A stretch of 56,483 bases of DNA from a virus (taxonomy: Duplodnaviria > Caudoviricetes), in the IMG/VR virus record IMGVR_UViG_3300031227_000050, positions 1-56,483 of that record. One strand, given 5' to 3'. How positions within the stretch are numbered: the stretch's first letter is position 1; every line of letters starts with the position of its first letter. The position numbers and the translations under genes are program-made. This document shows positions 1 through 56,483 of this stretch, in pieces. Below the pieces are notes generated by a model that was not told the DNA's origin, searched no databases, and saw nothing but the letters and a program-made list of their open reading frames with translations.

Positions 1-263
1 TCATCAGTTTTATGTCCAATAGAAGATACTTGAGCATCAATACCAATCGTTTTTAAGACCTTATTAACCAACCTAATTATTTTTGTAGTCTTACTTATAA
101 TATCATTTTTGTCTAAATGAAATCCCATAGCTTTGATTGTTATGGTGGTTTCAGGTGGAAATACTACTGACCGTGCAGCGGTGCAGACTACCTTTTGTCC
201 TTGTGGTCCTGGGACCAGTTCGGCAGCTTGTTGCATAGCTATAGCATCTATTATTTCAAACAT
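1..263 (-). CDS. hypothetical protein, runs off window edge
   Basis: ATG at 263 opens MFEIIDAIAMQQAAELVPG..., with no stop before position 1. Confidence 0.6.
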   Translation of the reverse strand, partial: MFEIIDAIAMQQAAELVPGPQGQKVVCTAARSVVFPPETTITIKAMGFHLDKNDIISKTTKIIRLVNKVLKTIGIDAQVSSIGHKTD

Positions 264-352
264 TTCTTTTCTCCAAATATCTTTTTCCAGTTTTTCTCAA
301 ACCGCTTCTTTGTTATATACATGGGTCTGCGTTTACTACCTTTACCGTTCAT
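251..352 (-). CDS. small basic phage protein (33 aa)
   Basis: MNGKGSKRRPMYITKKRFEKNWKKIFG..., resembles the recurrent GKGSKRRP...NW..IF mini-protein of large phages; ATGA-coupled to the upstream gene. Confidence 0.55.
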   Translation of the reverse strand: MNGKGSKRRPMYITKKRFEKNWKKIFGEKKCLK

Positions 353-762
353 ACCTCATATACCCATACTTGTAAACCGTATTGTTTAGCCTTGTTAATC
401 ATGTCGGTGGTGCCATGTGAATCACCCTTAATGATAGCTAATAAACAATCTCCGTATTTAGCCATCTTCTCATTCCTATCAAAACCCGCCTTAGCATTAT
501 ACTTACCATATGGACCCGTTTTAATAACAGCGCCCTTAGCTTTTAAATCGTCCCACTTAGCTGGGAATTCTTTAACCTTTAGATTGTTGTTGTTTGCCCA
601 AATACCACCTGTAGTATCTATGCCTCTAGCGGCACCGTGTACTACCTCTGTAATATCTTTTACTACTAGTGGTGGGTCACAGGATTCAGCGTAAGCAATA
701 GCTTTTTGTACCCATGAATATTCAGAGAGTGTTCTAGTACCTGCTATAATAAGTTTCATCAT
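349..762 (-). CDS. SLOG-family (DUF2493/YspA-like) protein
   Basis: IIAGTR, VVHGAARGID, AGFDRNEKMA and SHGTTDMI motifs. Confidence 0.8.
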   Translation of the reverse strand: MMKLIIAGTRTLSEYSWVQKAIAYAESCDPPLVVKDITEVVHGAARGIDTTGGIWANNNNLKVKEFPAKWDDLKAKGAVIKTGPYGKYNAKAGFDRNEKMAKYGDCLLAIIKGDSHGTTDMINKAKQYGLQVWVYEV

Positions 763-1823
763 ACTGCTCCTGGGGCTTGGTAATCTGTGACACTGTAACC
801 TGGTTTACTCATGTGTTCTATAATGGTTGGCATAGAGCGGTGTTTAAAACAATACCTCAACTGTTCACACTTTGTCATCTTTGTGCCACATGGACATACT
901 TGTCCTGCTCGTTTTTCTATTAATGGTTTAACATTAGTATCTTCAAATGTAGATTTACCAAAATAACAAAAGCCCTTACACTTCCATGAGCGAGTAACTT
1001 TTGGCCAAGCGGTATCTCTAATTTTCTGAAATTTGTTACGTAACATATCTATAGTATCAGGAATATCTTCCCTGGTAAATGGTATAGTAAATGGTCCACC
1101 ATGATTAATGTAATGAATAGTAACAAAAACATTATCAACATGTGGATATAGTAGGTGTGTTGCGTAGTGGTACATTCTTAGTTGCGCATTGGAGAACAAA
1201 CTCTCGTGTGTGTACTCTTCTCCAGTAGCCCAGTTTTTTCTTAGGCCAGTTTTCCAGTCAACAATCTCATAGGTTTCGGGTGTCACCTGAGTAATAGTAT
1301 CAATAGTACCCTTAATAGCAAATTGTCCCTCGACCTTTTTACCACCTAACTCATAAGAATATGTTGCCCACTTATCAGGAAACTCTATGTCAAAAAATGG
1401 TTCCGCATCAACAATAGTCATAGTACGTGGGTCAAATTGTGTACCTAGTACCTTATTGACACTATTAATACAAAAATCATAGTCCTTCTTAGACCAGTTA
1501 TGATGTGAAAATGCTTTAGAAAAGTAATCAAACGAACGAGAGGTTAATGTTTCTGGGTCTGTATCAATAGTTACAGTAATACCTAAATCGTTATCACGGA
1601 AGGATTTCTTTCCGTTTTGATTTGCTTTCTTTGCATTGGAAAAAGTCTCCATAACCTTATGAACTATAGTACCCTTATCAGCCGCCATGTTAGATGGTCC
1701 AGATAGACCTAAGATATATTCACCAAAATATTTCATCTCGCACATATCGTGACTTCCGTATCCACTGCTGCGCAAATATGTGATTGGAATAGCCATTAAT
1801 TTCCTTATATGTTTGTAAGCCAA
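759..1823 (-). CDS. PD-(D/E)XK exonuclease, RecB/AddB/Cas4-like
   Basis: GTIVHKVME, KGTIDTI, IVDWKTG, QLRMY motifs; N-terminal Cys plus C-terminal Cys cluster. Confidence 0.8.
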   Translation of the reverse strand: MAYKHIRKLMAIPITYLRSSGYGSHDMCEMKYFGEYILGLSGPSNMAADKGTIVHKVMETFSNAKKANQNGKKSFRDNDLGITVTIDTDPETLTSRSFDYFSKAFSHHNWSKKDYDFCINSVNKVLGTQFDPRTMTIVDAEPFFDIEFPDKWATYSYELGGKKVEGQFAIKGTIDTITQVTPETYEIVDWKTGLRKNWATGEEYTHESLFSNAQLRMYHYATHLLYPHVDNVFVTIHYINHGGPFTIPFTREDIPDTIDMLRNKFQKIRDTAWPKVTRSWKCKGFCYFGKSTFEDTNVKPLIEKRAGQVCPCGTKMTKCEQLRYCFKHRSMPTIIEHMSKPGYSVTDYQAPGAV

Positions 1824-2665
1824 CCGCTATCAATGAGTGCTTGTTGGACTAAGTGATTTTGTTGCAATACTGTTACTGGTTTCTCATTATCAATTATCCA
1901 ATCAAATTTATTCCAATCAAACTTATCTTTGTCAAGCGCAGTTTCACTTTCATGTACATCCTCACCCTTAAAAGGATTGCGCGTCAACCTCATGACTTTA
2001 CCACCGGCCTCTTGTATACCCTGAACCTCATTGGGGAATCTTACATCTGTAATCACCGCAAACGCAGAGTTGTCTTCTTTAATTTGGAGAAGAGTAGATG
2101 CTACCCACACATCACCGTACATACGACGAAAGATTTCAGTGCCAATATACTGCATAACATCACGGGCAGTCATTGGACCTGAAATATGAACTATGAGCCC
2201 TTGTGCTGTAACCAATTTTTGTGTATCGTTATAGTCTTTGGGTTCAGTATACATATTCGCCATAGATTTAAGTTGTTCTGGAGTAATAATCCCTGGCATA
2301 TCTTCCCAGCGATATCTAGTTTCACTGTTCTTATCGGCATCAGTACCATAGCATTGTTCATACGTTAGTCCTAACGCACTCATACACACATCCTGTTTCA
2401 GCTTATCCGCATAACTATATAGCTTAATAAACCGGTCTATGTAATTCTTTTTTAAATCATCTATATCTACATTGCGACGATAGTAGTCAAATATACCAGC
2501 GAACCTTGTGTCTTTTAAGATGTCGCTTATCCATAGCTTACCATCGTCCCCAATAACGAACTCTCCATCTACTAACGCTATGCCTTGCATAACTAAACCT
2601 AGTAAAAAATTCGCAGCAGTACTTTTACCACCTTGTTTACAACCCGAAAGTCCCAAAATTGCCAT
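1805..2665 (-). CDS. deoxynucleoside monophosphate kinase
   Basis: GCKQGGKST P-loop, YADKLK, RDVMQYIGTE, ITDVRFPNE, HESE. Confidence 0.85.
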   Translation of the reverse strand: MAILGLSGCKQGGKSTAANFLLGLVMQGIALVDGEFVIGDDGKLWISDILKDTRFAGIFDYYRRNVDIDDLKKNYIDRFIKLYSYADKLKQDVCMSALGLTYEQCYGTDADKNSETRYRWEDMPGIITPEQLKSMANMYTEPKDYNDTQKLVTAQGLIVHISGPMTARDVMQYIGTEIFRRMYGDVWVASTLLQIKEDNSAFAVITDVRFPNEVQGIQEAGGKVMRLTRNPFKGEDVHESETALDKDKFDWNKFDWIIDNEKPVTVLQQNHLVQQALIDSGWLTNI

Positions 2666-2994
2666 TATATTAACCTCTCTATCATAGTGTCGAATGGTAC
2701 ATAATTGACTGCATATTTAGCAGCAATAAATAGTTTCATCATTTCATCTTTATGTGATTCTGTATAAATAATAATATTTCGTACTGCTGGTTGCATAGAT
2801 ATTATCCAGTGAACTAAATATTCGGAGTATGAACCTAAAAGTATTGTGTTAGTATCAACGATAGATTCAAGTGCTGCAATACAAAGTCCGTCTGTATCAA
2901 CATACTGTATAGTAACACCGGTTTGTTTCACAGCCTTTTTAAGTTGCTTACCCCTTTTTACATTAGTGTCGAATACTATCATATTAAATCTCAA
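2665..2994 (-). CDS. degenerate receiver-fold protein (cyclic-phosphate-processing REC-like)
   Basis: IVFDTNVKR...IIIYT...M..LF.AAKY.V.YVPF pattern; lacks the LDHDL motif. Confidence 0.4.
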   Translation of the reverse strand: MRFNMIVFDTNVKRGKQLKKAVKQTGVTIQYVDTDGLCIAALESIVDTNTILLGSYSEYLVHWIISMQPAVRNIIIYTESHKDEMMKLFIAAKYAVNYVPFDTMIERLI

Positions 2995-4195
2995 TTTTAT
3001 ATTGTTCTATTAGTGGTATAAGTAACATTTGTAAGTCGTCTATCGAGGTTGCCCCAACATCATTGTCACCAAGGTCAGGGGTTAAAATATTATATTGGTT
3101 CTTGCAACTCTCTGCGATTGTTGTCCTTGCTACTATACCGGCCTCGTCGGGGTCTGTCAACAAAATAATCGTAAAAGCGCCAGAAGCGTCCAATAAAGTT
3201 TTCTGGCCAGGGGATAATTTTGTACCGAAGGTGGCTATCGAATTATGAATACCGGCATCTTCTAGTCTCAACACATCCTTTGGACCCTCAACTAAGATAA
3301 CTATACCACATTTTTTAATGTGTGTATGAGCCTCCCACAAGTTGTATAACCAATATTCACTTTTAAAATCTGCTGAGTTGCGCCACTTAGCATATTGTGG
3401 TGCATACTCTGGTGATGGACAATCAGTCTCGGGGTTATGCCAAAGTTTACATTCTGGACATCTATCCCAAATGCTTCTACCTATACACCCCACCATAAAC
3501 CTACCGTTCTCTTCATATACTGGGAACACTATACGTTCTGACATTGGCTTATTAGGTGTAGTACATAATCCCACGTCATATTTATCTAATGTTGCAGAAG
3601 AAAATCCCAACTCTAAGAATGGTTTAGCTGGAATCTCTAGTTTATTGCGAATTTGTGCTCTACTAACGGTATAGGCGGCCTTGGGACGCTGACTTGTAAA
3701 GATATGTGCTTGGGATATAAACCTATCTGTGTTAATACTGGCGGAATTTACTAGTAAATTATCATAATTTACATTCAGAAACTTCATACACCAATTGATT
3801 GTGTCCATAAAGCCACATACTTTGTCTCCCTTTTGTACCCATTCATACTCTACCTTAGATAATAATCCCCTCACGAAACCAAGGGCCGAGGGTTGAAATA
3901 TTACTTCACATGCTCTTGTGTTACAGCACCAGTTACCCCTGTGTGTATGGCCCGAGTGATAAAAATTGAGCGCATCAACATTATCTCCATCGTGTATAGG
4001 ACATCTACCTATGTACATCTTAGATGTTTGGCGCATATCTAGGTTAAAATAATGGACCACCTTGTCAAAATTGTCACTAATAGATTGTGATAGTAGGTTT
4101 AACTTGGCCTGTGTCCATTGTTTATTGGAATGGGATATCATTGCCTTCATTGTCCTGAGTAGTGGGGAATCCTGTCTTTTCCTTAGCCTGTTCAA
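2984..4195 (-). CDS. dnaG: DNA primase
   Basis: CPIHDGDN zinc finger, RIVFPV, Toprim LVEGPKDV and DPDEAG; true start probably near 4141-4150. Confidence 0.92.
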   Translation of the reverse strand: MNRLRKRQDSPLLRTMKAMISHSNKQWTQAKLNLLSQSISDNFDKVVHYFNLDMRQTSKMYIGRCPIHDGDNVDALNFYHSGHTHRGNWCCNTRACEVIFQPSALGFVRGLLSKVEYEWVQKGDKVCGFMDTINWCMKFLNVNYDNLLVNSASINTDRFISQAHIFTSQRPKAAYTVSRAQIRNKLEIPAKPFLELGFSSATLDKYDVGLCTTPNKPMSERIVFPVYEENGRFMVGCIGRSIWDRCPECKLWHNPETDCPSPEYAPQYAKWRNSADFKSEYWLYNLWEAHTHIKKCGIVILVEGPKDVLRLEDAGIHNSIATFGTKLSPGQKTLLDASGAFTIILLTDPDEAGIVARTTIAESCKNQYNILTPDLGDNDVGATSIDDLQMLLIPLIEQYKIEI

Positions 4196-5594
4196 TCATC
4201 CACACAACCTTACGCTGCCCCTCAGTAATCTTAGCACATTCACCAACCATATGACAATTGATATAGTCTCCACTTTGAAAATCTGCACCGTGACGAGACA
4301 CCACTGGCACCAACTTACGATTACCAGCGTCCTGACCATCTTCTGCTATTTCTTCGTCTGACTTACGTTTGAAAATAGTAAAGTTGGAACATAACCAAAT
4401 GATTCTATCAGACCCACTGGCCGTATCAGTAGACTCTTTATTGATACCATCTCTGTTAGTTTGCATAAAGGTAAGAAATGGTAGTTGATAGCGCATAGCA
4501 AAGTTATGAAGCGAAGTCATCAAAAAGCCCAATAATTGATACTCTTTCATATCGTTACTAATACCCTCTTGAGTCATTAACTTTAAATAGTCATATACTA
4601 TTACACACGGCTTAGCCTTACCGTCATCGTCAAGTCCCACATTTTTGACCAACCAGCGCCTCATAATAGCTACTTGTTCCTCAAATGGCATACCAGCTAT
4701 GGATAAGTGGTAATATGGTACTTTTTCCTGCTCTATTTTTTTAGCTGCACTTAATACTTTTTCTTTTGTGTCTGGTTTTAAAGCATATTGTCCAGTTTCA
4801 ATGTCGTAGATGTAGCAATCTGTTATCATAGCCAGGGTACGATGCTGGTGGTCCTCTTTACGCATTTCAGTATCCATGTTGAACACTGGAATTCCAGTAG
4901 TATCAGCTATATAATAGCCCATGTTGTCTGAGAGTAATGTTTTCCCCGTTTTGGGCCTAGCTGCAATCACATTAACCGTACCGGGGCGCAAACCCCCACC
5001 TATAGCACTGTCGTATTCTGGGAACCCAGTAGCAATACCAATACTGTCAACTGGATTTTCTCCAAGATAAGTAATATACTCAAGCAGACCATCTCCCAAA
5101 AGAGTTGGTTCGTTATCTTGAGAGTCGTGCAACAACGATGTAAAGTCGAATATAGCATCTTCTGCAATTCCTAATATATGAGTTACTGTTTCATCACCAC
5201 TTAGATTGGTTAGCTTGCCCTTGGCGTCGTCGAGCTGAGTACCTAGTAGTCTGGCGATTTCTAATTTACGAATCTTAGCTGCAAACCTTCTAACATTCTT
5301 TTGAGATACCGGAAAATTAAAGATGGCTTGTAGGTGTTGGGCTTGTTGTCTTGTTTCAAATAGGTGTCCAATGCCCAGTTCAATAGCAGCGGATTGAATG
5401 ATTGGAACATCTATTGTAGCCCCATCATTCTGTTCAAGAACATGGTGTACACAATCATATATAGCCTGATTTTCTGCTATAGTAAACGTAGTAGAAGACA
5501 AAATGTCAACTACATCTAAGTATGAGTCTGAACCATAACGACAAATGCCGGCTAGTACAGCTCTTTCAGCGGGTGCATCTGATAGTACCTTCAT
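4122..5594 (-). CDS. dnaB: replicative DNA helicase
   Basis: AERAVLAG, IATGF..YD..IGGGL, AARPKTGKT, VYDYLKL, QTNRDG. Confidence 0.95.
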   Translation of the reverse strand: MKVLSDAPAERAVLAGICRYGSDSYLDVVDILSSTTFTIAENQAIYDCVHHVLEQNDGATIDVPIIQSAAIELGIGHLFETRQQAQHLQAIFNFPVSQKNVRRFAAKIRKLEIARLLGTQLDDAKGKLTNLSGDETVTHILGIAEDAIFDFTSLLHDSQDNEPTLLGDGLLEYITYLGENPVDSIGIATGFPEYDSAIGGGLRPGTVNVIAARPKTGKTLLSDNMGYYIADTTGIPVFNMDTEMRKEDHQHRTLAMITDCYIYDIETGQYALKPDTKEKVLSAAKKIEQEKVPYYHLSIAGMPFEEQVAIMRRWLVKNVGLDDDGKAKPCVIVYDYLKLMTQEGISNDMKEYQLLGFLMTSLHNFAMRYQLPFLTFMQTNRDGINKESTDTASGSDRIIWLCSNFTIFKRKSDEEIAEDGQDAGNRKLVPVVSRHGADFQSGDYINCHMVGECAKITEGQRKVVWMIEQAKEKTGFPTTQDNEGNDIPFQ

Positions 5595-6130
5595 CTACGC
5601 GTTCTCCCCTCACAATCATCACAAATATATTGTAGTATGCCATTACCGTCTCTATATACTTCATTTGGTAATACGTCATACCAATATTTACAACGACTAC
5701 ATTCTACTTCAATGTATTTGACCTTGTCTCTACGCTGTGTAGGTTGATTACCACCTATTAATTTTTTGTCTATTTCAGTATCGCTTTTATAAGAGTGTTT
5801 TTCGGACATCTGATTAAATTGGTTTTCTCTAGGTCCAGTTTGAAGGCTCTCATTTCTTGTTTGTCTACCAGATGGGCGACCACTAGAGCGCTCTCGTCTA
5901 TGTTCTTGTATATCGAACTCAGGTCTTCTAGGACGGCGACTTCTAGATGTTTTTCTACCCTGTCTGGATGGTGTAACTACTTCCTCATCATCAGGGAGGA
6001 TAAGTTTGCTTTTGCGCTGTTGTTTACGCTTTTTTTCACCCTTGGCTTTGCGTTGAATAAGTTCTAGAACTTCTCCTAAGTCATCTTCTGACAGGCCATT
6101 TAAGATATCTGTTACTGATGGTTTACCCAT
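5591..6130 (-). CDS. basic hypothetical protein with C-terminal Zn ribbon
   Basis: CSRC...CDDC; stop overlaps the dnaB start. Confidence 0.65.
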   Translation of the reverse strand: MGKPSVTDILNGLSEDDLGEVLELIQRKAKGEKKRKQQRKSKLILPDDEEVVTPSRQGRKTSRSRRPRRPEFDIQEHRRERSSGRPSGRQTRNESLQTGPRENQFNQMSEKHSYKSDTEIDKKLIGGNQPTQRRDKVKYIEVECSRCKYWYDVLPNEVYRDGNGILQYICDDCEGRTRR

Positions 6131-6626
6131 AAGATGTTTCCTTTGTGTATTTCGAGCGACGTACATCCATTAATACTTTAGACAAAAAGTTGATACCTTC
6201 AGATAATCCTGTAAGTCGTTGTATTCTATGATTAGCATGTTTTACCATGTCGTGAACTTTTTGGGCGAAAGCATTTTCTTTTGCAAGTAGTGCAAACTTT
6301 AACTCATGTTTAGTATATTGACCATAGTTGTCTTTAACATCAGCAAGCAATTCTCTTAGAATGGCTTCAGCCCACAGTTGATTACTACGCTCTGTATTGT
6401 ATAATCTTGTAATGTAAAACGAAAATTGTGCCAAGCGATATGCTATAGCAGCACAGTCTTCTACAGATAATGAAAGTATCGAAATCTTATCCATAGTTAA
6501 ATAGCCATTTAATTCAATATCTGTGCCTGGTGCCATGGCTGGTGGCAACCCACAACGCCCTTCGTATTCATCCAATTTTTGTTGAACAGCTTTAATGCGT
6601 TCTTCTGCTGTGATACTATTGGCCAT
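6123..6626 (-). CDS. helical hypothetical protein (possible UvsY-like recombination mediator)
   Basis: all-helical composition, located between recA and dnaB; function inferred from position only. Confidence 0.5.
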   Translation of the reverse strand: MANSITAEERIKAVQQKLDEYEGRCGLPPAMAPGTDIELNGYLTMDKISILSLSVEDCAAIAYRLAQFSFYITRLYNTERSNQLWAEAILRELLADVKDNYGQYTKHELKFALLAKENAFAQKVHDMVKHANHRIQRLTGLSEGINFLSKVLMDVRRSKYTKETSYG

Positions 6627-7032
6627 TAATACGACGCTCCCACTCTTTGTCTGTTTCATTAAATGGTAACTCAATGAAGATAATGTTATTCAAAATACAC
6701 CAGTCTTTCTTCATGTTGTCATTTTTACGAGCTTGCATAAACTTTAACATTGTTCCATGATAATGTGGTACAAACTTGTAGTGTTGTTCACCGTGTACCT
6801 CAACAGCGCAGTGAAGGACAGGGATGTAAAAATCTAAATACAATGTCTTAAATTGAACTGGGGAAAAGGAAACTTCTTCTAAGGTAGATACAGTAGGAAA
6901 CATTCTTTGAAGTAGTTTTCTAGTACGAACATGTAGGCTACTTTTATTACTACTATCTATTTGAATGTCTGCACCAGTGGGTTTCCAAGCGTGTTGGACC
7001 TGTGTTTTTGCTTCCACATATCTAACAAACAT
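6616..7032 (-). CDS. Vsr/DUF559-like endonuclease
   Basis: LYLDFYIP...AVEVHGEQHY...D..K..WC. Confidence 0.75.
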   Translation of the reverse strand: MFVRYVEAKTQVQHAWKPTGADIQIDSSNKSSLHVRTRKLLQRMFPTVSTLEEVSFSPVQFKTLYLDFYIPVLHCAVEVHGEQHYKFVPHYHGTMLKFMQARKNDNMKKDWCILNNIIFIELPFNETDKEWERRINGQ

Positions 7033-8083
7033 TACTTAACCTCATCATTTCTCTAAACTTAGTATGTAAGTCATCGTAAACATCGGGATTTTCTCTCAAA
7101 TATGTAGATGCTTTCTCAGCACCTTGAATTTTTTTGTCACCAATAGTATACCAAGAACCACCCACCTCTACTAAACCGAGGTCTTTGCCAATTTGCAGTA
7201 TTTCATATTCTTTATCTAAGCCATACCCATAACGCAATAAGGAGTCTGCCTTACCTCCAGGCGGTCCTACACTAGAGCTATCACAGACCCAGTGTACTAT
7301 TTGACCCACCTGTGCTTCACCATCCATGAATGGGGTAGAATGCGTAGCTCTTAACTTTACCTCTCTAGCATATTGAACTTTTTGTCCAGAAGACTCTTGC
7401 CATTTTTTCATACTACCAGGTGTTTGGTTAGCATACAGGTGTGTGATACACATGAGTATAGAATTATTGATAGGAAGTACATTACTTAATCTTTTAGTTA
7501 AATTAGATAGCATAAGCGGTACGTCATCACGGATTCTATCACCTATATTAGCATTCATTCTACCAGAACTACATAGTTGTGATATAGAGTCTACTATGAA
7601 TATTGCACCAGGCTTAGTATGAATATATGCTTCTAAAATTTCCAAATAATCTTCTGCATTTAAGATTTTGCCCGGTCTAGACTTAATAACCTGTAGGTGA
7701 TTTTCGTCTGTTAATAGATGTGGTATACCAGCTAAGTCTCTTGCTTTAATGCGTCCCTCTACGTTAAAAAAGTATACTTTACGCCCTACTTTTTTGTCAG
7801 TTAGAGATGATTTATATTCTAATCTTTGTGCTGTTCCACCAAAGTGCAAACACATACTAGTTTTACCTACCTTGGGTGGTCCTGTAACAACTACCATGCC
7901 ACCTTCTTGTATACCACCACCAGTAGCAAGGTCTAGTGTAGGACTGATAGGAATAATCATTCTAGGGGTGTCAATAATTGTTTTACCGCTGACGAATACA
8001 TCATCTCCAAACTTTTTTCTCAAGTGTTTATCAACAGTATCAGGTGTCAACTTAATTTGTTGGTCTTTTTTTTCTTTAGCCAT
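7022..8083 (-). CDS. recA: RecA/UvsX recombinase
   Basis: LDLATGGGI, GPPKVGKT, IVDSISQL, GSWY. Confidence 0.92.
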   Translation of the reverse strand: MAKEKKDQQIKLTPDTVDKHLRKKFGDDVFVSGKTIIDTPRMIIPISPTLDLATGGGIQEGGMVVVTGPPKVGKTSMCLHFGGTAQRLEYKSSLTDKKVGRKVYFFNVEGRIKARDLAGIPHLLTDENHLQVIKSRPGKILNAEDYLEILEAYIHTKPGAIFIVDSISQLCSSGRMNANIGDRIRDDVPLMLSNLTKRLSNVLPINNSILMCITHLYANQTPGSMKKWQESSGQKVQYAREVKLRATHSTPFMDGEAQVGQIVHWVCDSSSVGPPGGKADSLLRYGYGLDKEYEILQIGKDLGLVEVGGSWYTIGDKKIQGAEKASTYLRENPDVYDDLHTKFREMMRLSNVC

Positions 8084-8536
8084 TTAAACCTCGTTATCTA
8101 AATCTTTCAGCTTACCAAGGGGAGTACTACGTACCCTGCGTTGTCGTATTTGTGATATTGTGGCGGGTTTTTCCACTGGCTGTGTTGTAATTTTTTGCAG
8201 ATTTTGCAATTCGGCTAAAACAATCTTGTTATATCGCTCAATCACCGGTATCAACCAGGGTGCGTGTAAAGAATAGATACGACTAGCTTCTTTATCTTGT
8301 AACGCTCTAATGATAGCTTTTTCATGATACTTTTTTAGTAACGTATGGCACTTTCTCAGTTGTGATTTAAAAAAGAGCTGCCACTCTGGTAGATTCCAAA
8401 ACTTAATTGGAAGGTCTACTTTTAGATTGGCAGCCTTTCTTTCACACACACGCTCAATAATATATTGTGCGGCAGTTACAAATTTTTCTGGTGAATAAAG
8501 CGACTGATATCTACTCTTATCAGTTTGCTTTCCCAT
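8084..8536 (-). CDS. hypothetical protein
   Basis: tightly packed ORF in the operon. Confidence 0.65.
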   Translation of the reverse strand: MGKQTDKSRYQSLYSPEKFVTAAQYIIERVCERKAANLKVDLPIKFWNLPEWQLFFKSQLRKCHTLLKKYHEKAIIRALQDKEASRIYSLHAPWLIPVIERYNKIVLAELQNLQKITTQPVEKPATISQIRQRRVRSTPLGKLKDLDNEV

Positions 8537-9084
8537 TACATCATTTCTCCCTCTTTGGGCTTCCATACATGGTCCCTGATTTTACGAGATGGTTTATTAG
8601 ATGAACGTTTCTTAGATTCATCAATTCTTTCAGATGCAGCTTGAGTCATTGCTGCTACTCCACCACGACCACCAGCGGCACGGGTTACCATCAAATCCTT
8701 AGCATTTAAACTACGAATACATAATGCATAAAGTTGGGTTCCATTATCTGGATGAAAATCGAGCTTGCGCAAGACACGCTCAATAATTTCTTTGGCTTCT
8801 GTCTTGTCCAAACCTGCACCCTTTAACTTATGCATGGTTTGTATTCTGGTTTCTTTGTTGATTTCGGCCTTGAATGCGGGTTCTTCATCACTGGCAGTTT
8901 CTTCAGCCTTGAGACGTGTAGCAACGATAGTGTTGATAATACTATCTAATTCTTCGCTAGCATATTTAGAAACTGTAAGTGCTGTTCTATCCAATTCTAC
9001 AGCAATTTCTTCAACAGTCTTGCCATCAGTTAGCATTCCCTTAATTGCGAATTTTTCTGTGTTACTTAGTTTACCCGTTGCCAT
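8536..9084 (-). CDS. helix-turn-helix protein
   Basis: GKTVEEIAVELDRTALTVSKY. Confidence 0.65.
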   Translation of the reverse strand: MATGKLSNTEKFAIKGMLTDGKTVEEIAVELDRTALTVSKYASEELDSIINTIVATRLKAEETASDEEPAFKAEINKETRIQTMHKLKGAGLDKTEAKEIIERVLRKLDFHPDNGTQLYALCIRSLNAKDLMVTRAAGGRGGVAAMTQAASERIDESKKRSSNKPSRKIRDHVWKPKEGEMM

Positions 9085-9578
9085 TATGCCATCTCTCTTT
9101 CAGCTTCGTACAAAGAAGCTTTATTTTTTGTGGTTAAAAATTGAATATATAATGCAAATGCCCTTTTGTTTACTGGGGCAAATTTCATAACCCGTTCTCC
9201 GGCATTATGTTTACCATGTTGTCCTTCGGTTAAGCCAATAGGATTAAAAAATCTAGAGTCGGGACCGACCTTAACATAGTATTTAGTTGCTGTACCTACC
9301 CTAGTTACCATTTTTGCCAACGCTTCTGAGCGATTTTCCGCTTCTTCTACGTTACCATTATCAAATTCTACGTCGTCTAGCATAGGTAGAGGGGTGTTAC
9401 CGAAAATCTCTACGGTTTCAAAAAAATCCTCTTTGCCTCTCATTGTAAATACGACAACAGTTCGTTCTTCATCACCAATGTGTTGCTTATTACTCTGTAC
9501 TGCGCTTTGGTGTTTAGTAGTGTGCATAGAGTTGAACATATCTTTTGGACGTACTCTATGTCTGTTTACCTTTTGCAT
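9084..9578 (-). CDS. hypothetical protein
   Basis: coupled ORF (TAATG overlap). Confidence 0.6.
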   Translation of the reverse strand: MQKVNRHRVRPKDMFNSMHTTKHQSAVQSNKQHIGDEERTVVVFTMRGKEDFFETVEIFGNTPLPMLDDVEFDNGNVEEAENRSEALAKMVTRVGTATKYYVKVGPDSRFFNPIGLTEGQHGKHNAGERVMKFAPVNKRAFALYIQFLTTKNKASLYEAEREMA

Positions 9579-9783
9579 GAATTCGTTCCTTTAGGTTAGT
9601 TAAAAATTGTTTGGTGGCTTCTTGACACTCAGTTAAGCTATCACCACATATAGTAAAAGGTATACTCTCATGATGTTTATCTTTTACCCTTGTGCCCACC
9701 TTACCATCTGGTTGTTTCTCACAAAGCTCATAATAAATTGTAACACAAATCACAGATTGATGAGGAATGTTTGGTTCACTCAT
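9556..9783 (-). CDS. hypothetical protein
   Basis: overlapping coupled ORF. Confidence 0.55.
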   Translation of the reverse strand: MSEPNIPHQSVICVTIYYELCEKQPDGKVGTRVKDKHHESIPFTICGDSLTECQEATKQFLTNLKERIHAKGKQT

Positions 9784-10165
9784 TATTTTTCCTTTTATCT
9801 ATACGAGATTGTTTTTCGCTGACTTGAATATGACCCTGACTATCCCTCTTAACCTGTTCCATGCCAGGACCAAGAGGTATTTCCAGTGGTTTGTTTTTAT
9901 ATGCATTGTTTTCACGATGGATACTTGCTTTTTCATCTGCGCTAAGCTTGTTTGCATTTTTATTAGCCATAGAACCTACAGTTTTAGGTGTAATATCAAC
10001 TACATTACAGTTTTCAGCTACATAATTTCTACGTACAGGTTTACGCTTTTTGCAGGAAGAACAGGTAGGTTTTAGTTGGGATACCTCATTCATTGAGGCT
10101 TTTATCTCGAATTGATGACCGCATCCATTATCGTCTGGGTCACATAGGAAAATATATGTGGGCAT
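9776..10165 (-). CDS. FmdB-family zinc-ribbon protein
   Basis: MPTY.F.C...CGHQFE...CSSC. Confidence 0.8.
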   Translation of the reverse strand: MPTYIFLCDPDDNGCGHQFEIKASMNEVSQLKPTCSSCKKRKPVRRNYVAENCNVVDITPKTVGSMANKNANKLSADEKASIHRENNAYKNKPLEIPLGPGMEQVKRDSQGHIQVSEKQSRIDKRKNNE

Positions 10166-10170
10166 TATAC

Positions 10171-10178
10171 TATACACC
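10171..10178 (-). promoter_or_regulatory. GGTGTATA phage promoter-like motif
   Basis: same motif upstream of genes at 15936-15943, 17109-17116 and 19621-19628; variants at 34117-34124 and 47507-47514. Confidence 0.5.
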
Positions 10179-10239
10179 ACTTTCTATGCCAAAAAGTAAT
10201 CCTTCGGCATCAAATAGGGAGTTTCTTGTAAATTTTCTA

Positions 10240-10443
10240 CTAAGTACTTTGTATAAATGGTTCATCTATACCGGTTACACAATGTGAATAATCACCACTA
10301 CGACGAATAGAATCTATGTTTAATGGATGTCGTTTTGTATCATTCATTTTCATAGGTTTAGCTATAACCTTGGTTTTATCTACCCCTAAGATAGTTAAAC
10401 AACCAAGGGCGGCTAGTTTGAAAAAGTTTCTACGTTCGTTCAT
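10240..10443 (-). CDS. small protein with twin-arginine (Tat) signal
   Basis: MNERRNFFKLAALGCLTILG. Confidence 0.6.
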   Translation of the reverse strand: MNERRNFFKLAALGCLTILGVDKTKVIAKPMKMNDTKRHPLNIDSIRRSGDYSHCVTGIDEPFIQST

Positions 10444-11111
10444 GATTTATTCCTATTAAGTAAGTGTTTGTAAATAGGTGTAAGATATGGCACCCATTCT
10501 TCTGGAATTTGCATCCAAGGAGATATGCCTAAAATAAACTGGGCGGGATTAAGTTCCTTAACAGGTCTAAGTAACTTCATGCCTGCTTGTTTGGGTGTTC
10601 TATCAGCCTTTTTACGGTTACACAAGATACAACATGTTACAATGTTGGTCCAGTTGGTTGGCGTTCCTTTATAGTGATTCCTTTTCCATACAGCCCTAGG
10701 AATAACATGGTCATAGGTTAACTCAGAGGTATGTTCTAGTTTACCACAGTATTGACAGGTTAACTGGTCCCTGATAAATACATTCTTGCGGGAAAATGGA
10801 ATTTTGTTGCGGTTTTGTCTGATATATTTTGGACATCTAACTACGGCGGGCATAGGATATTTCCTGGTACTACCCTGAATGAAGTCGTCCTTATAAAAAT
10901 CAATGACCTCTAATCCATTTGCAGGATTATCCTGATTCATCATTGACAAAACAATACCACGCTGCCAACCGATTAATCCTAATGGAGTATAATCAGCGTT
11001 TAAAACTAATGCCTTACGATGTTGAGGCTTTTTACTGTCACAGTGTTGCTCAACTGGTTTAGTCCGCTGCTTTGTCTCTATCTGCTTTTGCTTCCTCTTT
11101 TTCTTTGACAT
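10440..11111 (-). CDS. HNH endonuclease
   Basis: LVLNADY, FSRKNVFIRD..TCQYCG, TYDHVIPR, NIVTCCILCNRKK. Confidence 0.9.
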   Translation of the reverse strand: MSKKKRKQKQIETKQRTKPVEQHCDSKKPQHRKALVLNADYTPLGLIGWQRGIVLSMMNQDNPANGLEVIDFYKDDFIQGSTRKYPMPAVVRCPKYIRQNRNKIPFSRKNVFIRDQLTCQYCGKLEHTSELTYDHVIPRAVWKRNHYKGTPTNWTNIVTCCILCNRKKADRTPKQAGMKLLRPVKELNPAQFILGISPWMQIPEEWVPYLTPIYKHLLNRNKS

Positions 11112-11802
11112 TATAGTCCTCCACGGCTTTAACAATTACCTCAACAAGTGGGCTTCTAATAATATCCTCATTGGTTAGCTCTACAAGGCCAACCTCGCCC
11201 ACACCATTCAAAATACGCATATATTTTTCAAGTCCGCCCGAACGATGGGCTTCCAAATCTGTTTGTGATATATCACCAGTAAGTACCATGGTACTATTGT
11301 TACCTATTCTGGTTAGCAACATAGTAATTTGTTCAAATGTAGCATTCTGACATTCATCAGCTATAATAAAGCTGTTGTGTAAACTGCGCCCTCTCATGTA
11401 GGCAAATGGAAGTACCTCTATTTGATTACCATTTAACATTCTTTGAATATCAGCTAAGCTACAGTATACATTTAACTCATCATAGATAGGTCTCATGTAT
11501 GGGTCGGATTTTTGTTGTATATCACCAGGTAAAAAGCCTGTGTTTTCTCCTGCCTGAACAAATGGCCTAGTTATAATGATTCTGTCGCATTGTTTTTTAG
11601 CTAATCGTATAATAGCGGAGGCAACAGCAATGTGAGTTTTACCAGTACCGGCGGGTCCAACACAAAATGTTATACCATGTTGATTAATTGTTTTGATGTA
11701 ATGTTTTTGATTATTAGTTTTACCAGTAAGGTGGTATTTTTTCAATGTTAAATCATTACTGATTGGTTTACGCTTTGGCTTTAGTGGTCTAGGCGGCATC
11801 AT
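11059..11802 (-). CDS. phoH: PhoH-like ATPase
   Basis: GPAGTGKT, GFLPGD, AYMRGRSL, DECQN, GDISQTD. Confidence 0.95.
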   Translation of the reverse strand: MMPPRPLKPKRKPISNDLTLKKYHLTGKTNNQKHYIKTINQHGITFCVGPAGTGKTHIAVASAIIRLAKKQCDRIIITRPFVQAGENTGFLPGDIQQKSDPYMRPIYDELNVYCSLADIQRMLNGNQIEVLPFAYMRGRSLHNSFIIADECQNATFEQITMLLTRIGNNSTMVLTGDISQTDLEAHRSGGLEKYMRILNGVGEVGLVELTNEDIIRSPLVEVIVKAVEDYNVKEKEEAKADRDKAAD

Positions 11803-11811
11803 GGTGTTTCC

Positions 11812-14800
11812 TTATACTAAAATACAGGCCCCTCCAGCACAGGCAATTTCTTGCTCTGGCTGAGTTTCGTCTTGTTCTTCAATCATGGTTGTATAATCTA
11901 CAGGTTTAATACTATCTACTAGGTCGCAATATAACTTCCAATTGTATACATCTTTCATACAATATGTTAGTCTTTTTAGGTCACCATCAAAATACTTAAT
12001 GGCAAACTTGTTCATTTTCTCCACCATAGCACACTGTTTGGCAATTTTCATCCAAAAGGCAGAGTCTCCACCTCCATTAGTACTAATCTTAGTATTGAGC
12101 TTATCATATAGTGTAATATCACATGCTTTCCATAGGTTATCACAGGCATCTAACGCTATTTCTATCAAACCGGAGGTCCATAAGGCAGCATCTCCATATT
12201 CTCTTACAATCTCTCTTGCTGTATACACCGCAGTAAATGGAGCTTGGGCATAATCTTTGTCGCCACTCTGAGGCAATAAGGCAACACCACAAAAATACCG
12301 TTTGTTTTTGTAGATAAAATCAGCTACTTCGACCCATTCAGTTGGGGTAACAGTGATAGTATTTGATACATTATGACTGAGCCACGATTGTGTACATAGT
12401 TTTTTGTTTTTACCGGAATTAACCCAGTTACCCTGTGTGCTTTTAACAATGTCTAGTAATGCCAAGGCGGGCATTTGGTTCTTAGTTTTGGCACCATCAG
12501 GTACTTCAATAGGAAAGATGATAATATCATCAGTATCGTTAGCCGACCATACTGAACGAGTGCAGGCTTGTTGGTTGGTAGCTCTAAAATGTTGGTAAGG
12601 ATTCTCAGCTCTATTAGCTTGTAAAATACGTAAGTATCTTTTTGAATGGTGGGGGTGTAAGCTGGATGATGTACCTAATAGACACGATGATGTGCCCTCT
12701 GGTTTCATACAAGTAGTACGGGCAGCTTGATTAACTCCAATTATCTTAGCAAATGCTTTATTAGTATCAACTATGGTTTTAGCAACCGTACGTTGATTAG
12801 TAGGATTAAGTACTATGTCAAAATTTTCCATAGCTCCGGTCATAGATACGCCGAGTAGAGCTTCCCGCTGGAATATTGCTTGGGACCAGGATGTGAGGTA
12901 CTCAAGCCTGGTAAATCCTGCTTGGAGAGTACCGATAATAGCTGCCGCTCTACCTCTCTCATTAAAGTCTGCGATATCCTTGATAGTTGCGCAATTGATG
13001 GTCGAAAGGTTACATCCCTGCCATCCAGATTCAAGACCCATTTCGGTTGGTAGCGCTTTATATCCCATTCCATCATATGTCTCCATATACTTGTCATATT
13101 TCGCTTGGTCAACAATGTAATATGCCCACATGCCAATTTCAGCACATGGATTTATCAACATTTCTAAATCGTCGGTCCAAATGAAACCGGGCTCACCATG
13201 TTCTTTAACATGTTCTAATATAGCTAAGAATTCTTCCTTGGTTGTCTTGTTACGTAATAACATAACAGAATTATTTGAGCGTGCTCGCTGCCCATTTTCT
13301 TCTTTCCAGTTGCCCGTTTTGGCAGTCATCATCTCATGGTCGTCGGCCGAAAACAAACATATTGTGGATGAATTATGAACTAATATTCCATTACATAAAA
13401 AACAGCTTTCTTGTTCTACCTCGATATCATACGTGTCAATAGCATTATTTTGCTCAATGCTTAAAACACGAATAGGAACTATGTGTTGATTATGATAATA
13501 TTTATCGGCTACCCAACCAGTCATTCTTTTGTTATTTGTAGACCAAGAATGTCTCAGCCCTTTTGGATACGGCTTAGAAAACCATTTAGCCGGAAAACAA
13601 TTTGATGTTTTTTTATCGTGGGTTATTCTAGGTATTTTAGTTGCAAATCTATATTTAGATACAAACTCGATATACTGTTGTAGGTCTAGTTTGTTTAGAA
13701 TACTCACATGGTATTGGTCTTTCCAATTTGGTTTACCTTGATTACATTTCCATGTAGATACAGCTTTTAATTGTATCCTACTGATAATACCACAGCTTAA
13801 TAATAAAGATTGTAATTGTTTAGCAAAGTCTTCATAAATAGTACATGTTACACAGAAGGGTTTAACTTTTACCGAACCATCTGCATCTACTACACCTTGA
13901 ATATATGCCATTCTTATGTTTACAGAAGCCTTTTTAACAAAATCTGGTATATTAATAGGTGTATTAGGTTGTTTGATATGTGTATGAAAGTAGGTAGCTA
14001 ATTGCTTACTTTTTACTCTAACCCTATAATAATGGTCTTCGTGTGGTCTGTGTTGAACGGTTACATTTACACCAAATCTTGTCAATTGTTGGGCTACATC
14101 AACTGCTTGTTGTTTGTGTTCCTCAGCAACAGCTACAGACAAAGCCCCACTGTTATGGGTTAACTTAACATAGCCATCTCCATGAAATATTCCTAAAAAC
14201 CATGCCATTTTTTCATCTAATGGTGGTATAACAATATTTTTACATGTAGTTGAACGGGCTGGTTTTATATACTTAAAACTTGGTAGTCGTGTTGTGTTAT
14301 TGTGGTTATCAGCACGACGAATACTATATAGGTAATCGTCATCTGTTAAGTTTTTAGCATATTTCCAAGTAAATTGACCATCATAACTGTTTAACACAGC
14401 TACTCTATGATTTGGGGTACATTTTATAGTTCCATTTTGATGTTTTATTGTAACACAATTTTGTTTACCTTGACTAAAAGTGTTAATTACCCTTTTCCAT
14501 CCATTAGGTGTTGATACATAATCTCCAATGGTTACATCTTGTATATCTTTATATCCTTGTTCTTTGATTAAAACCTTTTCATCTTGTGCTATACATCTCC
14601 TAACACCACCACTTAAAACTGCATCGGATATATGCATAACAATATCATAGCAGTCTATAGGGCGTAATCTTTTTCTACCTTCTTGGTAACGACAACGTCT
14701 TAATAGAGCATCAATACGTATAATAGCACTTCTTAACCCGTTTGGCCCCGGCGCTTTGCCAACACCTGAACTTAGAAAAGAACCAGCAGGTCTAATTTGA

Positions 14801-15345
14801 GAATAATCAAAAACAACTTCGCCACATTTAGCATATTTTTCGTAAGCAGGGTCTATAACTACATCTAGGTGATTACTTAATAACACCCCAATGGTGTCAG
14901 CCCAACCCTCAATGGTATCGGGAACAACAAATGTTTCCTGATGAGAGAGAATTTCGCGCCTAAAACCAGGGAGTCTATCTACGTGTTGTTTTTGTACTGA
15001 AAATCCAGTCCCACAACCACATAATAATAACCAAAAACATTCTTGGAAAAATCGTGGTCTATCACAATAGGAACTCACACAATTATATATTCTAGCGTTC
15101 TTTTTTAGTGCTGGTGTGCCCCCAAATTGTAATGCTCTCTGTGACCCTAACACTTTCTTCTTGAGCATCATGTCGTATGCCCAGTTTATCTCTTCATCTA
15201 TACCTTTATCGTTGTAAAATTCCAACATCATATCGCGCACTCGATATACTGCTTCTTTCCAAGTCTCTCTGCGCTTCTCTTTGGCAATCCATCTGGCATA
15301 TTTAGATACAAGAGTATAATTCATTAATTCTGGTAAAGCTGACAC
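11812..15345 (-). CDS. nrdJ: class II (AdoCbl-dependent, monomeric RTPR-type) ribonucleotide reductase with intein
   Basis: RRETW, IYNC, GCGTGFSV, GGVRR|S, GEPG, NPCAEI, TCMKPEGT, C-terminal ACAGGAC. Confidence 0.93.
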   Translation of the reverse strand: MSALPELMNYTLVSKYARWIAKEKRRETWKEAVYRVRDMMLEFYNDKGIDEEINWAYDMMLKKKVLGSQRALQFGGTPALKKNARIYNCVSSYCDRPRFFQECFWLLLCGCGTGFSVQKQHVDRLPGFRREILSHQETFVVPDTIEGWADTIGVLLSNHLDVVIDPAYEKYAKCGEVVFDYSQIRPAGSFLSSGVGKAPGPNGLRSAIIRIDALLRRCRYQEGRKRLRPIDCYDIVMHISDAVLSGGVRRCIAQDEKVLIKEQGYKDIQDVTIGDYVSTPNGWKRVINTFSQGKQNCVTIKHQNGTIKCTPNHRVAVLNSYDGQFTWKYAKNLTDDDYLYSIRRADNHNNTTRLPSFKYIKPARSTTCKNIVIPPLDEKMAWFLGIFHGDGYVKLTHNSGALSVAVAEEHKQQAVDVAQQLTRFGVNVTVQHRPHEDHYYRVRVKSKQLATYFHTHIKQPNTPINIPDFVKKASVNIRMAYIQGVVDADGSVKVKPFCVTCTIYEDFAKQLQSLLLSCGIISRIQLKAVSTWKCNQGKPNWKDQYHVSILNKLDLQQYIEFVSKYRFATKIPRITHDKKTSNCFPAKWFSKPYPKGLRHSWSTNNKRMTGWVADKYYHNQHIVPIRVLSIEQNNAIDTYDIEVEQESCFLCNGILVHNSSTICLFSADDHEMMTAKTGNWKEENGQRARSNNSVMLLRNKTTKEEFLAILEHVKEHGEPGFIWTDDLEMLINPCAEIGMWAYYIVDQAKYDKYMETYDGMGYKALPTEMGLESGWQGCNLSTINCATIKDIADFNERGRAAAIIGTLQAGFTRLEYLTSWSQAIFQREALLGVSMTGAMENFDIVLNPTNQRTVAKTIVDTNKAFAKIIGVNQAARTTCMKPEGTSSCLLGTSSSLHPHHSKRYLRILQANRAENPYQHFRATNQQACTRSVWSANDTDDIIIFPIEVPDGAKTKNQMPALALLDIVKSTQGNWVNSGKNKKLCTQSWLSHNVSNTITVTPTEWVEVADFIYKNKRYFCGVALLPQSGDKDYAQAPFTAVYTAREIVREYGDAALWTSGLIEIALDACDNLWKACDITLYDKLNTKISTNGGGDSAFWMKIAKQCAMVEKMNKFAIKYFDGDLKRLTYCMKDVYNWKLYCDLVDSIKPVDYTTMIEEQDETQPEQEIACAGGACILV
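13372..14595 (-). mobile_element. 408-aa intein with LAGLIDADG homing endonuclease in nrdJ
   Basis: GGVRR|CIAQD...CTPNHR...FLGIFHGDG...YIQGVVDADG...TYDIEV..ILVHN|SS. Confidence 0.95.
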
Positions 15346-15353
15346 TTAATTGG

Positions 15354-15614
15354 TTACTCCTTGTTGATTTGTTTGAGAATTTTCTCGGCTTCTTTGTTGG
15401 TGGGTAATTGTTCGTTCTTCCTTGCTCTATGATGTTTCTTTCTTTTGGGCTTACCAACCATTTTTTGCCAAAAATCAGCAATCTTTGCGCCATCGTGGTG
15501 CTTTAAAGACTTAGTCCTACCTGTTGGGTCACCTTTATAGTCACGAATTTGTACTACTAATTCAAAGTCACTACCAACCTCTTCCTGCCCACTACCAATA
15601 TCTAGTTGAGACAT
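15354..15614 (-). CDS. hypothetical protein
   Basis: ORF with AAGGAAAC RBS-like sequence. Confidence 0.6.
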   Translation of the reverse strand: MSQLDIGSGQEEVGSDFELVVQIRDYKGDPTGRTKSLKHHDGAKIADFWQKMVGKPKRKKHHRARKNEQLPTNKEAEKILKQINKE

Positions 15615-15640
15615 GTGTGTTTCCTTTGTCCAATGTAATG

Positions 15641-15670
15641 AAGAAAAACCCGCCCATGGTGGACGGGTTT
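15641..15670 (-). terminator. intrinsic terminator
   Basis: AAACCCGTCCACCATGGGCGGGTTTTT hairpin plus U-tract. Confidence 0.75.
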
Positions 15671-15679
15671 GTGATTTTT

Positions 15680-15822
15680 AAGCGACACTGTGAATTAATT
15701 ACTCTTACGCAGAGTATTTGTGTGACGGTGTTCTTTGAATTGTTTGTTTTTATTGATTGCAATTAAATTATAATTAAACCTATTGAAAGAACACACCTAG
15801 ATAAGTCGAAGAGGTGTCGCTT
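15680..15822. ncRNA. putative rod-like structured RNA or DNA element
   Basis: long-range stems AAGCGACAC/GTGTCGCTT and GTGTTCTTT/AAAGAACAC in a non-coding gap between a promoter motif and a terminator. Confidence 0.4.
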
Positions 15823-15839
15823 TAACGAACCGTAGTAAA

Positions 15840-15901
15840 AACGATGGAATGAGTGGATGAACTCCTTCAATGGAAGGAATGACGCCCTGAACTCCATCGT
15901 T
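15840..15901. repeat. 62-nt dispersed structured repeat, copy A
   Basis: two GGAATGA-N5-TGAACTCC motifs 30 nt apart, closed by a 9-bp outer stem. Confidence 0.85.
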
Positions 15902-15934
15902 AAGGATTCATTGATTTATACTCCGACATATGTA

Positions 15935-16480
15935 TTATACACCGTTGATGACAGTTAGTAAACTATCGGGAACTTTGATTTCTCGGATTTTTGGTCCATT
16001 TCCATAAGTAATATATTGAAATTGTCTATAGAATATATCGTTATCTTTATCAAGGTTAGTACGAGCACCGGCTATGATAACGACTTCTTTTATTCCACAT
16101 TGATATAGGTATTGTATACAATATTTACATGGTCTATGGGTGCAATAACATACACTGTTTAGTGTTGCCCTTCCTAATCGAGCGCAATTAAGAATTGCAT
16201 TATGTTCTGCATGTATCATCCAAAGATATTTGTCAGGGCGTACGTTAGGTAGGGCATAATCGCGCGCACCTCTAACATATCCGTTATATCCAGTGGTAAG
16301 AATAGTTTTACCTACTGGTTCTACTAAAACAGCCCCAACTTTAGTTTGAGAGTCAGGGCTTCTTCTTGCTGCTAAAAGTGCATGTCCCATGAATTGTTCA
16401 TCCCATGAGGGTAGAGAAACATCTTCATGTTTAGTAAACATTTCGGACTTAGCCAAAATTTCCCACGGAAAATCATCCAT
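15935..16480 (-). CDS. dCMP deaminase
   Basis: KVGAVLV, GYNG, HAEHNAI, PCKYC; start reset to 16480 because the longer ORF overlaps tRNA-Leu. Confidence 0.92.
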   Translation of the reverse strand: MDDFPWEILAKSEMFTKHEDVSLPSWDEQFMGHALLAARRSPDSQTKVGAVLVEPVGKTILTTGYNGYVRGARDYALPNVRPDKYLWMIHAEHNAILNCARLGRATLNSVCYCTHRPCKYCIQYLYQCGIKEVVIIAGARTNLDKDNDIFYRQFQYITYGNGPKIREIKVPDSLLTVINGV

Positions 16481-16506
16481 ACTTGTCCTTTCGATTAAAT
16501 AGTAAG

Positions 16507-16588
16507 TGGGTGAGGGGGGATTCGAACCCCCACGCCTTTCGGCACGACATTCTAAGTGTCGCATGTATACCAGTTTCATCACACACCC
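16507..16588 (-). tRNA. tRNA-Leu(TAG)
   Basis: CGACA-CT-TAG-AA-TGTCG, long variable arm, GGTTCGAATCC. Confidence 0.93.
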
Positions 16589-17085
16589 TTATAATATTTC
16601 AACACCTCATCAATATTTAAAGTATGTTCTATCGCGTGACAATTACGGCACAACAACATACATTTTTGTATTTCCTGTTCTAGGATTTTCCATGACATTG
16701 CGTGCCAATGGGCAGCTAAATTAAAAGATTTATTAGATGAGTCAATATGATGAAATGTTAATGTCCTAATATCTTTATTCCCACAATGTATACATTGTCC
16801 TCCTAAGAACTCAATAGCACGTAACCTGTTTTTATATCTAGTATAACGATTCCTACATACTGAACAAACATCATTTTTAGTCCAAGAAAATTCTTTACTA
16901 CAGATAGGACATATTTTAGTAGTAATCCTATTATTTGTTGCTACTTCTCGACGTAGTTTGTATCCTGCTTTTGAATTGAAAGGTGAGCAGTCTAAACAAT
17001 AACTACGACTTTTTAATATTCTGATTTTTCCATCTATTTTCACACGATATGGAAAATTATTGTGACACTTTTTACACTTAGGCAT
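16579..17085 (-). CDS. tRNA-adjacent HNH homing endonuclease
   Basis: several CxxC, LGGQCIHCG, LTFHH, KCMLLCRNCHAIEH; stop codon lies inside the tRNA-Leu 5' end. Confidence 0.85.
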   Translation of the reverse strand: MPKCKKCHNNFPYRVKIDGKIRILKSRSYCLDCSPFNSKAGYKLRREVATNNRITTKICPICSKEFSWTKNDVCSVCRNRYTRYKNRLRAIEFLGGQCIHCGNKDIRTLTFHHIDSSNKSFNLAAHWHAMSWKILEQEIQKCMLLCRNCHAIEHTLNIDEVLKYYKGV

Positions 17086-17141
17086 AAATATACCCTCCTT
17101 TAGTATACTATACACCAATGTCTACTTAAACGCTACAAAAT

Positions 17142-17501
17142 TTATACTTCGTGCCAAACCTCCGTTACTTCATTAACACTGGTTTCTTTTCCAGTTTCTA
17201 GCAAAGCATTCATTGTCTTATTGTTGTCTCTCCAATAGGTTCTCCAACCCATCTTACGTCTTAACATCCTACGAAGAGCATTAGTTTCTCTTCTTGATGG
17301 TTTATTGAACATTCTAACTGCTACAGTCACAGATTCATCTAAGGTTTCATCTCTCTTAGCTCTACAATACTTAATCATATTTACTATTTGACTTATAATT
17401 GTCATAAATAAGCTAATAGTAGCAGGGTCTATGAAAACCTGTTGTTCATCTTGTTGCGGCTTAGTTTTTAATGCCACCTTGGTTGCAAGGTCTGTTAACA
17501 T
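17142..17501 (-). CDS. hypothetical protein
   Basis: ORF behind a sigma70-like promoter. Confidence 0.65.
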   Translation of the reverse strand: MLTDLATKVALKTKPQQDEQQVFIDPATISLFMTIISQIVNMIKYCRAKRDETLDESVTVAVRMFNKPSRRETNALRRMLRRKMGWRTYWRDNNKTMNALLETGKETSVNEVTEVWHEV

Positions 17502-17516
17502 TATTCTCTTCCCTTT

Positions 17517-17544
17517 ATTATATGTGAAAAATTGGATTTGTCAA
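17517..17544 (-). promoter_or_regulatory. sigma70-like promoter
   Basis: TTGACA-N16-TATAAT. Confidence 0.75.
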
Positions 17545-18173
17545 GGAGAAAGCGTAAATAAATACGAAAGTCTGGTAGATTCAGCGATTTGACCTGGCTC
17601 TGTCCATGCATCAGAACGATTGTGAATCAAATCAAACCCATTAAAATTAAACGAATAGGCTGCTGTGCTGCTACATACCGGATAAACTACATCTTGTACA
17701 TCGTCAACCATTAAGTCTTTGGAACTATAAAACAATCTTAGTCCCACCATTTTGTGCTTTAACATCCACCATACACGACGGTAACCATAAGGTAAACCGG
17801 TCATCTTTCTCATAGTTTTGGTAACCGCTTTACCATCAAAATTCTTTTTTACTAGAGTGGTAGTTTGTGTTTCTAAATCAAATTCCCATTTAGACCATAC
17901 AGGAATGGGTCTATATACATCAATGATACCAGGTCTCTTAATAACTAATTTTTCTAAGTTTGATGACACTCCACCCACATTTTCTTTAAATTCTACTACT
18001 TCTAGTAGACCATTTACCCATGATGCTAAACCAACATGTGAATAAGTTGTTTCTCCTGCTTTACCTATGAAATAAGAAACTAAACTACGACCACGAAACA
18101 ACAACACATCCGCTTCTTGAATCAGAGGTTTTGCTTCCCTATATAATAGGGTCGTTTGTTTGTTAAGTACCAT
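17541..18173 (-). CDS. permuted papain-like amidase (YiiX/C92)
   Basis: ADVLLFRG, YSHVGL, GLPYG, VCSS..AY. Confidence 0.75.
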   Translation of the reverse strand: MVLNKQTTLLYREAKPLIQEADVLLFRGRSLVSYFIGKAGETTYSHVGLASWVNGLLEVVEFKENVGGVSSNLEKLVIKRPGIIDVYRPIPVWSKWEFDLETQTTTLVKKNFDGKAVTKTMRKMTGLPYGYRRVWWMLKHKMVGLRLFYSSKDLMVDDVQDVVYPVCSSTAAYSFNFNGFDLIHNRSDAWTEPGQIAESTRLSYLFTLSP

Positions 18174-18612
18174 TGGTTCGTCTTAAATCTGCTACTTCTG
18201 TTTGTAAGTGTCCCAACTCCACACCGTTTTTTAATACTGCACTTTTCAGTTGGTCTACAGACATTTGAGTTCTATCACCTTGACTTTTAATTTCTTCTAC
18301 AAGGTCTTTAAACCATTGAGGAGGAACCTCAGTAGGCATTTTTGCCATTTCTTCTCTAATTTTGGCAATTTCTTGATAAACTTTTAAGCCATCACTAGCA
18401 GTAAATCTGTTACCTCTAGTCTCAGCCATAAATTCTCTTAGCTCTGCTATAGTTTCTCTGTCATGATGTATTTGAGATAATTCTGCTCTTATAAAAAATG
18501 CTGCTATGCTTAACACAAGAATAATAGCAAATTGTGCTACGGCCAATCCGGTTTTTAGTTTATCAACCGTACCATTATTCCAGAACCTATTAAACTCACT
18601 TATTTTCGGCAT
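18163..18612 (-). CDS. single-pass membrane coiled-coil protein
   Basis: N-terminal TM helix followed by heptad repeats. Confidence 0.6.
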   Translation of the reverse strand: MPKISEFNRFWNNGTVDKLKTGLAVAQFAIILVLSIAAFFIRAELSQIHHDRETIAELREFMAETRGNRFTASDGLKVYQEIAKIREEMAKMPTEVPPQWFKDLVEEIKSQGDRTQMSVDQLKSAVLKNGVELGHLQTEVADLRRTNGT

Positions 18613-18626
18613 TATGTTGCTCCATT

Positions 18627-18664
18627 AAAAAGGCCGGTAGCCAGTCGCCTGACTACCGGCGCTT
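18627..18664 (-). terminator. intrinsic terminator
   Basis: GCCGGTAGTCAG-GCGA-CTGGCTACCGGC-CTTTTT. Confidence 0.85.
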
Positions 18665-18672
18665 TAAGTTAA

Positions 18673-19545
18673 TTACCACAGAGTACGTTCAGCGTAATCA
18701 TTTTGGTCTGGAAGAGGCTTAGGCTCTTTGTAAACTAATTCACCTGGTTTTGAAGCAGTTGGATTAGCCGCATCATCAGCAGAACCATCGGTTTGATTAG
18801 CATCATCAGAAATACTATAGTAACCAGCGTTAGTAGTAGAAGCCGTTGGAGCGGTTGACCATGCGCCACTGTAAATGTTCCAATAACCAGCTACAATAGC
18901 GGTTGCGACTCCATCGGTGAAGAGCGATTGAGCCATGTGGATACTTCTACGGTTGGTTGGGTCTGCGGCACCGGAACGCAACACAGTTTTGGAAATACCA
19001 GCAAGAGTGGTAGACACTCTACGCATAACATATGTAGCAGCAGTCATGGTAGCAAAATTACCAGCATATAGGTAATAAGTCATTGTACCAGCACCACTTG
19101 TATATGCCTTTGTAGTGGTAAAAGTATCTGTAGTAACAGCAGTAACTCTTTGGGTACCGGCTACTTCACTACTTGTGTCAGTCACATTAAGAATATCACC
19201 GGCTGATAGCCCGTGAGAAGCTAATGTATAAACTGCAACACTACTTGCAGCAGCTACGCTAGTAATACTAACAGCAGATGCAGCCCATGCGGCACTACCC
19301 ACATCGTTACCAGCCATAACCTTAGAACCGTTATTACGACGAGTATAACCTTCACCTATAGCATTCAATAGGTCTCTGTCAGAATATAATTTCTTACATC
19401 TACCAGTATTAATAGTAGGTTGAGTGGCTGGATTCTTAGAATCCGAAAAATCACCTTTTGCATTGTATGCAACCCCGGCAGCAGTATAATAAAAATCTGC
19501 CGCATCAGGATTAACAATACGATACATCGTTTGTGTGTTAGCCAT
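18673..19545 (-). CDS. probable virion structural protein
   Basis: Ala/Thr/Ser-rich, SHGLSAGD..VTAVTTDTFT beta-barrel repeat motif; monocistronic between GGTGTATA motif and terminator. Confidence 0.6.
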   Translation of the reverse strand: MANTQTMYRIVNPDAADFYYTAAGVAYNAKGDFSDSKNPATQPTINTGRCKKLYSDRDLLNAIGEGYTRRNNGSKVMAGNDVGSAAWAASAVSITSVAAASSVAVYTLASHGLSAGDILNVTDTSSEVAGTQRVTAVTTDTFTTTKAYTSGAGTMTYYLYAGNFATMTAATYVMRRVSTTLAGISKTVLRSGAADPTNRRSIHMAQSLFTDGVATAIVAGYWNIYSGAWSTAPTASTTNAGYYSISDDANQTDGSADDAANPTASKPGELVYKEPKPLPDQNDYAERTLW

Positions 19546-19629
19546 TTGTTTTTACCTTATTTATATGGCCAAAACTAATCCTATAAGTCCTATGATTAAA
19601 ATGTTCCTATCCACTCTTAATATACACCA

Positions 19630-20292
19630 CTAATGACAAGAAGCGATTTTAGCAGGGAAAAGTATCCTAATGGCGTGGGCTGAGTGTAATTTTACGCCAA
19701 AGATTTTGCTAAAGGCTAGTTTATCTAGATGTCCTTGGTTATTTACAGTGCCATTCATGATGAAATCAATGTTTTTATAGCTATCTTGTAACAAATGTAG
19801 TACCGCTAACTGGTCTGCAAAATTGTCCATAAAGTGGCCGGTAGCTATTGAAGCATATTCTATATTTAGGTCACAGAGTAGGGCAAAAACCCATCGCAAT
19901 TCTAATAATCTAAGGCGTCTGTAATCTATACTGATTTTGAATGTGGCATCATGGTCTTCACACATTTTTTGGTGGGCTTGAATGTCTTCAGTAATAAGGT
20001 CTGGTTTTGCATTTAAGACCCAGTGGGTATTAATAGCAAGGTCAATAGCATTTGCGCCCTTATGTAGGGCATCTAATGATGAATGTTGGCGTACTGAAGC
20101 ATTAGACATACCATAAGGAAAATCAATGAGTGCAGAAACCAATATACTATCAGTAAGTTCGGTCTTTAATTTTGAGAGAAAGAATGTTGGTACACTAATA
20201 CAATCAAAGTCGCTTTCTATAGCTGTAAAACCTGCTTGGATGACATCATCTAATAATAAATTGTGACCATGTAATTGTAGTTCTTTGTACAT
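19630..20292 (-). CDS. deoxyribose-phosphate aldolase-like protein, probably non-catalytic
   Basis: IDFPYG, GANAIDLAIN, FKISID; the KTSTG motif reads SIATG. Confidence 0.7.
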   Translation of the reverse strand: MYKELQLHGHNLLLDDVIQAGFTAIESDFDCISVPTFFLSKLKTELTDSILVSALIDFPYGMSNASVRQHSSLDALHKGANAIDLAINTHWVLNAKPDLITEDIQAHQKMCEDHDATFKISIDYRRLRLLELRWVFALLCDLNIEYASIATGHFMDNFADQLAVLHLLQDSYKNIDFIMNGTVNNQGHLDKLAFSKIFGVKLHSAHAIRILFPAKIASCH

Positions 20293-20516
20293 TAGTAATT
20301 CCACTCATCATTCACATTATAAATATGTGTACTACAGTTATGTTTTGTTGTGAGCATTATTACAACAAAAAACGGCCATACCGGCCATACGAACCATAAA
20401 TCCCTATAAGATGTTGGCCATTTACATTCAATAGCTTCTAATTTTAGTGACAATAGAGCGCCAAAAGTCCATATTATAAAGAAAGCAGCGCATAAACATA
20501 TAATTCCTAGTGTCAT
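20292..20516 (-). CDS. small membrane protein
   Basis: two hydrophobic segments. Confidence 0.55.
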   Translation of the reverse strand: MTLGIICLCAAFFIIWTFGALLSLKLEAIECKWPTSYRDLWFVWPVWPFFVVIMLTTKHNCSTHIYNVNDEWNY

Positions 20517-21214
20517 TCTTCTTCCTCTTCTTGTCTAAGTTCTTCAAAAGTTGAAAACTCAATGTCTCCAAACACAGCATCCATTAATCCATAATCGACA
20601 GCTTGTCTGGGTGTGATATAAAATTCTCGTTTTTCATTAATAGTTTTACGTAACCATTCTATAATGTCTTTTTCCTCCATACCCTCTCTTCTAAAGAATT
20701 GTCCTTCAATACAGCGGGTAGCATATATTTCTAACATTCTTTCGTTGAGCTTTTTACTCCATTCGGCTTCAGCAATACCAGATTGACAATCACCGTCATA
20801 ACCAAGTGTGCCAAAGTGAATCAAAAAGTCTGCATTGGGCATTATCACACGCCACTTAGCGGCCTGTGGAATGATTGATGACATACTACGAGCATGAGCG
20901 TATGCAAGTAGTACAATATTAGACTTTGATGGGTCATCACAACTAGCTTTTATGGCATCATATATGGCAATACCATAGTTCCAGTCTCCACCGTTAGTAG
21001 TTTGATGTACTAAGATAGTGGAGTTGTTTAGGTTGTTTAGCAATTGCAAATTTGTGATAAATCTATTTGCTACACTAGCATCTATTTCATCACCATATAT
21101 ACTGGGTGCTATAAAAATTTCTCTAGAGTCTAATATAATACCAAAATTATGACCATCATAAATCATTTCGCTTTGTTGAGATATATTACGACGCCTAGCT
21201 TTTGATGGTGGCAT
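20513..21214 (-). CDS. ClpP-like protease
   Basis: TNGGDW..GIAIYD, ARSMSSII, PNADFLIH, AVDYGLMD. Confidence 0.85.
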   Translation of the reverse strand: MPPSKARRRNISQQSEMIYDGHNFGIILDSREIFIAPSIYGDEIDASVANRFITNLQLLNNLNNSTILVHQTTNGGDWNYGIAIYDAIKASCDDPSKSNIVLLAYAHARSMSSIIPQAAKWRVIMPNADFLIHFGTLGYDGDCQSGIAEAEWSKKLNERMLEIYATRCIEGQFFRREGMEEKDIIEWLRKTINEKREFYITPRQAVDYGLMDAVFGDIEFSTFEELRQEEEEE

Positions 21215-21642
21215 TAGCGATTACCCCTTTTTTGTAAGTGTTTTTGTAATGTTATGTCAATAGTATGTGTTACATCCTTGGGTTGAAAGAGTTTACCAAT
21301 ACCAATTCTCATGCGGTATGGAGTATAAACATCAAACGTTTCTACACCTAGGGTGTCAGCTATTAACTTTACAATTTTGTCAGATATCTTAAAGTTAGTG
21401 TGTCCAATCCATAAATTAAAGACCTTACCAGGACTATTACGATTTAAGATAGGAAATGCACCCATTGGGGTAATAATTACCCTACCCTCTTCTTCTGTTT
21501 CATCTTCGTCGTCGTCTCTGTTTGTTTCTATTAAATCATAATCTGCTTTGTCCCAATGGTCATCTTGGGTATCTTCATCAGCCTTTTTGTTCCATGGGTC
21601 TTTCCATTTCTCCCATAATATAACATGTTTGGTATTTTTCAT
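21214..21642 (-). CDS. hypothetical protein
   Basis: coupled ORF, WIGHTNF motif. Confidence 0.65.
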   Translation of the reverse strand: MKNTKHVILWEKWKDPWNKKADEDTQDDHWDKADYDLIETNRDDDEDETEEEGRVIITPMGAFPILNRNSPGKVFNLWIGHTNFKISDKIVKLIADTLGVETFDVYTPYRMRIGIGKLFQPKDVTHTIDITLQKHLQKRGNR

Positions 21643-22628
21643 ACTGCTACATCTCCGAAGTCTATTTTGGAATACGGATTATAATTAAGTAGTTCAACAT
21701 CCTTGTGTGTCCACTTAAAAATGTCTGGTTGTGTAATTTTAACTTGAGGAAGGTGGCGAGGGATTCTTTCTAGTTGTTTGTGTGCTGTTGAAATTTGATT
21801 CTCGTAAATATGGCAGTCACATAGCATACCAGACAAATTACCCGGTTGAAGTTCGCTGCCAGCGGCCAAGAGGCACAAAAGTAAACCATAACTAGCTATG
21901 TTAAATGGCACCCCTAGCATTAAATCACATGAACGCTGCGTCCAATGTAGGTTGATTACACCATCAATGACTGTGATAACAAAACATAAATGGCATGGTG
22001 GTAACGCTTGTAAATGTTGTTGATTTGGATTCCACGCTGAACATACCATGCGTCTATCATTAGGATTTGTCTTTAATGTATCAACAATGTATTTGAGTTG
22101 GTCAAAACCGCCTGTTTGATAATCATACATCTTTGGAGGAACACCATTTAATTCTGCGTATGCATTTTCTTCGTATTCATTCAGCGGGCCATAATGTTCA
22201 CCAAATTTACGCCACTGATAACCATAGATTGGTCCAAGGTCGGTTGTTGCTCTTTGTAATTGTTTTCTAACACTGTCTTTAGATTCATGAGGACTTGGCG
22301 AGCCACCCATAATATCGCAATCCCACTGTGCTGTGGGATTAGCCCACTCGTTCCATATCTTACATCCTCGTTCCTGATACCATTTCTTATCAGTGATACC
22401 ATTAATAAATCCTTCAAGCTCTACACACATAGTCTTAAATGCAACACGCTTGGTAGTCAATAGCGGAAAGTTGTAACATATTGTAGCGTTGTCTTGAGAT
22501 TGGGCAGTTTGTCCTAAGTTATGTGAAAAATGCATGTTGGGTAAAGCAATAGTATCAATACCTGTTCTATTTTTTTTCATTCTCCCATGTACTAGTACAT
22601 CGTCTACAATGTCTAAATATGCGTTCAT
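21639..22628 (-). CDS. thyA: thymidylate synthase
   Basis: RTGIDT, FPLLTTK, LGPIYGYQWR, LPPCH, QRSCDLMLGVPFNIASY, HIYENQ. Confidence 0.97.
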   Translation of the reverse strand: MNAYLDIVDDVLVHGRMKKNRTGIDTIALPNMHFSHNLGQTAQSQDNATICYNFPLLTTKRVAFKTMCVELEGFINGITDKKWYQERGCKIWNEWANPTAQWDCDIMGGSPSPHESKDSVRKQLQRATTDLGPIYGYQWRKFGEHYGPLNEYEENAYAELNGVPPKMYDYQTGGFDQLKYIVDTLKTNPNDRRMVCSAWNPNQQHLQALPPCHLCFVITVIDGVINLHWTQRSCDLMLGVPFNIASYGLLLCLLAAGSELQPGNLSGMLCDCHIYENQISTAHKQLERIPRHLPQVKITQPDIFKWTHKDVELLNYNPYSKIDFGDVAV

Positions 22629-23047
22629 TATTCGCTCTCATCTTTGGTGGGTGTTAAGTTAAACACAGCCAATGGACTGATTGCCGGAACATTATTACAA
22701 TCATCACTATCTTCTATTAGAGATTGCCATTTATTAATAGCTTTAATAACAAACTCTTTGTGTTCAACATTTTCCAGAGCGATTTGAACAATGATTTGAC
22801 GCATGGTTTCGATGAATGTACCGGAGCATATATGGTGTAGAAATTCCCCAAATACTAAGGCTCTACCATCTGTAAACTCTTCATCTTTCCATATTACTTT
22901 AATGTTTATATCACCAGTAGGAGTTAGTTGAAAAAGCACCTCTCCAATATTTTTGGGAACTTCTGGTTCAGCTTGTGCTTTTTGATTTTCTATAAGTTCT
23001 TCTACACTCGGATGGTTGTATCCTAATAGTCTTTGTATCCAGTTCAT
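22628..23047 (-). CDS. hypothetical protein
   Basis: coupled ORF. Confidence 0.6.
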   Translation of the reverse strand: MNWIQRLLGYNHPSVEELIENQKAQAEPEVPKNIGEVLFQLTPTGDINIKVIWKDEEFTDGRALVFGEFLHHICSGTFIETMRQIIVQIALENVEHKEFVIKAINKWQSLIEDSDDCNNVPAISPLAVFNLTPTKDESE

Positions 23048-23397
23048 ATTTTCCTCAAATCTTCTGTTATGTCAGATATAAGAGCTAAATTATTAGTGTC
23101 TTTTAATGATATCCAATAAGCATCTTGCAATTTAGTATCGTATGGTAGCCAACAACCATATGTAATACATATTGATGACAATTCTTCATAAATTATTTGT
23201 GAACAAGATAATAGTTTAAGATTAGCCCAAGAGATGTCTACTGTAGAATGAGTCCTAAATACATCATTAGGACATAATCCGCTTTTCTGAGGTAAAATTA
23301 ATTTCGTTGGATGTAAGGAACAAATGTGTTTCATTCCATCTATTGAATCTATCCCTACTAATAGTAAGCGTGTGTATACTGAATATAGTTCACCCAT
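23044..23397 (-). CDS. hypothetical protein
   Basis: coupled ORF. Confidence 0.55.
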   Translation of the reverse strand: MGELYSVYTRLLLVGIDSIDGMKHICSLHPTKLILPQKSGLCPNDVFRTHSTVDISWANLKLLSCSQIIYEELSSICITYGCWLPYDTKLQDAYWISLKDTNNLALISDITEDLRKI

Positions 23398-23887
23398 TAT
23401 GTTTTCCTAATGTTTGAATAATTTTTGCAAGTCTACTAACTGTATCCAATGTATCTAAACGAACAAAAACTTCAGGCATCATCCTATATAGATATATTGT
23501 AGCATTACCATCACCAGTTCGTTCTATTACTTTTTTAGGTGTATGACACCCTACATAATGTTTTAGAATCTCTCTGCCCACGCAGTATACACCACCATCT
23601 GCAATCTGTATCCACAAATCTGCTTGAGTAATCATTAATCCACTAGGTTTACAAGTACGAGGATTGTAAACCTCGATTGCTATGTTGCCACTTTTAGCAG
23701 CATATATGTCATACTTAACCTCTATGGTAAACGATAAATCCCCCTTCGGAAATTTACAGGCCAAATCAAACTCTGAACGTTTTTTAGTATTGTCGTTAGT
23801 GTTACAAGTAATACCACAAGGTGTCAACAGTTCACTAACTATATGTTCTCCATCCATACCATCTTTTAAATCTTTTACAAATGTCAT
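23390..23887 (-). CDS. PD-(D/E)XK nuclease
   Basis: FDL...TIEVKYD...SGNIAIE. Confidence 0.7.
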   Translation of the reverse strand: MTFVKDLKDGMDGEHIVSELLTPCGITCNTNDNTKKRSEFDLACKFPKGDLSFTIEVKYDIYAAKSGNIAIEVYNPRTCKPSGLMITQADLWIQIADGGVYCVGREILKHYVGCHTPKKVIERTGDGNATIYLYRMMPEVFVRLDTLDTVSRLAKIIQTLGKHNG

Positions 23888-24483
23888 TAGGATAATGCCT
23901 TTCTAAGCTTCGATAATGCTGTATTAATATGATTGCTTACCATTTGATATGAAATACCCACCTTAGCTGCAATTTGTCTTAATGTCATCTGTTCAAAATA
24001 TTTATCCTTGACACATTGTCTTTGAATATCGGTCAATATAGTAGAAGCTAGTACTATTCTTAACTGAGTTATAGCTTCTTGTTTAAGTGTGTGCTTAACG
24101 GGTTCTAATAGTCTCGTTTGAGGAATTGTGTCACCTAATTCTTTTTTACTATCGCCACCTGGTGAATGTTCATTAAGAGACCTTATTATTTTGTTGTTTT
24201 TAAATCTCGACATATAACCTTTGATTGCCCAGATGACACACTGTTTACGATAGCCAAATTTTGAACCTTTACCATTCCAATTCCAATCAGCCATAATAAT
24301 TGCTATAGTTATGTGATTAAGGGCGTCTGCGCTTTGAAGAATCTGGGCACACAACATAGGGTGAAATCTTGGTGCTACTGTACGTATTAAACGTAAGGTA
24401 GCAGTTTTATATTGAGCTAACGTATCAAATGATATGTCCTCCGAGGACTTATGCGGAGTGCTTAATGGTGCTATGTCTATCAT
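23887..24483 (-). CDS. phage RNA polymerase sigma factor (region-4 HTH)
   Basis: LTDIQR...MTLRQIAAKVGISYQMVSNHINTALSKLR. Confidence 0.8.
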   Translation of the reverse strand: MIDIAPLSTPHKSSEDISFDTLAQYKTATLRLIRTVAPRFHPMLCAQILQSADALNHITIAIIMADWNWNGKGSKFGYRKQCVIWAIKGYMSRFKNNKIIRSLNEHSPGGDSKKELGDTIPQTRLLEPVKHTLKQEAITQLRIVLASTILTDIQRQCVKDKYFEQMTLRQIAAKVGISYQMVSNHINTALSKLRKALS

Positions 24484-25028
24484 ACACACCCTTTTCTTAT
24501 TGCAGTAGAAGATATATCTATTGGTTCATAAGTTTGTGTAACCATATGACATATTTCTTTTAGCCGTTGGCTTTTACAAACATGCATAGGGCTACCCAAT
24601 CTAGGATAGACAATAAACATTGCGTCTTTTTTACACAATACTTCGATAGCATTCTTAACACCCTGTTCACCATTGAAATATGAGGATGGGTCTTCAACCT
24701 TACTTAATGTGTTCATGCCCACTAAAAACTTTGGCCTCTGATATAGTGCTAATTTGTCTACAAAAGTAGCATAATCACTAACTACCAACCCCTCTATATA
24801 ATGCAAGCCTCTTATTTGACTACGTAAAAAACTAACACGCAGAGATAACTGTGTTGGAGTCAAATTTGGTTTGTTTGTATTACAATTTTTAGTTGGTAGT
24901 TCTAACCATACTCTTCTACCCATATGTGTGTAGGCATGTTGAGCTATAGCCTGGTGCCCAGTGTGCATTGGGTTAAACGACCCGGAAAATATAATAGGTT
25001 CGATAAAATTGTCTTTGTAAACTTTCAT
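24480..25028 (-). CDS. nicotinate/nicotinamide-nucleotide adenylyltransferase-like
   Basis: SGSFNPMHTGH, FLVGMNT, DISSTAIR. Confidence 0.8.
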   Translation of the reverse strand: MKVYKDNFIEPIIFSGSFNPMHTGHQAIAQHAYTHMGRRVWLELPTKNCNTNKPNLTPTQLSLRVSFLRSQIRGLHYIEGLVVSDYATFVDKLALYQRPKFLVGMNTLSKVEDPSSYFNGEQGVKNAIEVLCKKDAMFIVYPRLGSPMHVCKSQRLKEICHMVTQTYEPIDISSTAIRKGCV

Positions 25029-26233
25029 TCGTAATCTCTTATAGAAATGCCTACTGGAAAGCGCGGTACTGGACACTTAGAGGTAGTCCACGCAAAAAAT
25101 CTAACGGTTAACATTTTACCTTTGAGCTTACCAGCCTTCCAGTCTGTCCAATACTGTTCTCGTATTGCTTCACTACCTTCTGGTTTTACGCCAAACCCAG
25201 CGTCTAACTTAGTTATACAGACAAACGTACACTGATTGACCATCTTGCCCTTATTCTCATAGGCGTCTACTATTTCAAACTCTGCGTCCATGAATTTTTT
25301 GACCTTTTGTAGGTCAGATGAACGACCCCCACACTTGTAAGCGCCAGTTTTATTGCGCAACATGATACCTTCATAGCCCTGTTTAGTTTTGCGGCTATGT
25401 AGTTTTTCTACTTCGGCATGACTGTTGACAGTAAGGGTATGGGTTAGCCTGACAATACCATCATTAGTTAAGTATGACTCTAAGAACTTGTGTCTTAGTT
25501 CATAACCGTTATTAGATACCACATCATAGACATAATACTGTATGTTAGGTGTGTCCTTAGATGGCTTATCTCTCTTAATGGCAGAGGTAAGTGTTTGAAA
25601 CTCTTCTCCGTGAACATAGAGTTCGCCATCTAGAATGGTTCCTGGTGGTAAGCCCAAGTCTTGCACAGCTTGTTGTATATGGGTCAGAATGTGCCACTCT
25701 TTTTCTTGACGAGAGAACAGCCTTACAGAACCATCGTTCTGAACCACAGCTATACATCGTATACCATCTAACTTGGGTTGAGCATAGCATGGAAACTTTA
25801 TCTTACCGCCGTCTTTTAATATAGACAGGTCTTTGCCAGCTACATTGTAAGATTTCGCCAACATAGGTCGAATTGTATCTTTAACAGGTACAGCAATTTT
25901 TTCACTGTATCCACCCCTATCTTTCTTTTTATTCCATAAAGACTGCGCCTCCACACAACATTGGTCCCATACACTGGTTGCATTTGCGCGCCCTATATTT
26001 TTACCTGCTTTAATGGTTGTAAAAGTAGTTTGTAATTTACCATCTACTAAACCATGTTCCTGTATGTATCTAGGTGTACCACTTTTTGCAACAAGAATTT
26101 GTTTACGTGTTATCTCGTCTATTCTGTCAACTTGATTTGGTTGTAGTACATAACTATCCTCACATCTAATACTCCATTGTCTCAATCTATTCATAGTGTC
26201 AAACTTATATAAAATCGGCCAAGTACATTTCAT
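25025..26233 (-). CDS. ATP-dependent DNA ligase
   Basis: PMLA, QPKLDGIRC, LDGELY, GYEGIMLR, RSSDLQKVK, PRFPV. Confidence 0.93.
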   Translation of the reverse strand: MKCTWPILYKFDTMNRLRQWSIRCEDSYVLQPNQVDRIDEITRKQILVAKSGTPRYIQEHGLVDGKLQTTFTTIKAGKNIGRANATSVWDQCCVEAQSLWNKKKDRGGYSEKIAVPVKDTIRPMLAKSYNVAGKDLSILKDGGKIKFPCYAQPKLDGIRCIAVVQNDGSVRLFSRQEKEWHILTHIQQAVQDLGLPPGTILDGELYVHGEEFQTLTSAIKRDKPSKDTPNIQYYVYDVVSNNGYELRHKFLESYLTNDGIVRLTHTLTVNSHAEVEKLHSRKTKQGYEGIMLRNKTGAYKCGGRSSDLQKVKKFMDAEFEIVDAYENKGKMVNQCTFVCITKLDAGFGVKPEGSEAIREQYWTDWKAGKLKGKMLTVRFFAWTTSKCPVPRFPVGISIRDYE

Positions 26234-26390
26234 AATTACTCCAAGTGTTCGGCTAGTGCGGTTAATATCATACCCATAATGATTAATAGTGACACGACTA
26301 CAGAATGTGGCACTAATAAATCAAAGTGTTCATTAAGACAACACAGAGAATATCCCCATGCCGCCCCTAAAGAAACCAATCCTAAAAACT

Positions 26391-26576
26391 TCATTCTTTT
26401 GGTGCCTTTAAACTAAGAATTAATCCAAGCCCTATAAATGCACTCAATCCCATTATAAGATTATCTTGTGTTGTTGGTTGCGTGCCTGCTTGATGAACCA
26501 TACTACATATGGCGTATCCTGCTGCTGTTCCTATTAATAGAAACCCTGTTGCTATTTGAAATATAAGCCAATGCAT
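26391..26576 (-). CDS. small membrane protein
   Basis: two TM helices; GGAGA RBS. Confidence 0.55.
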   Translation of the reverse strand: MHWLIFQIATGFLLIGTAAGYAICSMVHQAGTQPTTQDNLIMGLSAFIGLGLILSLKAPKE

Positions 26577-26586
26577 TTATATTCTC

Positions 26587-27708
26587 CTAATTGTTTGTCG
26601 TCTTGCCTATTTTACCACAATTATCACAAAAGTCAAGTCTTTTTCTGGCAATTAGAATTTCTATAAGAACTCCTGCTGAACGAGTCCAAGTAAATCTATC
26701 AGCAGTAGCTATACCACTTAAGTTATTTGGTCTTTCCTGATAGCAGTATCTCATATATTCAATCAACTGGTCTTCTTCATCCATATCAATTTCGGCCCAT
26801 TCTCCTTGACCTGTAAAGAATATACCGTCGAAAGCAGTTTCCATATTAGGTGTTTCAATAAGAAAAGAGTTAACACCATCACAAAACTCTGTGTGTGCGC
26901 TATTGTTGGTAGCTATGACTGGCTTGCCACACGCCATAGATTCCAAAAGTTCTAGGTTCCACCCCTCAGCGTGACTAGGAAATACCCCACAGTCACACTG
27001 GTTGATAATTTTGGCTACATCTGTGTGGGTCGCTACTGGATTTAACAAAGTAACCTTAGAATATAACTTAGCATTAGTATACATCTTAGTCCAGTAATTA
27101 AGCTGATGTTCTCTAAGGAATGGGTTGTGTGGCATCATTACTAAATGAACATCGTCAGTAGTTTCAAACGCTTTGTCGAACGCTCGAATTAGAACGTCGT
27201 GACCCTTGCGCTTTTCCCATTTACCTATATTAAAGAAGGTATATGGTTGGTTATCTTTGTGCCTACCGTCTTTATTTGGTTTAAAAGTATTGGTATCTAC
27301 ACCACATGGTACTTTATATACTATTGAGTTAGGTACTTGGTTACATAAAATGTTTTTAGCCCATTCAGATGATGCTATAAGATAATGGGGAACACTTAGA
27401 TGCGCTAGTTCTCTAGCGTTAAATCTGTCTAGTTCAAAAAACGGCCAAGCATAATATGGTCCATTGCCTATTCTCTTAGCAAGGTCAAATTGGTGCCATA
27501 TATTAATACATGTGGCTTTTGGGTCAACCATATTTTGTTGGTATACTAGAGCCTCAAGCAACCTTTTATCTGGACCTTCTGGAATACTACCATATGGCCA
27601 AAGAGTTATGTCTATACCACCTGTTTTAAAAAGTTCTAGCGTTAGATTTTTGCCAACTACTCCATATCCTGTGTTAGATAGGCTAGTCATAAGATTAATT
27701 GGTATCAT
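26587..27708 (-). CDS. GT4 glycosyltransferase
   Basis: GKWEKRKG, PSHAEGWNLELLESMACGKPVI. Confidence 0.88.
   Translation of the reverse strand: MIPINLMTSLSNTGYGVVGKNLTLELFKTGGIDITLWPYGSIPEGPDKRLLEALVYQQNMVDPKATCINIWHQFDLAKRIGNGPYYAWPFFELDRFNARELAHLSVPHYLIASSEWAKNILCNQVPNSIVYKVPCGVDTNTFKPNKDGRHKDNQPYTFFNIGKWEKRKGHDVLIRAFDKAFETTDDVHLVMMPHNPFLREHQLNYWTKMYTNAKLYSKVTLLNPVATHTDVAKIINQCDCGVFPSHAEGWNLELLESMACGKPVIATNNSAHTEFCDGVNSFLIETPNMETAFDGIFFTGQGEWAEIDMDEEDQLIEYMRYCYQERPNNLSGIATADRFTWTRSAGVLIEILIARKRLDFCDNCGKIGKTTNN
26609..26636 (-). promoter_or_regulatory. sigma70-like promoter
   Basis: TTGACT-N16-TAAAAT. Confidence 0.6.
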
Positions 27709-28066
27709 GTAAATATTCCTGTATACTTTGCATAGCTTCTCTGGCTGTTACCCAGAGCTTAGCTAAGTTTTTATCGTCTATTTTTTTTGAATCAATATAT
27801 GTAAAGATACAGTACCCAAGCCCTTCGTACATAATATATTCATCAATTTGTTCTACAGTTAACTTGCCTTTTGGTAATGGCTCAGGTATTTCAATTGGTG
27901 GCATACCTTTAATAGCATCTGTTACCCAGGTTCCCATACCTATGATATCGGTATCAAGATTGGTTTTAGTTTTTTTCTTTGATTTAAAATCGTGACCACA
28001 ATCTGGACACTTCTTAGTGCGTGGTCCACAACCTTTTTTACACTTTGGACAAACCTTTAGCGGCAT
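27695..28066 (-). CDS. zinc-ribbon protein
   Basis: KVCPKC...GPRTKKCPDCGHDF. Confidence 0.7.
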   Translation of the reverse strand: MPLKVCPKCKKGCGPRTKKCPDCGHDFKSKKKTKTNLDTDIIGMGTWVTDAIKGMPPIEIPEPLPKGKLTVEQIDEYIMYEGLGYCIFTYIDSKKIDDKNLAKLWVTAREAMQSIQEYLHDTN

Positions 28067-28089
28067 TTAAGTCATCCTTAAATAAAAAT

Positions 28090-28328
28090 AGTATCTCTAT
28101 AAGCGGGATTCTGTTATCAACTGTCATTTATCTCAGGCTTACGCCTGGGTTATTCACTTGCCTCTACCCGAGCATCATCGGTCTGTTCATCACCTAGCTC
28201 TGTTTGAGTTGCACCCTCGGTAGTGCGAGCGAGTTGTTCTAATTTTCTAGATAACAACTCTCCTACCTTAAACAGTAGTGTCCCGACTTTCCTCTACCGC
28301 AATGGCGGCAGCGACAGTCTGAGATACC
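28090..28328 (-). ncRNA. rnpB: miniature bacterial A-type RNase P RNA
   Basis: GAGGAAAGTCGGGA, GGTGCAA, L15 GGGTA, AGATAAATGACAG and ACAGAATCCCGCTTA landmarks; P1-P4, P15/16 and P18 (GTAA loop) all pair. Confidence 0.88.
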
Positions 28329-28549
28329 AAATCAAATATTTCCACCTTCTTAGCAATGCGGCGAAGGTCATCCTGTACATCAGTATTACCATCATCACCA
28401 CTCCATCTTCCTAGAACAAATTGCTCATAATCTAATGCTGCTGCCAACACTCTTAATTTTCTTGCATCAGATAATTTTGTACTTGCTTGTCGTTGTTCCT
28501 CTGTTGGGAAACCCGTTAAATAAGGATTAACGTCGTCTTTTTTTTCCAT
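28268..28549 (-). CDS. hypothetical protein
   Basis: ORF whose last ~20 codons overlap the RNase P RNA 5' end. Confidence 0.45.
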   Translation of the reverse strand: MEKKDDVNPYLTGFPTEEQRQASTKLSDARKLRVLAAALDYEQFVLGRWSGDDGNTDVQDDLRRIAKKVEIFDLVSQTVAAAIAVEESRDTTV

Positions 28550-29174
28550 CTGATTTACCTTTTCTAAATGAGGTTACTAGGTCAAAACCTTTTGCTTCAA
28601 TCATTACTTTATCTGGTACATGTGGAACAACTTCTCGTTGTCCACCCAATACACCAAAGAGATACATTTCAATTTCTTGGAATGTATGATACACATCAAA
28701 CAGTCTATAGAATTTAATATCAGCTAAGACAGGATTGATATATATATTGCGAAATGTACGAATAAAATATGGAGTATGGAATTCTGTAAAAATGTCCTTA
28801 CAAATTTTGTCATGTGTTACTATACTTTCAAATGATGCTTTAAGTCTTTTAAAACTTTGAGCCATACTATCTCGTCTATGTCGTTTACAATTTGTAGTAA
28901 TAGCTTCCCAAGCAAAATCAAGGTCATAGAAATAGCCATTCGGCTCATCGCCTCCGTCCAATCGGATTACTGGATAAGCATGTCCACAAAAACCAACTAC
29001 TATAATATCATATTGTCTTTTTGCCCAAGTAGATACATAGCGATTACTTCCATACCATAACATATAATTTACACGACGCTCAATAGTTTCTTTTTTTCGA
29101 TGCCAAAAATTAACATTGTCTGATGGGTCCATCATACAGTCGTAGTAGTCATGATATTTACTTACAATTCTCAT
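28527..29174 (-). CDS. hypothetical phage protein
   Basis: MRIVSKYHDYYD...FQEIEMYL...KGFDLVTSFRK. Confidence 0.7.
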   Translation of the reverse strand: MRIVSKYHDYYDCMMDPSDNVNFWHRKKETIERRVNYMLWYGSNRYVSTWAKRQYDIIVVGFCGHAYPVIRLDGGDEPNGYFYDLDFAWEAITTNCKRHRRDSMAQSFKRLKASFESIVTHDKICKDIFTEFHTPYFIRTFRNIYINPVLADIKFYRLFDVYHTFQEIEMYLFGVLGGQREVVPHVPDKVMIEAKGFDLVTSFRKGKSDGKKRRR

Positions 29175-29470
29175 TTCATTAATCCAATACCTATAATAGA
29201 TAATGCAACACCAATCCATTGTAAAATGGTAAAATTTTTACCTGCTCCCAGATATATCATACCACTATAAAATCCAATTAGAATCATCAAATCAAAGATG
29301 ATACCATCTCGCAATACATTTTTAGAATAGTAAGCTATCAGTGGCCATAAGCCAAATGCCTGTAATACAAATAGTAAACCAACGTATTTAATTTGTTGTG
29401 TGTCGTTACAAGCCTTACTTGCCCACGCATAAAAGAAATAGTAGATTATTGCTACTGGTATCCAATACAT
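29171..29470 (-). CDS. four-TM membrane protein
   Basis: hydrophobic, SMR/DMT-like size. Confidence 0.6.
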   Translation of the reverse strand: MYWIPVAIIYYFFYAWASKACNDTQQIKYVGLLFVLQAFGLWPLIAYYSKNVLRDGIIFDLMILIGFYSGMIYLGAGKNFTILQWIGVALSIIGIGLMK

Positions 29471-30114
29471 TACGGAATTGCCGGTTGCTCAATAGCTAGA
29501 CATACTTCGCCATTTTGTGCTATTAGTTTATCCATATCACTATTAGTAATATAAGCCCGTCCCTGTCTACCCCAATCTCTTCCCCAACTGTTCTTCATAC
29601 GAAAGCGCTTATACTTTGATGAATAGCCAGTAAGAAGGTATGCATGTCCACCATATACTTGACCACTTACTCTTAAATAACCTTTCTTATCTGGTACCAT
29701 CATACCTTCATACCAATTAGTTCCTACTACTACCGGCCCTTCTTCTAAAAGTGTAGCTGCTAAAGTATTAACATCCCAACACCAATTATAGGCGCGGATT
29801 AAACCAATACGTTGAAGGATTTTAGCACCAGCTCTAACACTAGTACCTTGTTCACCATCATCTTCCCACTCATCTACCATTGTAGCTAACGAATATAGCC
29901 CATCTGGATTTACGAAATTTAGTATAGGACTATTAATAAGCCAATGTGCCCACGCATAACCTACACAATGAGGTGTTTGACCTTGGTTACCCCACCATCT
30001 AGTGTCTCGCCAGTATCTCTCAGTTCTCTTAGATGTACCACGTCTTAGACGAAATTTTATATCTCTTTTATCTTCGGCAAATCTTCTACCGAACTTGAAT
30101 TTATCTGTGTTCAT
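29470..30114 (-). CDS. papain-family (C1) cysteine peptidase
   Basis: NQGQTPHCVG, GGHAY, KNSWGRDWG. Confidence 0.88.
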   Translation of the reverse strand: MNTDKFKFGRRFAEDKRDIKFRLRRGTSKRTERYWRDTRWWGNQGQTPHCVGYAWAHWLINSPILNFVNPDGLYSLATMVDEWEDDGEQGTSVRAGAKILQRIGLIRAYNWCWDVNTLAATLLEEGPVVVGTNWYEGMMVPDKKGYLRVSGQVYGGHAYLLTGYSSKYKRFRMKNSWGRDWGRQGRAYITNSDMDKLIAQNGEVCLAIEQPAIP

Positions 30115-31202
30115 TCGAATATCCTATTGTGAGTTCTGTTTACACGAACAAAGGAGGCACAGTCTCCTAAGTATCTTAAATCAGTTGCTCCAACATAGGC
30201 GCAACAACTGCGCAGTCCTCCTACGATTTCCTTTAGTATATCTGCAACTGGTCCTTTGTATGGCACTGATACTTTTTTACCTTCAGATGCAGTGTAATCC
30301 TTACGACCATTATGTTTGTCTTGGGCTGAGTAGGAAGACATACCATAGAAACTTAATGCCTTTTTGCCTCCCCGTCTTTCTTCTCTAATACTAATACCAA
30401 GCGTAGGATGTGTAGTACGTTCCCATTTGACATCATATTCCCATTCTCCATCACACTCGTCTGTCCCCGTCAGCATTCCGCCCACCATAACAAAGTCTGC
30501 GCCCGCCGCAAACGCTTTGCAAATATCTCCGGGGGTTCGACAGCCACCATCTGCACAGATTAAACCAAGGCGTCCCTCGTCGCTCTTGCGGCCATGTGCG
30601 GCGTCGGCACACTCCATGATTGCGGAAAGCTGAGGATAGCCCACACCGGCCACCAGTCTCGTAGTACACACACTCCCGCCACCAACTCCAATCTTAACTA
30701 TATCAGCACCATGGTCGATTAACCGTTCGACCATATTAGGGGTACATACATTGCCGGCTATAATAGTAAGCTCTTTACCATGTTTTTCGCGCATCTTAGA
30801 TACCAACTCAAGAAACTGATTTGTGTATCCATTAGCAACATCTAAACACACATATTTTGGAGGCATGTTATGGTTCATGGCATCCATACCGAAGCTTTCT
30901 ATATTATATCCGTCTTGTTGGTCTGTTAATGATTGTCCCATTTTATCAAGCACAGAATAATGTTTGTGTAATACGCAACCCATTTGATGGTCGCGCATCA
31001 CCTTGGCCATAGCAAACGTACCAGTAGTATCCATATTAGCCGCCAAGATAGGGACACCTTTCCATACATTAGACGAATGATAAAACTTAAACTCTCTAAC
31101 AAGGTTTACTGCTTTCCTACTAGCATTGATGCTACTCTTTGGTACAATAAGAACATCATCGAAGTCTAGTTTGACCCCATCTAAGATTTGTGCTTGTCCC
31201 AT
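30111..31202 (-). CDS. guaC: GMP reductase
   Basis: LDFDDVLI, AANMDT, LDVANGY, KIGVGGGSVCTTR, FYGMSS, ASEGK. Confidence 0.93.
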   Translation of the reverse strand: MGQAQILDGVKLDFDDVLIVPKSSINASRKAVNLVREFKFYHSSNVWKGVPILAANMDTTGTFAMAKVMRDHQMGCVLHKHYSVLDKMGQSLTDQQDGYNIESFGMDAMNHNMPPKYVCLDVANGYTNQFLELVSKMREKHGKELTIIAGNVCTPNMVERLIDHGADIVKIGVGGGSVCTTRLVAGVGYPQLSAIMECADAAHGRKSDEGRLGLICADGGCRTPGDICKAFAAGADFVMVGGMLTGTDECDGEWEYDVKWERTTHPTLGISIREERRGGKKALSFYGMSSYSAQDKHNGRKDYTASEGKKVSVPYKGPVADILKEIVGGLRSCCAYVGATDLRYLGDCASFVRVNRTHNRIFE

Positions 31203-32398
31203 TACTTGCCGTCCGTCCCGCCCTTTCGGGCCAAATAATCTGCGCTTACACTCTTCAAGATAACCCGTCCCAATATAGGAACAGTACGGTCTATAACTGG
31301 TTTGATTACTACTCCTTCGCGCCCTTTAAACTTACTCTTGGGATTTTCACATACCTCAGTAAGCCCATCGGTAAGCTCCCTAACTATCTCAGGAGAGTAG
31401 GTACCTATATATAGCTCTGGTACATGAGGAATACTATATTGATGACAAAGTTCTCTTACGTTTTGCCACATGATAAACTTACCACCAATGGTGATGTCAA
31501 ATACAGAAAAAGCTTTTGGCCCATCGTACTGCATATCCTGAATATCTTCTCCGTAAATCTCCCCATAGATAACTATAGGCTTCTGGTATAAGGTAAATAA
31601 GTCAGCCAACATCTTTTTGACTGGTGGATACTTCATGGGTGACCAATACAGACACTCATTACCATTAGTATCCTCTTGCTTACGGCGAGTATTATGAGAG
31701 CCCGCCATGAAAGTTGGTACCATCTCTCCATTCTCATCTGCATCTAGAGCAATGCCCAATCTACAGTTTGTATTGTGTACTATTATTCCTGACGCTACAA
31801 AATTATGGGTATCTTTAATTTGTAGGTCATATCTTTTATAAGACTGAACTAATTTTTTCTTCTTAATAAGTTTCATTTTTGTAACTTCTTTTTGTAAAAG
31901 GTCTTTAATATATCCTCTATAAATAGGTTTTAAATTATGTTGTTCAATTACTTCTTTGGTTAAATTTAAATGAACCCGTTGACCTACCTTTTGCTTGTTT
32001 TGCAATGTCAGATAACCTAATTTTCTATCTTTAACTATATGTAAAAGAATATAATCAGGCTCGGTTATTATATGCATTTCATATATTGGTTCTAGAACAT
32101 CAAAATTATATCTTGCAAATATCAATGGTTGTTTTGGATAATGAGGATAATTTGGACTAATAGTAGAACTATCTTTATCTATCATAGTGGTACTTTTAAC
32201 CTCAGCTTTCAATATTTTATTTGCTATAGATATATATACATCTCCTCCTTTACCATCTTTTTTTCTATGTCCATTAAATGCTAAAGCCACCAAACCTTCT
32301 GATATTTTTTCTGGCAAATTTGGTTTACGCTCATTTATATCAAAACATTTTCTATATGCTATATAAGCATTACACATTTCTCGTATTAATATAGGCAT
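31202..32398 (-). CDS. fusion: Bsp6I-like restriction endonuclease (aa 1-174) + C-intein (35 aa) + RNA ligase C-terminal half (189 aa)
   Basis: RKPNLPEKISE...GD...AEVKST; MKLIKK..RYDLQIKDTHNFVASGIIVHN|T; IYGEIYG, FSVFDI, REGVVIKP, RVILKSVSADYL. Confidence 0.88.
   Translation of the reverse strand: MPILIREMCNAYIAYRKCFDINERKPNLPEKISEGLVALAFNGHRKKDGKGGDVYISIANKILKAEVKSTTMIDKDSSTISPNYPHYPKQPLIFARYNFDVLEPIYEMHIITEPDYILLHIVKDRKLGYLTLQNKQKVGQRVHLNLTKEVIEQHNLKPIYRGYIKDLLQKEVTKMKLIKKKKLVQSYKRYDLQIKDTHNFVASGIIVHNTNCRLGIALDADENGEMVPTFMAGSHNTRRKQEDTNGNECLYWSPMKYPPVKKMLADLFTLYQKPIVIYGEIYGEDIQDMQYDGPKAFSVFDITIGGKFIMWQNVRELCHQYSIPHVPELYIGTYSPEIVRELTDGLTEVCENPKSKFKGREGVVIKPVIDRTVPILGRVILKSVSADYLARKGGTDGK
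31772..31876 (-). mobile_element. split intein C-half (IntC)
   Basis: block F/G YDLQI..THNF..SGIIVHN followed by Thr nucleophile; own Met at 31876. Confidence 0.9.
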
Positions 32399-33321
32399 TT
32401 AAGTATTCTATTGACTAATACTGGACATACAGAATTACCTGCTTGTTTATAAATTTGTCCATTGGCTACTGAATATTTGAATGTGCTTGGAAACCCCTGT
32501 AATAGTAAACATTCTTGTGGGGTTAATTTTCGTATCCCAAACCTATCCTTAATTAGAGGTACATTATGTCCACCAGTACCCATATTAGCAGTTAATGTAG
32601 GACATAAACCATTTTGATTTCTTCGTACATAAATTCTTCTAAGTTGATAAATGGCATCGTCAATAACATTGTCTTTTAACATATCATAGTACTGCGAATC
32701 AGTTTTATAATAATATCTACTTTCTTGTTTTATGTTTCTTTGTAGTATACTAGATATTTTAGAGGTTAATACTATTGGTAGCGGGAATTGAAACGTTGTT
32801 GTTTTACCATGAATACCAACAAAAAACATACGCTTTCTACATTGTGGAATATTAGTATGTGTATCTAAATCTACGACATCAGTAAAAACAGAATATCCTA
32901 CTTGTTCTAAGGCTGATATAATATTAGTATAGTCCTGACCTCCATTAGTATTCTTAATATTGGCAACATTTTCAAAAATGAAATATTTGGGTTGATGATA
33001 TTTTAAAATTTCAATCAAATAATTAATTAGAATACCTCTACTATCCTTAGACCCCAATTTATTACCAGCTAAGCTAAATGATTGACATGGAAACCCGCCA
33101 GTTAATAAATTGTGTGCTGGCAATGCTCTTATATTTACCTTGGTTATGTCACCAAACATTGGTATATCTAGAAAATTTTCTTGGTAAGTTTGACAAGCAT
33201 ATTTATCATATTCTATAGCACCAACACATTTAAAATCCATATCAAGTTCACCACATGCTTGTTTAACACCAAGATGAAATCCACCAATTCCAGCAAACGC
33301 ATCTAACAATTTAATTTTCAT
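32386..33321 (-). CDS. C5-cytosine DNA methyltransferase, M.Bsp6I-like (predicted GCNGC)
   Basis: FAGIGG, GGFPCQ, ENV, QCRKR, RKLTPQEC, YKQAGNSV; TRD IYQLRRIYVR...CPTLTANMGTGGHNVP resembles M.Bsp6I as recalled. Confidence 0.9.
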   Translation of the reverse strand: MKIKLLDAFAGIGGFHLGVKQACGELDMDFKCVGAIEYDKYACQTYQENFLDIPMFGDITKVNIRALPAHNLLTGGFPCQSFSLAGNKLGSKDSRGILINYLIEILKYHQPKYFIFENVANIKNTNGGQDYTNIISALEQVGYSVFTDVVDLDTHTNIPQCRKRMFFVGIHGKTTTFQFPLPIVLTSKISSILQRNIKQESRYYYKTDSQYYDMLKDNVIDDAIYQLRRIYVRRNQNGLCPTLTANMGTGGHNVPLIKDRFGIRKLTPQECLLLQGFPSTFKYSVANGQIYKQAGNSVCPVLVNRILKCLY

Positions 33322-34076
33322 TTTCTATCTCCATCAGTCCACTTAATTTTAGTTACATCATATTCTTTATTTGATTTATGTTGCTTAGCAACTAAGTTAC
33401 ACCAAAAAATCAGCTCATCATTATCTAATACCGATTTAATTCTATTAAGTCTTTTATGAATAATTTGTATATTACCTTCCTTATAGCCCTCACTATTATC
33501 TATCCTATCTAATGAAGCCGTTTGTATACTTTTATCTTGATTTCTACAAAAAAATACATCAACACCAGATAAAGCACATTTTTTATTTTGCCTTAACCAC
33601 AACTCATAAACATCTTTGGCTATTATATCAAACTGTAAACCTCTTTCTTCTGCGTGATATTTTAGTCTACGAAACCATGAACCTGATACATCTTCATATC
33701 CCTTAAAGTTTACAATAGAACAATAGCCACAAGATTTTGTTAAACCACGCTTTAGTGATGAGGCATTAATCATTTTAGTTCTACCGCACGCACATTTACA
33801 ACTCCACCTACGCTTGCCATGAGCATCTGGGCTAACCACATGTTTAACTGTAAGTTTTCCAAACGTTCGATTAGATAGGTCATCATCAGGATTATTAACC
33901 AATCTAGCTTTATACCTAGCATCTTTCACATCTTCATATATATCATATTTTTTACAATATTTTATGATAGTTTGCTTGCTATACTTAACCTCTTCAGATA
34001 ACTTAGCCAAAGACTTAAGATTTGCTATTAATTCTTGAACTAACAACTCTTCTGTTAATACATCTTTACATTTCAT
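33318..34076 (-). CDS. free-standing HNH/His-Me homing endonuclease
   Basis: FGKLTV...WSCKCACG...KSCG; KCALSG...ASLDRIDNSEGYKEGNIQ...NRIK. Confidence 0.85.
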   Translation of the reverse strand: MKCKDVLTEELLVQELIANLKSLAKLSEEVKYSKQTIIKYCKKYDIYEDVKDARYKARLVNNPDDDLSNRTFGKLTVKHVVSPDAHGKRRWSCKCACGRTKMINASSLKRGLTKSCGYCSIVNFKGYEDVSGSWFRRLKYHAEERGLQFDIIAKDVYELWLRQNKKCALSGVDVFFCRNQDKSIQTASLDRIDNSEGYKEGNIQIIHKRLNRIKSVLDNDELIFWCNLVAKQHKSNKEYDVTKIKWTDGDRK

Positions 34077-34115
34077 GAGAACATCCTTTGTGTAAAATAC
34101 TGAAAACTCAGTATA

Positions 34116-34415
34116 TTATACACTAGATTCTCCCAAAACGATATGATTTTCTGTTAAATCTCGGGCTTTTATCCAGCCATCGGTAGTCAATACCGGATGG
34201 TCTTCGGTACAAACCAATGTCTGCCCATTATCAAACTCAAGTTCAAACCAATCTAATTGGTCGGTTTCATCCTGAACTAACACTCCCTCAACATCTGAGT
34301 GTGTAAATAACCCCTTGTCTACATCATATGTTTTAACTTTTTCTCCAACCACAATATCTTTGATGGGTTTTTGTGTACCATCAGACATAGTTACTAAAGA
34401 GTCTTCACGAAGACA
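34116..34415 (-). mobile_element. split intein N-half (IntN)
   Basis: CLREDSLVTMSDG..KPIKDI.VGEKV...LVCTEDHPVLT..GWIKARDL, then stop. Confidence 0.92.
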
Positions 34416-34946
34416 CCCATGAATCTTCTCAGTTATTACTACTTCTTCATCCTCTAACCACACATCAGGATAATTACCCCAATGTTCTATAGAAGTATAC
34501 TTAGGAAACTGAGGATTGTCTTTCATCACATCACCCTGGGTAGACTTAACGGGTGGTTCCCATTTGGTGATACCTAATGCATCTATTACATCAGCACTAT
34601 CTATTTTAGTATTACCATTATTCGAAGTATATTCTAAGAACGATTTCATCGTCATTATTGTTCCATATGATACTTCACCTCTCAGCCTAGCTGCTTTTAC
34701 TCTCCGAGCATTTGTGTTAAATGACTTAGGTAACTCTGCACAATACTTAGTAATGTTCAGGTACTCATGTAATAGTGCAGGAAGAATAGCATCTGGTGGG
34801 ATGAACACAACTAAGTCTCCGGGACTCAATAGGTCTTTCTGTACTATAACAGACCATCCTTTGACCGTAGCTATTTCTAGCCGGTCTGCATTGGGGTGGG
34901 GCTGAATATCCTTAACGGATGTTATTTCAACGATTAGCTTTGACAT
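34116..34946 (-). CDS. RNA ligase (DRB0094 family) N-terminal half (177 aa) + N-intein (99 aa)
   Basis: PHPNADRLEIA, GDLVVFIPPDA, RLRGEVSYG, LGITKWEPP, FPKYT, ITEKIHG|CL. Confidence 0.92.
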   Translation of the reverse strand: MSKLIVEITSVKDIQPHPNADRLEIATVKGWSVIVQKDLLSPGDLVVFIPPDAILPALLHEYLNITKYCAELPKSFNTNARRVKAARLRGEVSYGTIMTMKSFLEYTSNNGNTKIDSADVIDALGITKWEPPVKSTQGDVMKDNPQFPKYTSIEHWGNYPDVWLEDEEVVITEKIHGCLREDSLVTMSDGTQKPIKDIVVGEKVKTYDVDKGLFTHSDVEGVLVQDETDQLDWFELEFDNGQTLVCTEDHPVLTTDGWIKARDLTENHIVLGESSV

Positions 34947-34964
34947 TGTGTTCCTCGTATTCTG

Positions 34965-35735
34965 TTATAAGTATTGCATCCAACCTTTTAAATCTTTATC
35001 TTCTTTGACCGGTTTGCCCTTTTCGAAGACTATCTTATTATCTAACACTGCTTTGACCTTTGTTCTATCGAAGGTAATGTTTGGTAAGATTCCCTCTAAG
35101 GCGTCTACTATTTCATCAGTATCAAAATGTGGCTTATAATCTATGACTAAATCTATATCATGGCGGGCTTCATCGAGGGCATCCATTGATGCTGACCACA
35201 TTCTTAATAAGTCTGGTAGTGTTATGGTTGCCCATTCCTGTTTCATGTATGAGCGCGCACATTCTCCAAAATTTCTAGCACAGTAAATGATTTTAGAACT
35301 GGGCAACAACCATTTAAGAAACTGTATATCTTCTGGTGTATTAAACAGAGATTTACATCCTACATATTTGGTTTTGAAAATGTCTCGATTTAAATTTTCT
35401 GCTCGTTGGGGAGATAACAATATTTGACTTATATATACGCCATATGCTTTAGTGTAAGCATCTCTTGCTTCTCCAAGGTTGGCTTGCCAACACGAGTTAT
35501 TTATTCTAAATTCTGCATCTTGTTTTGTGGCTGCCTCCCTACGACCATTTTGTGATGCAATAGTTACTCTTCCAAGCTTAATTATATTATTGTCTTCTCC
35601 GTATATCAAAATTTCTGGGTGTGAGTTAAGCACTCGTTGCATTAATGTACTACCACACCTATATATAGGCCCACATACAAAGACAACCTTTGGTGCATAA
35701 GGTATTTGTTCTTCAGTCGTAGTATTGTCGCACAT
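34965..35735 (-). CDS. sulfotransferase-family protein
   Basis: FVCGPIYRCGSTLMQRVLNSHPEI; KIIYCARN...RSY. Confidence 0.8.
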   Translation of the reverse strand: MCDNTTTEEQIPYAPKVVFVCGPIYRCGSTLMQRVLNSHPEILIYGEDNNIIKLGRVTIASQNGRREAATKQDAEFRINNSCWQANLGEARDAYTKAYGVYISQILLSPQRAENLNRDIFKTKYVGCKSLFNTPEDIQFLKWLLPSSKIIYCARNFGECARSYMKQEWATITLPDLLRMWSASMDALDEARHDIDLVIDYKPHFDTDEIVDALEGILPNITFDRTKVKAVLDNKIVFEKGKPVKEDKDLKGWMQYL

Positions 35736-36075
35736 TTCTTACATATTCCTTTAAAAGTGCAGCAATAGATTGACCATTTATCCAAAGTGCGCCAATCAAT
35801 CTATTAAAACTATTGATATCAGTTAATTTTATACTACTTTTACCTGCCGGAATCCACAGTGTTGCATTACAACCCTGGAGTATACCGATTAGATACTCTT
35901 TGACTTTTCGCCCAAGCTTAGTGTTAAGCTCAGGCATATTAAATTGATTATCTAGGTCATCAGGGTCAATAAATCTTACCGGAAAGCGTCGTGTGATTTC
36001 CACCACAGCAGTGTCTCCATCAATAACTCGAATCACCTTTACTTTTGTAATAAAACCTTCTGGTGGTACTACCAT
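35713..36075 (-). CDS. thermonuclease (SNase-like)
   Basis: VIRVIDGDT, MPEL, FNRLIG. Confidence 0.75.
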   Translation of the reverse strand: MVVPPEGFITKVKVIRVIDGDTAVVEITRRFPVRFIDPDDLDNQFNMPELNTKLGRKVKEYLIGILQGCNATLWIPAGKSSIKLTDINSFNRLIGALWINGQSIAALLKEYVRNVRQYYD

Positions 36076-36272
36076 GGGTTTGTCCTCTGTAGGCGGATAA
36101 TTCTAATACCAAAGACATACATATCAGTATAACCTATTAATGAATCATTTGGGTCTTCATAATATTTGACATTTCTAGTAGCAAAAGGTATCATACAGTA
36201 GGTTAGTTTAAACATACTATACATAGATTTTAACATAATCATTAATCTTTCTCCCATGGAAATACTATCCAT
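36069..36272 (-). CDS. hypothetical protein
   Basis: coupled ORF. Confidence 0.45.
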   Translation of the reverse strand: MDSISMGERLMIMLKSMYSMFKLTYCMIPFATRNVKYYEDPNDSLIGYTDMYVFGIRIIRLQRTNPW

Positions 36273-36682
36273 TTGTTTGGTTTAAGTGCGGCAAAATAAG
36301 CAGGACGGGGTAAAGTCCCCAATTTATAATATAACGAGGCTGTTGTAGCTGGGCCGAAATGATTGTAAAATAGACGTAGGGTGATTCCATCATCTACTAC
36401 ATCATCTACGACAAGGGGATTCTTCCAATCACAGATGCGGTAAGTTCCATGGTGGATGTTCACCCTGCCATGATATCTAGAAATGGTGACGTGACGAACA
36501 GGAATTTGTAAGCGGCGTGCAATACGTTTGCCTATTTGTCGTCCACCTCTAGCGATGTAAACAACAACGTCGAACGGGTCTTGTAGGTGAGCCCATTCAA
36601 CATGTTTGGTGAGTTTACGTATTAACTTGATACATTCTCTACCACCCAAATAACATTCTTCGACTTGACTTACTGTTCCCAT
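36242..36682 (-). CDS. phosphoribosyltransferase
   Basis: IARGG, LVVDDVVDDGITL, WIVFPWE. Confidence 0.88.
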   Translation of the reverse strand: MGTVSQVEECYLGGRECIKLIRKLTKHVEWAHLQDPFDVVVYIARGGRQIGKRIARRLQIPVRHVTISRYHGRVNIHHGTYRICDWKNPLVVDDVVDDGITLRLFYNHFGPATTASLYYKLGTLPRPAYFAALKPNKWIVFPWEKD

Positions 36683-36897
36683 GGGGGTTTATCTCCTTCT
36701 TTCCACCAGGTATCGTCGCCATCATTTTCTTTTTGTCTCTGTATCGTACAGTCTACTAACCAATGAATAAATTTATCAAAATTAACCACCATAACTACAT
36801 CTTTAGTTGTTACACCATGAAGTGTTACTGCTTCGGTATGGTCTCCTGTAAGTAATTTAACATCACTTGGTAATTTGGGTAGTTTGGGTAGTGCCAT
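36670..36897 (-). CDS. hypothetical protein
   Basis: ORF with AAGGA RBS. Confidence 0.55.
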   Translation of the reverse strand: MALPKLPKLPSDVKLLTGDHTEAVTLHGVTTKDVVMVVNFDKFIHWLVDCTIQRQKENDGDDTWWKEGDKPPWEQ

Positions 36898-36914
36898 AAC
36901 ATCCTTTCCAATAG

Positions 36915-36937
36915 AAAAAGCCCGCCGAAGCGAGCTT
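36915..36937 (-). terminator. intrinsic terminator closing the tRNA operon
   Basis: AAGCTCGC-TTCG-GCGGGCTTTTT. Confidence 0.8.
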
Positions 36938-36950
36938 GTAGTGTTGTAAG

Positions 36951-37022
36951 AGCCCTATGAAGGAATCGAGCCTTCTTTCATACCTTACCAAGGTATTGTA
37001 ATAACCATTATACGAATAGGGC
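36951..37022 (-). tRNA. tRNA-Thr(GGT)
   Basis: ATACC-TT-GGT-AA-GGTAT; T-loop CTCGATT. Confidence 0.85.
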
Positions 37023-37025
37023 CAA

Positions 37026-37087
37026 ATACACGGAATGAATTGGTGAACTCCATTATCAGATGGAATGATAAGGTGAACTCCATGTAT
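37026..37087. repeat. 62-nt dispersed structured repeat, copy B
   Basis: GGAATGA-N5-TGAACTCC twice, with covarying stems. Confidence 0.85.
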
Positions 37088-37092
37088 GAAAA

Positions 37093-37192
37093 AAGGAGAG
37101 ATAGGGCTCGAACCTATGCTGGGCAAACCAGTATGCGCTCTAGAACTAACACTGGATGAAGATACCGACTTCTTCATTATAGCAACTCTCCT
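37093..37192 (-). ncRNA. non-canonical tRNA-like RNA
   Basis: acceptor AGGAGAG/CTCTCCT, T arm ATAGG-TTCGAGC-CCTAT, variable arm, 7-bp extra hairpin; anticodon not assignable. Confidence 0.55.
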
Positions 37193-37198
37193 AAACAG

Positions 37199-37269
37199 CA
37201 GAGGTAGAAGGAGTTGAGCCTTCTCTTATTGATTCAAAGTCAACCGTGCAACCCTTACACTATACCTCT
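37199..37269 (-). tRNA. tRNA-Gln(TTG)
   Basis: GTTGA-CT-TTG-AA-TCAAT; acceptor AGAGGTA/TACCTCT. Confidence 0.85.
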
Positions 37270-37393
37270 GTATCCCACCACCGACCCCTTTAATGAACCC
37301 TTACAGATTCATTAAAGTCACCGCCACTACATCGAGAACGTCCTTATCCTTAGTCGGGGAAACTAAGGCTCAGGGCTCCCCAGCCCTTCTGGA

Positions 37394-37777
37394 CTAATCC
37401 TCGAATAGTATTATTTTAACTTTTACATCACCAGATGCATCTGGATTAGCTTGTGCTCTTATTGAACCAGATGGCATCACGCGTATCCATGCTTCTTCCC
37501 CAGCTAGTAGCTTACCAAATTCTACCATAGCCCCAGAAAGTGTTGGGCCATAAGTAACAAAGTTGGTATCATCTAGGTTTTTAAGATACATGAAACCCTG
37601 AGTAACAATGTCTCCTACTCCTAGGATTTCTTCAGCAGCATAACCAACTGTAATTACTGGGGCATATGAACCCAGTGTGGTCTGGTCAAATTTATTTGAA
37701 CCAGTGTCTCCCCATTTTTCAGTCAGTTCGCCGTTAACCAGCTTACCTTTAAGTGTTACATCAAATTCTTCAGTCAT
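37394..37777 (-). CDS. hypothetical beta-rich protein
   Basis: YLKNLDDTNFV motif; possibly structural. Confidence 0.6.
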   Translation of the reverse strand: MTEEFDVTLKGKLVNGELTEKWGDTGSNKFDQTTLGSYAPVITVGYAAEEILGVGDIVTQGFMYLKNLDDTNFVTYGPTLSGAMVEFGKLLAGEEAWIRVMPSGSIRAQANPDASGDVKVKIILFED

Positions 37778-37950
37778 TGTTAGGTACTTTATGTAAGGAC
37801 ATAGTATTATTTGTTATGTCCTAACATTAGTATCCTAATTTATCTTACTGCATAAAACGCACATATACTCAAGATATACAGAGCAAAGAAAAGAGTTGCA
37901 ATTACAATATCTAAGTCTTTGCTATTTATATACATGATTGTTCCTTTAAG

Positions 37951-38021
37951 CTACCCCTTTAGGATTCGGACCTAAACTAAAAGATTCAGAGTCTTTTGTG
38001 CTACCGTTACACTAAAGGGTA
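37951..38021 (-). tRNA. tRNA-Gln(CTG)
   Basis: AAAGA-CT-CTG-AA-TCTTT. Confidence 0.85.
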
Positions 38022-38027
38022 ATAAAG

Positions 38028-38115
38028 TTGCGGGCCAAGGAGTCGAACCTAGAATCTTCAGCTTATGAGGCTGACAAGGCGAGCAACTTAATGCTTCCGC
38101 GCCTAACCACCCGCA
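38028..38115 (-). tRNA. tRNA-Met(CAT), initiator-like acceptor, enlarged D arm
   Basis: TCAGC-CT-CAT-AA-GCTGA; TGCGGGT/GCCCGCA; extra hairpin in the D loop. Confidence 0.75.
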
Positions 38116-38117
38116 AG

Positions 38118-38188
38118 TAGCGGAGAAGGGGGTCGAACCCTTTTGGCATCCTTATGAGGGATACTGTGTTAACCGAACACACACCGCT
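38118..38188 (-). tRNA. tRNA-Met(CAT)
   Basis: TATCC-CT-CAT-AA-GGATG. Confidence 0.8.
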
Positions 38189-38233
38189 ATATCCAAAATG
38201 AGATGAATATGTTTAAATTTTAACTATACTGTA

Positions 38234-39073
38234 CTACCTCGGTGGAGGAGGGCAAAAGAATCTCTCCGGTTCCCCTGGAAAAGGGTTGGGAATATCTACC
38301 TCCACAGGTACACCCTTCGCTCTTAATGCTTCAACTGAATCATAATATAACACCACCACTGTCTTAGAAGAAATAGCTTTCTCGAAGCTTACCTTTCTCA
38401 CAGAACTGTTAATGGTATCACCATAACATGTGCCTAATGAAGCTGGTATAGCAGCAGGTACTTTACTACTACGTGACATTGAACCACCACAACATGACGA
38501 AGCACTAGGTGTATTACTCATACAACGTGCTTTCATTGTTACATCTGGAAGAACTATCCCACCACTAGTAAATTCTTCTCTTTCATAACCATATGATGGT
38601 AAAGTGTTGTTATACTCATTAGTACCAACCCACTTCAGGGGTATAGGATGAATATTTTCCCAAACATCTGGTTGTGGTAGTGGTGGTTGTGGTATGGTAT
38701 GACGAATGTTTTCATCATAAAATGCAACACCAATCACACCTACATTATTAGGTCTACCGGTTTTAGCTGCGTAAGATTTTTCTTTTCGACCAACAACAAA
38801 TGTTGCAACCTCTTCCATATTATTGCGCCAACCTTGAATGTTAATAGAACACCAAGGTGCAATCACATAACCGTTACCATCGCTGGTGGCATCAGTACCA
38901 TCAAGTACATTAACACCATCAACTGAAATTACTGCCAACGTTCGTTTGTTACTATTGTTACGTAGTTTCAAACTAAACCTTTTATTCAGGACAACTGGCA
39001 AATATGTCTTGCCCTGAAAGCTTACTTTTCTGACGGGTTTGCCGTCAATCATCATCTCTACTATATTCTTCAT
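38234..39073 (-). CDS. conserved hypothetical protein embedded in the tRNA cluster
   Basis: LAVISVDGVNVLDG..GYVI.PW..I.GWR..SYAAKTGRPNNVGVIGVAF. Confidence 0.75.
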   Translation of the reverse strand: MKNIVEMMIDGKPVRKVSFQGKTYLPVVLNKRFSLKLRNNSNKRTLAVISVDGVNVLDGTDATSDGNGYVIAPWCSINIQGWRNNMEEVATFVVGRKEKSYAAKTGRPNNVGVIGVAFYDENIRHTIPQPPLPQPDVWENIHPIPLKWVGTNEYNNTLPSYGYEREEFTSGGIVLPDVTMKARCMSNTPSASSCCGGSMSRSSKVPAAIPASLGTCYGDTINSSVRKVSFEKAISSKTVVVLYYDSVEALRAKGVPVEVDIPNPFPGEPERFFCPPPPR

Positions 39074-39115
39074 AGTATTTACCTTCCGTATCTTCTCATC
39101 TCATTTTGGAAAGAG

Positions 39116-39187
39116 AGCTGACGGAGGGAGTCGAACCCAATTCGACCGCTTTACAAGAGCGGCGCATAACCGTTCTGCCACGTCAGC
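39116..39187 (-). tRNA. tRNA-Thr(TGT)
   Basis: CCGCT-CT-TGT-AA-AGCGG. Confidence 0.9.
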
Positions 39188-39191
39188 AGTT

Positions 39192-39248
39192 GGTGACAAG
39201 TATTGTAATGATTTCAAGATACTTTATGTAGTCATTACTGCATTCACC
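39192..39248 (-). ncRNA. Y-RNA-like small RNA, copy 1
   Basis: GGTGAATGCA-GTAATGA...TCATTAC-AATACTTGTCACC. Confidence 0.55.
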
Positions 39249-39251
39249 GAG

Positions 39252-39334
39252 CGGAAGGTGGAGGAGTCGAACCCCCACGCTTCACCGTGCCCTGGCGTTC
39301 AAGACCAGTTGCCCACCAACGAGCGGCACCTTCC
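39252..39334 (-). tRNA. tRNA-Ser(TGA)
   Basis: CTGGT-CT-TGA-AC-GCCAG, long variable arm, G73. Confidence 0.88.
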
Positions 39335-39390
39335 AAAACTGAGTCCTATAGACCCAGTTAATCCGGTTTACTAGCACCGGAGGGGTAAAA

Positions 39391-39482
39391 ATATGTGACA
39401 AGGGATGAGGCGAATATTCCTTGGGCATTACAAGGTTAGCCTTCATAATTGGATATGTAATCGCTACTCGACATTCACATAT
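39391..39482 (-). ncRNA. Y-RNA-like small RNA, copy 2 (longer)
   Basis: ATATGTGAATGTCGAGTAGCGATTACAT...TCGCCTCATCCCTTGTCACATAT. Confidence 0.5.
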
Positions 39483-39643
39483 ATATTATATTCTATTATA
39501 GATTCTTCAGCAAATCTTTCTTTATGACGACACTTGCGTTTCTGTTGACACCAATCACAGTTGCATCTATATCGTCTATTGTTAGGGCGCTTTTTCTTTA
39601 TATCTTTGGGAGAACGGTACATCTTTTTCTCCTAGTAGCTTAT

Positions 39644-39705
39644 AGGTGACAAAAATTATAATGAATTCAAATATTGTATGTATGTAATCATTACTGCATT
39701 CACCT
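39644..39705 (-). ncRNA. Y-RNA-like small RNA, copy 3
   Basis: AGGTGAATGCAGTAATGATTACAT...TCATTATAATTTTTGTCACCT. Confidence 0.55.
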
Positions 39706-39708
39706 GAG

Positions 39709-39788
39709 CGGAAGACATGGGATTCGAACCCACAACCCGTTAAGGTACCTCAGTTCCAATGAGGCCGCTAACCGTTCGCCTATCTTCC
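39709..39788 (-). tRNA. tRNA-Ser(GGA)
   Basis: CCTCA-TT-GGA-AC-TGAGG, variable arm, G73. Confidence 0.85.
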
Positions 39789-40022
39789 TTTTGTATATAG
39801 TCTGTTCCAAGCATCTAATTGAAATGACACTGCATTAGAAACATTTGTCATATTAGGCATTCTAAACCAATTCCAATAACCCGTAGGATATTCCTTGGTA
39901 GCCATAAACTTACGCTTACGCTTCCAAAAGAATAAGAATGTTTGTTCACAAGTTATAGTTGTTACTTGTTGTTCTATATCACCATACTTTAGCTTTTGTA
40001 TTCCTCTACTCAACATTTTCAT
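39780..40022 (-). CDS. hypothetical protein
   Basis: ORF with GGAG RBS; stop lies in the tRNA-Ser 5' end. Confidence 0.55.
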   Translation of the reverse strand: MKMLSRGIQKLKYGDIEQQVTTITCEQTFLFFWKRKRKFMATKEYPTGYWNWFRMPNMTNVSNAVSFQLDAWNRLYTKGR

Positions 40023-40058
40023 TTGGTAGCTCCAATTATTGTCCTATAGTAAAATAAA

Positions 40059-40120
40059 TATGATGGAATAAGTCTTTGAACTCCTTCAATGGAAGGAATG
40101 ACACCCTGAACTCCATCGTA
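40059..40120. repeat. 62-nt dispersed structured repeat, copy C
   Basis: close to copy A in sequence; directly 3' of tRNA-Val. Confidence 0.85.
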
Positions 40121-40124
40121 AAAG

Positions 40125-40197
40125 TAGCCACTAAGGGAATCGAACCCCTGTTTGCCGGATGTAAGCCGGCTGCACTTAACCGTTGTACTAAGCGGCT
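40125..40197 (-). tRNA. tRNA-Val(TAC)
   Basis: GCCGG-CT-TAC-AT-CCGGC. Confidence 0.88.
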
Positions 40198-40200
40198 ATA

Positions 40201-40264
40201 TGGGGCTGGCAACATATTAGGGGTATATATTGTCTCGAACGATAGATACATGCCGCCAGCCACC
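40201..40264 (-). ncRNA. 64-nt hairpin RNA ending in CCA at the head of the tRNA operon
   Basis: 14-bp stem GGCTGGCGGCATGT/ATATGTTGCCAGCC with three G-U pairs, starting ~7 nt after the -10 box. Confidence 0.5.
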
Positions 40265-40270
40265 ATTTGT

Positions 40271-40298
40271 AGTATACACTAATTTGGCGAATTGTCAA
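40271..40298 (-). promoter_or_regulatory. sigma70-like promoter of the tRNA operon
   Basis: TTGACA-N16-TATACT. Confidence 0.8.
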
Positions 40299-40491
40299 GC
40301 GAAAAATCTGGGATTTTCGCAGGACCGGAGTTTTTTTTGTCGCAAATTTCTTGTGCTTTTTCTTGTTTCAAATAGTATGCTATTCCTAATCGTTCTAACT
40401 TGCGGTCCCATAAATACCATACTAACCTACCAGGATGAAATGCCTCTTTAATCCCACGCATAATGTCTTTAACTATGTAGCGGTTTTCCAT
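40279..40491 (-). CDS. hypothetical protein
   Basis: ORF with AAGGA RBS. Confidence 0.5.
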   Translation of the reverse strand: MENRYIVKDIMRGIKEAFHPGRLVWYLWDRKLERLGIAYYLKQEKAQEICDKKNSGPAKIPDFSLDNSPN

Positions 40492-40566
40492 TACGTTATC
40501 CTTCAAGTGAAATCTTGTTAACAATATCAACAAAGTGTGAACCATCACGATTCATAAAGTTTCCCA

Positions 40567-40966
40567 TCACATTTTGGGCTGTAGAATTTTACCCAGACTA
40601 CCTTTGGTTGTCCATTCTCCACGCTTATCATTCTTAGCGTGCATTTGATATTCGTACTCAGCTATAGCTGTTTCTTTGTCGGGACCACAGATGAATTGAC
40701 ATGCGGAACTAGGTTGTCCCACTCTACCATATTCAAAGTATGCATACCATTCCTGAGTTTTAGTAGACTGAACCACTGCGCCATGATAATACTTGTTAGT
40801 GTCAATTGTTACCCTGTTTGAAACATCCCATATCACATAACATGGTCTCGTTAAACACACCATCTTGTGTAGAAGGAGGTCCAAAACATTTAAAATCGTC
40901 AGACATATGATTATCAGGAAACATTCCCTTCTTGAGTTTAGTACCCTTGAGTCTTCTCCTAGCCAT
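40567..40966 (-). pseudogene. frameshifted WGR-domain gene (PARP-type N-terminus)
   Basis: ...DMGCFKQG / frame change near 40805 / DTNKYYHGAVVQ...WYAYFEYGRVG...K.DKRG. Confidence 0.6.
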
Positions 40967-41534
40967 AATTAGTTTCCGAATCATGATGGTCTGGTGCAAA
41001 TATATCTTGTTTCAATAAGGTTTCAATAGCAGAATATAACTCAACGGGTAACATGAGTTGATTATCTAAACCAATATCCACACATCTACCTAGTGGTTGA
41101 TAGCTACCATGACAATGCCCAAAAAAATGGACAGAGCCAGCACCGTTCTCGTTCCATACGGCTAGCGGAAAATGATTGAAGACTACCAATGTTCTATGAA
41201 CCCGCATTTCATAATGCTTATGTACACTCATAAAACAATTATCAAACCCGAGTTGTAACAATCTTCTATCGTGATTACCAATAAGAAGATGTATACTACG
41301 ACAATTGATTCTTGCTCTAAGCTCTGGTATAAGTTGCTTGTCACCAAAGGCGAAGTCACCAAGATGCCATAGGGTATCATCGGGTTTAACCATCATGTTG
41401 ATGTTATCTATGATGGTGTCGTTCATTTGTTCCAAGGACTCAAAGTTTCTATATCCGCGCTTCCAGTTAGACATAGAAGGACCACAAATATTGGTGTGGT
41501 TAAAATGTGTATCCGCAGTTAACCAAGTTGCCAT
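40959..41534 (-). CDS. calcineurin-like metallophosphoesterase
   Basis: ADTHFNH, HLGDF, GNHD, NHFP, GHCH. Confidence 0.9.
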   Translation of the reverse strand: MATWLTADTHFNHTNICGPSMSNWKRGYRNFESLEQMNDTIIDNINMMVKPDDTLWHLGDFAFGDKQLIPELRARINCRSIHLLIGNHDRRLLQLGFDNCFMSVHKHYEMRVHRTLVVFNHFPLAVWNENGAGSVHFFGHCHGSYQPLGRCVDIGLDNQLMLPVELYSAIETLLKQDIFAPDHHDSETNYG

Positions 41535-41667
41535 CTAACACTCTCCTTCTATGATAAAACACAGGCTAATACACACAAACATATAATTATACCAATGGTT
41601 ATTCCCGACATCCACTCCCATATAGGACTATGATTATCTAGTTCTTCTTGTGACCATAGAGTCATAC

Positions 41668-41874
41668 TCATTTTTCTATTCCTAACTTATCTAATTCACC
41701 CTCTATCATTGCCAATGCACCACCTTCGACACAACGTTCCAGCATAGCATAATACTTACGTAGAGTTGATAGTTTATCCGACATACCACCATGTATTTCT
41801 ACAGCTTTTCTACACCTTGTGACTACCTTATCAACCTCAGATTGAGAACAATTATTTTGATTTCCAAAACTCAT
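41668..41874 (-). CDS. hypothetical protein
   Basis: ORF in operon. Confidence 0.5.
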   Translation of the reverse strand: MSFGNQNNCSQSEVDKVVTRCRKAVEIHGGMSDKLSTLRKYYAMLERCVEGGALAMIEGELDKLGIEK

Positions 41875-41875
41875 T

Positions 41876-42379
41876 CTATAACCTATTCTTATAATCTTCT
41901 ATATGCAAATCAGGAAATCTCGCCCGAATTCGTGGTAACACACAGGATTCAAAACGCCCATGCATATTAACTATAGTTGCATAAGGTACATTATGAGTCG
42001 TTTTTTCTGTACATGTTGCAGTAGAACCTGCCCAATCTGTTTGAGGAACAGCAAGCTCTACCCAGTATTCAAAGTAATTTGCTATCTGTAGATAGGGATG
42101 CATTTCCTGCACAGTAAGGTTGGTGTTGTCAACAATAACATTGTAACCAAGATTACATACTATTGACACTCTACGCTGGTTCCATTTGTGGGCGGCCCCT
42201 ATTAAACTAGCATCCCATTTATAAATATCACCAACCATAAAGTAATCGTCAGTTGATAAGATTATCGGTCTCTTACCATCATCATAACAGTGTTTATGGT
42301 GCAAATAATCATAAATTTGTCTTGCTAAAAATGACTTACCAGAACCCGGCAGGCCACGCATAATTATCATCTTGCTCAT
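41876..42379 (-). CDS. P-loop polynucleotide-kinase-like protein (AAA_33/N4BP2-like)
   Basis: MRGLPGSGKS, STDDYF, AHKWNQ, IVDNTN, THNVP. Confidence 0.85.
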   Translation of the reverse strand: MSKMIIMRGLPGSGKSFLARQIYDYLHHKHCYDDGKRPIILSTDDYFMVGDIYKWDASLIGAAHKWNQRRVSIVCNLGYNVIVDNTNLTVQEMHPYLQIANYFEYWVELAVPQTDWAGSTATCTEKTTHNVPYATIVNMHGRFESCVLPRIRARFPDLHIEDYKNRL

Positions 42380-42657
42380 TTTTTCTCCCATGAAATATGT
42401 AGGCAGTGTACAGTAAAAAAGGTTTGTTCCAACTCAATGTCAAAACCTTTCGTTTTAAAGTGGAGTAATATATACTCCATGTCAGAGTTTTTAGAAATGT
42501 ATACAGCAACCTCATCTTTTCTATCTTTTGCGGCAGCTTTTATCTTAGAAACAATGTTTCTTACATCTTCATTTGTACATGTTACCACCCATTTAGAGCG
42601 TGCATTAGCTGTAACTTCTCTAATAACATCTAAAGTAAACGGTTTTTTTTGAACCAC
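42376..42657 (-). CDS. hypothetical protein
   Basis: coupled ORF. Confidence 0.55.
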   Translation of the reverse strand: MVQKKPFTLDVIREVTANARSKWVVTCTNEDVRNIVSKIKAAAKDRKDEVAVYISKNSDMEYILLHFKTKGFDIELEQTFFTVHCLHISWEKK

Positions 42658-42660
42658 ATT

Positions 42661-43710
42661 TTAACCCTCCGGTTTGAGTAACTTCCATATCATCTTGGCA
42701 TAGTCATGCTCATCCATCATAGCAAACACAATATGTCTATAACGATAGTCTTTAATAAGATTGGCTACATACTTACGAGTCCAACTTGGGTCTATAGTAA
42801 CCTCATTGAGTTTATTCCACACTTCGGTCTCGATAACACGATATTTCTTTCTAAGTCCACTCTGAACACTAAGTATCCATTCAAAGTATTCATCGGGTAC
42901 ATTCTTAGGGTCTATTTCATAACTGTCACGCTCCCACTCCCAGAGTTTCTTTTCAGTTATGCTAGTCATAATATAATGAAGCCGCTTGTATTCCTCATAC
43001 TTGAACTTCAATCGGAAACCGTCCTCAAAGATAAGAACATAACCCTCGGCGTTGTCTCTATCGGGAGCCGCCTCTAATTCCTCAATAGTATTAATGTGAT
43101 ACAGCTTAGCAAACTTCATATATTTATTCATCAAAGACCACTCATCCCAATCATCTAAACCAGTATCATTATTCAGAACAGCTAAAAGAATTAATGCACG
43201 CTCATTTTTATAATTTACCACAATTCTATTTTCTGGGTAAATTATTTCAACCATATAGGTACAATCTATTGCAAAGGTTAACCAGTTATATTTTTCTTGC
43301 AATATTTTATTGGCTTCAATAGCCTGGTCTGATTCAAATGAACCCCTAGTGGCAATTTCCCACTTAGTTAGCAAAGGATTGTAGAAAAGTATCCCCAACG
43401 AACCATCTATCTTTTCCATGGTGATGAAGCGTTCATTAAAAATGTCTTTGAACTTACGACCATACAGGTGATGAACCTTATTTCTTATGGAAGTTAGTTG
43501 GTCAATAGTGAAGAACTTCTTAAGTGGTCTTGCTATGATGTTCCACTCGGCATCAACTATGAGCCCACGACACACAATAGTAGCTTCGTTCCACTCAAAA
43601 TCAAACTGGGTTTGTGGAGTGTAGTTTAATATCCACAAGTCACAGGTTGGATGCTTGCGGCGAGAAACATAACCTTTCTCAATCATCTTTTTAATTAATG
43701 GAATGTTCAT
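42661..43710 (-). CDS. T4 Rnl1-like RNA ligase
   Basis: ILNYT, CRGLI, RPLKKFF, EKIDGSLG, ATRGSF, EIIYPENRIVV, EGYV, RLKFKYEEY. Confidence 0.92.
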   Translation of the reverse strand: MNIPLIKKMIEKGYVSRRKHPTCDLWILNYTPQTQFDFEWNEATIVCRGLIVDAEWNIIARPLKKFFTIDQLTSIRNKVHHLYGRKFKDIFNERFITMEKIDGSLGILFYNPLLTKWEIATRGSFESDQAIEANKILQEKYNWLTFAIDCTYMVEIIYPENRIVVNYKNERALILLAVLNNDTGLDDWDEWSLMNKYMKFAKLYHINTIEELEAAPDRDNAEGYVLIFEDGFRLKFKYEEYKRLHYIMTSITEKKLWEWERDSYEIDPKNVPDEYFEWILSVQSGLRKKYRVIETEVWNKLNEVTIDPSWTRKYVANLIKDYRYRHIVFAMMDEHDYAKMIWKLLKPEG

Positions 43711-43718
43711 TGTATTTC

Positions 43719-44177
43719 CTAAATGCCTTGCGGTGGTGTTACTACCTTCTTAGTATCAAGCTTAGGGTTTGCAACCATTATTCTTTGTGCTACAATAGTT
43801 GTAAATGTCTTACCTTCGCTCCACTGTTGTCCAATAGCAACAACGCTATGGTTATTGAATTCAACGTTGACTACAGCCAGTGTTATCTCAGGTTTAAGAT
43901 TAAATCTAAAATCATTATCTCTAAGATAGGTTAACGCCTCATGTTGATTGACAAACAAATGATAACCCGAGGTGTATGATTTACCATCCTCGCCAACGAT
44001 AGGAACATTAGTTGACTGTAGCCACTTGTTAAATTCTTCTGCATATTCTATGCCATAGTTAGTCAGACTACTATTATTATCTATGTTGTGACAAAATATT
44101 GGGTGCCACATATTAGGTAGCTCTCTTCTAAGAATAACGACTTTCCAAGCAGTAGTTTGTACTGAGCTTAAACACAT
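43719..44177 (-). CDS. hypothetical protein
   Basis: AGGAG RBS; first gene after a promoter. Confidence 0.65.
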   Translation of the reverse strand: MCLSSVQTTAWKVVILRRELPNMWHPIFCHNIDNNSSLTNYGIEYAEEFNKWLQSTNVPIVGEDGKSYTSGYHLFVNQHEALTYLRDNDFRFNLKPEITLAVVNVEFNNHSVVAIGQQWSEGKTFTTIVAQRIMVANPKLDTKKVVTPPQGI

Positions 44178-44217
44178 TTTATGTCTCCTTCTTATTCAAA
44201 ACTGTAAGGTTCACGGT

Positions 44218-44245
44218 ATTATAGCACAAATTTCGCCGTTGTCAA
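44218..44245 (-). promoter_or_regulatory. sigma70-like promoter of the RNA-repair operon
   Basis: TTGACA-N16-TATAAT. Confidence 0.8.
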
Positions 44246-44248
44246 TAG

Positions 44249-44284
44249 AAAAAGACGGCCAAATTTTGAAAATCTGGCCGCCTT
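44249..44284 (-). terminator. intrinsic terminator
   Basis: GGCGGCCAGATTT-TCA-AAATTTGGCCGTC-TTTTT. Confidence 0.8.
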
Positions 44285-44308
44285 TCGCATTGTAAAATGT
44301 CAAGAAGT

Positions 44309-44941
44309 TTATGTACCTTGATAGGTAGCTGGTTCCTGACTTGGAAGCGTACCCTGTGGGATATCGCTCTTGTTGACTTCTCCACCCTTACGCTGGGTAA
44401 GAGTATACAACTGGTTGAGCAAGCTCGCCAACATGGTGGCCTCGTATTTGGTGATATTGTCAGTTTGATGGCGACTGTCTAAGCGAGTAGCTTCAACAAA
44501 AAACCTATCCAGACCCGTAACAAACGAACGAGCCATGTCATTTGGACAAGTGGTTGGTGTTACTTGTGGAATATCGACATCTGCGCCGCTTAAATCCCAC
44601 ACAACCTCGCGCAACATACCTACAGGCATCAACACATTATCTGTAGTTAATGCGTTAATGTTGAAGTCTTCTTCTAGACTTCTGGTAGTGTCTGCCGCCT
44701 GTGCTTCTAATTCCTCTTGAGTATACTCATCAGGATTATAGGCAATGTTTTCTAGTGTATCGCGTAGTTTTTCTAACTCGACGCACATGTAAGTGTTGAG
44801 AGCATCGTTCCAACCAGATTGAGCTAAGAACTCGCTACGGAGTGTCAATTGCTTGCGGAATTTGATGACCTCTGCTAACAAAAAGTGTACCCCAATATTA
44901 GGGAACAATGTATTAGCACCTTGAAAAGTGTTGTTAGGCAT
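44309..44941 (-). CDS. hypothetical acidic protein
   Basis: AGGAG RBS; ends at a terminator. Confidence 0.7.
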   Translation of the reverse strand: MPNNTFQGANTLFPNIGVHFLLAEVIKFRKQLTLRSEFLAQSGWNDALNTYMCVELEKLRDTLENIAYNPDEYTQEELEAQAADTTRSLEEDFNINALTTDNVLMPVGMLREVVWDLSGADVDIPQVTPTTCPNDMARSFVTGLDRFFVEATRLDSRHQTDNITKYEATMLASLLNQLYTLTQRKGGEVNKSDIPQGTLPSQEPATYQGT

Positions 44942-44959
44942 CTTTTTTATCTCCTAAAA

Positions 44960-47461
44960 TTATAGTTTAATACCCATTCTACGTAAAAATTCTTTGTCAA
45001 CCCATGACTGAATTGCTCCAGCAGTAGCTTCTGCCCCCAGCACATCCATTTGACCGTTACGAAGATTTTCTATAGCATCTTTATACAATACACCAAGCAA
45101 GGCTTCATTGTACAATGTACTCTTGGCTTTAACATCTTCGATAGTCAGCTTTTTCAAAAACTCTTTGCGAACCCAATTGTCAATAGCGTCTGCTGTACGC
45201 GCTTGACCCTGTAATTTAGTATGTCCATCACAATACAGTGTACCCTTGCGCAGTTGCACCACCGCCTCTCTATATAGTGTAGCAAAAACCGCCCATTGTC
45301 TTACACTTTCTCCATCTTTTTCTTTAAGCGCAAATAATTGTTGCATATATTCCTCACCCTGTGGTGTCACTGGTAATATTGGAGCTTCTTCTGTTTCCAC
45401 AGGGACAGTTCGTTGTTCCATCAAACCACTGTTATCTATGATGGTTGTAACACTGCTAGGAATCTTTTCAGTTAGTCTTTGCTCAAATATGTTAACGACT
45501 TCTGTTTTAAGCTCGTCTACCATCTTCTTTATGTCTTCAGTAGTTACAGAAGGAACTACAGGTACAGGTGAAGCAGGAAGAATTACAGGTACGGGTTTGG
45601 GCTCGGGCTCAACCGGAGTCGATACCGTTAATAAATCCTTTACCCTATCTAGTTCTTTATCAACCTTGCTAGACAGTTCTGTGGTAATATCTTTCATAGC
45701 ATCTTTCAATGTGCTACCAGTTTGTAGTCCACCTAATAGCTTACTTACTTTGTCTCCCAGTCGCGTTTCTATATCATTAAGCTCTTTTCGCAATTGATTG
45801 GCAAAGTCCTCACCGATAATAGGCGTTAGCTTTTCTTGTATAACATCTTCAACCTTATCCATCTGGTCTTTGACTTTAGTACGACCTCCACCCTTCCACC
45901 ACTTCCAAACGAACAACAAAATTACTGGTAATATAGCGCTACCAATACCAACGCCTGTTGCTGTAGTAAAACCAATAGTACTGTTCTCTTGTTCTACAAT
46001 GACATTATCTTTTTCTTCTATTACATTATCTTTTTCTGCTAAATTATTTTCCAATAAGTTAGCTTTATTTGTAAGCTCTGTAATAGATGATTGATAAGTT
46101 TGTATCTGTTTAACTAAATCATCGAGCGTTGTTTGTTTAGTAGCAGCCTGCTTACTTAGTTCTTCCAACTGTTCTTTATGTGACTGTTGTGCAGCTATAC
46201 TACCGGCTTTAATTGTCTTAATCTCACCATGTAAACCATCAATGATACTTATAGTTTCAAGTAATTCCTTACGAAGCTGTGTTTCTGCTACTTGTAACTT
46301 TGCTATTTCGGTATTTAGTATTTCAACTTCTACATCCTTGTTGAGTAATTGCTTTTTTAATTGCTCCAATTCTTCCTTGGTTTTGTCATCATCGCCTGAC
46401 CACTCTGGTAATGTTCCATAAGGGTTGTTATTATCTGGTGCGGGTTGATTCGGTGGTACCGGCGTTGGTGGCACTGGAACCGGAGGTACTGGTTGTCTTG
46501 GTCTTGGTAAAATGCGTGGTATAATTGGATTAGGATTAGGTCTAAAGTAATCCCCACCACCATAGTTAGGAGGACAGGTTCCGCCAGGACACTGTACATT
46601 CCATTGAACTACACGAATACCCTTTGGAACAACAGCTTCATAACTACCATCAACAAAAAATGTCATACGATAATACTTACTGTCATTACCTAATGCAAAC
46701 CCGCCACCCGGAGCTGTACAAGCACCTTGTGCTACTTCCACATAATGGTCTGGAACCCTAGCAAGTTTTAATACTGCACCCTTTTGTAGTTTATAAAATG
46801 TATCTATTAGAACTGCTGCGCCCTTAGCTTTCTCATATCCAGTAGCATCAGTCTGAACTGTTATAGGACCGATGCGCCAGGTAACAATACCCATCATCCT
46901 AGTTTGATATTCATCATCAATCTTGACTACTACATGAAGACCGCTTCCACTTTGACCACCAACAGGAGGTGGATGAAAAATTACTCTATTACCCTCATTT
47001 TTTACAACTATACCTTCCCAACCATTTGCCCACGCACCTCTACCACAACCGGCAGAGGCTACATATGCGCCAGTCTTATTGACATAATTAGGTTGTACTA
47101 ATGGAATAACACGAGGTGGGTATTTACCAAAATACCGTGCATCTACTGCCATAATTGCAAAATCAACCGGAGTCCGTTCATCATGTCTTTTCCATACAAT
47201 TGTAGCAGGAAGCATCTTAGTCTTGTGTCCTAGTTTAAAAAATTCAACATACCCTGTGCTGTTATTGCCAACCACATGTGCATTAGTAAAGACATAATAC
47301 TTACCATCTTTATGTAAATAGCATGTACCGCTACCCTTAGCGCCACGTACAGACACTCTACAAGTAGCTTCTAAGATTTGCGTAACGGTCAGTGGTTTGG
47401 CGTGAGCTATAGAGGTGCTAAACAAACCTATTGTTAAACATAGGAAGATTGTTTTGAACAT
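44960..47461 (-). CDS. exported trypsin-like serine protease with Pro-rich linker, coiled coil, TM helix and repeated C-terminal module
   Basis: signal peptide, GSGT, TNAHVV, VDFA, GQSGSG, CPGGTCP. Confidence 0.85.
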   Translation of the reverse strand: MFKTIFLCLTIGLFSTSIAHAKPLTVTQILEATCRVSVRGAKGSGTCYLHKDGKYYVFTNAHVVGNNSTGYVEFFKLGHKTKMLPATIVWKRHDERTPVDFAIMAVDARYFGKYPPRVIPLVQPNYVNKTGAYVASAGCGRGAWANGWEGIVVKNEGNRVIFHPPPVGGQSGSGLHVVVKIDDEYQTRMMGIVTWRIGPITVQTDATGYEKAKGAAVLIDTFYKLQKGAVLKLARVPDHYVEVAQGACTAPGGGFALGNDSKYYRMTFFVDGSYEAVVPKGIRVVQWNVQCPGGTCPPNYGGGDYFRPNPNPIIPRILPRPRQPVPPVPVPPTPVPPNQPAPDNNNPYGTLPEWSGDDDKTKEELEQLKKQLLNKDVEVEILNTEIAKLQVAETQLRKELLETISIIDGLHGEIKTIKAGSIAAQQSHKEQLEELSKQAATKQTTLDDLVKQIQTYQSSITELTNKANLLENNLAEKDNVIEEKDNVIVEQENSTIGFTTATGVGIGSAILPVILLFVWKWWKGGGRTKVKDQMDKVEDVIQEKLTPIIGEDFANQLRKELNDIETRLGDKVSKLLGGLQTGSTLKDAMKDITTELSSKVDKELDRVKDLLTVSTPVEPEPKPVPVILPASPVPVVPSVTTEDIKKMVDELKTEVVNIFEQRLTEKIPSSVTTIIDNSGLMEQRTVPVETEEAPILPVTPQGEEYMQQLFALKEKDGESVRQWAVFATLYREAVVQLRKGTLYCDGHTKLQGQARTADAIDNWVRKEFLKKLTIEDVKAKSTLYNEALLGVLYKDAIENLRNGQMDVLGAEATAGAIQSWVDKEFLRRMGIKL

Positions 47462-47549
47462 AATTTACTCCGCTTAAAAGTATCCGATTATTAACTTCTA
47501 TAGTATAATACCCCAAATGTCAGCTTTTTAGAACTAAATATGACCACTT

Positions 47550-48038
47550 TTAGAAAGCTGAATCCAGCAATAAGTCTACCATATCTTTGATTTCATGATA
47601 TACCTTGTGTTGTGGGACCATTGAGTATCGTTTAGTAGCCTTTTCTTTTATCCAATCTCTCAAATCGTTACCAAATTCTGTAGCCCTAGCATGAAAATCG
47701 CACACCATTTCTGCCAAATAAAGCCTATCCATAGTACGAATACCACCTATCCATGCATCTGGGTGATGTTTGTTTATAGTTTGGTGCTGTAATAGAGCAG
47801 CTTTGAAGAGTTCTGGAGTATGTTTTTTAGAATCATCTGTAAGATATTCCCATTCTACTCCATAGAATTTGGAATGGTCATGAACTAATCCATTAGCTAT
47901 TAACCTATGTCCAAGGTCTATTTCTCCCGCTTCTATAAGTCTACCTCCTAAAAGGTTGCAAGACTTAAATACATTTTCGATGTGGCGTATCAATGCGTCT
48001 CTGCGCTTTTGACACTTTTTAATTTCTAAACTAGCCAT
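47550..48038 (-). CDS. HD-like (DUF5662-type) protein
   Basis: HIENV, HDHSKF, HQTINKHHP, EMVCD. Confidence 0.75.
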   Translation of the reverse strand: MASLEIKKCQKRRDALIRHIENVFKSCNLLGGRLIEAGEIDLGHRLIANGLVHDHSKFYGVEWEYLTDDSKKHTPELFKAALLQHQTINKHHPDAWIGGIRTMDRLYLAEMVCDFHARATEFGNDLRDWIKEKATKRYSMVPQHKVYHEIKDMVDLLLDSAF

Positions 48039-48216
48039 TTAATATACCTAGAAACCTCAATGGATTTCTATCTTCTCGATAAGATTTTCTAATATCGGGT
48101 AAAATTTGATTTGGTTGAAACAAAAACAAATAGTGTACCAAATCTATTACTAATATCAATAGTAGCAAATAACCTATTATAAAATAAATAATATCATACC
48201 ACATCTCTGTTTACTC

Positions 48217-48432
48217 CTATCTATATAAGTCTACCAGTACCATTAATATACTTATCACAAATGTACCACCAAAAAATAACGTTGATGGCAACATGTCTAT
48301 AAATGACAGGGTACCACGAGACCTATTCTTATCTGCATGTTTCATAAATTTTGTAGCAGACATATACATAGATGAATCTTTATGTTTATGATAGATTGCC
48401 ATTATTTGTTTACCTTTAATAAATCTTTCCAA
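48217..48432 (-). CDS. small membrane protein
   Basis: C-terminal TM; start probably near 48402. Confidence 0.45.
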   Translation of the reverse strand: MERFIKGKQIMAIYHKHKDSSMYMSATKFMKHADKNRSRGTLSFIDMLPSTLFFGGTFVISILMVLVDLYR

Positions 48433-48440
48433 GGAATGAG

Positions 48441-48514
48441 TAGGGATGGAGAGAGTCGAACTCTCACTATCTAGTATTTGAAACTAGTGCCTCTGCCAAT
48501 TGGGCTACATCCCT
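48441..48514 (-). tRNA. tRNA-Leu(CAA), short variable loop
   Basis: CTAGT-TT-CAA-AT-ACTAG; D arm GCCCAATTGGCAGAGGC. Confidence 0.85.
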
Positions 48515-48524
48515 CCTTAGTTCT

Positions 48525-48552
48525 ACTATACCATCAATTTGTGATTTGTCAA
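48525..48552 (-). promoter_or_regulatory. sigma70-like promoter
   Basis: TTGACA-N16-TATAGT. Confidence 0.75.
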
Positions 48553-48815
48553 CAAGGATTTATATACATTGGAATAAATAACAGACGTTTCAGGTCATCC
48601 AGCGAACTCCCAATGGCTATACCGATAGCAAAGGCAGTCATAATTAGGATGAGAGTTAAAATAGAAAAGGTTGTGCCTGTGTTATGTATATTAACTGTAC
48701 ACGGTGGGTAACTATGTATGATATCTAACACTTTAGTTTGTAACAGTTTATATCCCATGCTTGTTGGTGGACGCTTTTCTGGGAATATATTTTTGACTTT
48801 GTCGTATAAATTCAT
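48549..48815 (-). CDS. membrane protein
   Basis: one TM helix; GGAGG RBS. Confidence 0.5.
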   Translation of the reverse strand: MNLYDKVKNIFPEKRPPTSMGYKLLQTKVLDIIHSYPPCTVNIHNTGTTFSILTLILIMTAFAIGIAIGSSLDDLKRLLFIPMYINPC

Positions 48816-49092
48816 AAGACTGTACCTCCGTATGATTGACCCTTAAAGATTTAACAGGCCATAGATACCTTTGTCCGCCCATTTCAACTTCAATCTTTTT
48901 ACCTGCTACAATCTGTCCCATGTGGATAAACATTATGGTATCTATTCTGCCAGAAGTAGACCCTAGTATGGTAATTTTACTACCATTGAGCAGGAGAAAA
49001 TCCTGTTCACCTATTTGGAAAAACTTTATACCATTAATTTCTAAAGGGCTACTTAACATAATGGCCACTGACAGTAATATACCATACACCAT
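48748..49092 (-). CDS. hypothetical exported protein
   Basis: hydrophobic N-terminus; coupled start. Confidence 0.45.
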   Translation of the reverse strand: MVYGILLSVAIMLSSPLEINGIKFFQIGEQDFLLLNGSKITILGSTSGRIDTIMFIHMGQIVAGKKIEVEMGGQRYLWPVKSLRVNHTEVQSYEFIRQSQKYIPRKASTNKHGI

Positions 49093-49583
49093 CAGGCTAT
49101 CCTACCTAAACCCAGCGGCATTGTCCAATTTTCATAATCTAAGTAGTGTTCTATTACATGAAAACCCATTGGTTCACCTATGCGTACAGTCTGATAAATA
49201 TGGTCGGGACGCCGCCACCCTGGGTCTATGCCTAAAGCCTTAGCCCATGCCTTGCGCACTACACTAACACAATTTTCTCCAAGTGTTTGTCTGCGCCAGA
49301 ACATAAATACGGAGGCTAACTTGCGGTATGGTTTACCGACTAGATTGTAAGCTACTATGGAGGCATCATAAGCTATACCACTATCAAAATATCGTATGAC
49401 CTTATACTCTGGATATCTTAATCTAAACTTTTTTATTTCTACAGCAATGACTTTATTGGGACCAGCTTGGGCTTCAATTATGTAGTCGCCGGCACTAATA
49501 GATGCATGGTTCCAGTAACCTGGTGTGTCGTTACCGACTTCGTCAGTGTTACGGGTTATGATTATGTCACCTGATTGGTTCAT
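49092..49583 (-). CDS. permuted papain-like amidase (YiiX/C92)
   Basis: GDIII, GYWNHASI, IIEA, VGKPY, NCVSVV.KAW. Confidence 0.75.
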   Translation of the reverse strand: MNQSGDIIITRNTDEVGNDTPGYWNHASISAGDYIIEAQAGPNKVIAVEIKKFRLRYPEYKVIRYFDSGIAYDASIVAYNLVGKPYRKLASVFMFWRRQTLGENCVSVVRKAWAKALGIDPGWRRPDHIYQTVRIGEPMGFHVIEHYLDYENWTMPLGLGRIA

Positions 49584-50208
49584 TAAGATATTCCTGTACT
49601 AAAGTTAGCGCTCTTTGTTTATCATCTAAACGAGATATATAATTTGCATGAAATAGTACCATATTATTTGGTATAAAATCAACAATATTGTCTAGAGGTT
49701 TATATTTTTTATGTATAAATTCTATATTCCAAAATTGTTCTTTAGGAAGTAAGAACCCGTTTATAGTATGCCATAATGCTTGTAACGCTGCTTGGTCATG
49801 TAATGTTTGATTTTTAGTTGGGGTAAGCCTTATAGCTTTGTCAAACATTTGTACAAGTTTGGTTGTACATTTCAACATCATAAAACCAGAACACATTTTT
49901 TCACAATCCCTTGATGCTACTACGTCATACTCATAATAGGGTTCTAGATATGGTTTTAAATAATTAACACAAAATAATATATCACTATCAATCCACAATA
50001 TATTAGTACTCAGATTTTTACAAACATAATGTCTAATCATTTCCAATTTAAACTTAGCTATCTTCCAAAAGTCTCCTTCGGCATGATTACCACCAAAATA
50101 TTTATCATAATATATTGTTGTTAATTGAATGTCTTGCGGAATAGAAGGTATCAAAAATTTGTGTAGCATTGAAGCATGACTAGTAGTATATAATGTATAT
50201 GCTTTCAT
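49567..50208 (-). CDS. nucleotide-diphospho-sugar transferase (GT-A)
   Basis: LWIDSDILF, CSGFM, HDQAAL, FHANY. Confidence 0.8.
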   Translation of the reverse strand: MKAYTLYTTSHASMLHKFLIPSIPQDIQLTTIYYDKYFGGNHAEGDFWKIAKFKLEMIRHYVCKNLSTNILWIDSDILFCVNYLKPYLEPYYEYDVVASRDCEKMCSGFMMLKCTTKLVQMFDKAIRLTPTKNQTLHDQAALQALWHTINGFLLPKEQFWNIEFIHKKYKPLDNIVDFIPNNMVLFHANYISRLDDKQRALTLVQEYLNEPIR

Positions 50209-50969
50209 TTTATATCAACGTTGTTATGCCATATTGTATGAAGTGGTGGATAAATCCAAATCTTTTCTCCCAATAAACGAATTTGATTATGTAATCCTTT
50301 GTGTTCACACCACCCATCTTGTGGATAATATCCATCTAAACATTGTGATAATATATCCATTTTGTATAATGCAACACCGCCAAATGCAGACCATACTTCA
50401 ATAGGTTTATCATATTGAGTAAGAGAATTTAAACATGGATGCACTTTGAGAGCATGAGTCATAGCAGTCTTAGGCCAATTGGCAGTAAGTAGTTTGGTTT
50501 GATGGGATAATTGTAGAGCTAACCAATCGTAATAATATTGTTGACTCAAATCCTTACCGTTGGCAGTTAAAACAGCCCAGTTTAAATCAATGGGTTGAAA
50601 GAGAGAATCTAAACAAAAATATTTTAAGTCTAAATCTATAACTAATACGTAATCAAAATCTAGTTGATGTTGTATAATATATTGAAAGGTTTGGTTTCTA
50701 GCATCAGCAATACGTTACAATCTATTATTACTAATACCTGTATTATTATAAGTGGTAAACAATGTTTCTGAAACAATAGTAATATGTGGTAACTTTTGTA
50801 TTGTTTGTAATACCCTTTTAGTGTAATCTATAGAATCATTTTCATAGATAAACAAATGATATGTTGTTGTGTATTTTTCTAATACTTTTAAGAGTTTAAG
50901 AATCTTGGTTTTTAAATATAATAGATTTGGTGCCGCGTTTCTTAATATACTAATAGCTAAAACGTTCAT
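50205..50969 (-). pseudogene. GT-A glycosyltransferase (CAP59/GT69-like) with one in-frame TAA at 50715-50717
   Basis: YENDSIDYT...NNRL*RIADARN...VLVIDLD...TANG...YYDWLAL...VWSAFGGVALYK...CEH, all in one frame. Confidence 0.75.
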
Positions 50970-51727
50970 AATTGTGTTATGATAGCATTTGATGTTATGT
51001 TATCAGTAGCTATAAAAGTTTGATTTTTATTATCTATAAGATGTGTAGCACAACCCAAGATGGTTGCCCACCAACTAAATGTACTTCTATATGATACTAT
51101 AGTTGTAGATTCTGCTAATCTATACCAAGCATCAATCCACGAAGAAGTATGATATATAGGTAAATCATAACAATTGCGAATGGTTTTTATAATAAAATGA
51201 TTGGGGTCATCAGTAATAATTTCGGTTGGTATAGAAAGGTTTAATAAACGTATAGCTTGCTTAAAAAAACGAATTTTTTCTATAATATAATAATTATATC
51301 GTTTACGTACATAATATTGATGAGTATCGGTTAATCTAATATGTATGACATTTCTAAGTGTAGGTATTAATTTCTTTTTAGTAGTTAACCATGTTTTCAT
51401 TATAGGTCTGTTCGGTAATAAATTTTTATCGGCATCATAACCCATATAAACAATTGGTTGCGTTGGAGGGTGATTAAACGGTGGAAACTCCCAGTCTTTA
51501 TCTATTATTAAGGGTTCGCCGGTTAATATTCTACCACTTGGCCATTGTATATGATTAAAAATATATGGTAGGGTAAACTCTTTGGCGTGAATAACATTAC
51601 CATTTTTGTGTTGAGGATGTTGTCCGCCATGTACTAACTTTAAATTGTGTTTTGTAGCATAGTGTCTTACTAACATATATTGCCAAATTTGATTACCTAA
51701 ACCATTTTTAGTATATAATGTTATCAC
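50966..51727 (-). CDS. GT11 (alpha-1,2-fucosyltransferase-like)
   Basis: GLGNQIWQY, IHIRLTD, ITDDP, STFSWWA. Confidence 0.8.
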   Translation of the reverse strand: MITLYTKNGLGNQIWQYMLVRHYATKHNLKLVHGGQHPQHKNGNVIHAKEFTLPYIFNHIQWPSGRILTGEPLIIDKDWEFPPFNHPPTQPIVYMGYDADKNLLPNRPIMKTWLTTKKKLIPTLRNVIHIRLTDTHQYYVRKRYNYYIIEKIRFFKQAIRLLNLSIPTEIITDDPNHFIIKTIRNCYDLPIYHTSSWIDAWYRLAESTTIVSYRSTFSWWATILGCATHLIDNKNQTFIATDNITSNAIITQL

Positions 51728-52386
51728 AATAGTTGTTGTCCTCTATGCATAATTAAAGTACGCTCTCTTGCATGTTCTGGTCTTAAACATATAGCATGAG
51801 CATCTTCTCTATCTACCTCGTTGTCTATTATTGGTTTATGAACCCGGTTATTTTTTTTAACTATTGATTGAACTAAATAGCTAAAATAGATGTCTTCATG
51901 ATAATTTTGTTTTATGTCTTGTGTAATATTTTCGGTTAACATATGTTGCAACATATAGTATACATAGTTCTTATGGGACATAGATGCTCTACATCCAACT
52001 ATGTCCACTTCGGCTTCTTTACACTCTACAAAAATAGCATATGTATTATCTGGTTTGGGAACCCTACCCCAAAAACCATGAAGAATAGTATCATCTTCTA
52101 ACCAATGGTTGTAAAGAAGCTGAATATTTTCCATTGGTATAAAAGCATCATCATCAACAAATAATAAACAATCGGTTGTAGAATGTAAGGCCGCCAGCCA
52201 TCTAGATGGCATACCAATATCCACAGGAGGATTAATAACAATAGCTTTTGAATGTTGAATATTTATCTTAACAGAGCTATTATTCCAAATGATAACCTCT
52301 TTAACAATAGGAAATTGTAAATATTTACCGGCTCTATATTTAAGTTTTAGATGCCGTTTCCAGTTTAACATAACTAAACTTAACAT
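51724..52386 (-). CDS. GT64/EXTL2-like glycosyltransferase
   Basis: LNWKR, EVIIWNN, LLFVDDD, HEDIYFS. Confidence 0.7.
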   Translation of the reverse strand: MLSLVMLNWKRHLKLKYRAGKYLQFPIVKEVIIWNNSSVKINIQHSKAIVINPPVDIGMPSRWLAALHSTTDCLLFVDDDAFIPMENIQLLYNHWLEDDTILHGFWGRVPKPDNTYAIFVECKEAEVDIVGCRASMSHKNYVYYMLQHMLTENITQDIKQNYHEDIYFSYLVQSIVKKNNRVHKPIIDNEVDREDAHAICLRPEHARERTLIMHRGQQLL

Positions 52387-52426
52387 ATGAATATTCTCTC
52401 GACTATTTTGTTTTTAAATCAACTAG

Positions 52427-52500
52427 TGGGCAATACTGGACTCGAACCAGTGGTCCCTAGTGTGTTGGACTAGTGCTTTAACCATCTAAGCTAATCGCCC
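52427..52500 (-). tRNA. tRNA-Val(AAC), with A34 and C33
   Basis: CTAGT-CC-AAC-AC-ACTAG; Val-like body GGGCGAT/ATTGCCC-A. Confidence 0.8.
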
Positions 52501-52501
52501 T

Positions 52502-52579
52502 TGCCTGTGGGGTATAATCAGACCTATCTGAGTACCCCTTTAGGGAACGGTTATCATTTCGACTCGGCTTCCCAAGGCA
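52502..52579 (-). ncRNA. three-way-junction structured RNA between tRNAs
   Basis: stems TGCCT/AGGCA, GGGAA/TTCCC, GGGGTA/TACCCC and TCAGA/TCTGA. Confidence 0.4.
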
Positions 52580-52647
52580 GCATTGCCCCACCTAGTGATA
52601 GTTTACAGACTTCACCAACGGTCTTTACTCACGAGGCTCATAATCAG

Positions 52648-52719
52648 TGCGCCATAAGAGATTTGAACTCTTACAAACTGCTTGGAAGGCAGTTATGCTA
52701 CCATTAACATCAATGACGC
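52648..52719 (-). tRNA. tRNA-Gly(TCC)
   Basis: ACTGC-CT-TCC-AA-GCAGT. Confidence 0.9.
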
Positions 52720-52720
52720 A

Positions 52721-53350
52721 TTATTTTCTACCCTTATGATGAACCCACATAGGCCCAACATGAATAGAAAATGTAAACAGTGGTATTCTAGTAGCAAAAT
52801 AATCATTCGCAAAAATAGCATCATCTAAACCAGCGTGGTCAGAGTATGCTGGATATCTAGTACAAAAAGAACTGTGCCACATTTGAAAGTAGCCTACGAA
52901 CCAATCCACATGTGTGAAGTCCTCTATAGAGTATGTACACTTATTGGCAAAAAAATCCGCCAATTCTTTGTCATTATTGAGCAAAAGTCTCCCCCGTACA
53001 CTGTACAGGGCAAACTTATTGAGGGGTGTGGCTAATTCAATCGCCTCTTTAAAGCCAATTGGCAACAGAATAGTGTCCGCATCAAGCTGAACTAACCAAC
53101 CGTCTTTGTCACAGGCGTCTAAACCATCATTAATAGCGCGGCCCTTAGCAAAGTCCGCGCCATCTTCGTGTAGTTTAGTTGTTGTAACACACTCTAGGTT
53201 ATTCTTTTCACACAGCCGCCGAGTTGTAGTGTCATTGGGGTCTGTAACGATTATCCAACGGTCAAAACACTGGCGATTTCTTTCCATACCAAGCGTAAGA
53301 TAGTCTGAGTAGTTTTCACAAACTGTTACAGCTTCTATCTTAGTGTTCAT
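52721..53350 (-). CDS. GT2-like glycosyltransferase
   Basis: VTVCENYSDYL, FAKGRAINDGL, VQLDADT, GYFQMW. Confidence 0.75.
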   Translation of the reverse strand: MNTKIEAVTVCENYSDYLTLGMERNRQCFDRWIIVTDPNDTTTRRLCEKNNLECVTTTKLHEDGADFAKGRAINDGLDACDKDGWLVQLDADTILLPIGFKEAIELATPLNKFALYSVRGRLLLNNDKELADFFANKCTYSIEDFTHVDWFVGYFQMWHSSFCTRYPAYSDHAGLDDAIFANDYFATRIPLFTFSIHVGPMWVHHKGRK

Positions 53351-53539
53351 AGTAAACACTTACCTATATAGTTGCCCACCAACATACCAACGGCAAATAC
53401 GCTGGCCACGATGACCACCAGACTACCTAAGATACCCGGACCCCCTTTGAATAAAACATCATCTGGTTCTGGGAATACAAATGCCATTACTAAGCCTCAA
53501 AATATAGTTGTTCCTACTATCGCCCAAAGTACTGGCATT

Positions 53540-53764
53540 TTAGTAACCCTTATGAAAAATTAACAGATTGACTATAATATTTGTTATCAAGCTGATGTAT
53601 GGGATGTCTCTAAAATGATTAAGAAACACCATCAACAAACCAAATGAAGACCAAGCTGTGACGATGCCCCCATAAATAATAAACCCTTCGTTCGTTTGCC
53701 TATAGAGTGTCCATAACCCAGCAATGAAATATAGCATTAAAAACAGTGTAGTGTATACTTCCAT
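53540..53764 (-). CDS. small membrane protein
   Basis: three hydrophobic segments; AGGAG RBS. Confidence 0.55.
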   Translation of the reverse strand: MEVYTTLFLMLYFIAGLWTLYRQTNEGFIIYGGIVTAWSSFGLLMVFLNHFRDIPYISLITNIIVNLLIFHKGY

Positions 53765-53788
53765 ATTTTCTCCTGCTAAATTACTAAG

Positions 53789-53860
53789 TAGCCCGTGGGG
53801 GAATCGAACCCAAGCCTAGCAGAGTTTCGTAGACTCCGTACCCAATCCATAGGACAGGCC
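53789..53860 (-). tRNA. tRNA-Arg(ACG), reduced D arm
   Basis: GGAGT-CT-ACG-AA-ACTCT. Confidence 0.75.
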
Positions 53861-53865
53861 AAAAG

Positions 53866-53936
53866 AGGCGCTAGAAAGAATTGAACTTTCACGTTCTGTG
53901 TTGCAGACAGAAATCCTCATACCAAAGGATAGCGCC
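53866..53936 (-). tRNA. tRNA-Cys(GCA)
   Basis: TCTGT-CT-GCA-AC-ACAGA; U73. Confidence 0.8.
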
Positions 53937-53937
53937 A

Positions 53938-53983
53938 GTACGGGTTTTTGTGGACACTGGTTGCAAAACCCGCGAAACCAGCA
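53938..53983 (-). ncRNA. putative H-type pseudoknot element, copy 1
   Basis: GCTGGTT/AACCAGT crossed with GCGGGTTTT/AAAACCCGT; abuts the tRNA-Cys 5' end. Confidence 0.5.
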
Positions 53984-54059
53984 ATGATATACGTCTTACT
54001 CAAGTACAGGGAGTCGAACCCCACGTATTGTCCATCATTTAGGTAGCGTCCTACCTTAG

Positions 54060-54132
54060 TGGCCCCATAGGGATTCGAACCCTAACCCCACGGTTTAAAA
54101 GACCGGAATGCTTCCATTGACACCATAGAGCC
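54060..54132 (-). tRNA. tRNA-Lys(TTT)
   Basis: CGGT-CT-TTT-AA-ACCG. Confidence 0.85.
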
Positions 54133-54134
54133 AT

Positions 54135-54335
54135 CTATCTGTTCTTTATCTTTGTACCGATGTATCTTCCAAAAAGTACTATACATGCTGGTAGCCATAA
54201 TACAGAAATAAATATTGCTACTTCTATTTCTACATTATCGTCCTCTGCAAATACACTAAATATACCAAAAAATATTATACCTAGTATTACGTAACTCAAA
54301 ACTACTATTACATATATTTGGAGTAATGGGTCCAT
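54135..54335 (-). CDS. small membrane protein
   Basis: two TM helices. Confidence 0.55.
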   Translation of the reverse strand: MDPLLQIYVIVVLSYVILGIIFFGIFSVFAEDDNVEIEVAIFISVLWLPACIVLFGRYIGTKIKNR

Positions 54336-54343
54336 TAGTTTGA

Positions 54344-54646
54344 CTACCTTATTCTTAGGTCTAAATGGGGAATTTGATATGTAGGAGGACCATAGTACGG
54401 CATTCCATAAGGTCTAATCTCTAAATGGAAATTGGGAATTTGATATATTCTGGGAGCATAATAGGGCATTCTATGATGCCTATAAGGAGGAGCTATATAA
54501 ATATTACCTCTGCCCTCATTGTATGCTCTATTTCTATCACGAATATCTTGATTAAGATTATAATGATAGTGTATACCATATCTGTGAGCCGTAGCGGTGG
54601 AGACTAGGTACACAAAAATCACCAAAGCTAATACGATTCTTTTCAT
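54344..54646 (-). CDS. secreted Tyr/Pro-rich protein with internal repeat
   Basis: signal peptide; MPYYAPRIYQIPNFHLEIR / MPYYGPPTYQIPHLDLRIR. Confidence 0.6.
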   Translation of the reverse strand: MKRIVLALVIFVYLVSTATAHRYGIHYHYNLNQDIRDRNRAYNEGRGNIYIAPPYRHHRMPYYAPRIYQIPNFHLEIRPYGMPYYGPPTYQIPHLDLRIR

Positions 54647-54657
54647 GGTTTTAATCT

Positions 54658-54951
54658 CTATTTGTTATTATTTGGATACATCACTGATGTTATTGTACAC
54701 ACAAGACCAGTTACAAATGACAATATTGTAGTAAAAACGATACTTGTTGTTAAACTTTGTGACCAAGTTACTATTGTGGTTTCAATTATACTGTGTGTTT
54801 TTAAAGTATATACACCTCTAATCACAGTACCTTGAAACATTTCAGGTGAACCATACGCATAGGTATATTGTCCCACCATGGGTAGTATACACACAAGTAA
54901 TAGTAATACCATACCTACACTGAATAAACATATCCTACAAAAAGCACACAT
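54658..54951 (-). CDS. membrane protein
   Basis: two TM helices; AGGAG RBS. Confidence 0.5.
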   Translation of the reverse strand: MCAFCRICLFSVGMVLLLLVCILPMVGQYTYAYGSPEMFQGTVIRGVYTLKTHSIIETTIVTWSQSLTTSIVFTTILSFVTGLVCTITSVMYPNNNK

Positions 54952-54982
54952 TAATTATAAGCTCCTTTGTACATATTCCCAA

Positions 54983-55071
54983 GTTGTATAGGTGGGAGTC
55001 GAACCCACATTGTGTAGGGGCTTGCGATTTCTCGCTACCTTTATTACCGTTGCCATTACTTACTACACAAC
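54983..55071 (-). ncRNA. tRNA-like RNA lacking a canonical anticodon arm
   Basis: 9-bp terminal stem GTTGTGTAG/CTATACAAC, T arm GTGGG-TTCGACT-CCCAC, GCGA-GAAA-TCGC hairpin. Confidence 0.5.
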
Positions 55072-55088
55072 ACATCTCGTCTCGTCAG

Positions 55089-55161
55089 TGGGTCCACTCA
55101 GAATCGAACTGAAATCTACTGGTTAAGAGCCAGCTATTCTAAACCGTTGAACTATAGACCC
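55089..55161 (-). tRNA. tRNA-Lys(CTT)
   Basis: GCTGG-CT-CTT-AA-CCAGT. Confidence 0.88.
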
Positions 55162-55212
55162 GTAGGTTAGTTTATTTTAAACACTGGAAAACCCGCCTGT
55201 TTAAAACCAGCA
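55162..55212 (-). ncRNA. putative pseudoknot element, copy 2
   Basis: TGCTGGTTT...GCGGGTTTT-CCAGTGT...AACCTAC; abuts the tRNA-Lys 5' end. Confidence 0.45.
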
Positions 55213-55329
55213 GTAATTTGGCATTAAAAGTGCCTAGTCTATATATTACCTAGTTTTGCAAAACATATGTCAGCAGACCCAACAGAGGTAACCCCGTGTA
55301 CTTAGGGGACATAATGACGCTTGACATAG

Positions 55330-55402
55330 TGGTGCGCCAGGGAGTCGGACCCTGTCATTTTGCTCATCAGGCAAAATTGCACTAAACCGGCGCACACGCA
55401 CC
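55330..55402 (-). tRNA. tRNA-Ile(GAT)
   Basis: TTTGC-CT-GAT-GA-GCAAA; T-loop TCCGACT. Confidence 0.75.
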
Positions 55403-55404
55403 TA

Positions 55405-55632
55405 TTACTTCCCTCTACTTAGTGTAGCTAAAAGTATCTTCAGAGAAGCTTCGTCAGAAAAACCCTCGTCTATTAAAGAGTCGTACACCTGACTAACAGC
55501 AGCGCTATACATATCAGTTAGACGTTTACCATAGGTTTTACCTAAAGATACAGTTGCATCCAACACCTTATCTATTTCTGCTTTGTTTTTTTCGTCTGTA
55601 AAAGCAGCTACTAATTGCATAATGTCATTCAT
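55405..55632 (-). CDS. hypothetical protein
   Basis: AAGGA RBS; LIDEGFSDE.SL. Confidence 0.6.
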   Translation of the reverse strand: MNDIMQLVAAFTDEKNKAEIDKVLDATVSLGKTYGKRLTDMYSAAVSQVYDSLIDEGFSDEASLKILLATLSRGK

Positions 55633-55794
55633 GTTTATTCCTTTTTAGAGGTTCTATATAAGGCTTAATTAGTGGTACGGGTGTATCACCAAGCCTCCAA
55701 TCAATTTTATTATTGCGACTGTATATCCACCCTTTGATGAGATATGGAACACCGGGTTTCAATATCCAATAATCATATACTGAACCGGTTAACA

Positions 55795-56088
55795 TTATTT
55801 AGGTAACACCAAACTAGGCTTCGTTATTACAACACCCGAACCAAACTTTTCATTCCACATGTTAGCAATGTCATCTGCTGGGGCTAAATTATACTCAATT
55901 TCCATTTTGGAAATAATTATCACCTTTTCAGAGGTGTATGGAAGATATGGTACAATAGCAGTTTGTCCACCCTGACCCATCATCAATCGAACAGGTGTCT
56001 CTACTTTATAAAAACCCTCACAGTCTTCAATTATCTTACAAATAACATCAGCACCACCCTTTAGTCTTAGGTATCTAATTCCTAACAT
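55795..56088 (-). CDS. Sm-like-fold conserved phage protein
   Basis: LRLKGGADVI...IVPYLPY...WNEKFGSGVV pattern typical of T4-like phages. Confidence 0.6.
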   Translation of the reverse strand: MLGIRYLRLKGGADVICKIIEDCEGFYKVETPVRLMMGQGGQTAIVPYLPYTSEKVIIISKMEIEYNLAPADDIANMWNEKFGSGVVITKPSLVLPK

Positions 56089-56351
56089 AATTGTCCTTCC
56101 ATTTCCTCGATTAGTTTAACTAACACATCACCATGACAAGCCTTGGGTTTACAGAAACAACCTAACCTTTTACCTTCAAGCTCATGTAGAGCAGCAAGAA
56201 GGTGGGGCTGTTTACGAATCCACTTTTCATAAAACTTTATAACCCTTGCTCTATTACCGTTTGTTCCCACTACAAATGGGTTACCCCACTTGCTACCTCT
56301 ACCAATGTAAACATCGTAGGGTTCAACATATTTATTAACTACTCTTGTCAT
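56082..56351 (-). CDS. DUF4326 protein
   Basis: YDVYIGRGSKWGNPF...LGCFCKPKACHGDVL. Confidence 0.88.
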   Translation of the reverse strand: MTRVVNKYVEPYDVYIGRGSKWGNPFVVGTNGNRARVIKFYEKWIRKQPHLLAALHELEGKRLGCFCKPKACHGDVLVKLIEEMEGQLC

Positions 56352-56370
56352 CCTTTGGTCCTTTCTAAAG

Positions 56371-56441
56371 TGCGCCTAGCCAGAATCGAACTGACACTTA
56401 AACCTTGGCAAGGTTTCGTGCGACCACTACACTATAAACGC
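56371..56441 (-). tRNA. tRNA-Gly(GCC)
   Basis: AAACC-TT-GCC-AA-GGTTT. Confidence 0.88.
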
Positions 56442-56483
56442 GAACATTTAAGGTCTCCTTAGTTCAATTATGTCCCAGGTTCC

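What the first reader, a model, noticed from the sequence alone, without database searches (positions are those of the whole stretch)
28090..28328. Phage-encoded miniature RNase P ribozyme lacking most of the specificity domain
Seen on the minus strand (239 nt): P1 GGTATCTC/GAGATACT; P2 ACTGTCG/TGACAGT; P3 CTGCCGC/GCGGTAG; GAGGAAAGTCGGGA pairing with ACAGAATCCCGCTTA as P4 with bulged U and compensatory changes; GGTGCAA; P15/P16 with the GGGTA loop; P18 CAGGC-GTAA-GCCTG; AGATAAATGA. Only about two hairpins separate the P5 strands, so P10-P14 and P19 appear absent. Known: bacterial rnpB is typically 350-400 nt, and similarly reduced forms are described in some archaea (type T). Inference: the phage brings its own tRNA 5'-processing ribozyme. 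Lacking the T-loop-reading domain, it may suit this phage's many non-canonical tRNAs. No rnpA is in the window, so it would borrow the host protein.
Basis: partly seen in the sequence, partly recalled or inferred. Interest (0 to 1): 0.85.

Follow-up and report, generated by a model that had tools for sequence, protein, structure and literature searches.

The report
Phage-encoded mini RNase P RNA
A large uncultured phage carries its own shrunken copy of the RNase P ribozyme, the RNA enzyme that trims tRNA precursors, keeping the catalytic half and dropping the substrate-measuring half; relatives in other big phages sit inside tRNA gene arrays, and we found no earlier description of it.

Summary
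Window 28089-28329 (minus strand, about 241 nt) matches Rfam RNaseP_bact_a end to end (70.7 bits, E 2.8e-21). It stays below the gathering score of 100, so a default scan misses it. About 140 model positions of the specificity domain are replaced by one 49-nt hairpin.

It is not a relic. Pattern scans recovered 13 distinct full-length homologues, plus one 5'-cut and one divergent copy, in virus and metagenome contigs, and none in 185,579 species genomes. Across 14 sequences, 93.6% of cells pair and 38 of 55 pairs show double changes. This includes the P4 and P6 pseudoknots, which were not in my model.

In relatives the gene lies inside same-strand tRNA arrays, a few nt from a tRNA 5' end. No rnpA was found in 10 of 10 virus records, two of them complete.

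Best reading: a working phage tRNA 5'-processing ribozyme, probably using host RnpA. Activity and expression are untested. Six literature searches found no earlier report. Even smaller forms, about 150 nt between P1 ends, exist in other phages.

The parts
28089..28329 (-). Whole mini RNase P RNA, from P1 5' strand to P1 3' strand, about 241 nt. The mature ends are not mapped.
   Evidence: RF00010 hit 28084-28330, 70.7 bits. My model R1 gives 202 bits for 28099-28320, but the window was a training sequence.
28321..28329 (-). P1 5' strand (TGGTATCTC); pairs with 28089-28097.
   Evidence: A P1 helix of different sequence, starting 0-1 nt after GCTTA in 13 and 6 nt in L067, is found in 14 of 14 members examined.
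28313..28319 (-). P2 5' strand; pairs with 28119-28125.
   Evidence: Helix 1: 6 of 7 pairs show changes on both sides.
28294..28311 (-). P3 hairpin (CTGCCGC-CATT-GCGGTAG).
   Evidence: Helix 2: 98.8% of cells paired, 5 of 7 pairs covary.
28282..28294 (-). CR-I (GAGGAAAGTCGGG), including the P4 5' strand with the bulged U.
   Evidence: Identical to the Rfam consensus apart from one paired position. P4 is 99% paired, with 3 Watson-Crick pair types at one position across the family.
28277..28280 (-). P5 5' strand (CACT); pairs with GGTG at 28212-28215.
   Evidence: Helix 4: 100% paired, 4 of 4 pairs covary.
28270..28275 (-). P6 pseudoknot 5' strand (CTGTTT); pairs with GAACAG at 28183-28188 in the P17 loop.
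   Evidence: Helix 5: 97.6% paired, 4 pairs covary. P6 was not part of model R1.
28219..28267 (-). The hairpin that stands where the S-domain (P7-P14) would be. Outer stem GGTAG/CTACC, a conserved asymmetric internal loop (GA opposite a 6-7-nt stretch that ends in A in all 14 and begins with G in 12 of 14 (A in L016, L059)), and an inner stem-loop of variable length.
   Evidence: Helices 6 and 7 (98.6% and 92.3% paired, 3 + 3 pairs covary); alignment. RF00010 model positions of about 73-213 have no counterpart.
28162..28211 (-). J5/15 GCAA, then P15-P16-P17 with the L15 loop GGGTA (28165-28169). GGT is invariant in the family.
   Evidence: Helices 8-10 (97.6-100% paired); invariant columns G167 G168 T169.
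28134..28147 (-). P18 hairpin with a GTAA (GNRA) loop.
   Evidence: It is absent in relatives L037 and L047, so it is dispensable in the family.
28125..28133 (-). CR-IV / J18-2 (AGATAAATG).
   Evidence: Invariant in 13 of 13 aligned members; matches the Rfam consensus.
28100..28115 (-). CR-V (AACAGAATCCCGCTTA), including the P4 3' strand.
28268..28549 (-). A 93-aa ORF whose last 20 codons overlap P1-P4; its stop TAA lies in the conserved TTAAGG. It is unclear whether this is a real gene.
   Evidence: No Pfam family; no homologue in the loci of other family members.

Best explanation
The element is a genuine phage gene under selection. It encodes a bacterial type-A-derived RNase P RNA reduced to the catalytic (C) domain. 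It keeps P1-P5, the P4 and P6 pseudoknots, P15-P17 with the CCA-binding GGU, P18, and CR-I, CR-IV and CR-V. The specificity domain is replaced by one hairpin that carries a conserved internal loop.

Inferred mechanism. The RNA is transcribed with neighbouring genes; in relatives it is transcribed within tRNA arrays, where tRNA-end processing would free it. It folds into the RNase P active site and cuts the 5' leaders off pre-tRNAs, above all the phage's own many tRNAs. The most likely cofactor is host RnpA, because no phage rnpA is found. Substrate binding would then rest on acceptor-stem, L15 and protein-leader contacts rather than on T-loop/D-loop measuring.

Shown: identity, structure, selection, phage context, link to tRNA arrays. 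Inferred: catalysis, substrates, protein partner.
For: - **Match to the known family.** The RF00010 match runs end to end, E 2.8e-21 and 4.2e-23. All three C-domain conserved regions are intact.
- **A family exists.** There are 13 distinct full-length homologues plus one 5'-cut (L047) and one divergent (L067). All are in virus or metagenome contigs.
- **Covariation.** 93.6% of cells pair, against 73.2% when shuffled and 35-42% when slid. 38 of 55 pairs show double changes. The covariation score is 0.523 against 0.156 (0 of 500 shuffles reach it). P4 and P6, which were not in the model, are 99% and 97.6% paired with compensatory changes.
- **P1.** It is rebuilt from different sequence in 14 of 14 members.
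- **Link to tRNA arrays.** The gene lies inside same-strand tRNA arrays in L027 (tRNA-Asp starts about 3 nt after P1) and L037 (tRNA-Thr on both sides, 26 tRNAs). It lies 38 nt after a tRNA in L059.
- **tRNA-rich carriers.** Carrier records hold 11-64 tRNAs; the window has 18.
- **No second copy.** Each of six other records carrying this RNA type that gave an RF00010 hit has only this one RNase P-like RNA.
- **No rnpA.** None in 10 of 10 virus records, including 2 complete ones with terminal repeats.
- **Published work.** A bacterial C-domain alone cleaves pre-tRNA with or without RnpA, at lower rate and affinity (PMC4919922, passages). The engineered E. coli C-domain depends on a P6-like pairing and does not need P18 (PMC5839562, abstract). 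The natural family shows the same pattern: P6 is always kept, and P18 is lost in L037 and L047.
Against: - There are no expression data and no biochemistry.
- The window's own copy is not in a tRNA array. The nearest tRNAs end at 16588 and begin at 36950. It sits between protein genes, overlapped by a 93-aa ORF.
- No promoter-like or terminator-like site stands out on the minus strand next to it.
- The 18 window tRNA genes encode no CCA, so the conserved L15 GGU cannot pair with CCA unless CCA is added first.
- Isolated C-domains bind pre-tRNA more weakly (PMC4919922).
- The host is unknown, so it is unknown whether it has RnpA at all.
- The window record is only 39% complete, and the Pfam search would miss a non-homologous phage cofactor.
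- 13 of the 14 sequences in the covariation count were also the training set of R1. This favours the nested helices, though not P4 or P6.
Confidence: 0.7

Rival explanations
1. The ribozyme is active but independent of host RnpA. It works either alone or with an unrelated phage-encoded protein, which would give the phage a fully autonomous tRNA 5'-maturation enzyme.
For: - No rnpA in 10 of 10 virus records, two of them complete.
- A conserved internal loop of unknown partner sits in the hairpin that replaces the S-domain.
- Bacterial P RNAs and C-domains can act without protein in vitro (PMC4919922; PMC5839562).
- A basic 123-aa zinc-ribbon-like ORF starts 22 nt downstream in the window.
Against: - No protein family is shared next to the RNA across the family.
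- The 123-aa ORF has no Pfam family and no relative in IMG/VR by pattern plus tblastn.
- Protein-free activity of bacterial P RNA needs unphysiological salt in known cases (general knowledge).
Confidence: 0.15
2. The RNA is a non-catalytic mimic. It would act as a decoy that soaks up host RnpA or pre-tRNAs to shut down or re-programme host tRNA maturation.
For: It keeps the C-domain, to which the bacterial protein binds (PMC4919922), and lacks the domain that gives substrate affinity.
Against: - The active-site elements stay invariant or covary: the bulged U in P4, CR-I, CR-IV, CR-V, J5/15 GCAA and L15 GGU. A mere protein sponge would not need this.
- The phage's own 18 tRNAs also need 5' processing.
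- Relatives are embedded in tRNA arrays.
Confidence: 0.07
3. The contigs are cellular DNA (for example a small-genome symbiont) wrongly filed as viral, and this is simply that organism's reduced rnpB.
For: - One carrier record is labelled provirus.
- CheckV completeness of several carriers is low.
- Reduced cellular P RNAs do exist, for example in Elusimicrobia genome bins and in CPR bacteria (PMC8172020).
Against: - The window holds phage-type genes, and 46 of its 47 ORFs of 150 aa or more lie on one strand. They include UvsX-like recombinase, DnaB and primase, dNMP kinase, T4 Rnl1-like ligase and a tape-measure-like protein.
- L037's record has direct terminal repeats, is 183,648 bp and 100% complete.
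- 0 of the 8 hits in 185,579 species genomes belong to this RNA type.
- No rnpA was found.
Confidence: 0.04
4. It is a decaying fragment of a host rnpB picked up by chance, with no function.
For: It scores below the Rfam gathering threshold and has lost about 40% of the ancestral RNA.
Against: - There is family-wide compensatory covariation in 38 of 55 pairs.
- The same deletion boundary and the same replacement hairpin recur in sequences from contigs of 27-58% G+C.
- Core motifs are invariant.
Confidence: 0.02

Closest known systems
Bacterial type A RNase P RNA (rnpB; Rfam RF00010)
   Same: It has the same C-domain: P1-P5, the P4 pseudoknot with bulged U, the P6 pseudoknot, P15-P17 with L15 GGU, P18 with a GNRA loop, and CR-I/IV/V.
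   Different: - About 241 nt, against the 340-420 nt typical of bacteria (PMC4919922).
- The whole S-domain (P7-P14, CR-II/III) is replaced by one hairpin.
- It scores 70.7 bits, below the gathering score of 100.
- It is carried by a phage with no rnpA nearby.
Archaeal minimal RNase P RNA of Pyrobaculum/Thermoproteaceae (type T, also called type P)
   Same: It is a natural RNase P RNA that keeps the catalytic domain and lacks nearly the whole S-domain, yet is reported active (PMC7191817 passages; PMC4919922 passages).
   Different: - That RNA is archaeal and cellular, and works with archaeal proteins.
- This one is of bacterial type: its best Rfam family is bacterial A, and it has P18, which archaeal RNAs are said to lack (PMC4919922).
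- This one is viral.
- The original paper (PMC3012483) is not held, so I made no detailed helix-by-helix comparison.
Engineered E. coli C-domain ribozyme (Eco CP RPR; Mao et al. 2018, PMC5839562)
   Same: It is a C-domain without the S-domain. Its activity depends on a P6-like pairing, and P18 is not needed (abstract). The natural family always keeps P6 and sometimes drops P18.
   Different: That is a laboratory construct with reduced efficiency. This is a natural gene under selection, with an added conserved hairpin and internal loop that the construct does not have.
Diverged or reduced cellular P RNAs (Mycoplasma fermentans; CPR bacteria lacking P12, P13, P14, P18)
   Same: These are natural bacterial P RNAs that default covariance-model thresholds miss and that lack S-domain helices (PMC8172020 passages).
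   Different: Those keep the core of the S-domain and are the cell's only rnpB. The same paper reports that Rfam models found only tRNAs and a tmRNA in its megaphages.
Translation-related RNA genes of large phages (tRNA arrays, tmRNA)
   Same: It has the same genomic setting, tRNA-rich large phages, and the same logic of bringing parts of the host translation apparatus.
   Different: It is a processing enzyme rather than a substrate. None of my six literature searches found a paper describing one in a virus.

Membership tests
Bacterial RNase P RNA type A (RF00010) | P4 long-range helix with a bulged U, built from CR-I (GAGGAAAGUC...) and CR-V (ACAGAA..GCUUA) | tested here: met
   Both strands are aligned to the model. 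P4 is 99% paired in 14 sequences, with GC, AU and CG at one position.
Bacterial RNase P RNA type A (RF00010) | CR-IV (J18/2, AGAUAAAUG) and J5/15 GCAA | tested here: met
   CR-IV is invariant in 13 of 13; in J5/15 GCAA, C-A-A is invariant and G is nearly so; aligned to the consensus.
Bacterial RNase P RNA type A (RF00010) | P15-P16-P17 with the L15 GGU (CCA-binding) motif, and the P6 pseudoknot (type A, not type B) | tested here: met
   Helices 5 and 8-10 are 97.6-100% paired with covariation. GGT is invariant.
Bacterial RNase P RNA type A (RF00010) | Specificity domain: P7-P14 with CR-II and CR-III, which read the tRNA T- and D-loops | tested here: not met
   Model positions of about 73-213 are deleted. 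A 49-nt hairpin stands in their place.
Bacterial RNase P RNA type A (RF00010) | Score at or above the family's curated gathering threshold (100 bits) | tested here: not met
   The window scores 70.7 bits. Six relatives' records score 59.1-67.1 bits; the record behind L021 gave no hit in that search.
Bacterial RNase P RNA type A (RF00010) | Site-specific cleavage of pre-tRNA 5' leaders; holoenzyme with RnpA | not testable with these tools
No RNA run was listed. PF00825 was absent from 10 of 10 virus records. The host is unknown.
Archaeal type T (P) minimal RNase P RNA | C-domain-only architecture | tested here: met
   The S-domain is absent. This is a resemblance in design only.
Archaeal type T (P) minimal RNase P RNA | Archaeal-type RNA (no P18; archaeal lineage) | tested here: not met
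   P18 is present. The best clan member is the bacterial class A model. Archaeal P RNAs are said to lack P18 (PMC4919922).

The most novel reading that the evidence does not exclude
Large phages carry a graded series of natural minimal RNase P ribozymes. They run from about 240 nt (this window) down to about 150 nt between P1 ends, where P5 is closed by a loop that forms P6 and there is no P18 and no S-domain remnant. They are co-transcribed with phage tRNA arrays and released by the same processing they catalyse. Together with phage tRNAs and RNA ligases they would form a tRNA supply line that works independently of host RNase P RNA, possibly without any protein. That would keep phage translation running after host shut-off or tRNA-directed defence.
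Probability: 0.2. Interest if true: 0.95.

Novelty: new variant of a known kind. Interest (0 to 1): 0.85.

Why it matters
RNase P RNA is one of the two universal ribozymes, and it has been treated as a cellular and organellar gene. A virus-borne version would add a catalytic RNA to the list of translation parts that phages carry.

It would also be a natural bacterial-type enzyme without the specificity domain. Until now that design was known only from laboratory constructs and one archaeal lineage. Evolution has therefore already run the experiment of asking the minimum an RNase P needs. The outcome matches engineered C-domain work: P6 is kept and P18 is optional.

The family, and the roughly 150-nt forms beside it, are small targets for structure work and for ribozyme engineering. 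They may also explain how phages with dozens of tRNA genes mature them.

In practice, default Rfam thresholds miss every member of this RNA type in the seven records scored (59-71 bits against 100), so phage annotations lack them.

Tried and rejected
- **Default Rfam scan of the window.** Only 14 tRNA hits and no RNase P. The hit appears only below the gathering score.
- **blastn of four of these RNAs against 50,697 GenBank phage records.** The window, L027, L056 and L037 RNAs gave no match. blastn is too insensitive for RNAs this short and diverged, so isolates are not excluded.
- **Expression.** No RNA holder is listed among the 22 runs that hold the stretch.
- **Population variants.** I laid the contigs of 4 DNA runs on 27800-28600 to look for variants. 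There were no other letters inside the RNA apart from one 151-nt contig of another organism's conserved P2-P4 part. This was not informative.
- **Close relatives of this phage.** The flanking 230-aa protein gave one 29%-identical locus (L096, not examined further). The 123-aa protein gave none. The DnaB-like helicase is at most about 27% identical to isolates among the 12 best rows listed, and under 60% in all 153 records. Host and lineage stay unknown.
- **A conserved protein partner next to the RNA.** None is shared across the family. The families that a few loci share are a RecD-like helicase and proteins with no Pfam family.
- **Are T4's stable RNAs of unknown function in its tRNA cluster (rnaC, rnaD) shrunken P RNAs?** No. 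There is no RNase P hit with Rfam at E up to 10, and nothing above 5.4 bits with R1 with filters off.
- **K-turn reading of the conserved internal loop.** I considered this by eye and rejected it, because the GA/AG arrangement does not fit. This was not a tool result.
- **Promoter and terminator scan.** Nothing convincing on the minus strand beside the gene.
- **Literature.** Six searches found no paper on a phage- or virus-encoded RNase P RNA. The one full-text 'viral RNase P' hit in an RNase P paper (PMC3001073) I did not open. Subscription journals are mostly not in the library, and supplements are closed. I did not ask for any supplements; those of the papers cited could hold relevant lists.

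Full report
**What is there**

At Rfam's gathering thresholds the window yields only 14 tRNA hits. With E-value reporting on 27800-28700, the bacterial class A RNase P model RF00010 matches 28084-28330 (-). The score is 70.7 bits (gathering score 100), E 2.8e-21, covering model positions 1-367. The same hit is the only one in the whole record (E 4.2e-23).

The alignment keeps these parts:
- P1-P3;
- CR-I (GAGGAAAGTC);
- the 3' strand of P5 followed by GCAA;
- P15-P17 with the GGGTA loop;
- AGATAAATG;
- AACAGAATCCCGCTTA.

About 140 model positions (roughly 73-213), which make up the specificity domain, have no counterpart. The MFE of the 247-nt stretch has z = -3.94 against shuffles.

The record is an IMG/VR virus record of 56,483 b that CheckV estimates to be 39% complete. 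It has 18 tRNA genes, all on the minus strand. Its PHROG hits are to phage genes:
- ribonucleotide reductase;
- DnaB-like helicase and primase;
- DNA ligase;
- UvsX-like recombinase;
- dNMP kinase;
- thymidylate synthase;
- three RNA-ligase-like genes;
- a weak tape-measure hit.

**A family, not a one-off**

I ran two exact-pattern scans of IMG/VR built from the conserved motifs, then the combined pattern over metagenome contigs and over one genome per 185,579 species. These returned 35, 27, 30 and 8 loci.

I built a covariance model, R1 (204 positions, 42 pairs, P2 to the P4 3' strand). It used 13 distinct sequences that share the window's architecture.

R1 over all 94 sources gave these scores:
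- 172.5-203.4 bits for 23 rows: the 13 training sequences and their duplicates, so high by construction;
- 125.9 bits for a 5'-truncated copy not used in training (L047);
- 80.9 bits for a variant with insertions (L067/L083);
- 78.5 bits or less for every other kind of RNase P RNA in the set.

Of the 35 loci from the first scan, only 7 carry such an RNA; the other 28 were chance pattern matches. None of the 8 hits in the species genomes belongs to the window's RNA type.

Carrier contigs run from 2 kb fragments to 348 kb, with locus G+C from 0.26 to 0.58.

**Structure is under selection**

I took the 14-sequence model-based alignment A6 and added the P4 and P6 pseudoknots by hand; neither was in R1. 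One search gave:

| Measure | Observed | Control |
|---|---|---|
| Cells forming standard pairs | 93.6% | 73.2% after shuffling; 35-42% with the 3' partners slid by 1-3 columns |
| Pairs with changes on both sides | 38 of 55 | |
| Covariation score | 0.523 | 0.156 shuffled (0 of 500 shuffles reach it) |

Per helix:
- P5 is 100% paired, with 4 of 4 pairs covarying.
- P6 is 97.6% paired, with 4 pairs covarying. The window itself has CTGT/ACAG where most members have CTGC/GCAG.
- P4 is 99% paired, with GC, AU and CG at one position.
- The outer stem of the hairpin that replaces the S-domain is 98.6% paired, with 3 pairs covarying.
- P18 aligned badly (45-57%), because relatives carry an extra hairpin there. 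I draw nothing from it.

Caveat: 13 of the 14 rows trained the model, so the nested helices lean towards it. P4 and P6 do not.

P1, which is outside the model, can be formed from different sequences in 14 of 14 members. It starts 0-1 nt after GCTTA in 13 of them and 6 nt after it in L067.

**What replaces the S-domain**

After P5 and the P6 strand come these elements:
- a 5-bp stem;
- an internal loop with GA on the 5' side and 6-7 nt on the 3' side (most often G-Y-Y-Y-G-M-A; the last A is invariant);
- a stem-loop of variable length, longest in the window.

Two members, L037 and L047, lack P18 but keep this loop, so it is not merely a receptor for L18. I could not assign it to a known motif.

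**Context points to tRNA processing**

Members with the window's architecture:
- In L027 the RNA lies between tRNA-Thr and tRNA-Asp on the same strand, and tRNA-Asp starts about 3 nt after P1.
- In L037 it lies between two tRNA-Thr genes inside a run of 26 tRNAs.
- In L059 a tRNA-Leu ends 38 nt upstream.

Smaller forms:
- L038, L042, L046, L054, L056, L050 and L043 also abut a tRNA.

RNase P cleavage at the downstream tRNA would therefore make the ribozyme's own 3' end.

Whole carrier records hold 11, 13, 36, 64 and 47 tRNAs. Each of the six relatives' records that gave an RF00010 hit has only this one RNase P-like hit, at 59.1-67.1 bits. The record behind L021 gave no candidate in that search, although R1 scores its RNA at 188 bits.

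The window's own copy is not in an array. It sits between a 230-aa PHROG_4243 gene and a 123-aa zinc-ribbon-like ORF. A 93-aa ORF of doubtful reality overlaps its first 60 nt.

**Protein partner**

Pfam PF00825 (RnpA) finds nothing in 10 of 10 virus records, while it finds 10 of 14 control genomes. Two of those records are 100% complete with direct terminal repeats:
- the 183,648-bp record behind L037;
- the 328,149-bp record behind L042.

No protein family is shared beside the RNA across the family. The simplest reading is use of host RnpA, which binds the C-domain. Protein-free action or an unrelated phage cofactor stays open.

**Substrates**

None of the 18 window tRNA genes encodes CCA. 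All 18 have the discriminator followed by C-T, and the same holds for 13 of 13 in L027. In L037, 24 of 26 encode CCA, as do all tRNAs found in L043, L046 and L056.

It is my untested inference that C74-U75 could still pair with the two G of L15.

Four window tRNAs have T-loops that depart from the usual TTC:
- Thr-GGT;
- Gln-TTG;
- Gln-CTG;
- Ile-GAT.

**Comparison with what is known**

- Reviews state that bacterial P RNAs are typically 340-420 nt (PMC4919922, passages).
- The C-domain alone cleaves pre-tRNA with or without RnpA, at lower rate and affinity (same passages).
- The engineered E. coli C-domain needs a P6-like pairing and not P18 (PMC5839562, abstract). The phage family shows the same pattern.
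- A natural C-domain-only RNA is known in Thermoproteaceae (PMC7191817 passages; PMC4919922). It is archaeal. The window's RNA is of bacterial type A: it has P6, P16-17, P18 and L15 GGU.
- Lui et al. found diverged P RNAs in CPR bacteria only after lowering thresholds. They report that Rfam models detected only tRNAs and a tmRNA in their megaphages (PMC8172020, passages).
- None of six full-text searches found a paper describing a phage- or virus-encoded RNase P RNA. The library lacks most subscription journals.

**Verdict**

The element belongs with RNase P RNA in origin and core. It fails two membership criteria of RF00010: the S-domain and the gathering score. I therefore file it as a new variant of a known kind: a viral, bacterial-type, C-domain-only RNase P RNA.

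My confidence by step:
- real, selected structured RNA homologous to the RNase P C-domain: about 0.95;
- cleaves pre-tRNA 5' leaders during infection: about 0.7;
- uses host RnpA: about 0.5.

Interest is high. The finding is unexpected for the field, testable with one in-vitro transcript, and part of a wider series of reduced forms, some even smaller.

Noticed in passing
L038:9714-9882(+), L042:8970-9139(+), L046:7648-7818(-), L054:9778-9949(-), L056:1539-1710(+): An even smaller RNase P-like RNA occurs in other IMG/VR contigs, about 132-141 nt by the R1 match and roughly 150 nt between P1 ends. P1-P4 are intact. P5 is closed by a 6-nt loop that can pair with the P17 loop to form P6. There is no S-domain remnant and no P18. 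A tRNA follows within 0-5 nt. One copy is in a 328,149-bp record that is 100% complete with terminal repeats and has no rnpA. Scores are 73.6 bits against RF00010 (L042's record) and 65.7-78.5 bits against R1.
   Followed up: partly
L050:482-681(-); L043:676-896(-) and L085: Further reduced phage or metagenome P RNAs of other designs. L050 is about 190 nt, sits between tRNA-Arg and tRNA-Glu, and scores 106.8 bits against RF00010, above the cut-off. L043/L085 are about 220-240 nt and keep part of the S-domain. Larger P RNAs (about 320-415 nt extracted) with S-domains also occur in IMG/VR contigs (L041, L048, L049, L053, L055).
   Followed up: partly
L057, L081, L087-L094 (genome contigs and metagenome): Genome bins labelled Elusimicrobia carry a short (about 241-254 nt) type A P RNA. 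It keeps the S-domain core motifs and lacks P18. It is the only RF00010 hit in 5 of 5 bins checked, at 126-141 bits (above the cut-off), so it is a cellular reduced rnpB.
   Followed up: partly
L062, L064, L071, L075, L077, L084 (metagenome contigs, G+C 0.32-0.35): This AT-rich group matches the P4 and CR-IV/V pattern and keeps an S-domain-like GGGAAAGTG motif, but seems to lack P15-P17. Its origin is unknown (organelle or symbiont?). Only L064 reached R1's E of 0.01 or less (26 bits).
   Followed up: no
window, all 18 tRNA genes (16506-56441, minus strand); L027 tRNAs: No tRNA gene encodes CCA. In 18 of 18 (window) and 13 of 13 (L027) the discriminator is followed by C-T. Other carriers differ: CCA is encoded in 24 of 26 tRNAs in L037.
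   Followed up: partly
window 36950-37022, 37198-37269, 37950-38021, 55329-55402 (minus strand): Four tRNAs (Thr-GGT, Gln-TTG, Gln-CTG, Ile-GAT) have T-loops starting CTC or TCC instead of the usual TTC. Four of the 18 ARAGORN tRNAs (Ser-GCT, Met-CAT, Ser-TGA, Ile-GAT) are not reported by Rfam at its gathering score.
   Followed up: no
window 31205-32398, 34119-34946, 42664-43710 (minus strand): There are three RNA-ligase-like genes, one of them T4 Rnl1-like (phrog_562, E 1.6e-59). Together with the tRNAs and the P RNA they suggest a tRNA supply-and-repair module.
   Followed up: no
window 11815-15345 (minus strand): This 1177-aa ribonucleotide reductase ORF matches the reductase family only at its ends. 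It has weak helicase and HNH-endonuclease hits around residues 380-664, which suggests an inserted element (intein-like?).
   Followed up: no
window 27695-28066 (minus strand): A 123-aa ORF with a basic N-terminal CxxC...CxxC zinc-ribbon-like segment starts 22 nt after the RNA. It has no Pfam family and no relative in IMG/VR by pattern plus tblastn.
   Followed up: partly
L021:1561-1989(+), L027:2091-2663(-), L037:9891-10295(-): A small protein family (134-190 aa, no Pfam match) recurs inside or beside the tRNA arrays of three P-RNA-carrying phages.
   Followed up: no

Follow-up and report, generated by a model that had tools for sequence, protein, structure and literature searches.

In a salt-lake phage (Caudoviricetes, IMGVR_UViG_3300031227_000050) an RNA ligase gene lies in two pieces by way of a split intein, and the question raised by this locus is whether the genes found between the pieces are carried there as a restriction-modification (R-M) cargo, and how a whole ligase could still be made. 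The window, i.e., the whole stretch of DNA that was analysed, is 56,483 nt long, and every gene of the ligase locus lies on its minus strand. The gap between the ligase halves (2.35 kb, AT-rich) holds an endonuclease-like gene, a DNA methyltransferase gene and a restriction-enzyme domain that is in frame with the second intein half. Judging from the sequence, we consider it probable (roughly 70%) that this is a split-intein ligase with R-M cargo, with the assembly, fusion, roles and exchange as proposed below. A preliminary description of the same DNA had arrived at a related reading, which is partly supported here, and its coordinates and sizes all held on re-check.

The N-half ORF (276 aa, 34116-34946) consists of the N-extein and IntN and ends with a TAA stop codon (34116-34118) inside AGTGTATAA. 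The N-extein (ligase residues 1-177, 34416-34946) comprises an OB-fold domain and adenylation motif I and ends in ...VVITEKIHG. Profile searches aligned the N-half with positions 5-171 of the 341 positions of TIGR02306 (RNA_lig_DRB0094, E 1.2e-37) and the C-half with positions 199-341 (E 1.3e-12), while the N-extein also matched PF21189 (PHA02142 OB-fold, E 6.1e-16) and the C-extein (189 aa, TNCRLG...TDGK, plus stop codon, 31202-31771) matched PF09414 (RNA_ligase, E 3.9e-17). IntN (99 aa, residues 178-276, CLREDS...TEDHPV...GESSV, 34119-34415) was recognised by intein_Nterm (TIGR01445, E 3.3e-07), by the Hint and Intein_splicing models and as a match to the DnaE intein 7qil, and IntC (35 aa, MKLIKKKK...THNFVASGIIVHN, ending in IVHN, 31772-31876) by intein_Cterm (TIGR01443, E 5.3e-07) as well as by PDB intein C-termini. 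The intein residues C1, TEDH (block B), THNF...VHN and the +1 Thr are all readable, and the net charges of the halves are complementary (IntN -14, IntC +6). The split-intein-fractured ligase of the preliminary description is upheld by these profile matches, on which the locus is a 'fractured gene': a phage RNA ligase of the DraRnl/DRB0094 type, which has an N-terminal OB domain and an adenylyltransferase domain, and which a class-1 split intein interrupts right after motif I (KIHG). The window also encodes a second RNA ligase (phrog_562, 42661-43710).

The predicted splice junction, IHG-TNCR, is the sequence of an uninterrupted homologue (L011), a 388-aa ligase that reads ...TEKIHGTNCRVG, with EKIHG-TNCR identical to the predicted splice product. 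Its residues 1-188 align with residues 1-177 of the N-extein at 57% identity and its residues 189-383 with the C-extein (residues 210-397 of the 398-aa ORF) at 43%. Two further uninterrupted ligases (L005 and L012) read ...EKIHGTNFR, and Mycobacterium phage Bobby gp147 has a cis-intein at the same site (QKLHG-C...VHN-SS). In the same population, no joints of an intein-less or cargo-less allele were seen in four runs, whose contigs cannot show absence.

In the gap, the IntN stop is followed by a spacer of 39 nt (34077-34115) and then by a free-standing endonuclease-like ORF of 252 aa (33318-34076). This ORF overlaps the gene of a C5 cytosine DNA methyltransferase (311 aa, 32386-33321) by 4 nt (ATGA), which in turn overlaps the next ORF (398 aa, 31202-32398) by 13 nt, as had been described. 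The AT-richness noted earlier is also confirmed, the G+C content from the spacer to IntC being 0.257-0.311 (spacer 0.286, 252-aa ORF 0.311, methyltransferase 0.308, nuclease part 0.274, IntC 0.257) vs. 0.387-0.425 in the N-extein (0.394), IntN (0.387) and C-extein (0.425), with sharp shifts at the IntN stop and at the IntC/C-extein border. The HNH label given to the 252-aa ORF is backed by PHROG families only (phrog_3322 'endonuclease', 1.7e-19; phrog_374 'HNH endonuclease', 2.3e-15; phrog_1035 'endonuclease VII', 6.1e-15); the ORF had no Pfam, NCBIfam or PDB match and none to the Pfam HNH, HNH_3 and Endonuclease_7 models, whereas PF01844 does recognise two other ORFs of the window. Distant relatives of the ORF are located at the break points of split DnaE genes, and it is a probable candidate for a homing endonuclease, as far as sequence comparison can tell.

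Folding predicted an RNA hairpin (34068-34135) that covers the last IntN codons, the spacer and the beginning of the endonuclease-like gene (MFE -20 kcal/mol, z -3.87, 0/200 shuffles as stable). GTGTATAATAT lies within it, and both the GGA of the ribosome-binding site and the A of the AUG are base-paired. In a second, diverged locus (L010) a hairpin was predicted at the corresponding position (-21.2 kcal/mol, z -3.63, 0/200 shuffles as stable), and GTGTATAATAT is invariant between the two spacers in a two-sequence alignment; the start region of the endonuclease-like gene is thus, in these models, hidden by a stable hairpin in both loci. As to the promoter-like element proposed at the IntN stop, a scan of the window gave no excess of sigma-70-type promoters (17 found vs. 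19.4 expected), although GTGTATAATAT is conserved in the relative's spacer. The late-promoter word TATAAATA was not enriched in the window either (7 found vs. 10 expected).

The methyltransferase assignment was corroborated by PF00145 (E 5.6e-71) and TIGR00675 (E 1.6e-74), and the protein is 39% identical (E 5e-70) to one that stands beside a Bsp6I-family endonuclease in a Moraxella locus (L008). The restriction endonuclease had been taken for a separate gene, which did not stand: between the nuclease domain (174 aa, 31877-32398) and IntC there is no stop codon, and one open frame of 398 aa runs on into the C-extein, so every molecule of the restriction domain would be made fused to IntC and the C-half of the ligase. 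Its proposed likeness to Bsp6I was borne out indirectly. The Pfam model RE_Bsp6I (PF09504) did not match the 174-aa part directly, but phmmer against 1.8 billion representatives returned P0006, P0007 and P0008 (E 1.6e-5 to 5.9e-4), of which the intermediate P0008 matches PF09504 at 8.8e-13, and hhalign against 29 Bsp6I-family members gave a probability of 98.5% (E 1.5e-15); PF09504 was carried by 34/34 profile matches, the profile itself having included family members. In the alignment of 30 sequences the catalytic E34, D53, E66-x-K68 (D...ExK) and D76 are kept, and an AF2 model (pLDDT 82) had its best structural matches in NhoI (Z 8.6), Eco15I (7.8) and PvuII (7.8), with type II restriction endonucleases filling the best 12 rows (VIA). 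Sequence and model thus place the 174-aa part among the PD-(D/E)XK enzymes of the Bsp6I family, as a divergent member. It departs from the family in having RVH, alone among the 30, where RPR is invariant in the 29 relatives, TISP where nearly all of these have SF[SG]P, and an insertion of five residues, owing to which the nuclease could be inactive or differ in specificity. The specificity of Bsp6I is GCNGC, and avoidance of this site was not found in the window (104 sites vs. 69.8 ± 8.1 expected), a count that speaks neither for nor against such a specificity here.

The second locus, a single 3.6-kb contig whose end cuts the C-extein, has its parts in the same order. Compared with the window, identities are 107/176 in the N-extein (about 61-62%), 70/94 in IntN, 23/35 in IntC and 53% in the endonuclease-like ORF, the intein halves being better conserved than the exteins. 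Its C5 methyltransferase is just 24% identical to that of the window, and its 209-aa ORF has a PD...EIK motif, is unrelated to the window nuclease and shares 30% identity (E 9e-21) with a plasmid gene that is convergent with a C5 methyltransferase gene (plasmid length 5.9 kb). The same intein and endonuclease gene accompanied by a different methyltransferase and nuclease-like pair lend support to the earlier idea of a cargo bay, and we think that R-M cassettes may be exchanged in the slot bounded by the endonuclease gene and IntC.

In the scheme that we infer, which covers splicing, enzyme activities, specificity, homing and biological role, the ligase halves would be made separately, the acidic IntN would dock the basic IntC, and trans-splicing would yield a ligase of 366 aa joined at EKIHG-TNCR. 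The three translationally linked frames in the gap would encode the probable homing enzyme, the C5 methyltransferase and the divergent Bsp6I-family domain, the last synthesised as a 398-aa nuclease-IntC-C-extein fusion, from which splicing would release the ligase and a 209-aa nuclease-IntC product that stays with IntN. The methyltransferase most likely shields the phage DNA, the nuclease most likely cleaves unmethylated host or competitor DNA, and homing driven by the endonuclease may spread the intein and its cargo as one unit to intein-less ligase alleles.

It is unlikely, in our estimate, that the cargo consists of an orphan methyltransferase, useful against host restriction, next to a dead nuclease whose frame stays open merely as a translated leader for IntC and the C-extein. 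Among the flexible genes of phages, orphan methyltransferases are reported to be the most common (PMC7468147), and the RVH, the TISP, the insertion and the failure of Pfam to detect the domain would all suit a dead enzyme. A leader role would agree with the lack of a stop or a ribosome-binding site ahead of IntC (a Shine-Dalgarno-like core is absent at the nuclease start and at the IntC ATG, and present at 38/63 ORF starts of the window), due to which synthesis of the C-half may depend on ribosomes from the nuclease ATG. However, the full catalytic set is retained, the confident model has a restriction-enzyme fold, and an open frame of 174 codons arose in 0/20,000 shuffles of the AT-rich segment, an approximate figure that used plus-strand composition. 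The diverged locus, moreover, independently pairs its methyltransferase with a PD..ExK ORF, which argues that the slot is occupied by pairs and not by lone methyltransferases.

Quite improbable is a decaying locus, in which the insertion has inactivated the ligase, the intein halves have ceased to splice and selfish DNA is simply tolerated in the gap. The split ligase might be dispensable given the second RNA ligase in the window, but the intein has all its catalytic residues, neither extein is damaged, the arrangement is retained in a lineage with 61% identity in the N-extein, where the intein halves are conserved beyond the exteins, and the frame is kept in 5/5 sampled cluster members of the 398-aa ORF (three full-length, one called from M8, and a 267-aa piece across the junction). 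A chimera of a phage ligase and unrelated AT-rich R-M DNA, which the sharp composition changes might suggest, is hardly credible, as every junction is bridged with 0 differing letters by contigs of 4/4 runs not flagged as a possible source (X3, 31806-33824 and 33856-35300; X13, 31627-31929; X15, 31536-31959; X11, 31846-32146 and 34028-34178), each of the four locus proteins was present on 2 to 6 contigs (JGI, ENA, Logan and MetaClust), one of them 141,429 b long, and the diverged relative has the same architecture. The anatomy of the locus is real and no misassembly.

R-M cargo within a split intein is a variation on known 'fractured genes' of which we found no description in the literature. 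Dassa et al. (2009) described fractured genes with split inteins (gp41-1, NrdJ-1, IMPDH-1, NrdA-2 and others) that have a single endonuclease gene (GIY-YIG or Vsr-like), spacers of 27-51 nt, 5' hairpins and endonuclease ORFs overlapping IntC (PMC2677866); the main text of that paper contains no instance of the term 'RNA ligase'. Our locus resembles those in presenting a conserved enzyme gene as two same-strand ORFs, one ending in IntN and the other starting with IntC, and in its short non-coding spacer, its free-standing endonuclease gene with a 5' hairpin over the start, its acidic IntN and basic IntC and, in L010, an upstream ORF that overlaps the IntC start by 14 nt. It differs in that the endonuclease-like ORF comes from another, Pfam-less family and precedes a methyltransferase and a restriction domain, the latter fused in frame to IntC in the window. 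In phage Aeh1, as summarised in the same paper (PMC2677866), nrdA is split by an HNH-type endonuclease gene in one operon, whose translation is restrained by a hairpin that includes a promoter element and masks the ribosome-binding site. An endonuclease gene between the halves of an essential-type gene and a hairpin with a conserved element over its start are common to both, whereas Aeh1 has neither intein nor extra cargo, and the conserved word in our locus is GTGTATAATAT, not the late-promoter word TATAAATA.

Bsp6I-family type IIP R-M systems (PF09504) likewise have a small PD-(D/E)XK nuclease (about 170 aa) adjoining a C5 methyltransferase, the latter 39% identical to ours in the case given above, and the ISE, GD, ExK and SP motifs are kept in the window nuclease. 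Unlike the family, the window domain is out of reach of the Pfam model, has RVH in place of RPR, is not closed by a stop codon of its own and lies within the gap of a phage intein, and its gene is co-directional and overlapping with that of the methyltransferase, whereas the pair in L008 is convergent. Cis-intein RNA ligases occur in Mycobacterium phages Bobby (MK524516.1 gp147), Beem, Dallas and others, and share with the window the host protein family and the insertion directly after motif I (K-L/I-H-G, then C ... VHN, then S/T). In contrast to the window, the Bobby-type ligase is one continuous protein of 800 aa, unsplit and free of R-M genes, and its intein has an internal domain with an LLGDGSL-type motif that, judged by eye, looks LAGLIDADG-like.

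The locus was read on the minus strand (31202–34946), and the gene order and boundaries claimed for it in the preliminary description were borne out by the sequence. An ORF of 276 aa comprises the N-extein of the ligase (ExtN, 177 aa, ending ...VVITEKIHG) and the N-terminal intein half (IntN, 99 aa, CLREDS...GESSV) and closes with TAA. It is followed by a 39-nt spacer, an endonuclease-like ORF of 252 aa, a methyltransferase ORF of 311 aa whose ATG overlaps the stop of the 252-aa ORF (ATGA), and an ORF of 398 aa whose ATG lies 13 nt ahead of the methyltransferase stop and which encodes a nuclease domain (174 aa), the C-terminal intein half (IntC, 35 aa) and the C-extein (ExtC, 189 aa). The insert had also been described as visibly AT-rich, and its G+C content between the IntN stop and the IntC end is indeed 0.26–0.31 vs. 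0.39–0.43 in the exteins.

As in a fractured gene, two ORFs on the same strand and in the same order jointly make one conserved enzyme. The N-half of the ligase matched PF21189 (OB fold) and positions 5–171 of the 341 in TIGR02306, while the C-half matched PF09414 and positions 199–341. The respective TIGR02306 scores (129.6 and 47.3 bits) lie below the cut-off of 151.15 bits, as expected because each is only a half. Between them the two halves span the model, and EKIHG supplies the lysine of motif I (KxHG), which identifies an RNA ligase of the DRB0094 type. An uninterrupted ligase of 388 aa (L011) reads ...TEKIHGTNCRVG, and its residues 1–188 align to ExtN (1–177) and its residues 189–383 to ExtC (210–397); since both exteins align to contiguous parts of this protein, nothing was lost or doubled at the break. 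The corresponding stretch in a phage further removed (L005 and L012) is EKIHGTNFR, also uninterrupted, and because such relatives carry EKIHG/TNCR-type sequence, the predicted spliced junction corresponds to a natural one. Trans-splicing of the halves would yield a ligase of 366 aa. The search for empty and cis-intein alleles in relatives, proposed earlier, was successful for both kinds: L011 and L005/L012 are empty, and Mycobacterium phages such as Bobby have a continuous intein at the identical ligase site (QKLHG/C...VHN/SS, 800-aa protein). This 800-aa intein-bearing ligase (L006 2429–4831, Bobby gp147; L007) is annotated as 'RNA ligase' or as 'HNH endonuclease' depending on the phage.

Among the intein halves, IntN matched TIGR01445 and IntC matched TIGR01443. 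The features of class-1 inteins were present, i.e., Cys1 (CLRED...), CTEDHP, THNF...VHN, and an IntC ending in THNFVASGIIVHN/T with Thr at +1; we take the conserved stretches to be block B (TxxH) and block F/G (ending HN). IntN is acidic (net charge –14) and IntC basic (+6), a pattern described for several natural split inteins in the fractured-gene paper of Dassa et al. (2009; PMC2677866).

The window, a linear IMG/VR virus record of 56,483 bases with an estimated completeness of ~39% (CheckV), has nearly all of its genes on the minus strand and also encodes a helicase, a DNA ligase, a ribonucleotide reductase, and a second RNA ligase. This last gene (42661–43710, minus strand) is of another type and matched phrog_562 ('RNA ligase and tail fiber protein attachment catalyst', 1.6e−59), so the phage has two RNA ligases. 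Nineteen salt-lake metagenome runs contained DNA near-identical to the window, with no RNA data set listed among them, and Megablast found no match for 29000–37000 among phages. Misassembly was rejected on three grounds. Records of the four locus proteins come from several sources, with 2 to 6 contigs per protein (one contig of 141,429 bases); the frame of the 398-aa ORF was kept in 5/5 cluster members (three full-length, one called from M8, and one 267-aa piece across the junction) with differences at only two residues; and contigs of four runs, none flagged as a possible source, bridged all locus junctions without differing letters, which answers the earlier call to confirm the assembly. No allele lacking the cargo or the intein was seen in the contigs of these 4 runs, a kind of material that cannot show absence. 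In run X3 a second, low-depth contig of 112 nt had 10 differences to window positions 31496–31607 (ExtC), so a related strain or phage coexists.

A stable RNA hairpin, in which the ribosome-binding GGA and the A of the AUG are base-paired, covers the final IntN codons and the stretch up to the ATG of the endonuclease-like gene (−20 kcal/mol, z −3.87, 0/200 shuffles as stable). In the second split-intein locus of a relative (L010), a hairpin was found at the corresponding position (−21.2 kcal/mol, z −3.63, 0/200 shuffles as stable); the inner-stem sequences differ, and GTGTATAATAT recurs unchanged in the 5′ arm. A hairpin over the endonuclease start, looked for as a sign of a fractured gene, is therefore present in both loci, and the fractured loci of Dassa et al. 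(2009) likewise have hairpins upstream of their endonuclease genes (PMC2677866). The promoter-like sequence reported at the IntN stop survived only in part: a conserved 11-mer does lie within the hairpin, but a sigma-70-type scan of the window gave no promoter excess (17 found vs. 19.4 expected). The late-promoter word of the Aeh1 case, TATAAATA, occurred 7 times in the window vs. 10 expected, TATAATATA 6 times vs. 3.1 expected (reached by 6/100 shuffles), and the 15-mer, when 3 mismatches at most were allowed, 14 times vs. 6.2 expected (reached by 1/100 shuffles). Given these word counts and the scan, we claim the hairpin with its conserved 11-mer and no promoter. Shine-Dalgarno-like cores precede the N-half, the endonuclease-like gene, and the methyltransferase; the nuclease start and the IntC ATG lack such a core, which is present at 38/63 ORF starts of the window.

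The HNH label originally given to the 252-aa ORF (33318–34076) agrees with the labels of matching PHROG families (endonuclease, HNH endonuclease, and endonuclease VII; 1.7e−19 to 6.1e−15), but Pfam HNH-type models do not match the ORF: PF01844, PF13392, and PF02945 all failed to match this stretch, while PF01844 matched two other ORFs of the window. No match was found in Pfam, NCBIfam, or PDB as a whole. The ORF matched 237 phage records, whose annotations read hypothetical, endonuclease or HNH endonuclease, and its Atlas matches were virus-only clusters with no assigned family. Distant relatives are situated where DnaE genes are split in two viral contigs (L014 and L015), a location that fits a gene-splitting homing enzyme, and the protein is termed here endonuclease-like. 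By eye, a DnaE-like polymerase gene looks split in both contigs (L014 2214–7119, L015 2037–5334), with no visible intein signature, and, judged from ORF termini, the gap contains the 252-aa ORF relative, a DnaQ-like exonuclease ORF, and a small ORF, which would make it a further gap with added cargo.

For the nuclease domain, the resemblance to Bsp6I suggested in the preliminary description was upheld by profile comparison but not by the direct Pfam search. RE_Bsp6I (PF09504) gave no hit to the 174 aa at E-values up to 10 (hmmscan and six-frame search of the record), and no match was obtained from Pfam as a whole (E up to 10), from PDB by sequence, from a word-indexed homologue search, or, for the nuclease part, from an NCBIfam search run on the whole 398-aa ORF; relatives looked for in viral contigs were not found either. 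A phmmer search against 1.84 billion representatives returned 6 hits at E ≤ 0.001, comprising one near-identical copy, two long proteins that were set aside (only 37–39 query residues matched), and three free-standing proteins of 173–225 aa (E 1.6e−5 to 5.9e−4). When these three intermediates were compared with RE_Bsp6I, one scored above the cut-off (8.8e−13), one just below it, and one (P0006) had no hit. The four-sequence profile recovered 34 proteins, 34/34 with PF09504 and several named Bsp6I-family endonucleases by NCBI, a recovery that is not independent because the profile itself contained family members. The independent test was an hhalign comparison of the window domain with 29 other sequences, in which the rows from the profile recovery carry precomputed PF09504 assignments and P0006 has no PF09504 hit; it gave a probability of 98.5% (E 1.5e−15, 147 columns). 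The alignment reaches approximately residue 166, the C-terminal end of the free-standing relatives, from which we conclude that the nuclease domain is complete. A longer IntC, as drawn by the Pfam Intein_splicing match over residues 138–209, was rejected as an over-extension, since the part up to ~166 aligns with Bsp6I-family C-termini.

A single-sequence AlphaFold model of the domain was useless (pLDDT 36), and the model built with the alignment reached pLDDT 82 and pTM 0.80. Foldseek against PDB returned no row at E ≤ 0.001. With VIA-align the top rows were NhoI (Z 8.6), Eco15I (7.8), and PvuII (7.8), and the first 12 were all type II restriction endonucleases, at Z values that are middling by the tool's own note. 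These matches agree with the title of a Bsp6I/PvuII study and with the BisI-family paper, which names PvuII as the nearest canonical relative of that family (PMC11347163).

The main rival explanation is that the nuclease is dead and serves merely as a translated leader, and the domain offers residues on both sides. E34, D53, E66-x-K68, D76, P82, and R141 are retained. Only the window reads RVH vs. RPR in all 29 aligned others (P and R of RPR replaced), TISP vs. SF[SG]P (F to I), and a 5-residue insertion is present. The domain had been presented as a separate gene, which proved wrong, as the 174-aa nuclease part, IntC, and ExtC form one uninterrupted frame. At the IntC junction both other frames stop and the nuclease uses the IntC frame; with no stop between them, every translated nuclease is a 398-aa fusion. 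IntN closes the first ORF and IntC opens the second coding part of the ligase, the window IntC being preceded in frame by the nuclease domain and the L010 IntC starting its own ORF. The nuclease-like ORF of L010 is read in another frame and stops 14 nt into IntC, whose ATG is preceded by AAGGA. In the window, trans-splicing would release a nuclease-IntC product of 209 aa.

The claim of a C5 methyltransferase was confirmed, as PF00145 (DNA_methylase) matched the 311-aa protein over its full length (5.6e−71, 240 bits vs. a cut-off of 22, positions 2–320 of 324). A Moraxella methyltransferase (L008) that is convergent to a Bsp6I-family nuclease has 39% identity to the window enzyme (E 5e−70), and the two share the stretch CPTLTANMGTGGHNVPL. 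This lends a cognate specificity of the two window enzymes indirect support, but closer relatives of the methyltransferase exist in the database (46–59% identity). In the most likely mechanism, the methyltransferase would protect phage DNA, the nuclease would cut unmethylated DNA, and the intein with its cargo would home into intein-less alleles of the L011 kind. Avoidance of GCNGC was looked for across the window and not found; the motif is over-represented instead (104 sites vs. 69.8 ± 8.1 in shuffles, 0/100 of which reached 104). No GCNGC occurs between 31044 and 34689, a stretch in which, by a rough estimate, about one would be expected in cargo of 30% G+C, hence this absence is uninformative.

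L010, a metagenome contig of 3.6 kb, has the layout of the window, with an N-half that is 62% identical and an endonuclease-like ORF that is 53% identical; its IntC agrees with that of the window in 23/35 residues and is followed by TNCRVG. The intein halves are better conserved between the two phages than the exteins (IntN 70/94 and IntC 23/35 vs. ExtN 107/176 and ExtC 25/69). The L010 methyltransferase is only 24% identical to that of the window, and its 209-aa ORF showed no similarity to the window nuclease and no Pfam, NCBIfam, or PDB sequence match. This ORF contains SPD...LEIK, its Atlas structure leads (leads only) are clusters of a 'putative restriction endonuclease' and of the ScaI family, and a 5.9-kb plasmid carries, in convergent orientation to a C5 methyltransferase, a gene that is 30% identical to it (E 9e−21). 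By sequence comparison, two related phages hold unrelated predicted methyltransferase/nuclease pairs in one slot, between the same endonuclease gene and IntC.

The analysis established the anatomy, homologies, natural junction, conserved vehicle with exchanged cargo, hairpins, and sound assembly. To a more far-reaching reading we assign a probability of roughly one in five. In it, the intein gap would be a portable exchange site for restriction-modification (R-M) systems, with the intein and the endonuclease gene as the vehicle and the swapped R-M pairs as passengers. The restriction enzyme would be part of the intein, in the topological position of a homing-endonuclease domain, born as nuclease-IntC-ExtC and freed only through trans-splicing. 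A nonsense or frameshift loss of the nuclease would also destroy the ligase C-half, and for this reason the cassette would be locked in by the host gene. The cassette would also tilt inheritance in its favour when phages co-infect, since rival genomes lacking the methylation would be cut.

Fractured genes are already known, and the selfish passenger described for them was a single homing endonuclease gene (PMC2677866). The gap can also carry a whole methyltransferase/nuclease pair, and a relative has a different pair there. In agreement with the earlier impression that R-M cargo in a split intein lacked a precedent, no description of R-M genes in a split-intein gap or of a fusion between a restriction domain and an intein half was found in the literature covered. 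The arrangement would join inteins, homing genes, and R-M systems in a single transferable phage unit and so give R-M genes a concrete means of passing from one phage genome to another. The natural fusion of a restriction domain to an intein half bears on the control of toxic enzymes, and this naturally split intein, with halves of 99 and 35 aa and a Thr at +1, is a new candidate tool for protein engineering.

Further possible inteins were noticed. The ribonucleotide reductase ORF of the window (1177 aa, 11812–15345, minus strand) has a continuous intein, with Intein_splicing pieces at 13372–13551 and 14323–14511. Just downstream of it lies a free-standing ORF matching Pfam HNH with 40.9 bits (10440–11135, minus strand), and a second HNH-matching ORF was located at 16579–17118 (minus strand; 18.3 bits, or 24.7 with its neighbours). 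By eye, an IMPDH/GuaC-like gene in another sequence (L016 1913–4202) looks fractured into a 237-aa N-part, a 317-aa ORF, and a third ORF beginning with an IntC-like sequence (...DDHSYCVDGNIVVHN/SVC), and a terminase-like ORF of 1039 aa in L005 (8572–11691) seems to be intein-bearing, with a LAGLIDADG-like stretch.

Follow-up and report, generated by a model that had tools for sequence, protein, structure and literature searches.

A predicted Bsp6I-family nuclease joined in frame to the C-terminal half of a split intein in a fractured phage RNA ligase gene

A split intein divides an RNA ligase gene of a salt-lake phage, and the half that carries the C-terminal intein fragment (IntC) continues upstream, with no stop codon between, into a predicted type II restriction endonuclease domain. 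The locus lies in a 56,483-nt stretch of phage DNA that was analysed as a whole (the window). We regard it as rather probable that a restriction-modification cassette is nested in the split intein, that its nuclease gene lacks a stop codon, and that the C-terminal half of the ligase is made as a nuclease fusion. We infer that the start codon of the fusion is used, that the intein splices and that the nuclease may be active.

Organization of the fractured ligase locus

As read from the ORFs, the gap between the ligase halves holds an HNH endonuclease gene, a C5-methyltransferase gene and then the ORF for the nuclease, IntC and the ligase C-terminal half. In the direction of transcription, the features are as follows:

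34416..34946, minus strand: RNA ligase N-extein, residues 1-177, with the OB domain and motif I, ending in EKIHG (PF21189, E = 6.1e-16; TIGR02306 positions 5-171, E = 1.2e-37)
34116..34415, minus strand: N-terminal intein fragment (IntN), 99 aa (C178 to V276) plus stop, starting with CLREDS and carrying a TEDH (TxxH) block (TIGR01445 intein_Nterm, residues 178-254, E = 3.3e-7; Hint, PF01079, E = 3.9e-12)
33318..34076, minus strand: predicted free-standing HNH-type endonuclease, 252 aa, 39 nt past the IntN stop (PHROG 3322, E = 1.7e-19; also PHROGs 374 and 1035)
32386..33321, minus strand: C5 DNA cytosine methyltransferase, 311 aa, with an ATG that overlaps the HNH stop as ATGA (PF00145, E = 5.6e-71; TIGR00675, E = 1.6e-74)
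31877..32398, minus strand: predicted Bsp6I-family PD-(D/E)xK restriction endonuclease domain, 174 codons without a stop (family profile, residues 7-165)
31772..31876, minus strand: IntC, 35 aa (M175 to H208-N209), in the same frame as the nuclease (TIGR01443 intein_Cterm, residues 190-210, E = 5.3e-7)
31202..31771, minus strand: RNA ligase C-extein, 189 aa from T210, plus stop (PF09414, E = 3.9e-17; TIGR02306 positions 199-341)

One ligase is encoded as two ORFs with an endonuclease gene between them, all on one strand, and the exteins join according to the intein-less homologue P0008. The N-extein was continuous with this homologue in an alignment (...ITEKIHGTSNRLG...), and the C-extein was 63% identical to it. 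The splicing residues C178, T-E-D-H, H208-N209 and T210 can be read in the sequence, with IntC ending in GIIVHN directly before T210, and both TIGR01445 and TIGR01443 scored above their cut-offs. The closest solved relative of IntN among structure database sequences was a DnaE intein (E = 3.7e-4), and that of the methyltransferase was M.HhaI (E = 5.3e-39). The IntN stop codon occupies 34116-34118, and two whole genes separate IntN from the nuclease. A Pfam Intein_splicing match that starts at residue 138 was set aside as an over-extension; the nuclease profile reaches residue 165. The GC content was 26-34% in the cassette (about 31800 to 34000) versus 38-43% in the flanks.

The HNH gene product, for which Pfam gave no match, was 60%, 59% and 36% identical to the product of the gene in the same slot of the relatives L003, L045 and L031, respectively. 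This enzyme, and not the restriction nuclease, is the resident homing endonuclease of the split intein, which the original prediction had missed.

Fractured genes, in which a split intein is accompanied by a free-standing homing endonuclease gene between the gene halves, have been described by Dassa et al. (2009, PMC2677866). The loci of that paper share with ours the order of N-extein and IntN, a short non-coding gap, an endonuclease gene, and IntC with the C-extein, all on one strand and from environmental phages. The gap between IntN and the endonuclease gene is 39 nt here and 27-51 bases there. However, the host gene in the window is an RNA ligase, whereas 'RNA ligase' occurs 0 times in that paper; the resident endonuclease is of the HNH type instead of GIY-YIG or Vsr-like; a methyltransferase-nuclease pair is present as extra cargo, whereas 'methyl' also occurs 0 times; and the final cargo gene continues in frame into IntC, where an out-of-frame overlap would be usual. 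The locus is best read as a phage fractured gene: a DRB0094/TIGR02306-type RNA ligase is split directly behind motif I (EKIHG) by a split intein whose homing endonuclease gene, of the HNH type, is free-standing. Another selfish unit, a Bsp6I-type type II pair of a C5-methyltransferase followed by a nuclease, is nested between this HNH gene and IntC, and the end of the nuclease gene coincides with the start of IntC, in frame and without a stop.

The in-frame junction in this phage and in its relatives

The absence of a stop between nuclease and IntC, on which the original prediction was built, was confirmed with its coordinates and frame. The ORF runs from ATG 32398 to 31202 on the minus strand (398 codons, 0 internal stops) and encodes 174 aa of nuclease, the 35-aa IntC (M175-N209), and T210 with the ligase C-terminal half. 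The nuclease residues 1-174 end in DLLQKEVTK, and MKLIKKKK follows directly at ATG 31876. While the other two sense frames contain 20 and 24 stops, the fusion frame contains none, and 0 of 5000 dinucleotide-preserving shuffles were stop-free (mean of 17 stops). Therefore, the open fusion frame is not due to chance. The natural end of the nuclease P0007 (LKKIVEKI) aligned with LQKEVTK, which places the natural end of the nuclease at the junction.

The record is a metagenome assembly, and a true stop or frameshift before IntC might have been lost through an assembly or sequencing artefact. This is extremely improbable, because the junction was identical in the contigs of all four other runs (X3-X6; 0 differences across 31877) and the fusion was present in all five members of the 90% protein cluster, which came from several sources. 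Three of these members are 398 aa long, one was called from M8 (391 aa), and one is a contig-end fragment that spans the junction. A discrepancy of the kind such an artefact would leave was seen in one low-depth contig (X3), which had a 1-nt deletion at 32122 in the nuclease (depth 2.3 of 7.5). If the deletion is real, a variant phage lives without read-through.

The fusion is rare among relatives. In all 12 split-type relatives, IntC starts from the same Met and an in-frame stop lies 1-14 codons before it, and none of the 12 is fused; the 35-aa IntC length is also shared in 11 of them. Eight free-standing proteins (P0009, P0010, P0012, P0014, P0017, P0022, P0057 and P0081) have the same IntC Met and length. 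No nuclease-IntC fusion was found at the seven other Bsp6I-family loci. A stop before IntC in homologous loci, which the original prediction had counted as evidence against its proposal, is thus the rule among the split-type relatives, but the fusion in this phage is nonetheless real. Since the fusion occurs in one lineage only, its conservation provides no argument for function.

The slot before IntC holds varied cargo. It contains only an HNH gene in L003 and L031, a 341-aa ORF in L029 and a 288-aa ORF in L002, while the syntenic locus L045, which has an IMPDH-like gene downstream, carries an HNH gene and a 464-aa ORF. By eye, the cargo of L029 and L045 appears Vsr-like and that of L002 PD-(D/E)xK-like. 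The 3′ end of the upstream gene overlaps the IntC start in L002, L003, L029, L031 and L045, as it does at 15 loci of PMC2677866. In L046, similarity to the window (70% DNA identity) covers 33819..33197 and resumes at 31893..31761. The matching region comprises the HNH gene and the first ~125 nt of the methyltransferase gene with the same ATGA junction, so that the methyltransferase is reduced to a stump. The cassette therefore predates a single strain, and its loss is possible. A 79-aa ORF of L046 was considered as a nuclease remnant and rejected (BLASTP E = 0.3; family profile ~0 bits in three frames).

The nuclease domain and its methyltransferase

As judged from profile comparison, the N-terminal 174 aa are a Bsp6I-family nuclease domain, which bears out the initial description of a Bsp6I-like domain of this length. 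A profile of 30 family members, built without the window sequence and without P0005-P0007, matched nuclease residues 7-165 with 63 bits (E = 1.4e-21, Z = 1). In the profile search, all 34 matches carried PF09504, and the cluster representative P0002 is annotated with PF09504. An exhaustive HMMER search with the nuclease domain recovered P0005-P0007 (E = 1.6e-5 to 5.9e-4), and P0007 matches PF09504 at 48.8 bits. P0003 and P0004 (1993 and 4488 aa), which were among the stronger HMMER matches over short stretches, were set aside as probable low-complexity matches. The 174-aa domain alone gave no match in a Pfam hmmscan (E <= 10), PHROGs, PDB sequences or a word-indexed protein search, and nothing by tblastn and megablast against phage records. 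Scans for close relatives with the 398-aa protein, with the methyltransferase and, in metagenomes, with the nuclease domain were empty.

With the family alignment, the AF2 model of the nuclease domain had a pLDDT of 83, whereas a single-sequence AF2 model of the 398-aa protein reached only 31. The best folds for the domain model were NhoI (Z 8.1, 129 aligned residues, rmsd 5.2), PvuII (Z 7.8, 125 aligned, rmsd 3.7) and Eco15I (Z 6.6), where Z 7-8 is the grey zone of the structure-comparison tool. Foldseek against PDB returned nothing at E <= 0.001, and its weaker rows were PD-(D/E)xK nucleases; the top PDB match of the family profile, Eco15I, was non-significant (E = 0.21). The best structural matches are thus the BisI family (NhoI and Eco15I) and PvuII, with no significant sequence link. 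According to PMC11347163, PvuII is the canonical enzyme closest to the BisI family. The same text describes BisI enzymes as orphan, modification-dependent GCNGC nucleases, whereas the window nuclease adjoins a methyltransferase.

The window nuclease resembles the Bsp6I system (GCNGC; PF09504, RE_Bsp6I) in its length of ~170 aa, its E...D...ExK core and its position beside a monospecific C5-methyltransferase. It differs in the lack of its own stop, in the changes RPR to RVH and F80 to I, and in having no match from Pfam's own model. All 34 aligned sequences share the catalytic residues E34, D53 and K68, and E66 is present. However, the family motif RPRxS has become RVHLN and SFSP has become TISP. 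The residues F80, P142 and R143, kept in all 33 aligned relatives and in all seven further loci, are changed, and 15 of the 31 columns conserved in at least 80% of the 33 relatives differ. The activity of the nuclease is uncertain because of the changes at F80, P142 and R143.

These changes are what would be expected if the nuclease no longer cuts DNA, the phage uses the methyltransferase as an orphan enzyme against restriction, and the frame of the nuclease persists as a translated leader of IntC and the ligase C-terminal half. That RPR and F80 are kept in seven of seven further loci, that the frame stays open although the motifs have drifted, and that L046 has lost the cassette down to the methyltransferase stump are also in line with an inactive passenger. 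On the other hand, none of E34, D53, E66 and K68 has been lost, the substitutions are of a conservative kind (S>T, F>I, R>H and S>N), and the family-guided AF2 model is confident. Divergence relative to the methyltransferase was also ordinary: the nuclease-to-methyltransferase ratio was 0.12-0.24 in five window pairs and 0.11-0.76 in ten other pairs (six pairs with L040 left out), and this test for decay gave no signal. We consider this inactive-passenger reading as a whole somewhat unlikely.

The methyltransferase directly upstream of the nuclease is of the cognate type. It was 35-43% identical over its full length to those beside Bsp6I-family nucleases in L038, L039, L041, L043 and L044, and more weakly (30%) to the one in L040. 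In six of the seven loci, the Bsp6I-family nuclease has such a methyltransferase no more than 4 kb away; the seventh, L042, is truncated. The order of methyltransferase then nuclease on one strand is that of the viral locus L041. The target of M.Bsp6I is given as GCNGC in PMC2790894, and GCNGC is the presumable specificity of the window nuclease. The window contains 104 GCNGC sites, including 175-179 and 223-227, versus 69.8 +/- 8.1 expected. As the original prediction had held, an active enzyme of that specificity would therefore make the phage dependent on the neighbouring methyltransferase. No GCNGC site occurs between 31043 and 34690, a gap that is uninformative because a stretch of 2.6 kb with 29% GC should hold only ~1 of them (an estimate).

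Products of the fused frame and their possible role

Because there is no stop at the junction, ribosomes that start on the nuclease run into IntC and the ligase C-terminal half. No Shine-Dalgarno motif precedes the nuclease start (ATG 32398), and the nuclease frame overlaps the methyltransferase gene by 13 nt, which suggests translational coupling. The 398-aa product would pair with the ligase N-terminal half and its IntN, and trans-splicing would yield a 366-aa ligase and leave nuclease-IntC, a chain of 209 aa, in association with the 99-aa IntN.

A second possibility is that one frame gives two products, with IntC and the ligase C-terminal half made mainly from ATG 31876 and the fusion being a minor side product, more or less neutral, of a stop that was lost recently. 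The Met at 31876 is where 11 of the 12 relatives and the eight free-standing proteins start their 35-aa IntC; its leader is A-rich, and the codon before it is AAA, one change from TAA. The X3 variant carries its frameshift upstream of this Met. In two relatives (L046 and L048), too, IntC starts without any Shine-Dalgarno-like core, and in two more the core is of 3 nt only. However, ATG 31876 (M175) has no Shine-Dalgarno-like core of at least 3 nt within 20 nt upstream, only the weak AAGAAG noticed from the outset. By our reading, a core of at least 4 nt precedes 40 of the 64 long ORFs of the window (each taken from its longest possible start, which may be wrong) and eight of the 12 IntC starts in relatives. 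Moreover, ribosomes already in the nuclease frame would have to terminate before they could start again at an in-frame ATG, and promoter-like sites in the window scan were at chance (19 versus 20.7 expected), as were terminator-like sites. We consider this two-product arrangement unlikely.

If the fusion protein splices as outlined, the product resembles, in chain order, a classical intein with an endonuclease domain. The original prediction that the nuclease occupies the position where inteins carry their endonuclease thus holds in chain order, after IntN and before IntC. In classical bifunctional inteins, whose insertion site is discussed in PMC6801210, the nuclease likewise lies between the N- and C-terminal splicing blocks, and after association of IntN and IntC the nuclease of this phage would sit at the usual place on the HINT fold. 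Unlike in those inteins, where the nuclease is joined covalently to both splicing halves, the link here is on one side only, the intein is split, and a type II enzyme with a methyltransferase takes the place of a LAGLIDADG or HNH homing domain.

The original prediction went further and proposed that restriction is gated by splicing, with the nuclease inactive on the IntC-ligase chain and active after trans-splicing, which would give the methyltransferase a head start. The fusion is real and the methyltransferase is encoded upstream. In NhoI, H139 and V140 (of ~155 residues), near the C-terminus, contact DNA (PMC11347163), so a C-terminal appendage could matter. Of this proposal, the release of the nuclease-IntC chain from the ligase half is expected, as splicing would remove the 189-aa C-extein. 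However, intein chemistry implies that the nuclease would stay on IntC and remain bound to IntN (~134 residues in all); one bulky C-terminal appendage would be swapped for another, and the nuclease would not be freed. The ligase N-terminal half, the HNH gene, the methyltransferase gene and the fusion all point the same way and either overlap or are separated by short gaps, which gives no sign of a difference in timing. The absence of the fusion from the split-type relatives and Bsp6I-family loci compared also speaks against a conserved design, and because a free-standing IntC start is normal in 12 relatives, the fusion looks like a stop-less junction instead of conserved regulation. The gating proposal is thus unsupported, and we find it very doubtful.

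Under the nested-cassette reading that we prefer, the main consequence of the fusion would be genetic, not regulatory. A nonsense or frameshift mutation in the nuclease would also cut off the ligase C-terminal half, so the frame would be kept open whether the nuclease cuts or not. A bolder reading, which we hold to be quite unlikely, is that the fusion is a working and selected state in which a type II restriction enzyme has been recruited as the nuclease of the intein. If true, an active GCNGC nuclease would be made only within the ligase precursor and would ride on the reassembled intein, with its frame, dose and timing locked to an essential-looking phage enzyme. The methyltransferase would protect the phage, while host or rival phage DNA would be exposed, and the fusion would represent a natural intermediate between a free-standing nuclease gene and an intein-embedded domain. 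In a still bolder version of this reading, the change of RPR to RVH, which yields an R-V pair reminiscent of the (H/R)(V/I/T/M) motif for methyl sensing in NhoI (PMC11347163), could have altered the response to the methylated inner cytosine.

A full-text search of a limited literature collection found no restriction-modification pair within a split intein and no fusion of a restriction enzyme to IntC. Three features are new to fractured genes: the host gene encodes an RNA ligase, the endonuclease slot holds a complete restriction-modification pair as nested cargo, and a nuclease is naturally fused in frame to the N-terminus of IntC. The relatives L003 (HNH only), L045 (HNH and another ORF) and L046 (stump) represent snapshots of cargo gain, replacement and loss. 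If the fusion protein splices, a folded domain of 174 residues is tolerated naturally at the classical endonuclease site, which bears on the origin of bifunctional inteins and on how split-intein tools are designed. The locus also illustrates how a selfish gene can guard its own reading frame, namely by serving as a leader that is translated ahead of part of its host gene.

The ligase locus and its fused reading frame

All the long ORFs of the window lie on the minus strand; the record is 56.5 kb long with an estimated completeness of 39%, and its DNA is present in salt-lake metagenome runs. The locus, with IntN and IntC denoting the halves of the split intein in the RNA ligase, is organized as follows.

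34946..34116, minus: 276-aa protein, RNA ligase residues 1-177 followed by a 99-aa IntN
34076..33318, minus: HNH-type endonuclease, 252 aa, after a 39-nt gap from the IntN gene (PHROG endonuclease families, best E 1.7e-19)
33321..32386, minus: C5 cytosine methyltransferase, 311 aa (PF00145, E 5.6e-71)
32398..31202, minus: 398-aa ORF, its ATG 13 nt within the methyltransferase gene
First 174 residues of the 398-aa ORF, minus: nuclease part
Middle of the 398-aa ORF: IntC, 35 aa, MKLIKKKKLVQSYKRYDLQIKDTHNFVASGIIVHN (TIGR01443, E 5.3e-7)
End of the 398-aa ORF: ligase C-half, T210 onward, 189 residues (PF09414, E 3.9e-17)
31202..30111, minus: IMPDH/GMP-reductase-like gene

The ligase part of the 276-aa protein matched the OB domain PF21189 (E 6.1e-16) and TIGR02306 (E 1.2e-37), and its last residues form motif I (EKIHG). 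IntN begins at C178 and contains a TEDH block (TIGR01445, E 3.3e-7). A Pfam search of the HNH-type endonuclease gave no match; its stop overlaps the methyltransferase ATG. Against P0008, an intein-less ligase homologue, the two ligase parts abut without a gap (...ITEKIHGTSNRLG...). The GC content is 26-34% in the intein-plus-cargo stretch compared with 38-43% in the flanks. By its anatomy and splicing residues, the locus belongs to the fractured-gene class, an arrangement described by Dassa et al. 2009 (PMC2677866), and the most likely layout is a fractured gene with a restriction-modification pair nested behind a resident HNH gene.

The in-frame fusion of nuclease and IntC, originally noted from the absence of a stop between them, was confirmed. 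The 522-nt nuclease part contains no in-frame stop, whereas its two alternative sense frames contain 20 and 24, and none of 5000 dinucleotide-preserving shuffles left the frame open. The fusion was found in all five members of the 90% protein cluster, one of them on a 141-kb contig, and the junction was crossed without difference by contigs from four other sequencing runs (X3-X6). One low-depth X3 contig (depth 2.3 of 7.5) has a 1-nt deletion at 32122, within the nuclease part. This could reflect an error or an uncommon variant; a real deletion would break the frame of the nuclease. At the junction, the C-terminus of the small Bsp6I-family protein P0007 (...LKKIVEKI) aligns to ...LQKEVTK of the window domain; the natural C-terminus of the nuclease adjoins the IntC Met in frame, without a stop. 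The last nuclease codon, AAA, is one change from TAA and may derive from a mutated stop. By reading, Shine-Dalgarno-like cores of at least 4 nt precede 40 of the 64 long ORFs of the window and eight of the 12 IntC starts of relatives. No Shine-Dalgarno-like core was found at the nuclease ATG or at M175, the first residue of IntC (ATG 31876), so the 398-aa chain is taken as the probable main source of the ligase C-half.

Elsewhere in the window, a 1177-aa class II ribonucleotide reductase-like protein (11812-15345, minus) contains a classical intein that includes an endonuclease domain of the LAGLIDADG type (PF14528, E 2.5e-17; PF14890, E 3.1e-14). Therefore, a contiguous and a split intein occur in the same phage. 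The window also encodes a T4 Rnl1-type RNA ligase (42661-43710, minus; PF09511, E 6.9e-14), a second one besides the fractured DRB0094-type ligase, which therefore may not be the sole RNA ligase. A thymidylate synthase homologue (21639-22628, minus; PF00303, E 4.1e-81) covers the 266-position profile with 329 aa and therefore has about 60 extra residues.

Related loci and their cargo

The comparison covered 116 related loci, of which 36 were viral and 80 metagenomic. An intein motif was present at the expected place in 24 of them and absent from 92, most of which were taken as intein-less ligase genes. Among the 24, 12 were split-type ligase loci (two of these, L120 and L121, look like duplicates), three were contiguous mini-inteins (L079, L092, L098), seven were contiguous inteins within other host genes, and two (L004, L005) were frameshifted mini-inteins. 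In the latter two (6015-7633), a contiguous mini-intein at the same ligase site has a frameshift shortly after its start (...DGSKKKIG...). Both contigs show the identical break, which is therefore either genuine or an assembly error common to the two.

None of the five cluster members carries a stop before IntC. All 12 split-type loci have an in-frame stop 1-14 codons ahead of the IntC Met, and none is fused. Their IntC is 35 aa long in 11 of 12 cases, and free-standing proteins of IntC plus ligase C-half (220-241 aa) with the same Met start (MKL.KK...) are common. What lies between IntN and IntC differs from one relative to another.

L003: HNH only, 60% identical to the HNH of the window
L031: HNH only
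L029: 341-aa ORF, Vsr-like by eye only
L002: 288-aa ORF, PD-(D/E)xK-like by eye only
L045 (syntenic): HNH and a 464-aa ORF (3610-5004), Vsr-like by eye only

In the 464-aa ORF, which shares 4 nt with the start of IntC, about six Cys-rich repeats (...CxCG...SCGHC...) and a C-terminus resembling Vsr are visible by eye. In L046, the most telling relative, the alignment to the window (70% DNA identity) covers the HNH gene and the initial ~125 nt of the methyltransferase gene, including the shared ATGA junction; it then omits about 1.3 kb of the window and restarts 17 nt ahead of IntC, which has its own start preceded by TAA. Behind the HNH gene of L046 (480-837) lie a 53-aa methyltransferase stump (motif I region, 41 aa at 73% identity) and a 79-aa ORF, followed by the free-standing IntC. 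Therefore, the methyltransferase insertion predates the split of the two lineages, and loss of the cassette is possible. The 79-aa ORF was considered as a nuclease remnant and rejected, as it showed no significant likeness to the nuclease.

In the fractured genes as described (PMC2677866) and in the relatives, the gene ahead of IntC overlaps its start in a different frame, whereas the junction in the window is in frame without a stop. The window locus thus differs from the described class in host gene, cargo and junction. Our full-text search of a limited literature collection turned up no report of a split intein housing a restriction-modification pair, nor of an IntC joined to a restriction enzyme.

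A Bsp6I-family nuclease and its methyltransferase

As a single-sequence query, the 174-aa domain had no match in Pfam or in phage-record, protein and PDB sequence searches. HMMER, run exhaustively against 1.84 billion proteins, yielded three small proteins (E 1.6e-5 to 5.9e-4), of which P0007 scored 48.8 bits against Pfam RE_Bsp6I (cut-off 25). A profile search then gave 34 proteins, all with PF09504 and several annotated at source as Bsp6I-family type II restriction endonuclease. A profile of 30 family proteins, built without the window sequence, matched residues 7-165 of the domain (63 bits, E 1.4e-21), and the expected catalytic set is present (E34, D53, E66, K68); the proposed Bsp6I-like identity was therefore right. 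An AF2 model made with the family alignment (pLDDT 83) was closest to the restriction enzymes NhoI (Z 8.1), PvuII (Z 7.8) and Eco15I (Z 6.6), Z of 7-8 being the grey zone of the tool, and PD-(D/E)xK nucleases make up nearly all of the best 20 fold matches listed.

The domain deviates at 15 of 31 columns conserved at 80% or more in 33 relatives, including SFSP to TISP and RPRxS to RVHLN; the replacements are conservative. F80 and R-P-R are intact in all seven further bacterial and viral Bsp6I-family loci. The ratio of nuclease to methyltransferase similarity (0.12-0.24, five pairs) is no lower than at other loci (0.11-0.76, 10 pairs; L040 pairs, with a wrongly extracted methyltransferase, excluded). 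Judged from its sequence, the domain is an odd, divergent Bsp6I-family member and a predicted nuclease.

In fold, the family model comes closest to two BisI-family enzymes, NhoI and Eco15I (PDB 8q5n, 8q5m), which are described as cutting methylated GCNGC (PMC11347163). Eco15I was also the top, non-significant sequence-profile match of the Bsp6I family (E 0.21), and the name Bsp6I has 0 occurrences in that 2024 structure paper. GCNGC enzymes that are blocked by methylation and those that depend on it may share an origin. Moraxella sp. TY6 has two family nucleases, one of which (L038, 3779-4492; 237 aa) has, by reading, an N-terminal helix-turn-helix extension and faces a divergently transcribed C5-methyltransferase. 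Precomputed Pfam lists give the same make-up for P0142, P0144 and P0145.

A similar C5-methyltransferase lies within 4 kb of the nuclease in six of the seven other family loci, the seventh being incomplete. In five loci this enzyme is 35-43% identical to that of the window along its entire length (E 6e-54 to 1.4e-75), and that of L040 is 30% identical (E 5e-38); L041 has the gene order of the window, methyltransferase before nuclease. The closest solved structure is M.HhaI, and the target of M.Bsp6I is given as GCNGC (PMC2790894). GCNGC sites are common in the window, as had been noted (104 observed, 69.8 expected), and avoidance is absent. In contigs from X4, X5 and X6, the match to the methyltransferase stops at 33292 and gives way to a common, unlike AT-rich sequence, which hints that this community also has a similar methyltransferase in another context. 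The match of one X5 contig extends down to 31844, eleven codons into IntC, beyond which its sequence is unlike the window.

Splicing and the nuclease frame

Trans-splicing of the 398-aa chain with the ligase N-part and IntN would produce a ligase of 366 aa, while the remaining 209 aa, nuclease plus IntC, would stay bound to IntN. The original prediction had the topology right (174 residues, 35-aa IntC, ligase C-half) and proposed from it that splicing could control nuclease activity. Such gating is unsupported: splicing would leave the nuclease unfreed, the genes are co-directional and contiguous, and no relative shares the design. If most of the ligase C-half is made as part of the 398-aa chain, a nonsense or frameshift mutation in the nuclease would also cost the phage this half of its ligase, which is the clearest consequence of the fusion. 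This dependence would hold the nuclease frame open even if catalysis decays, which fits the open frame and drifted motifs.
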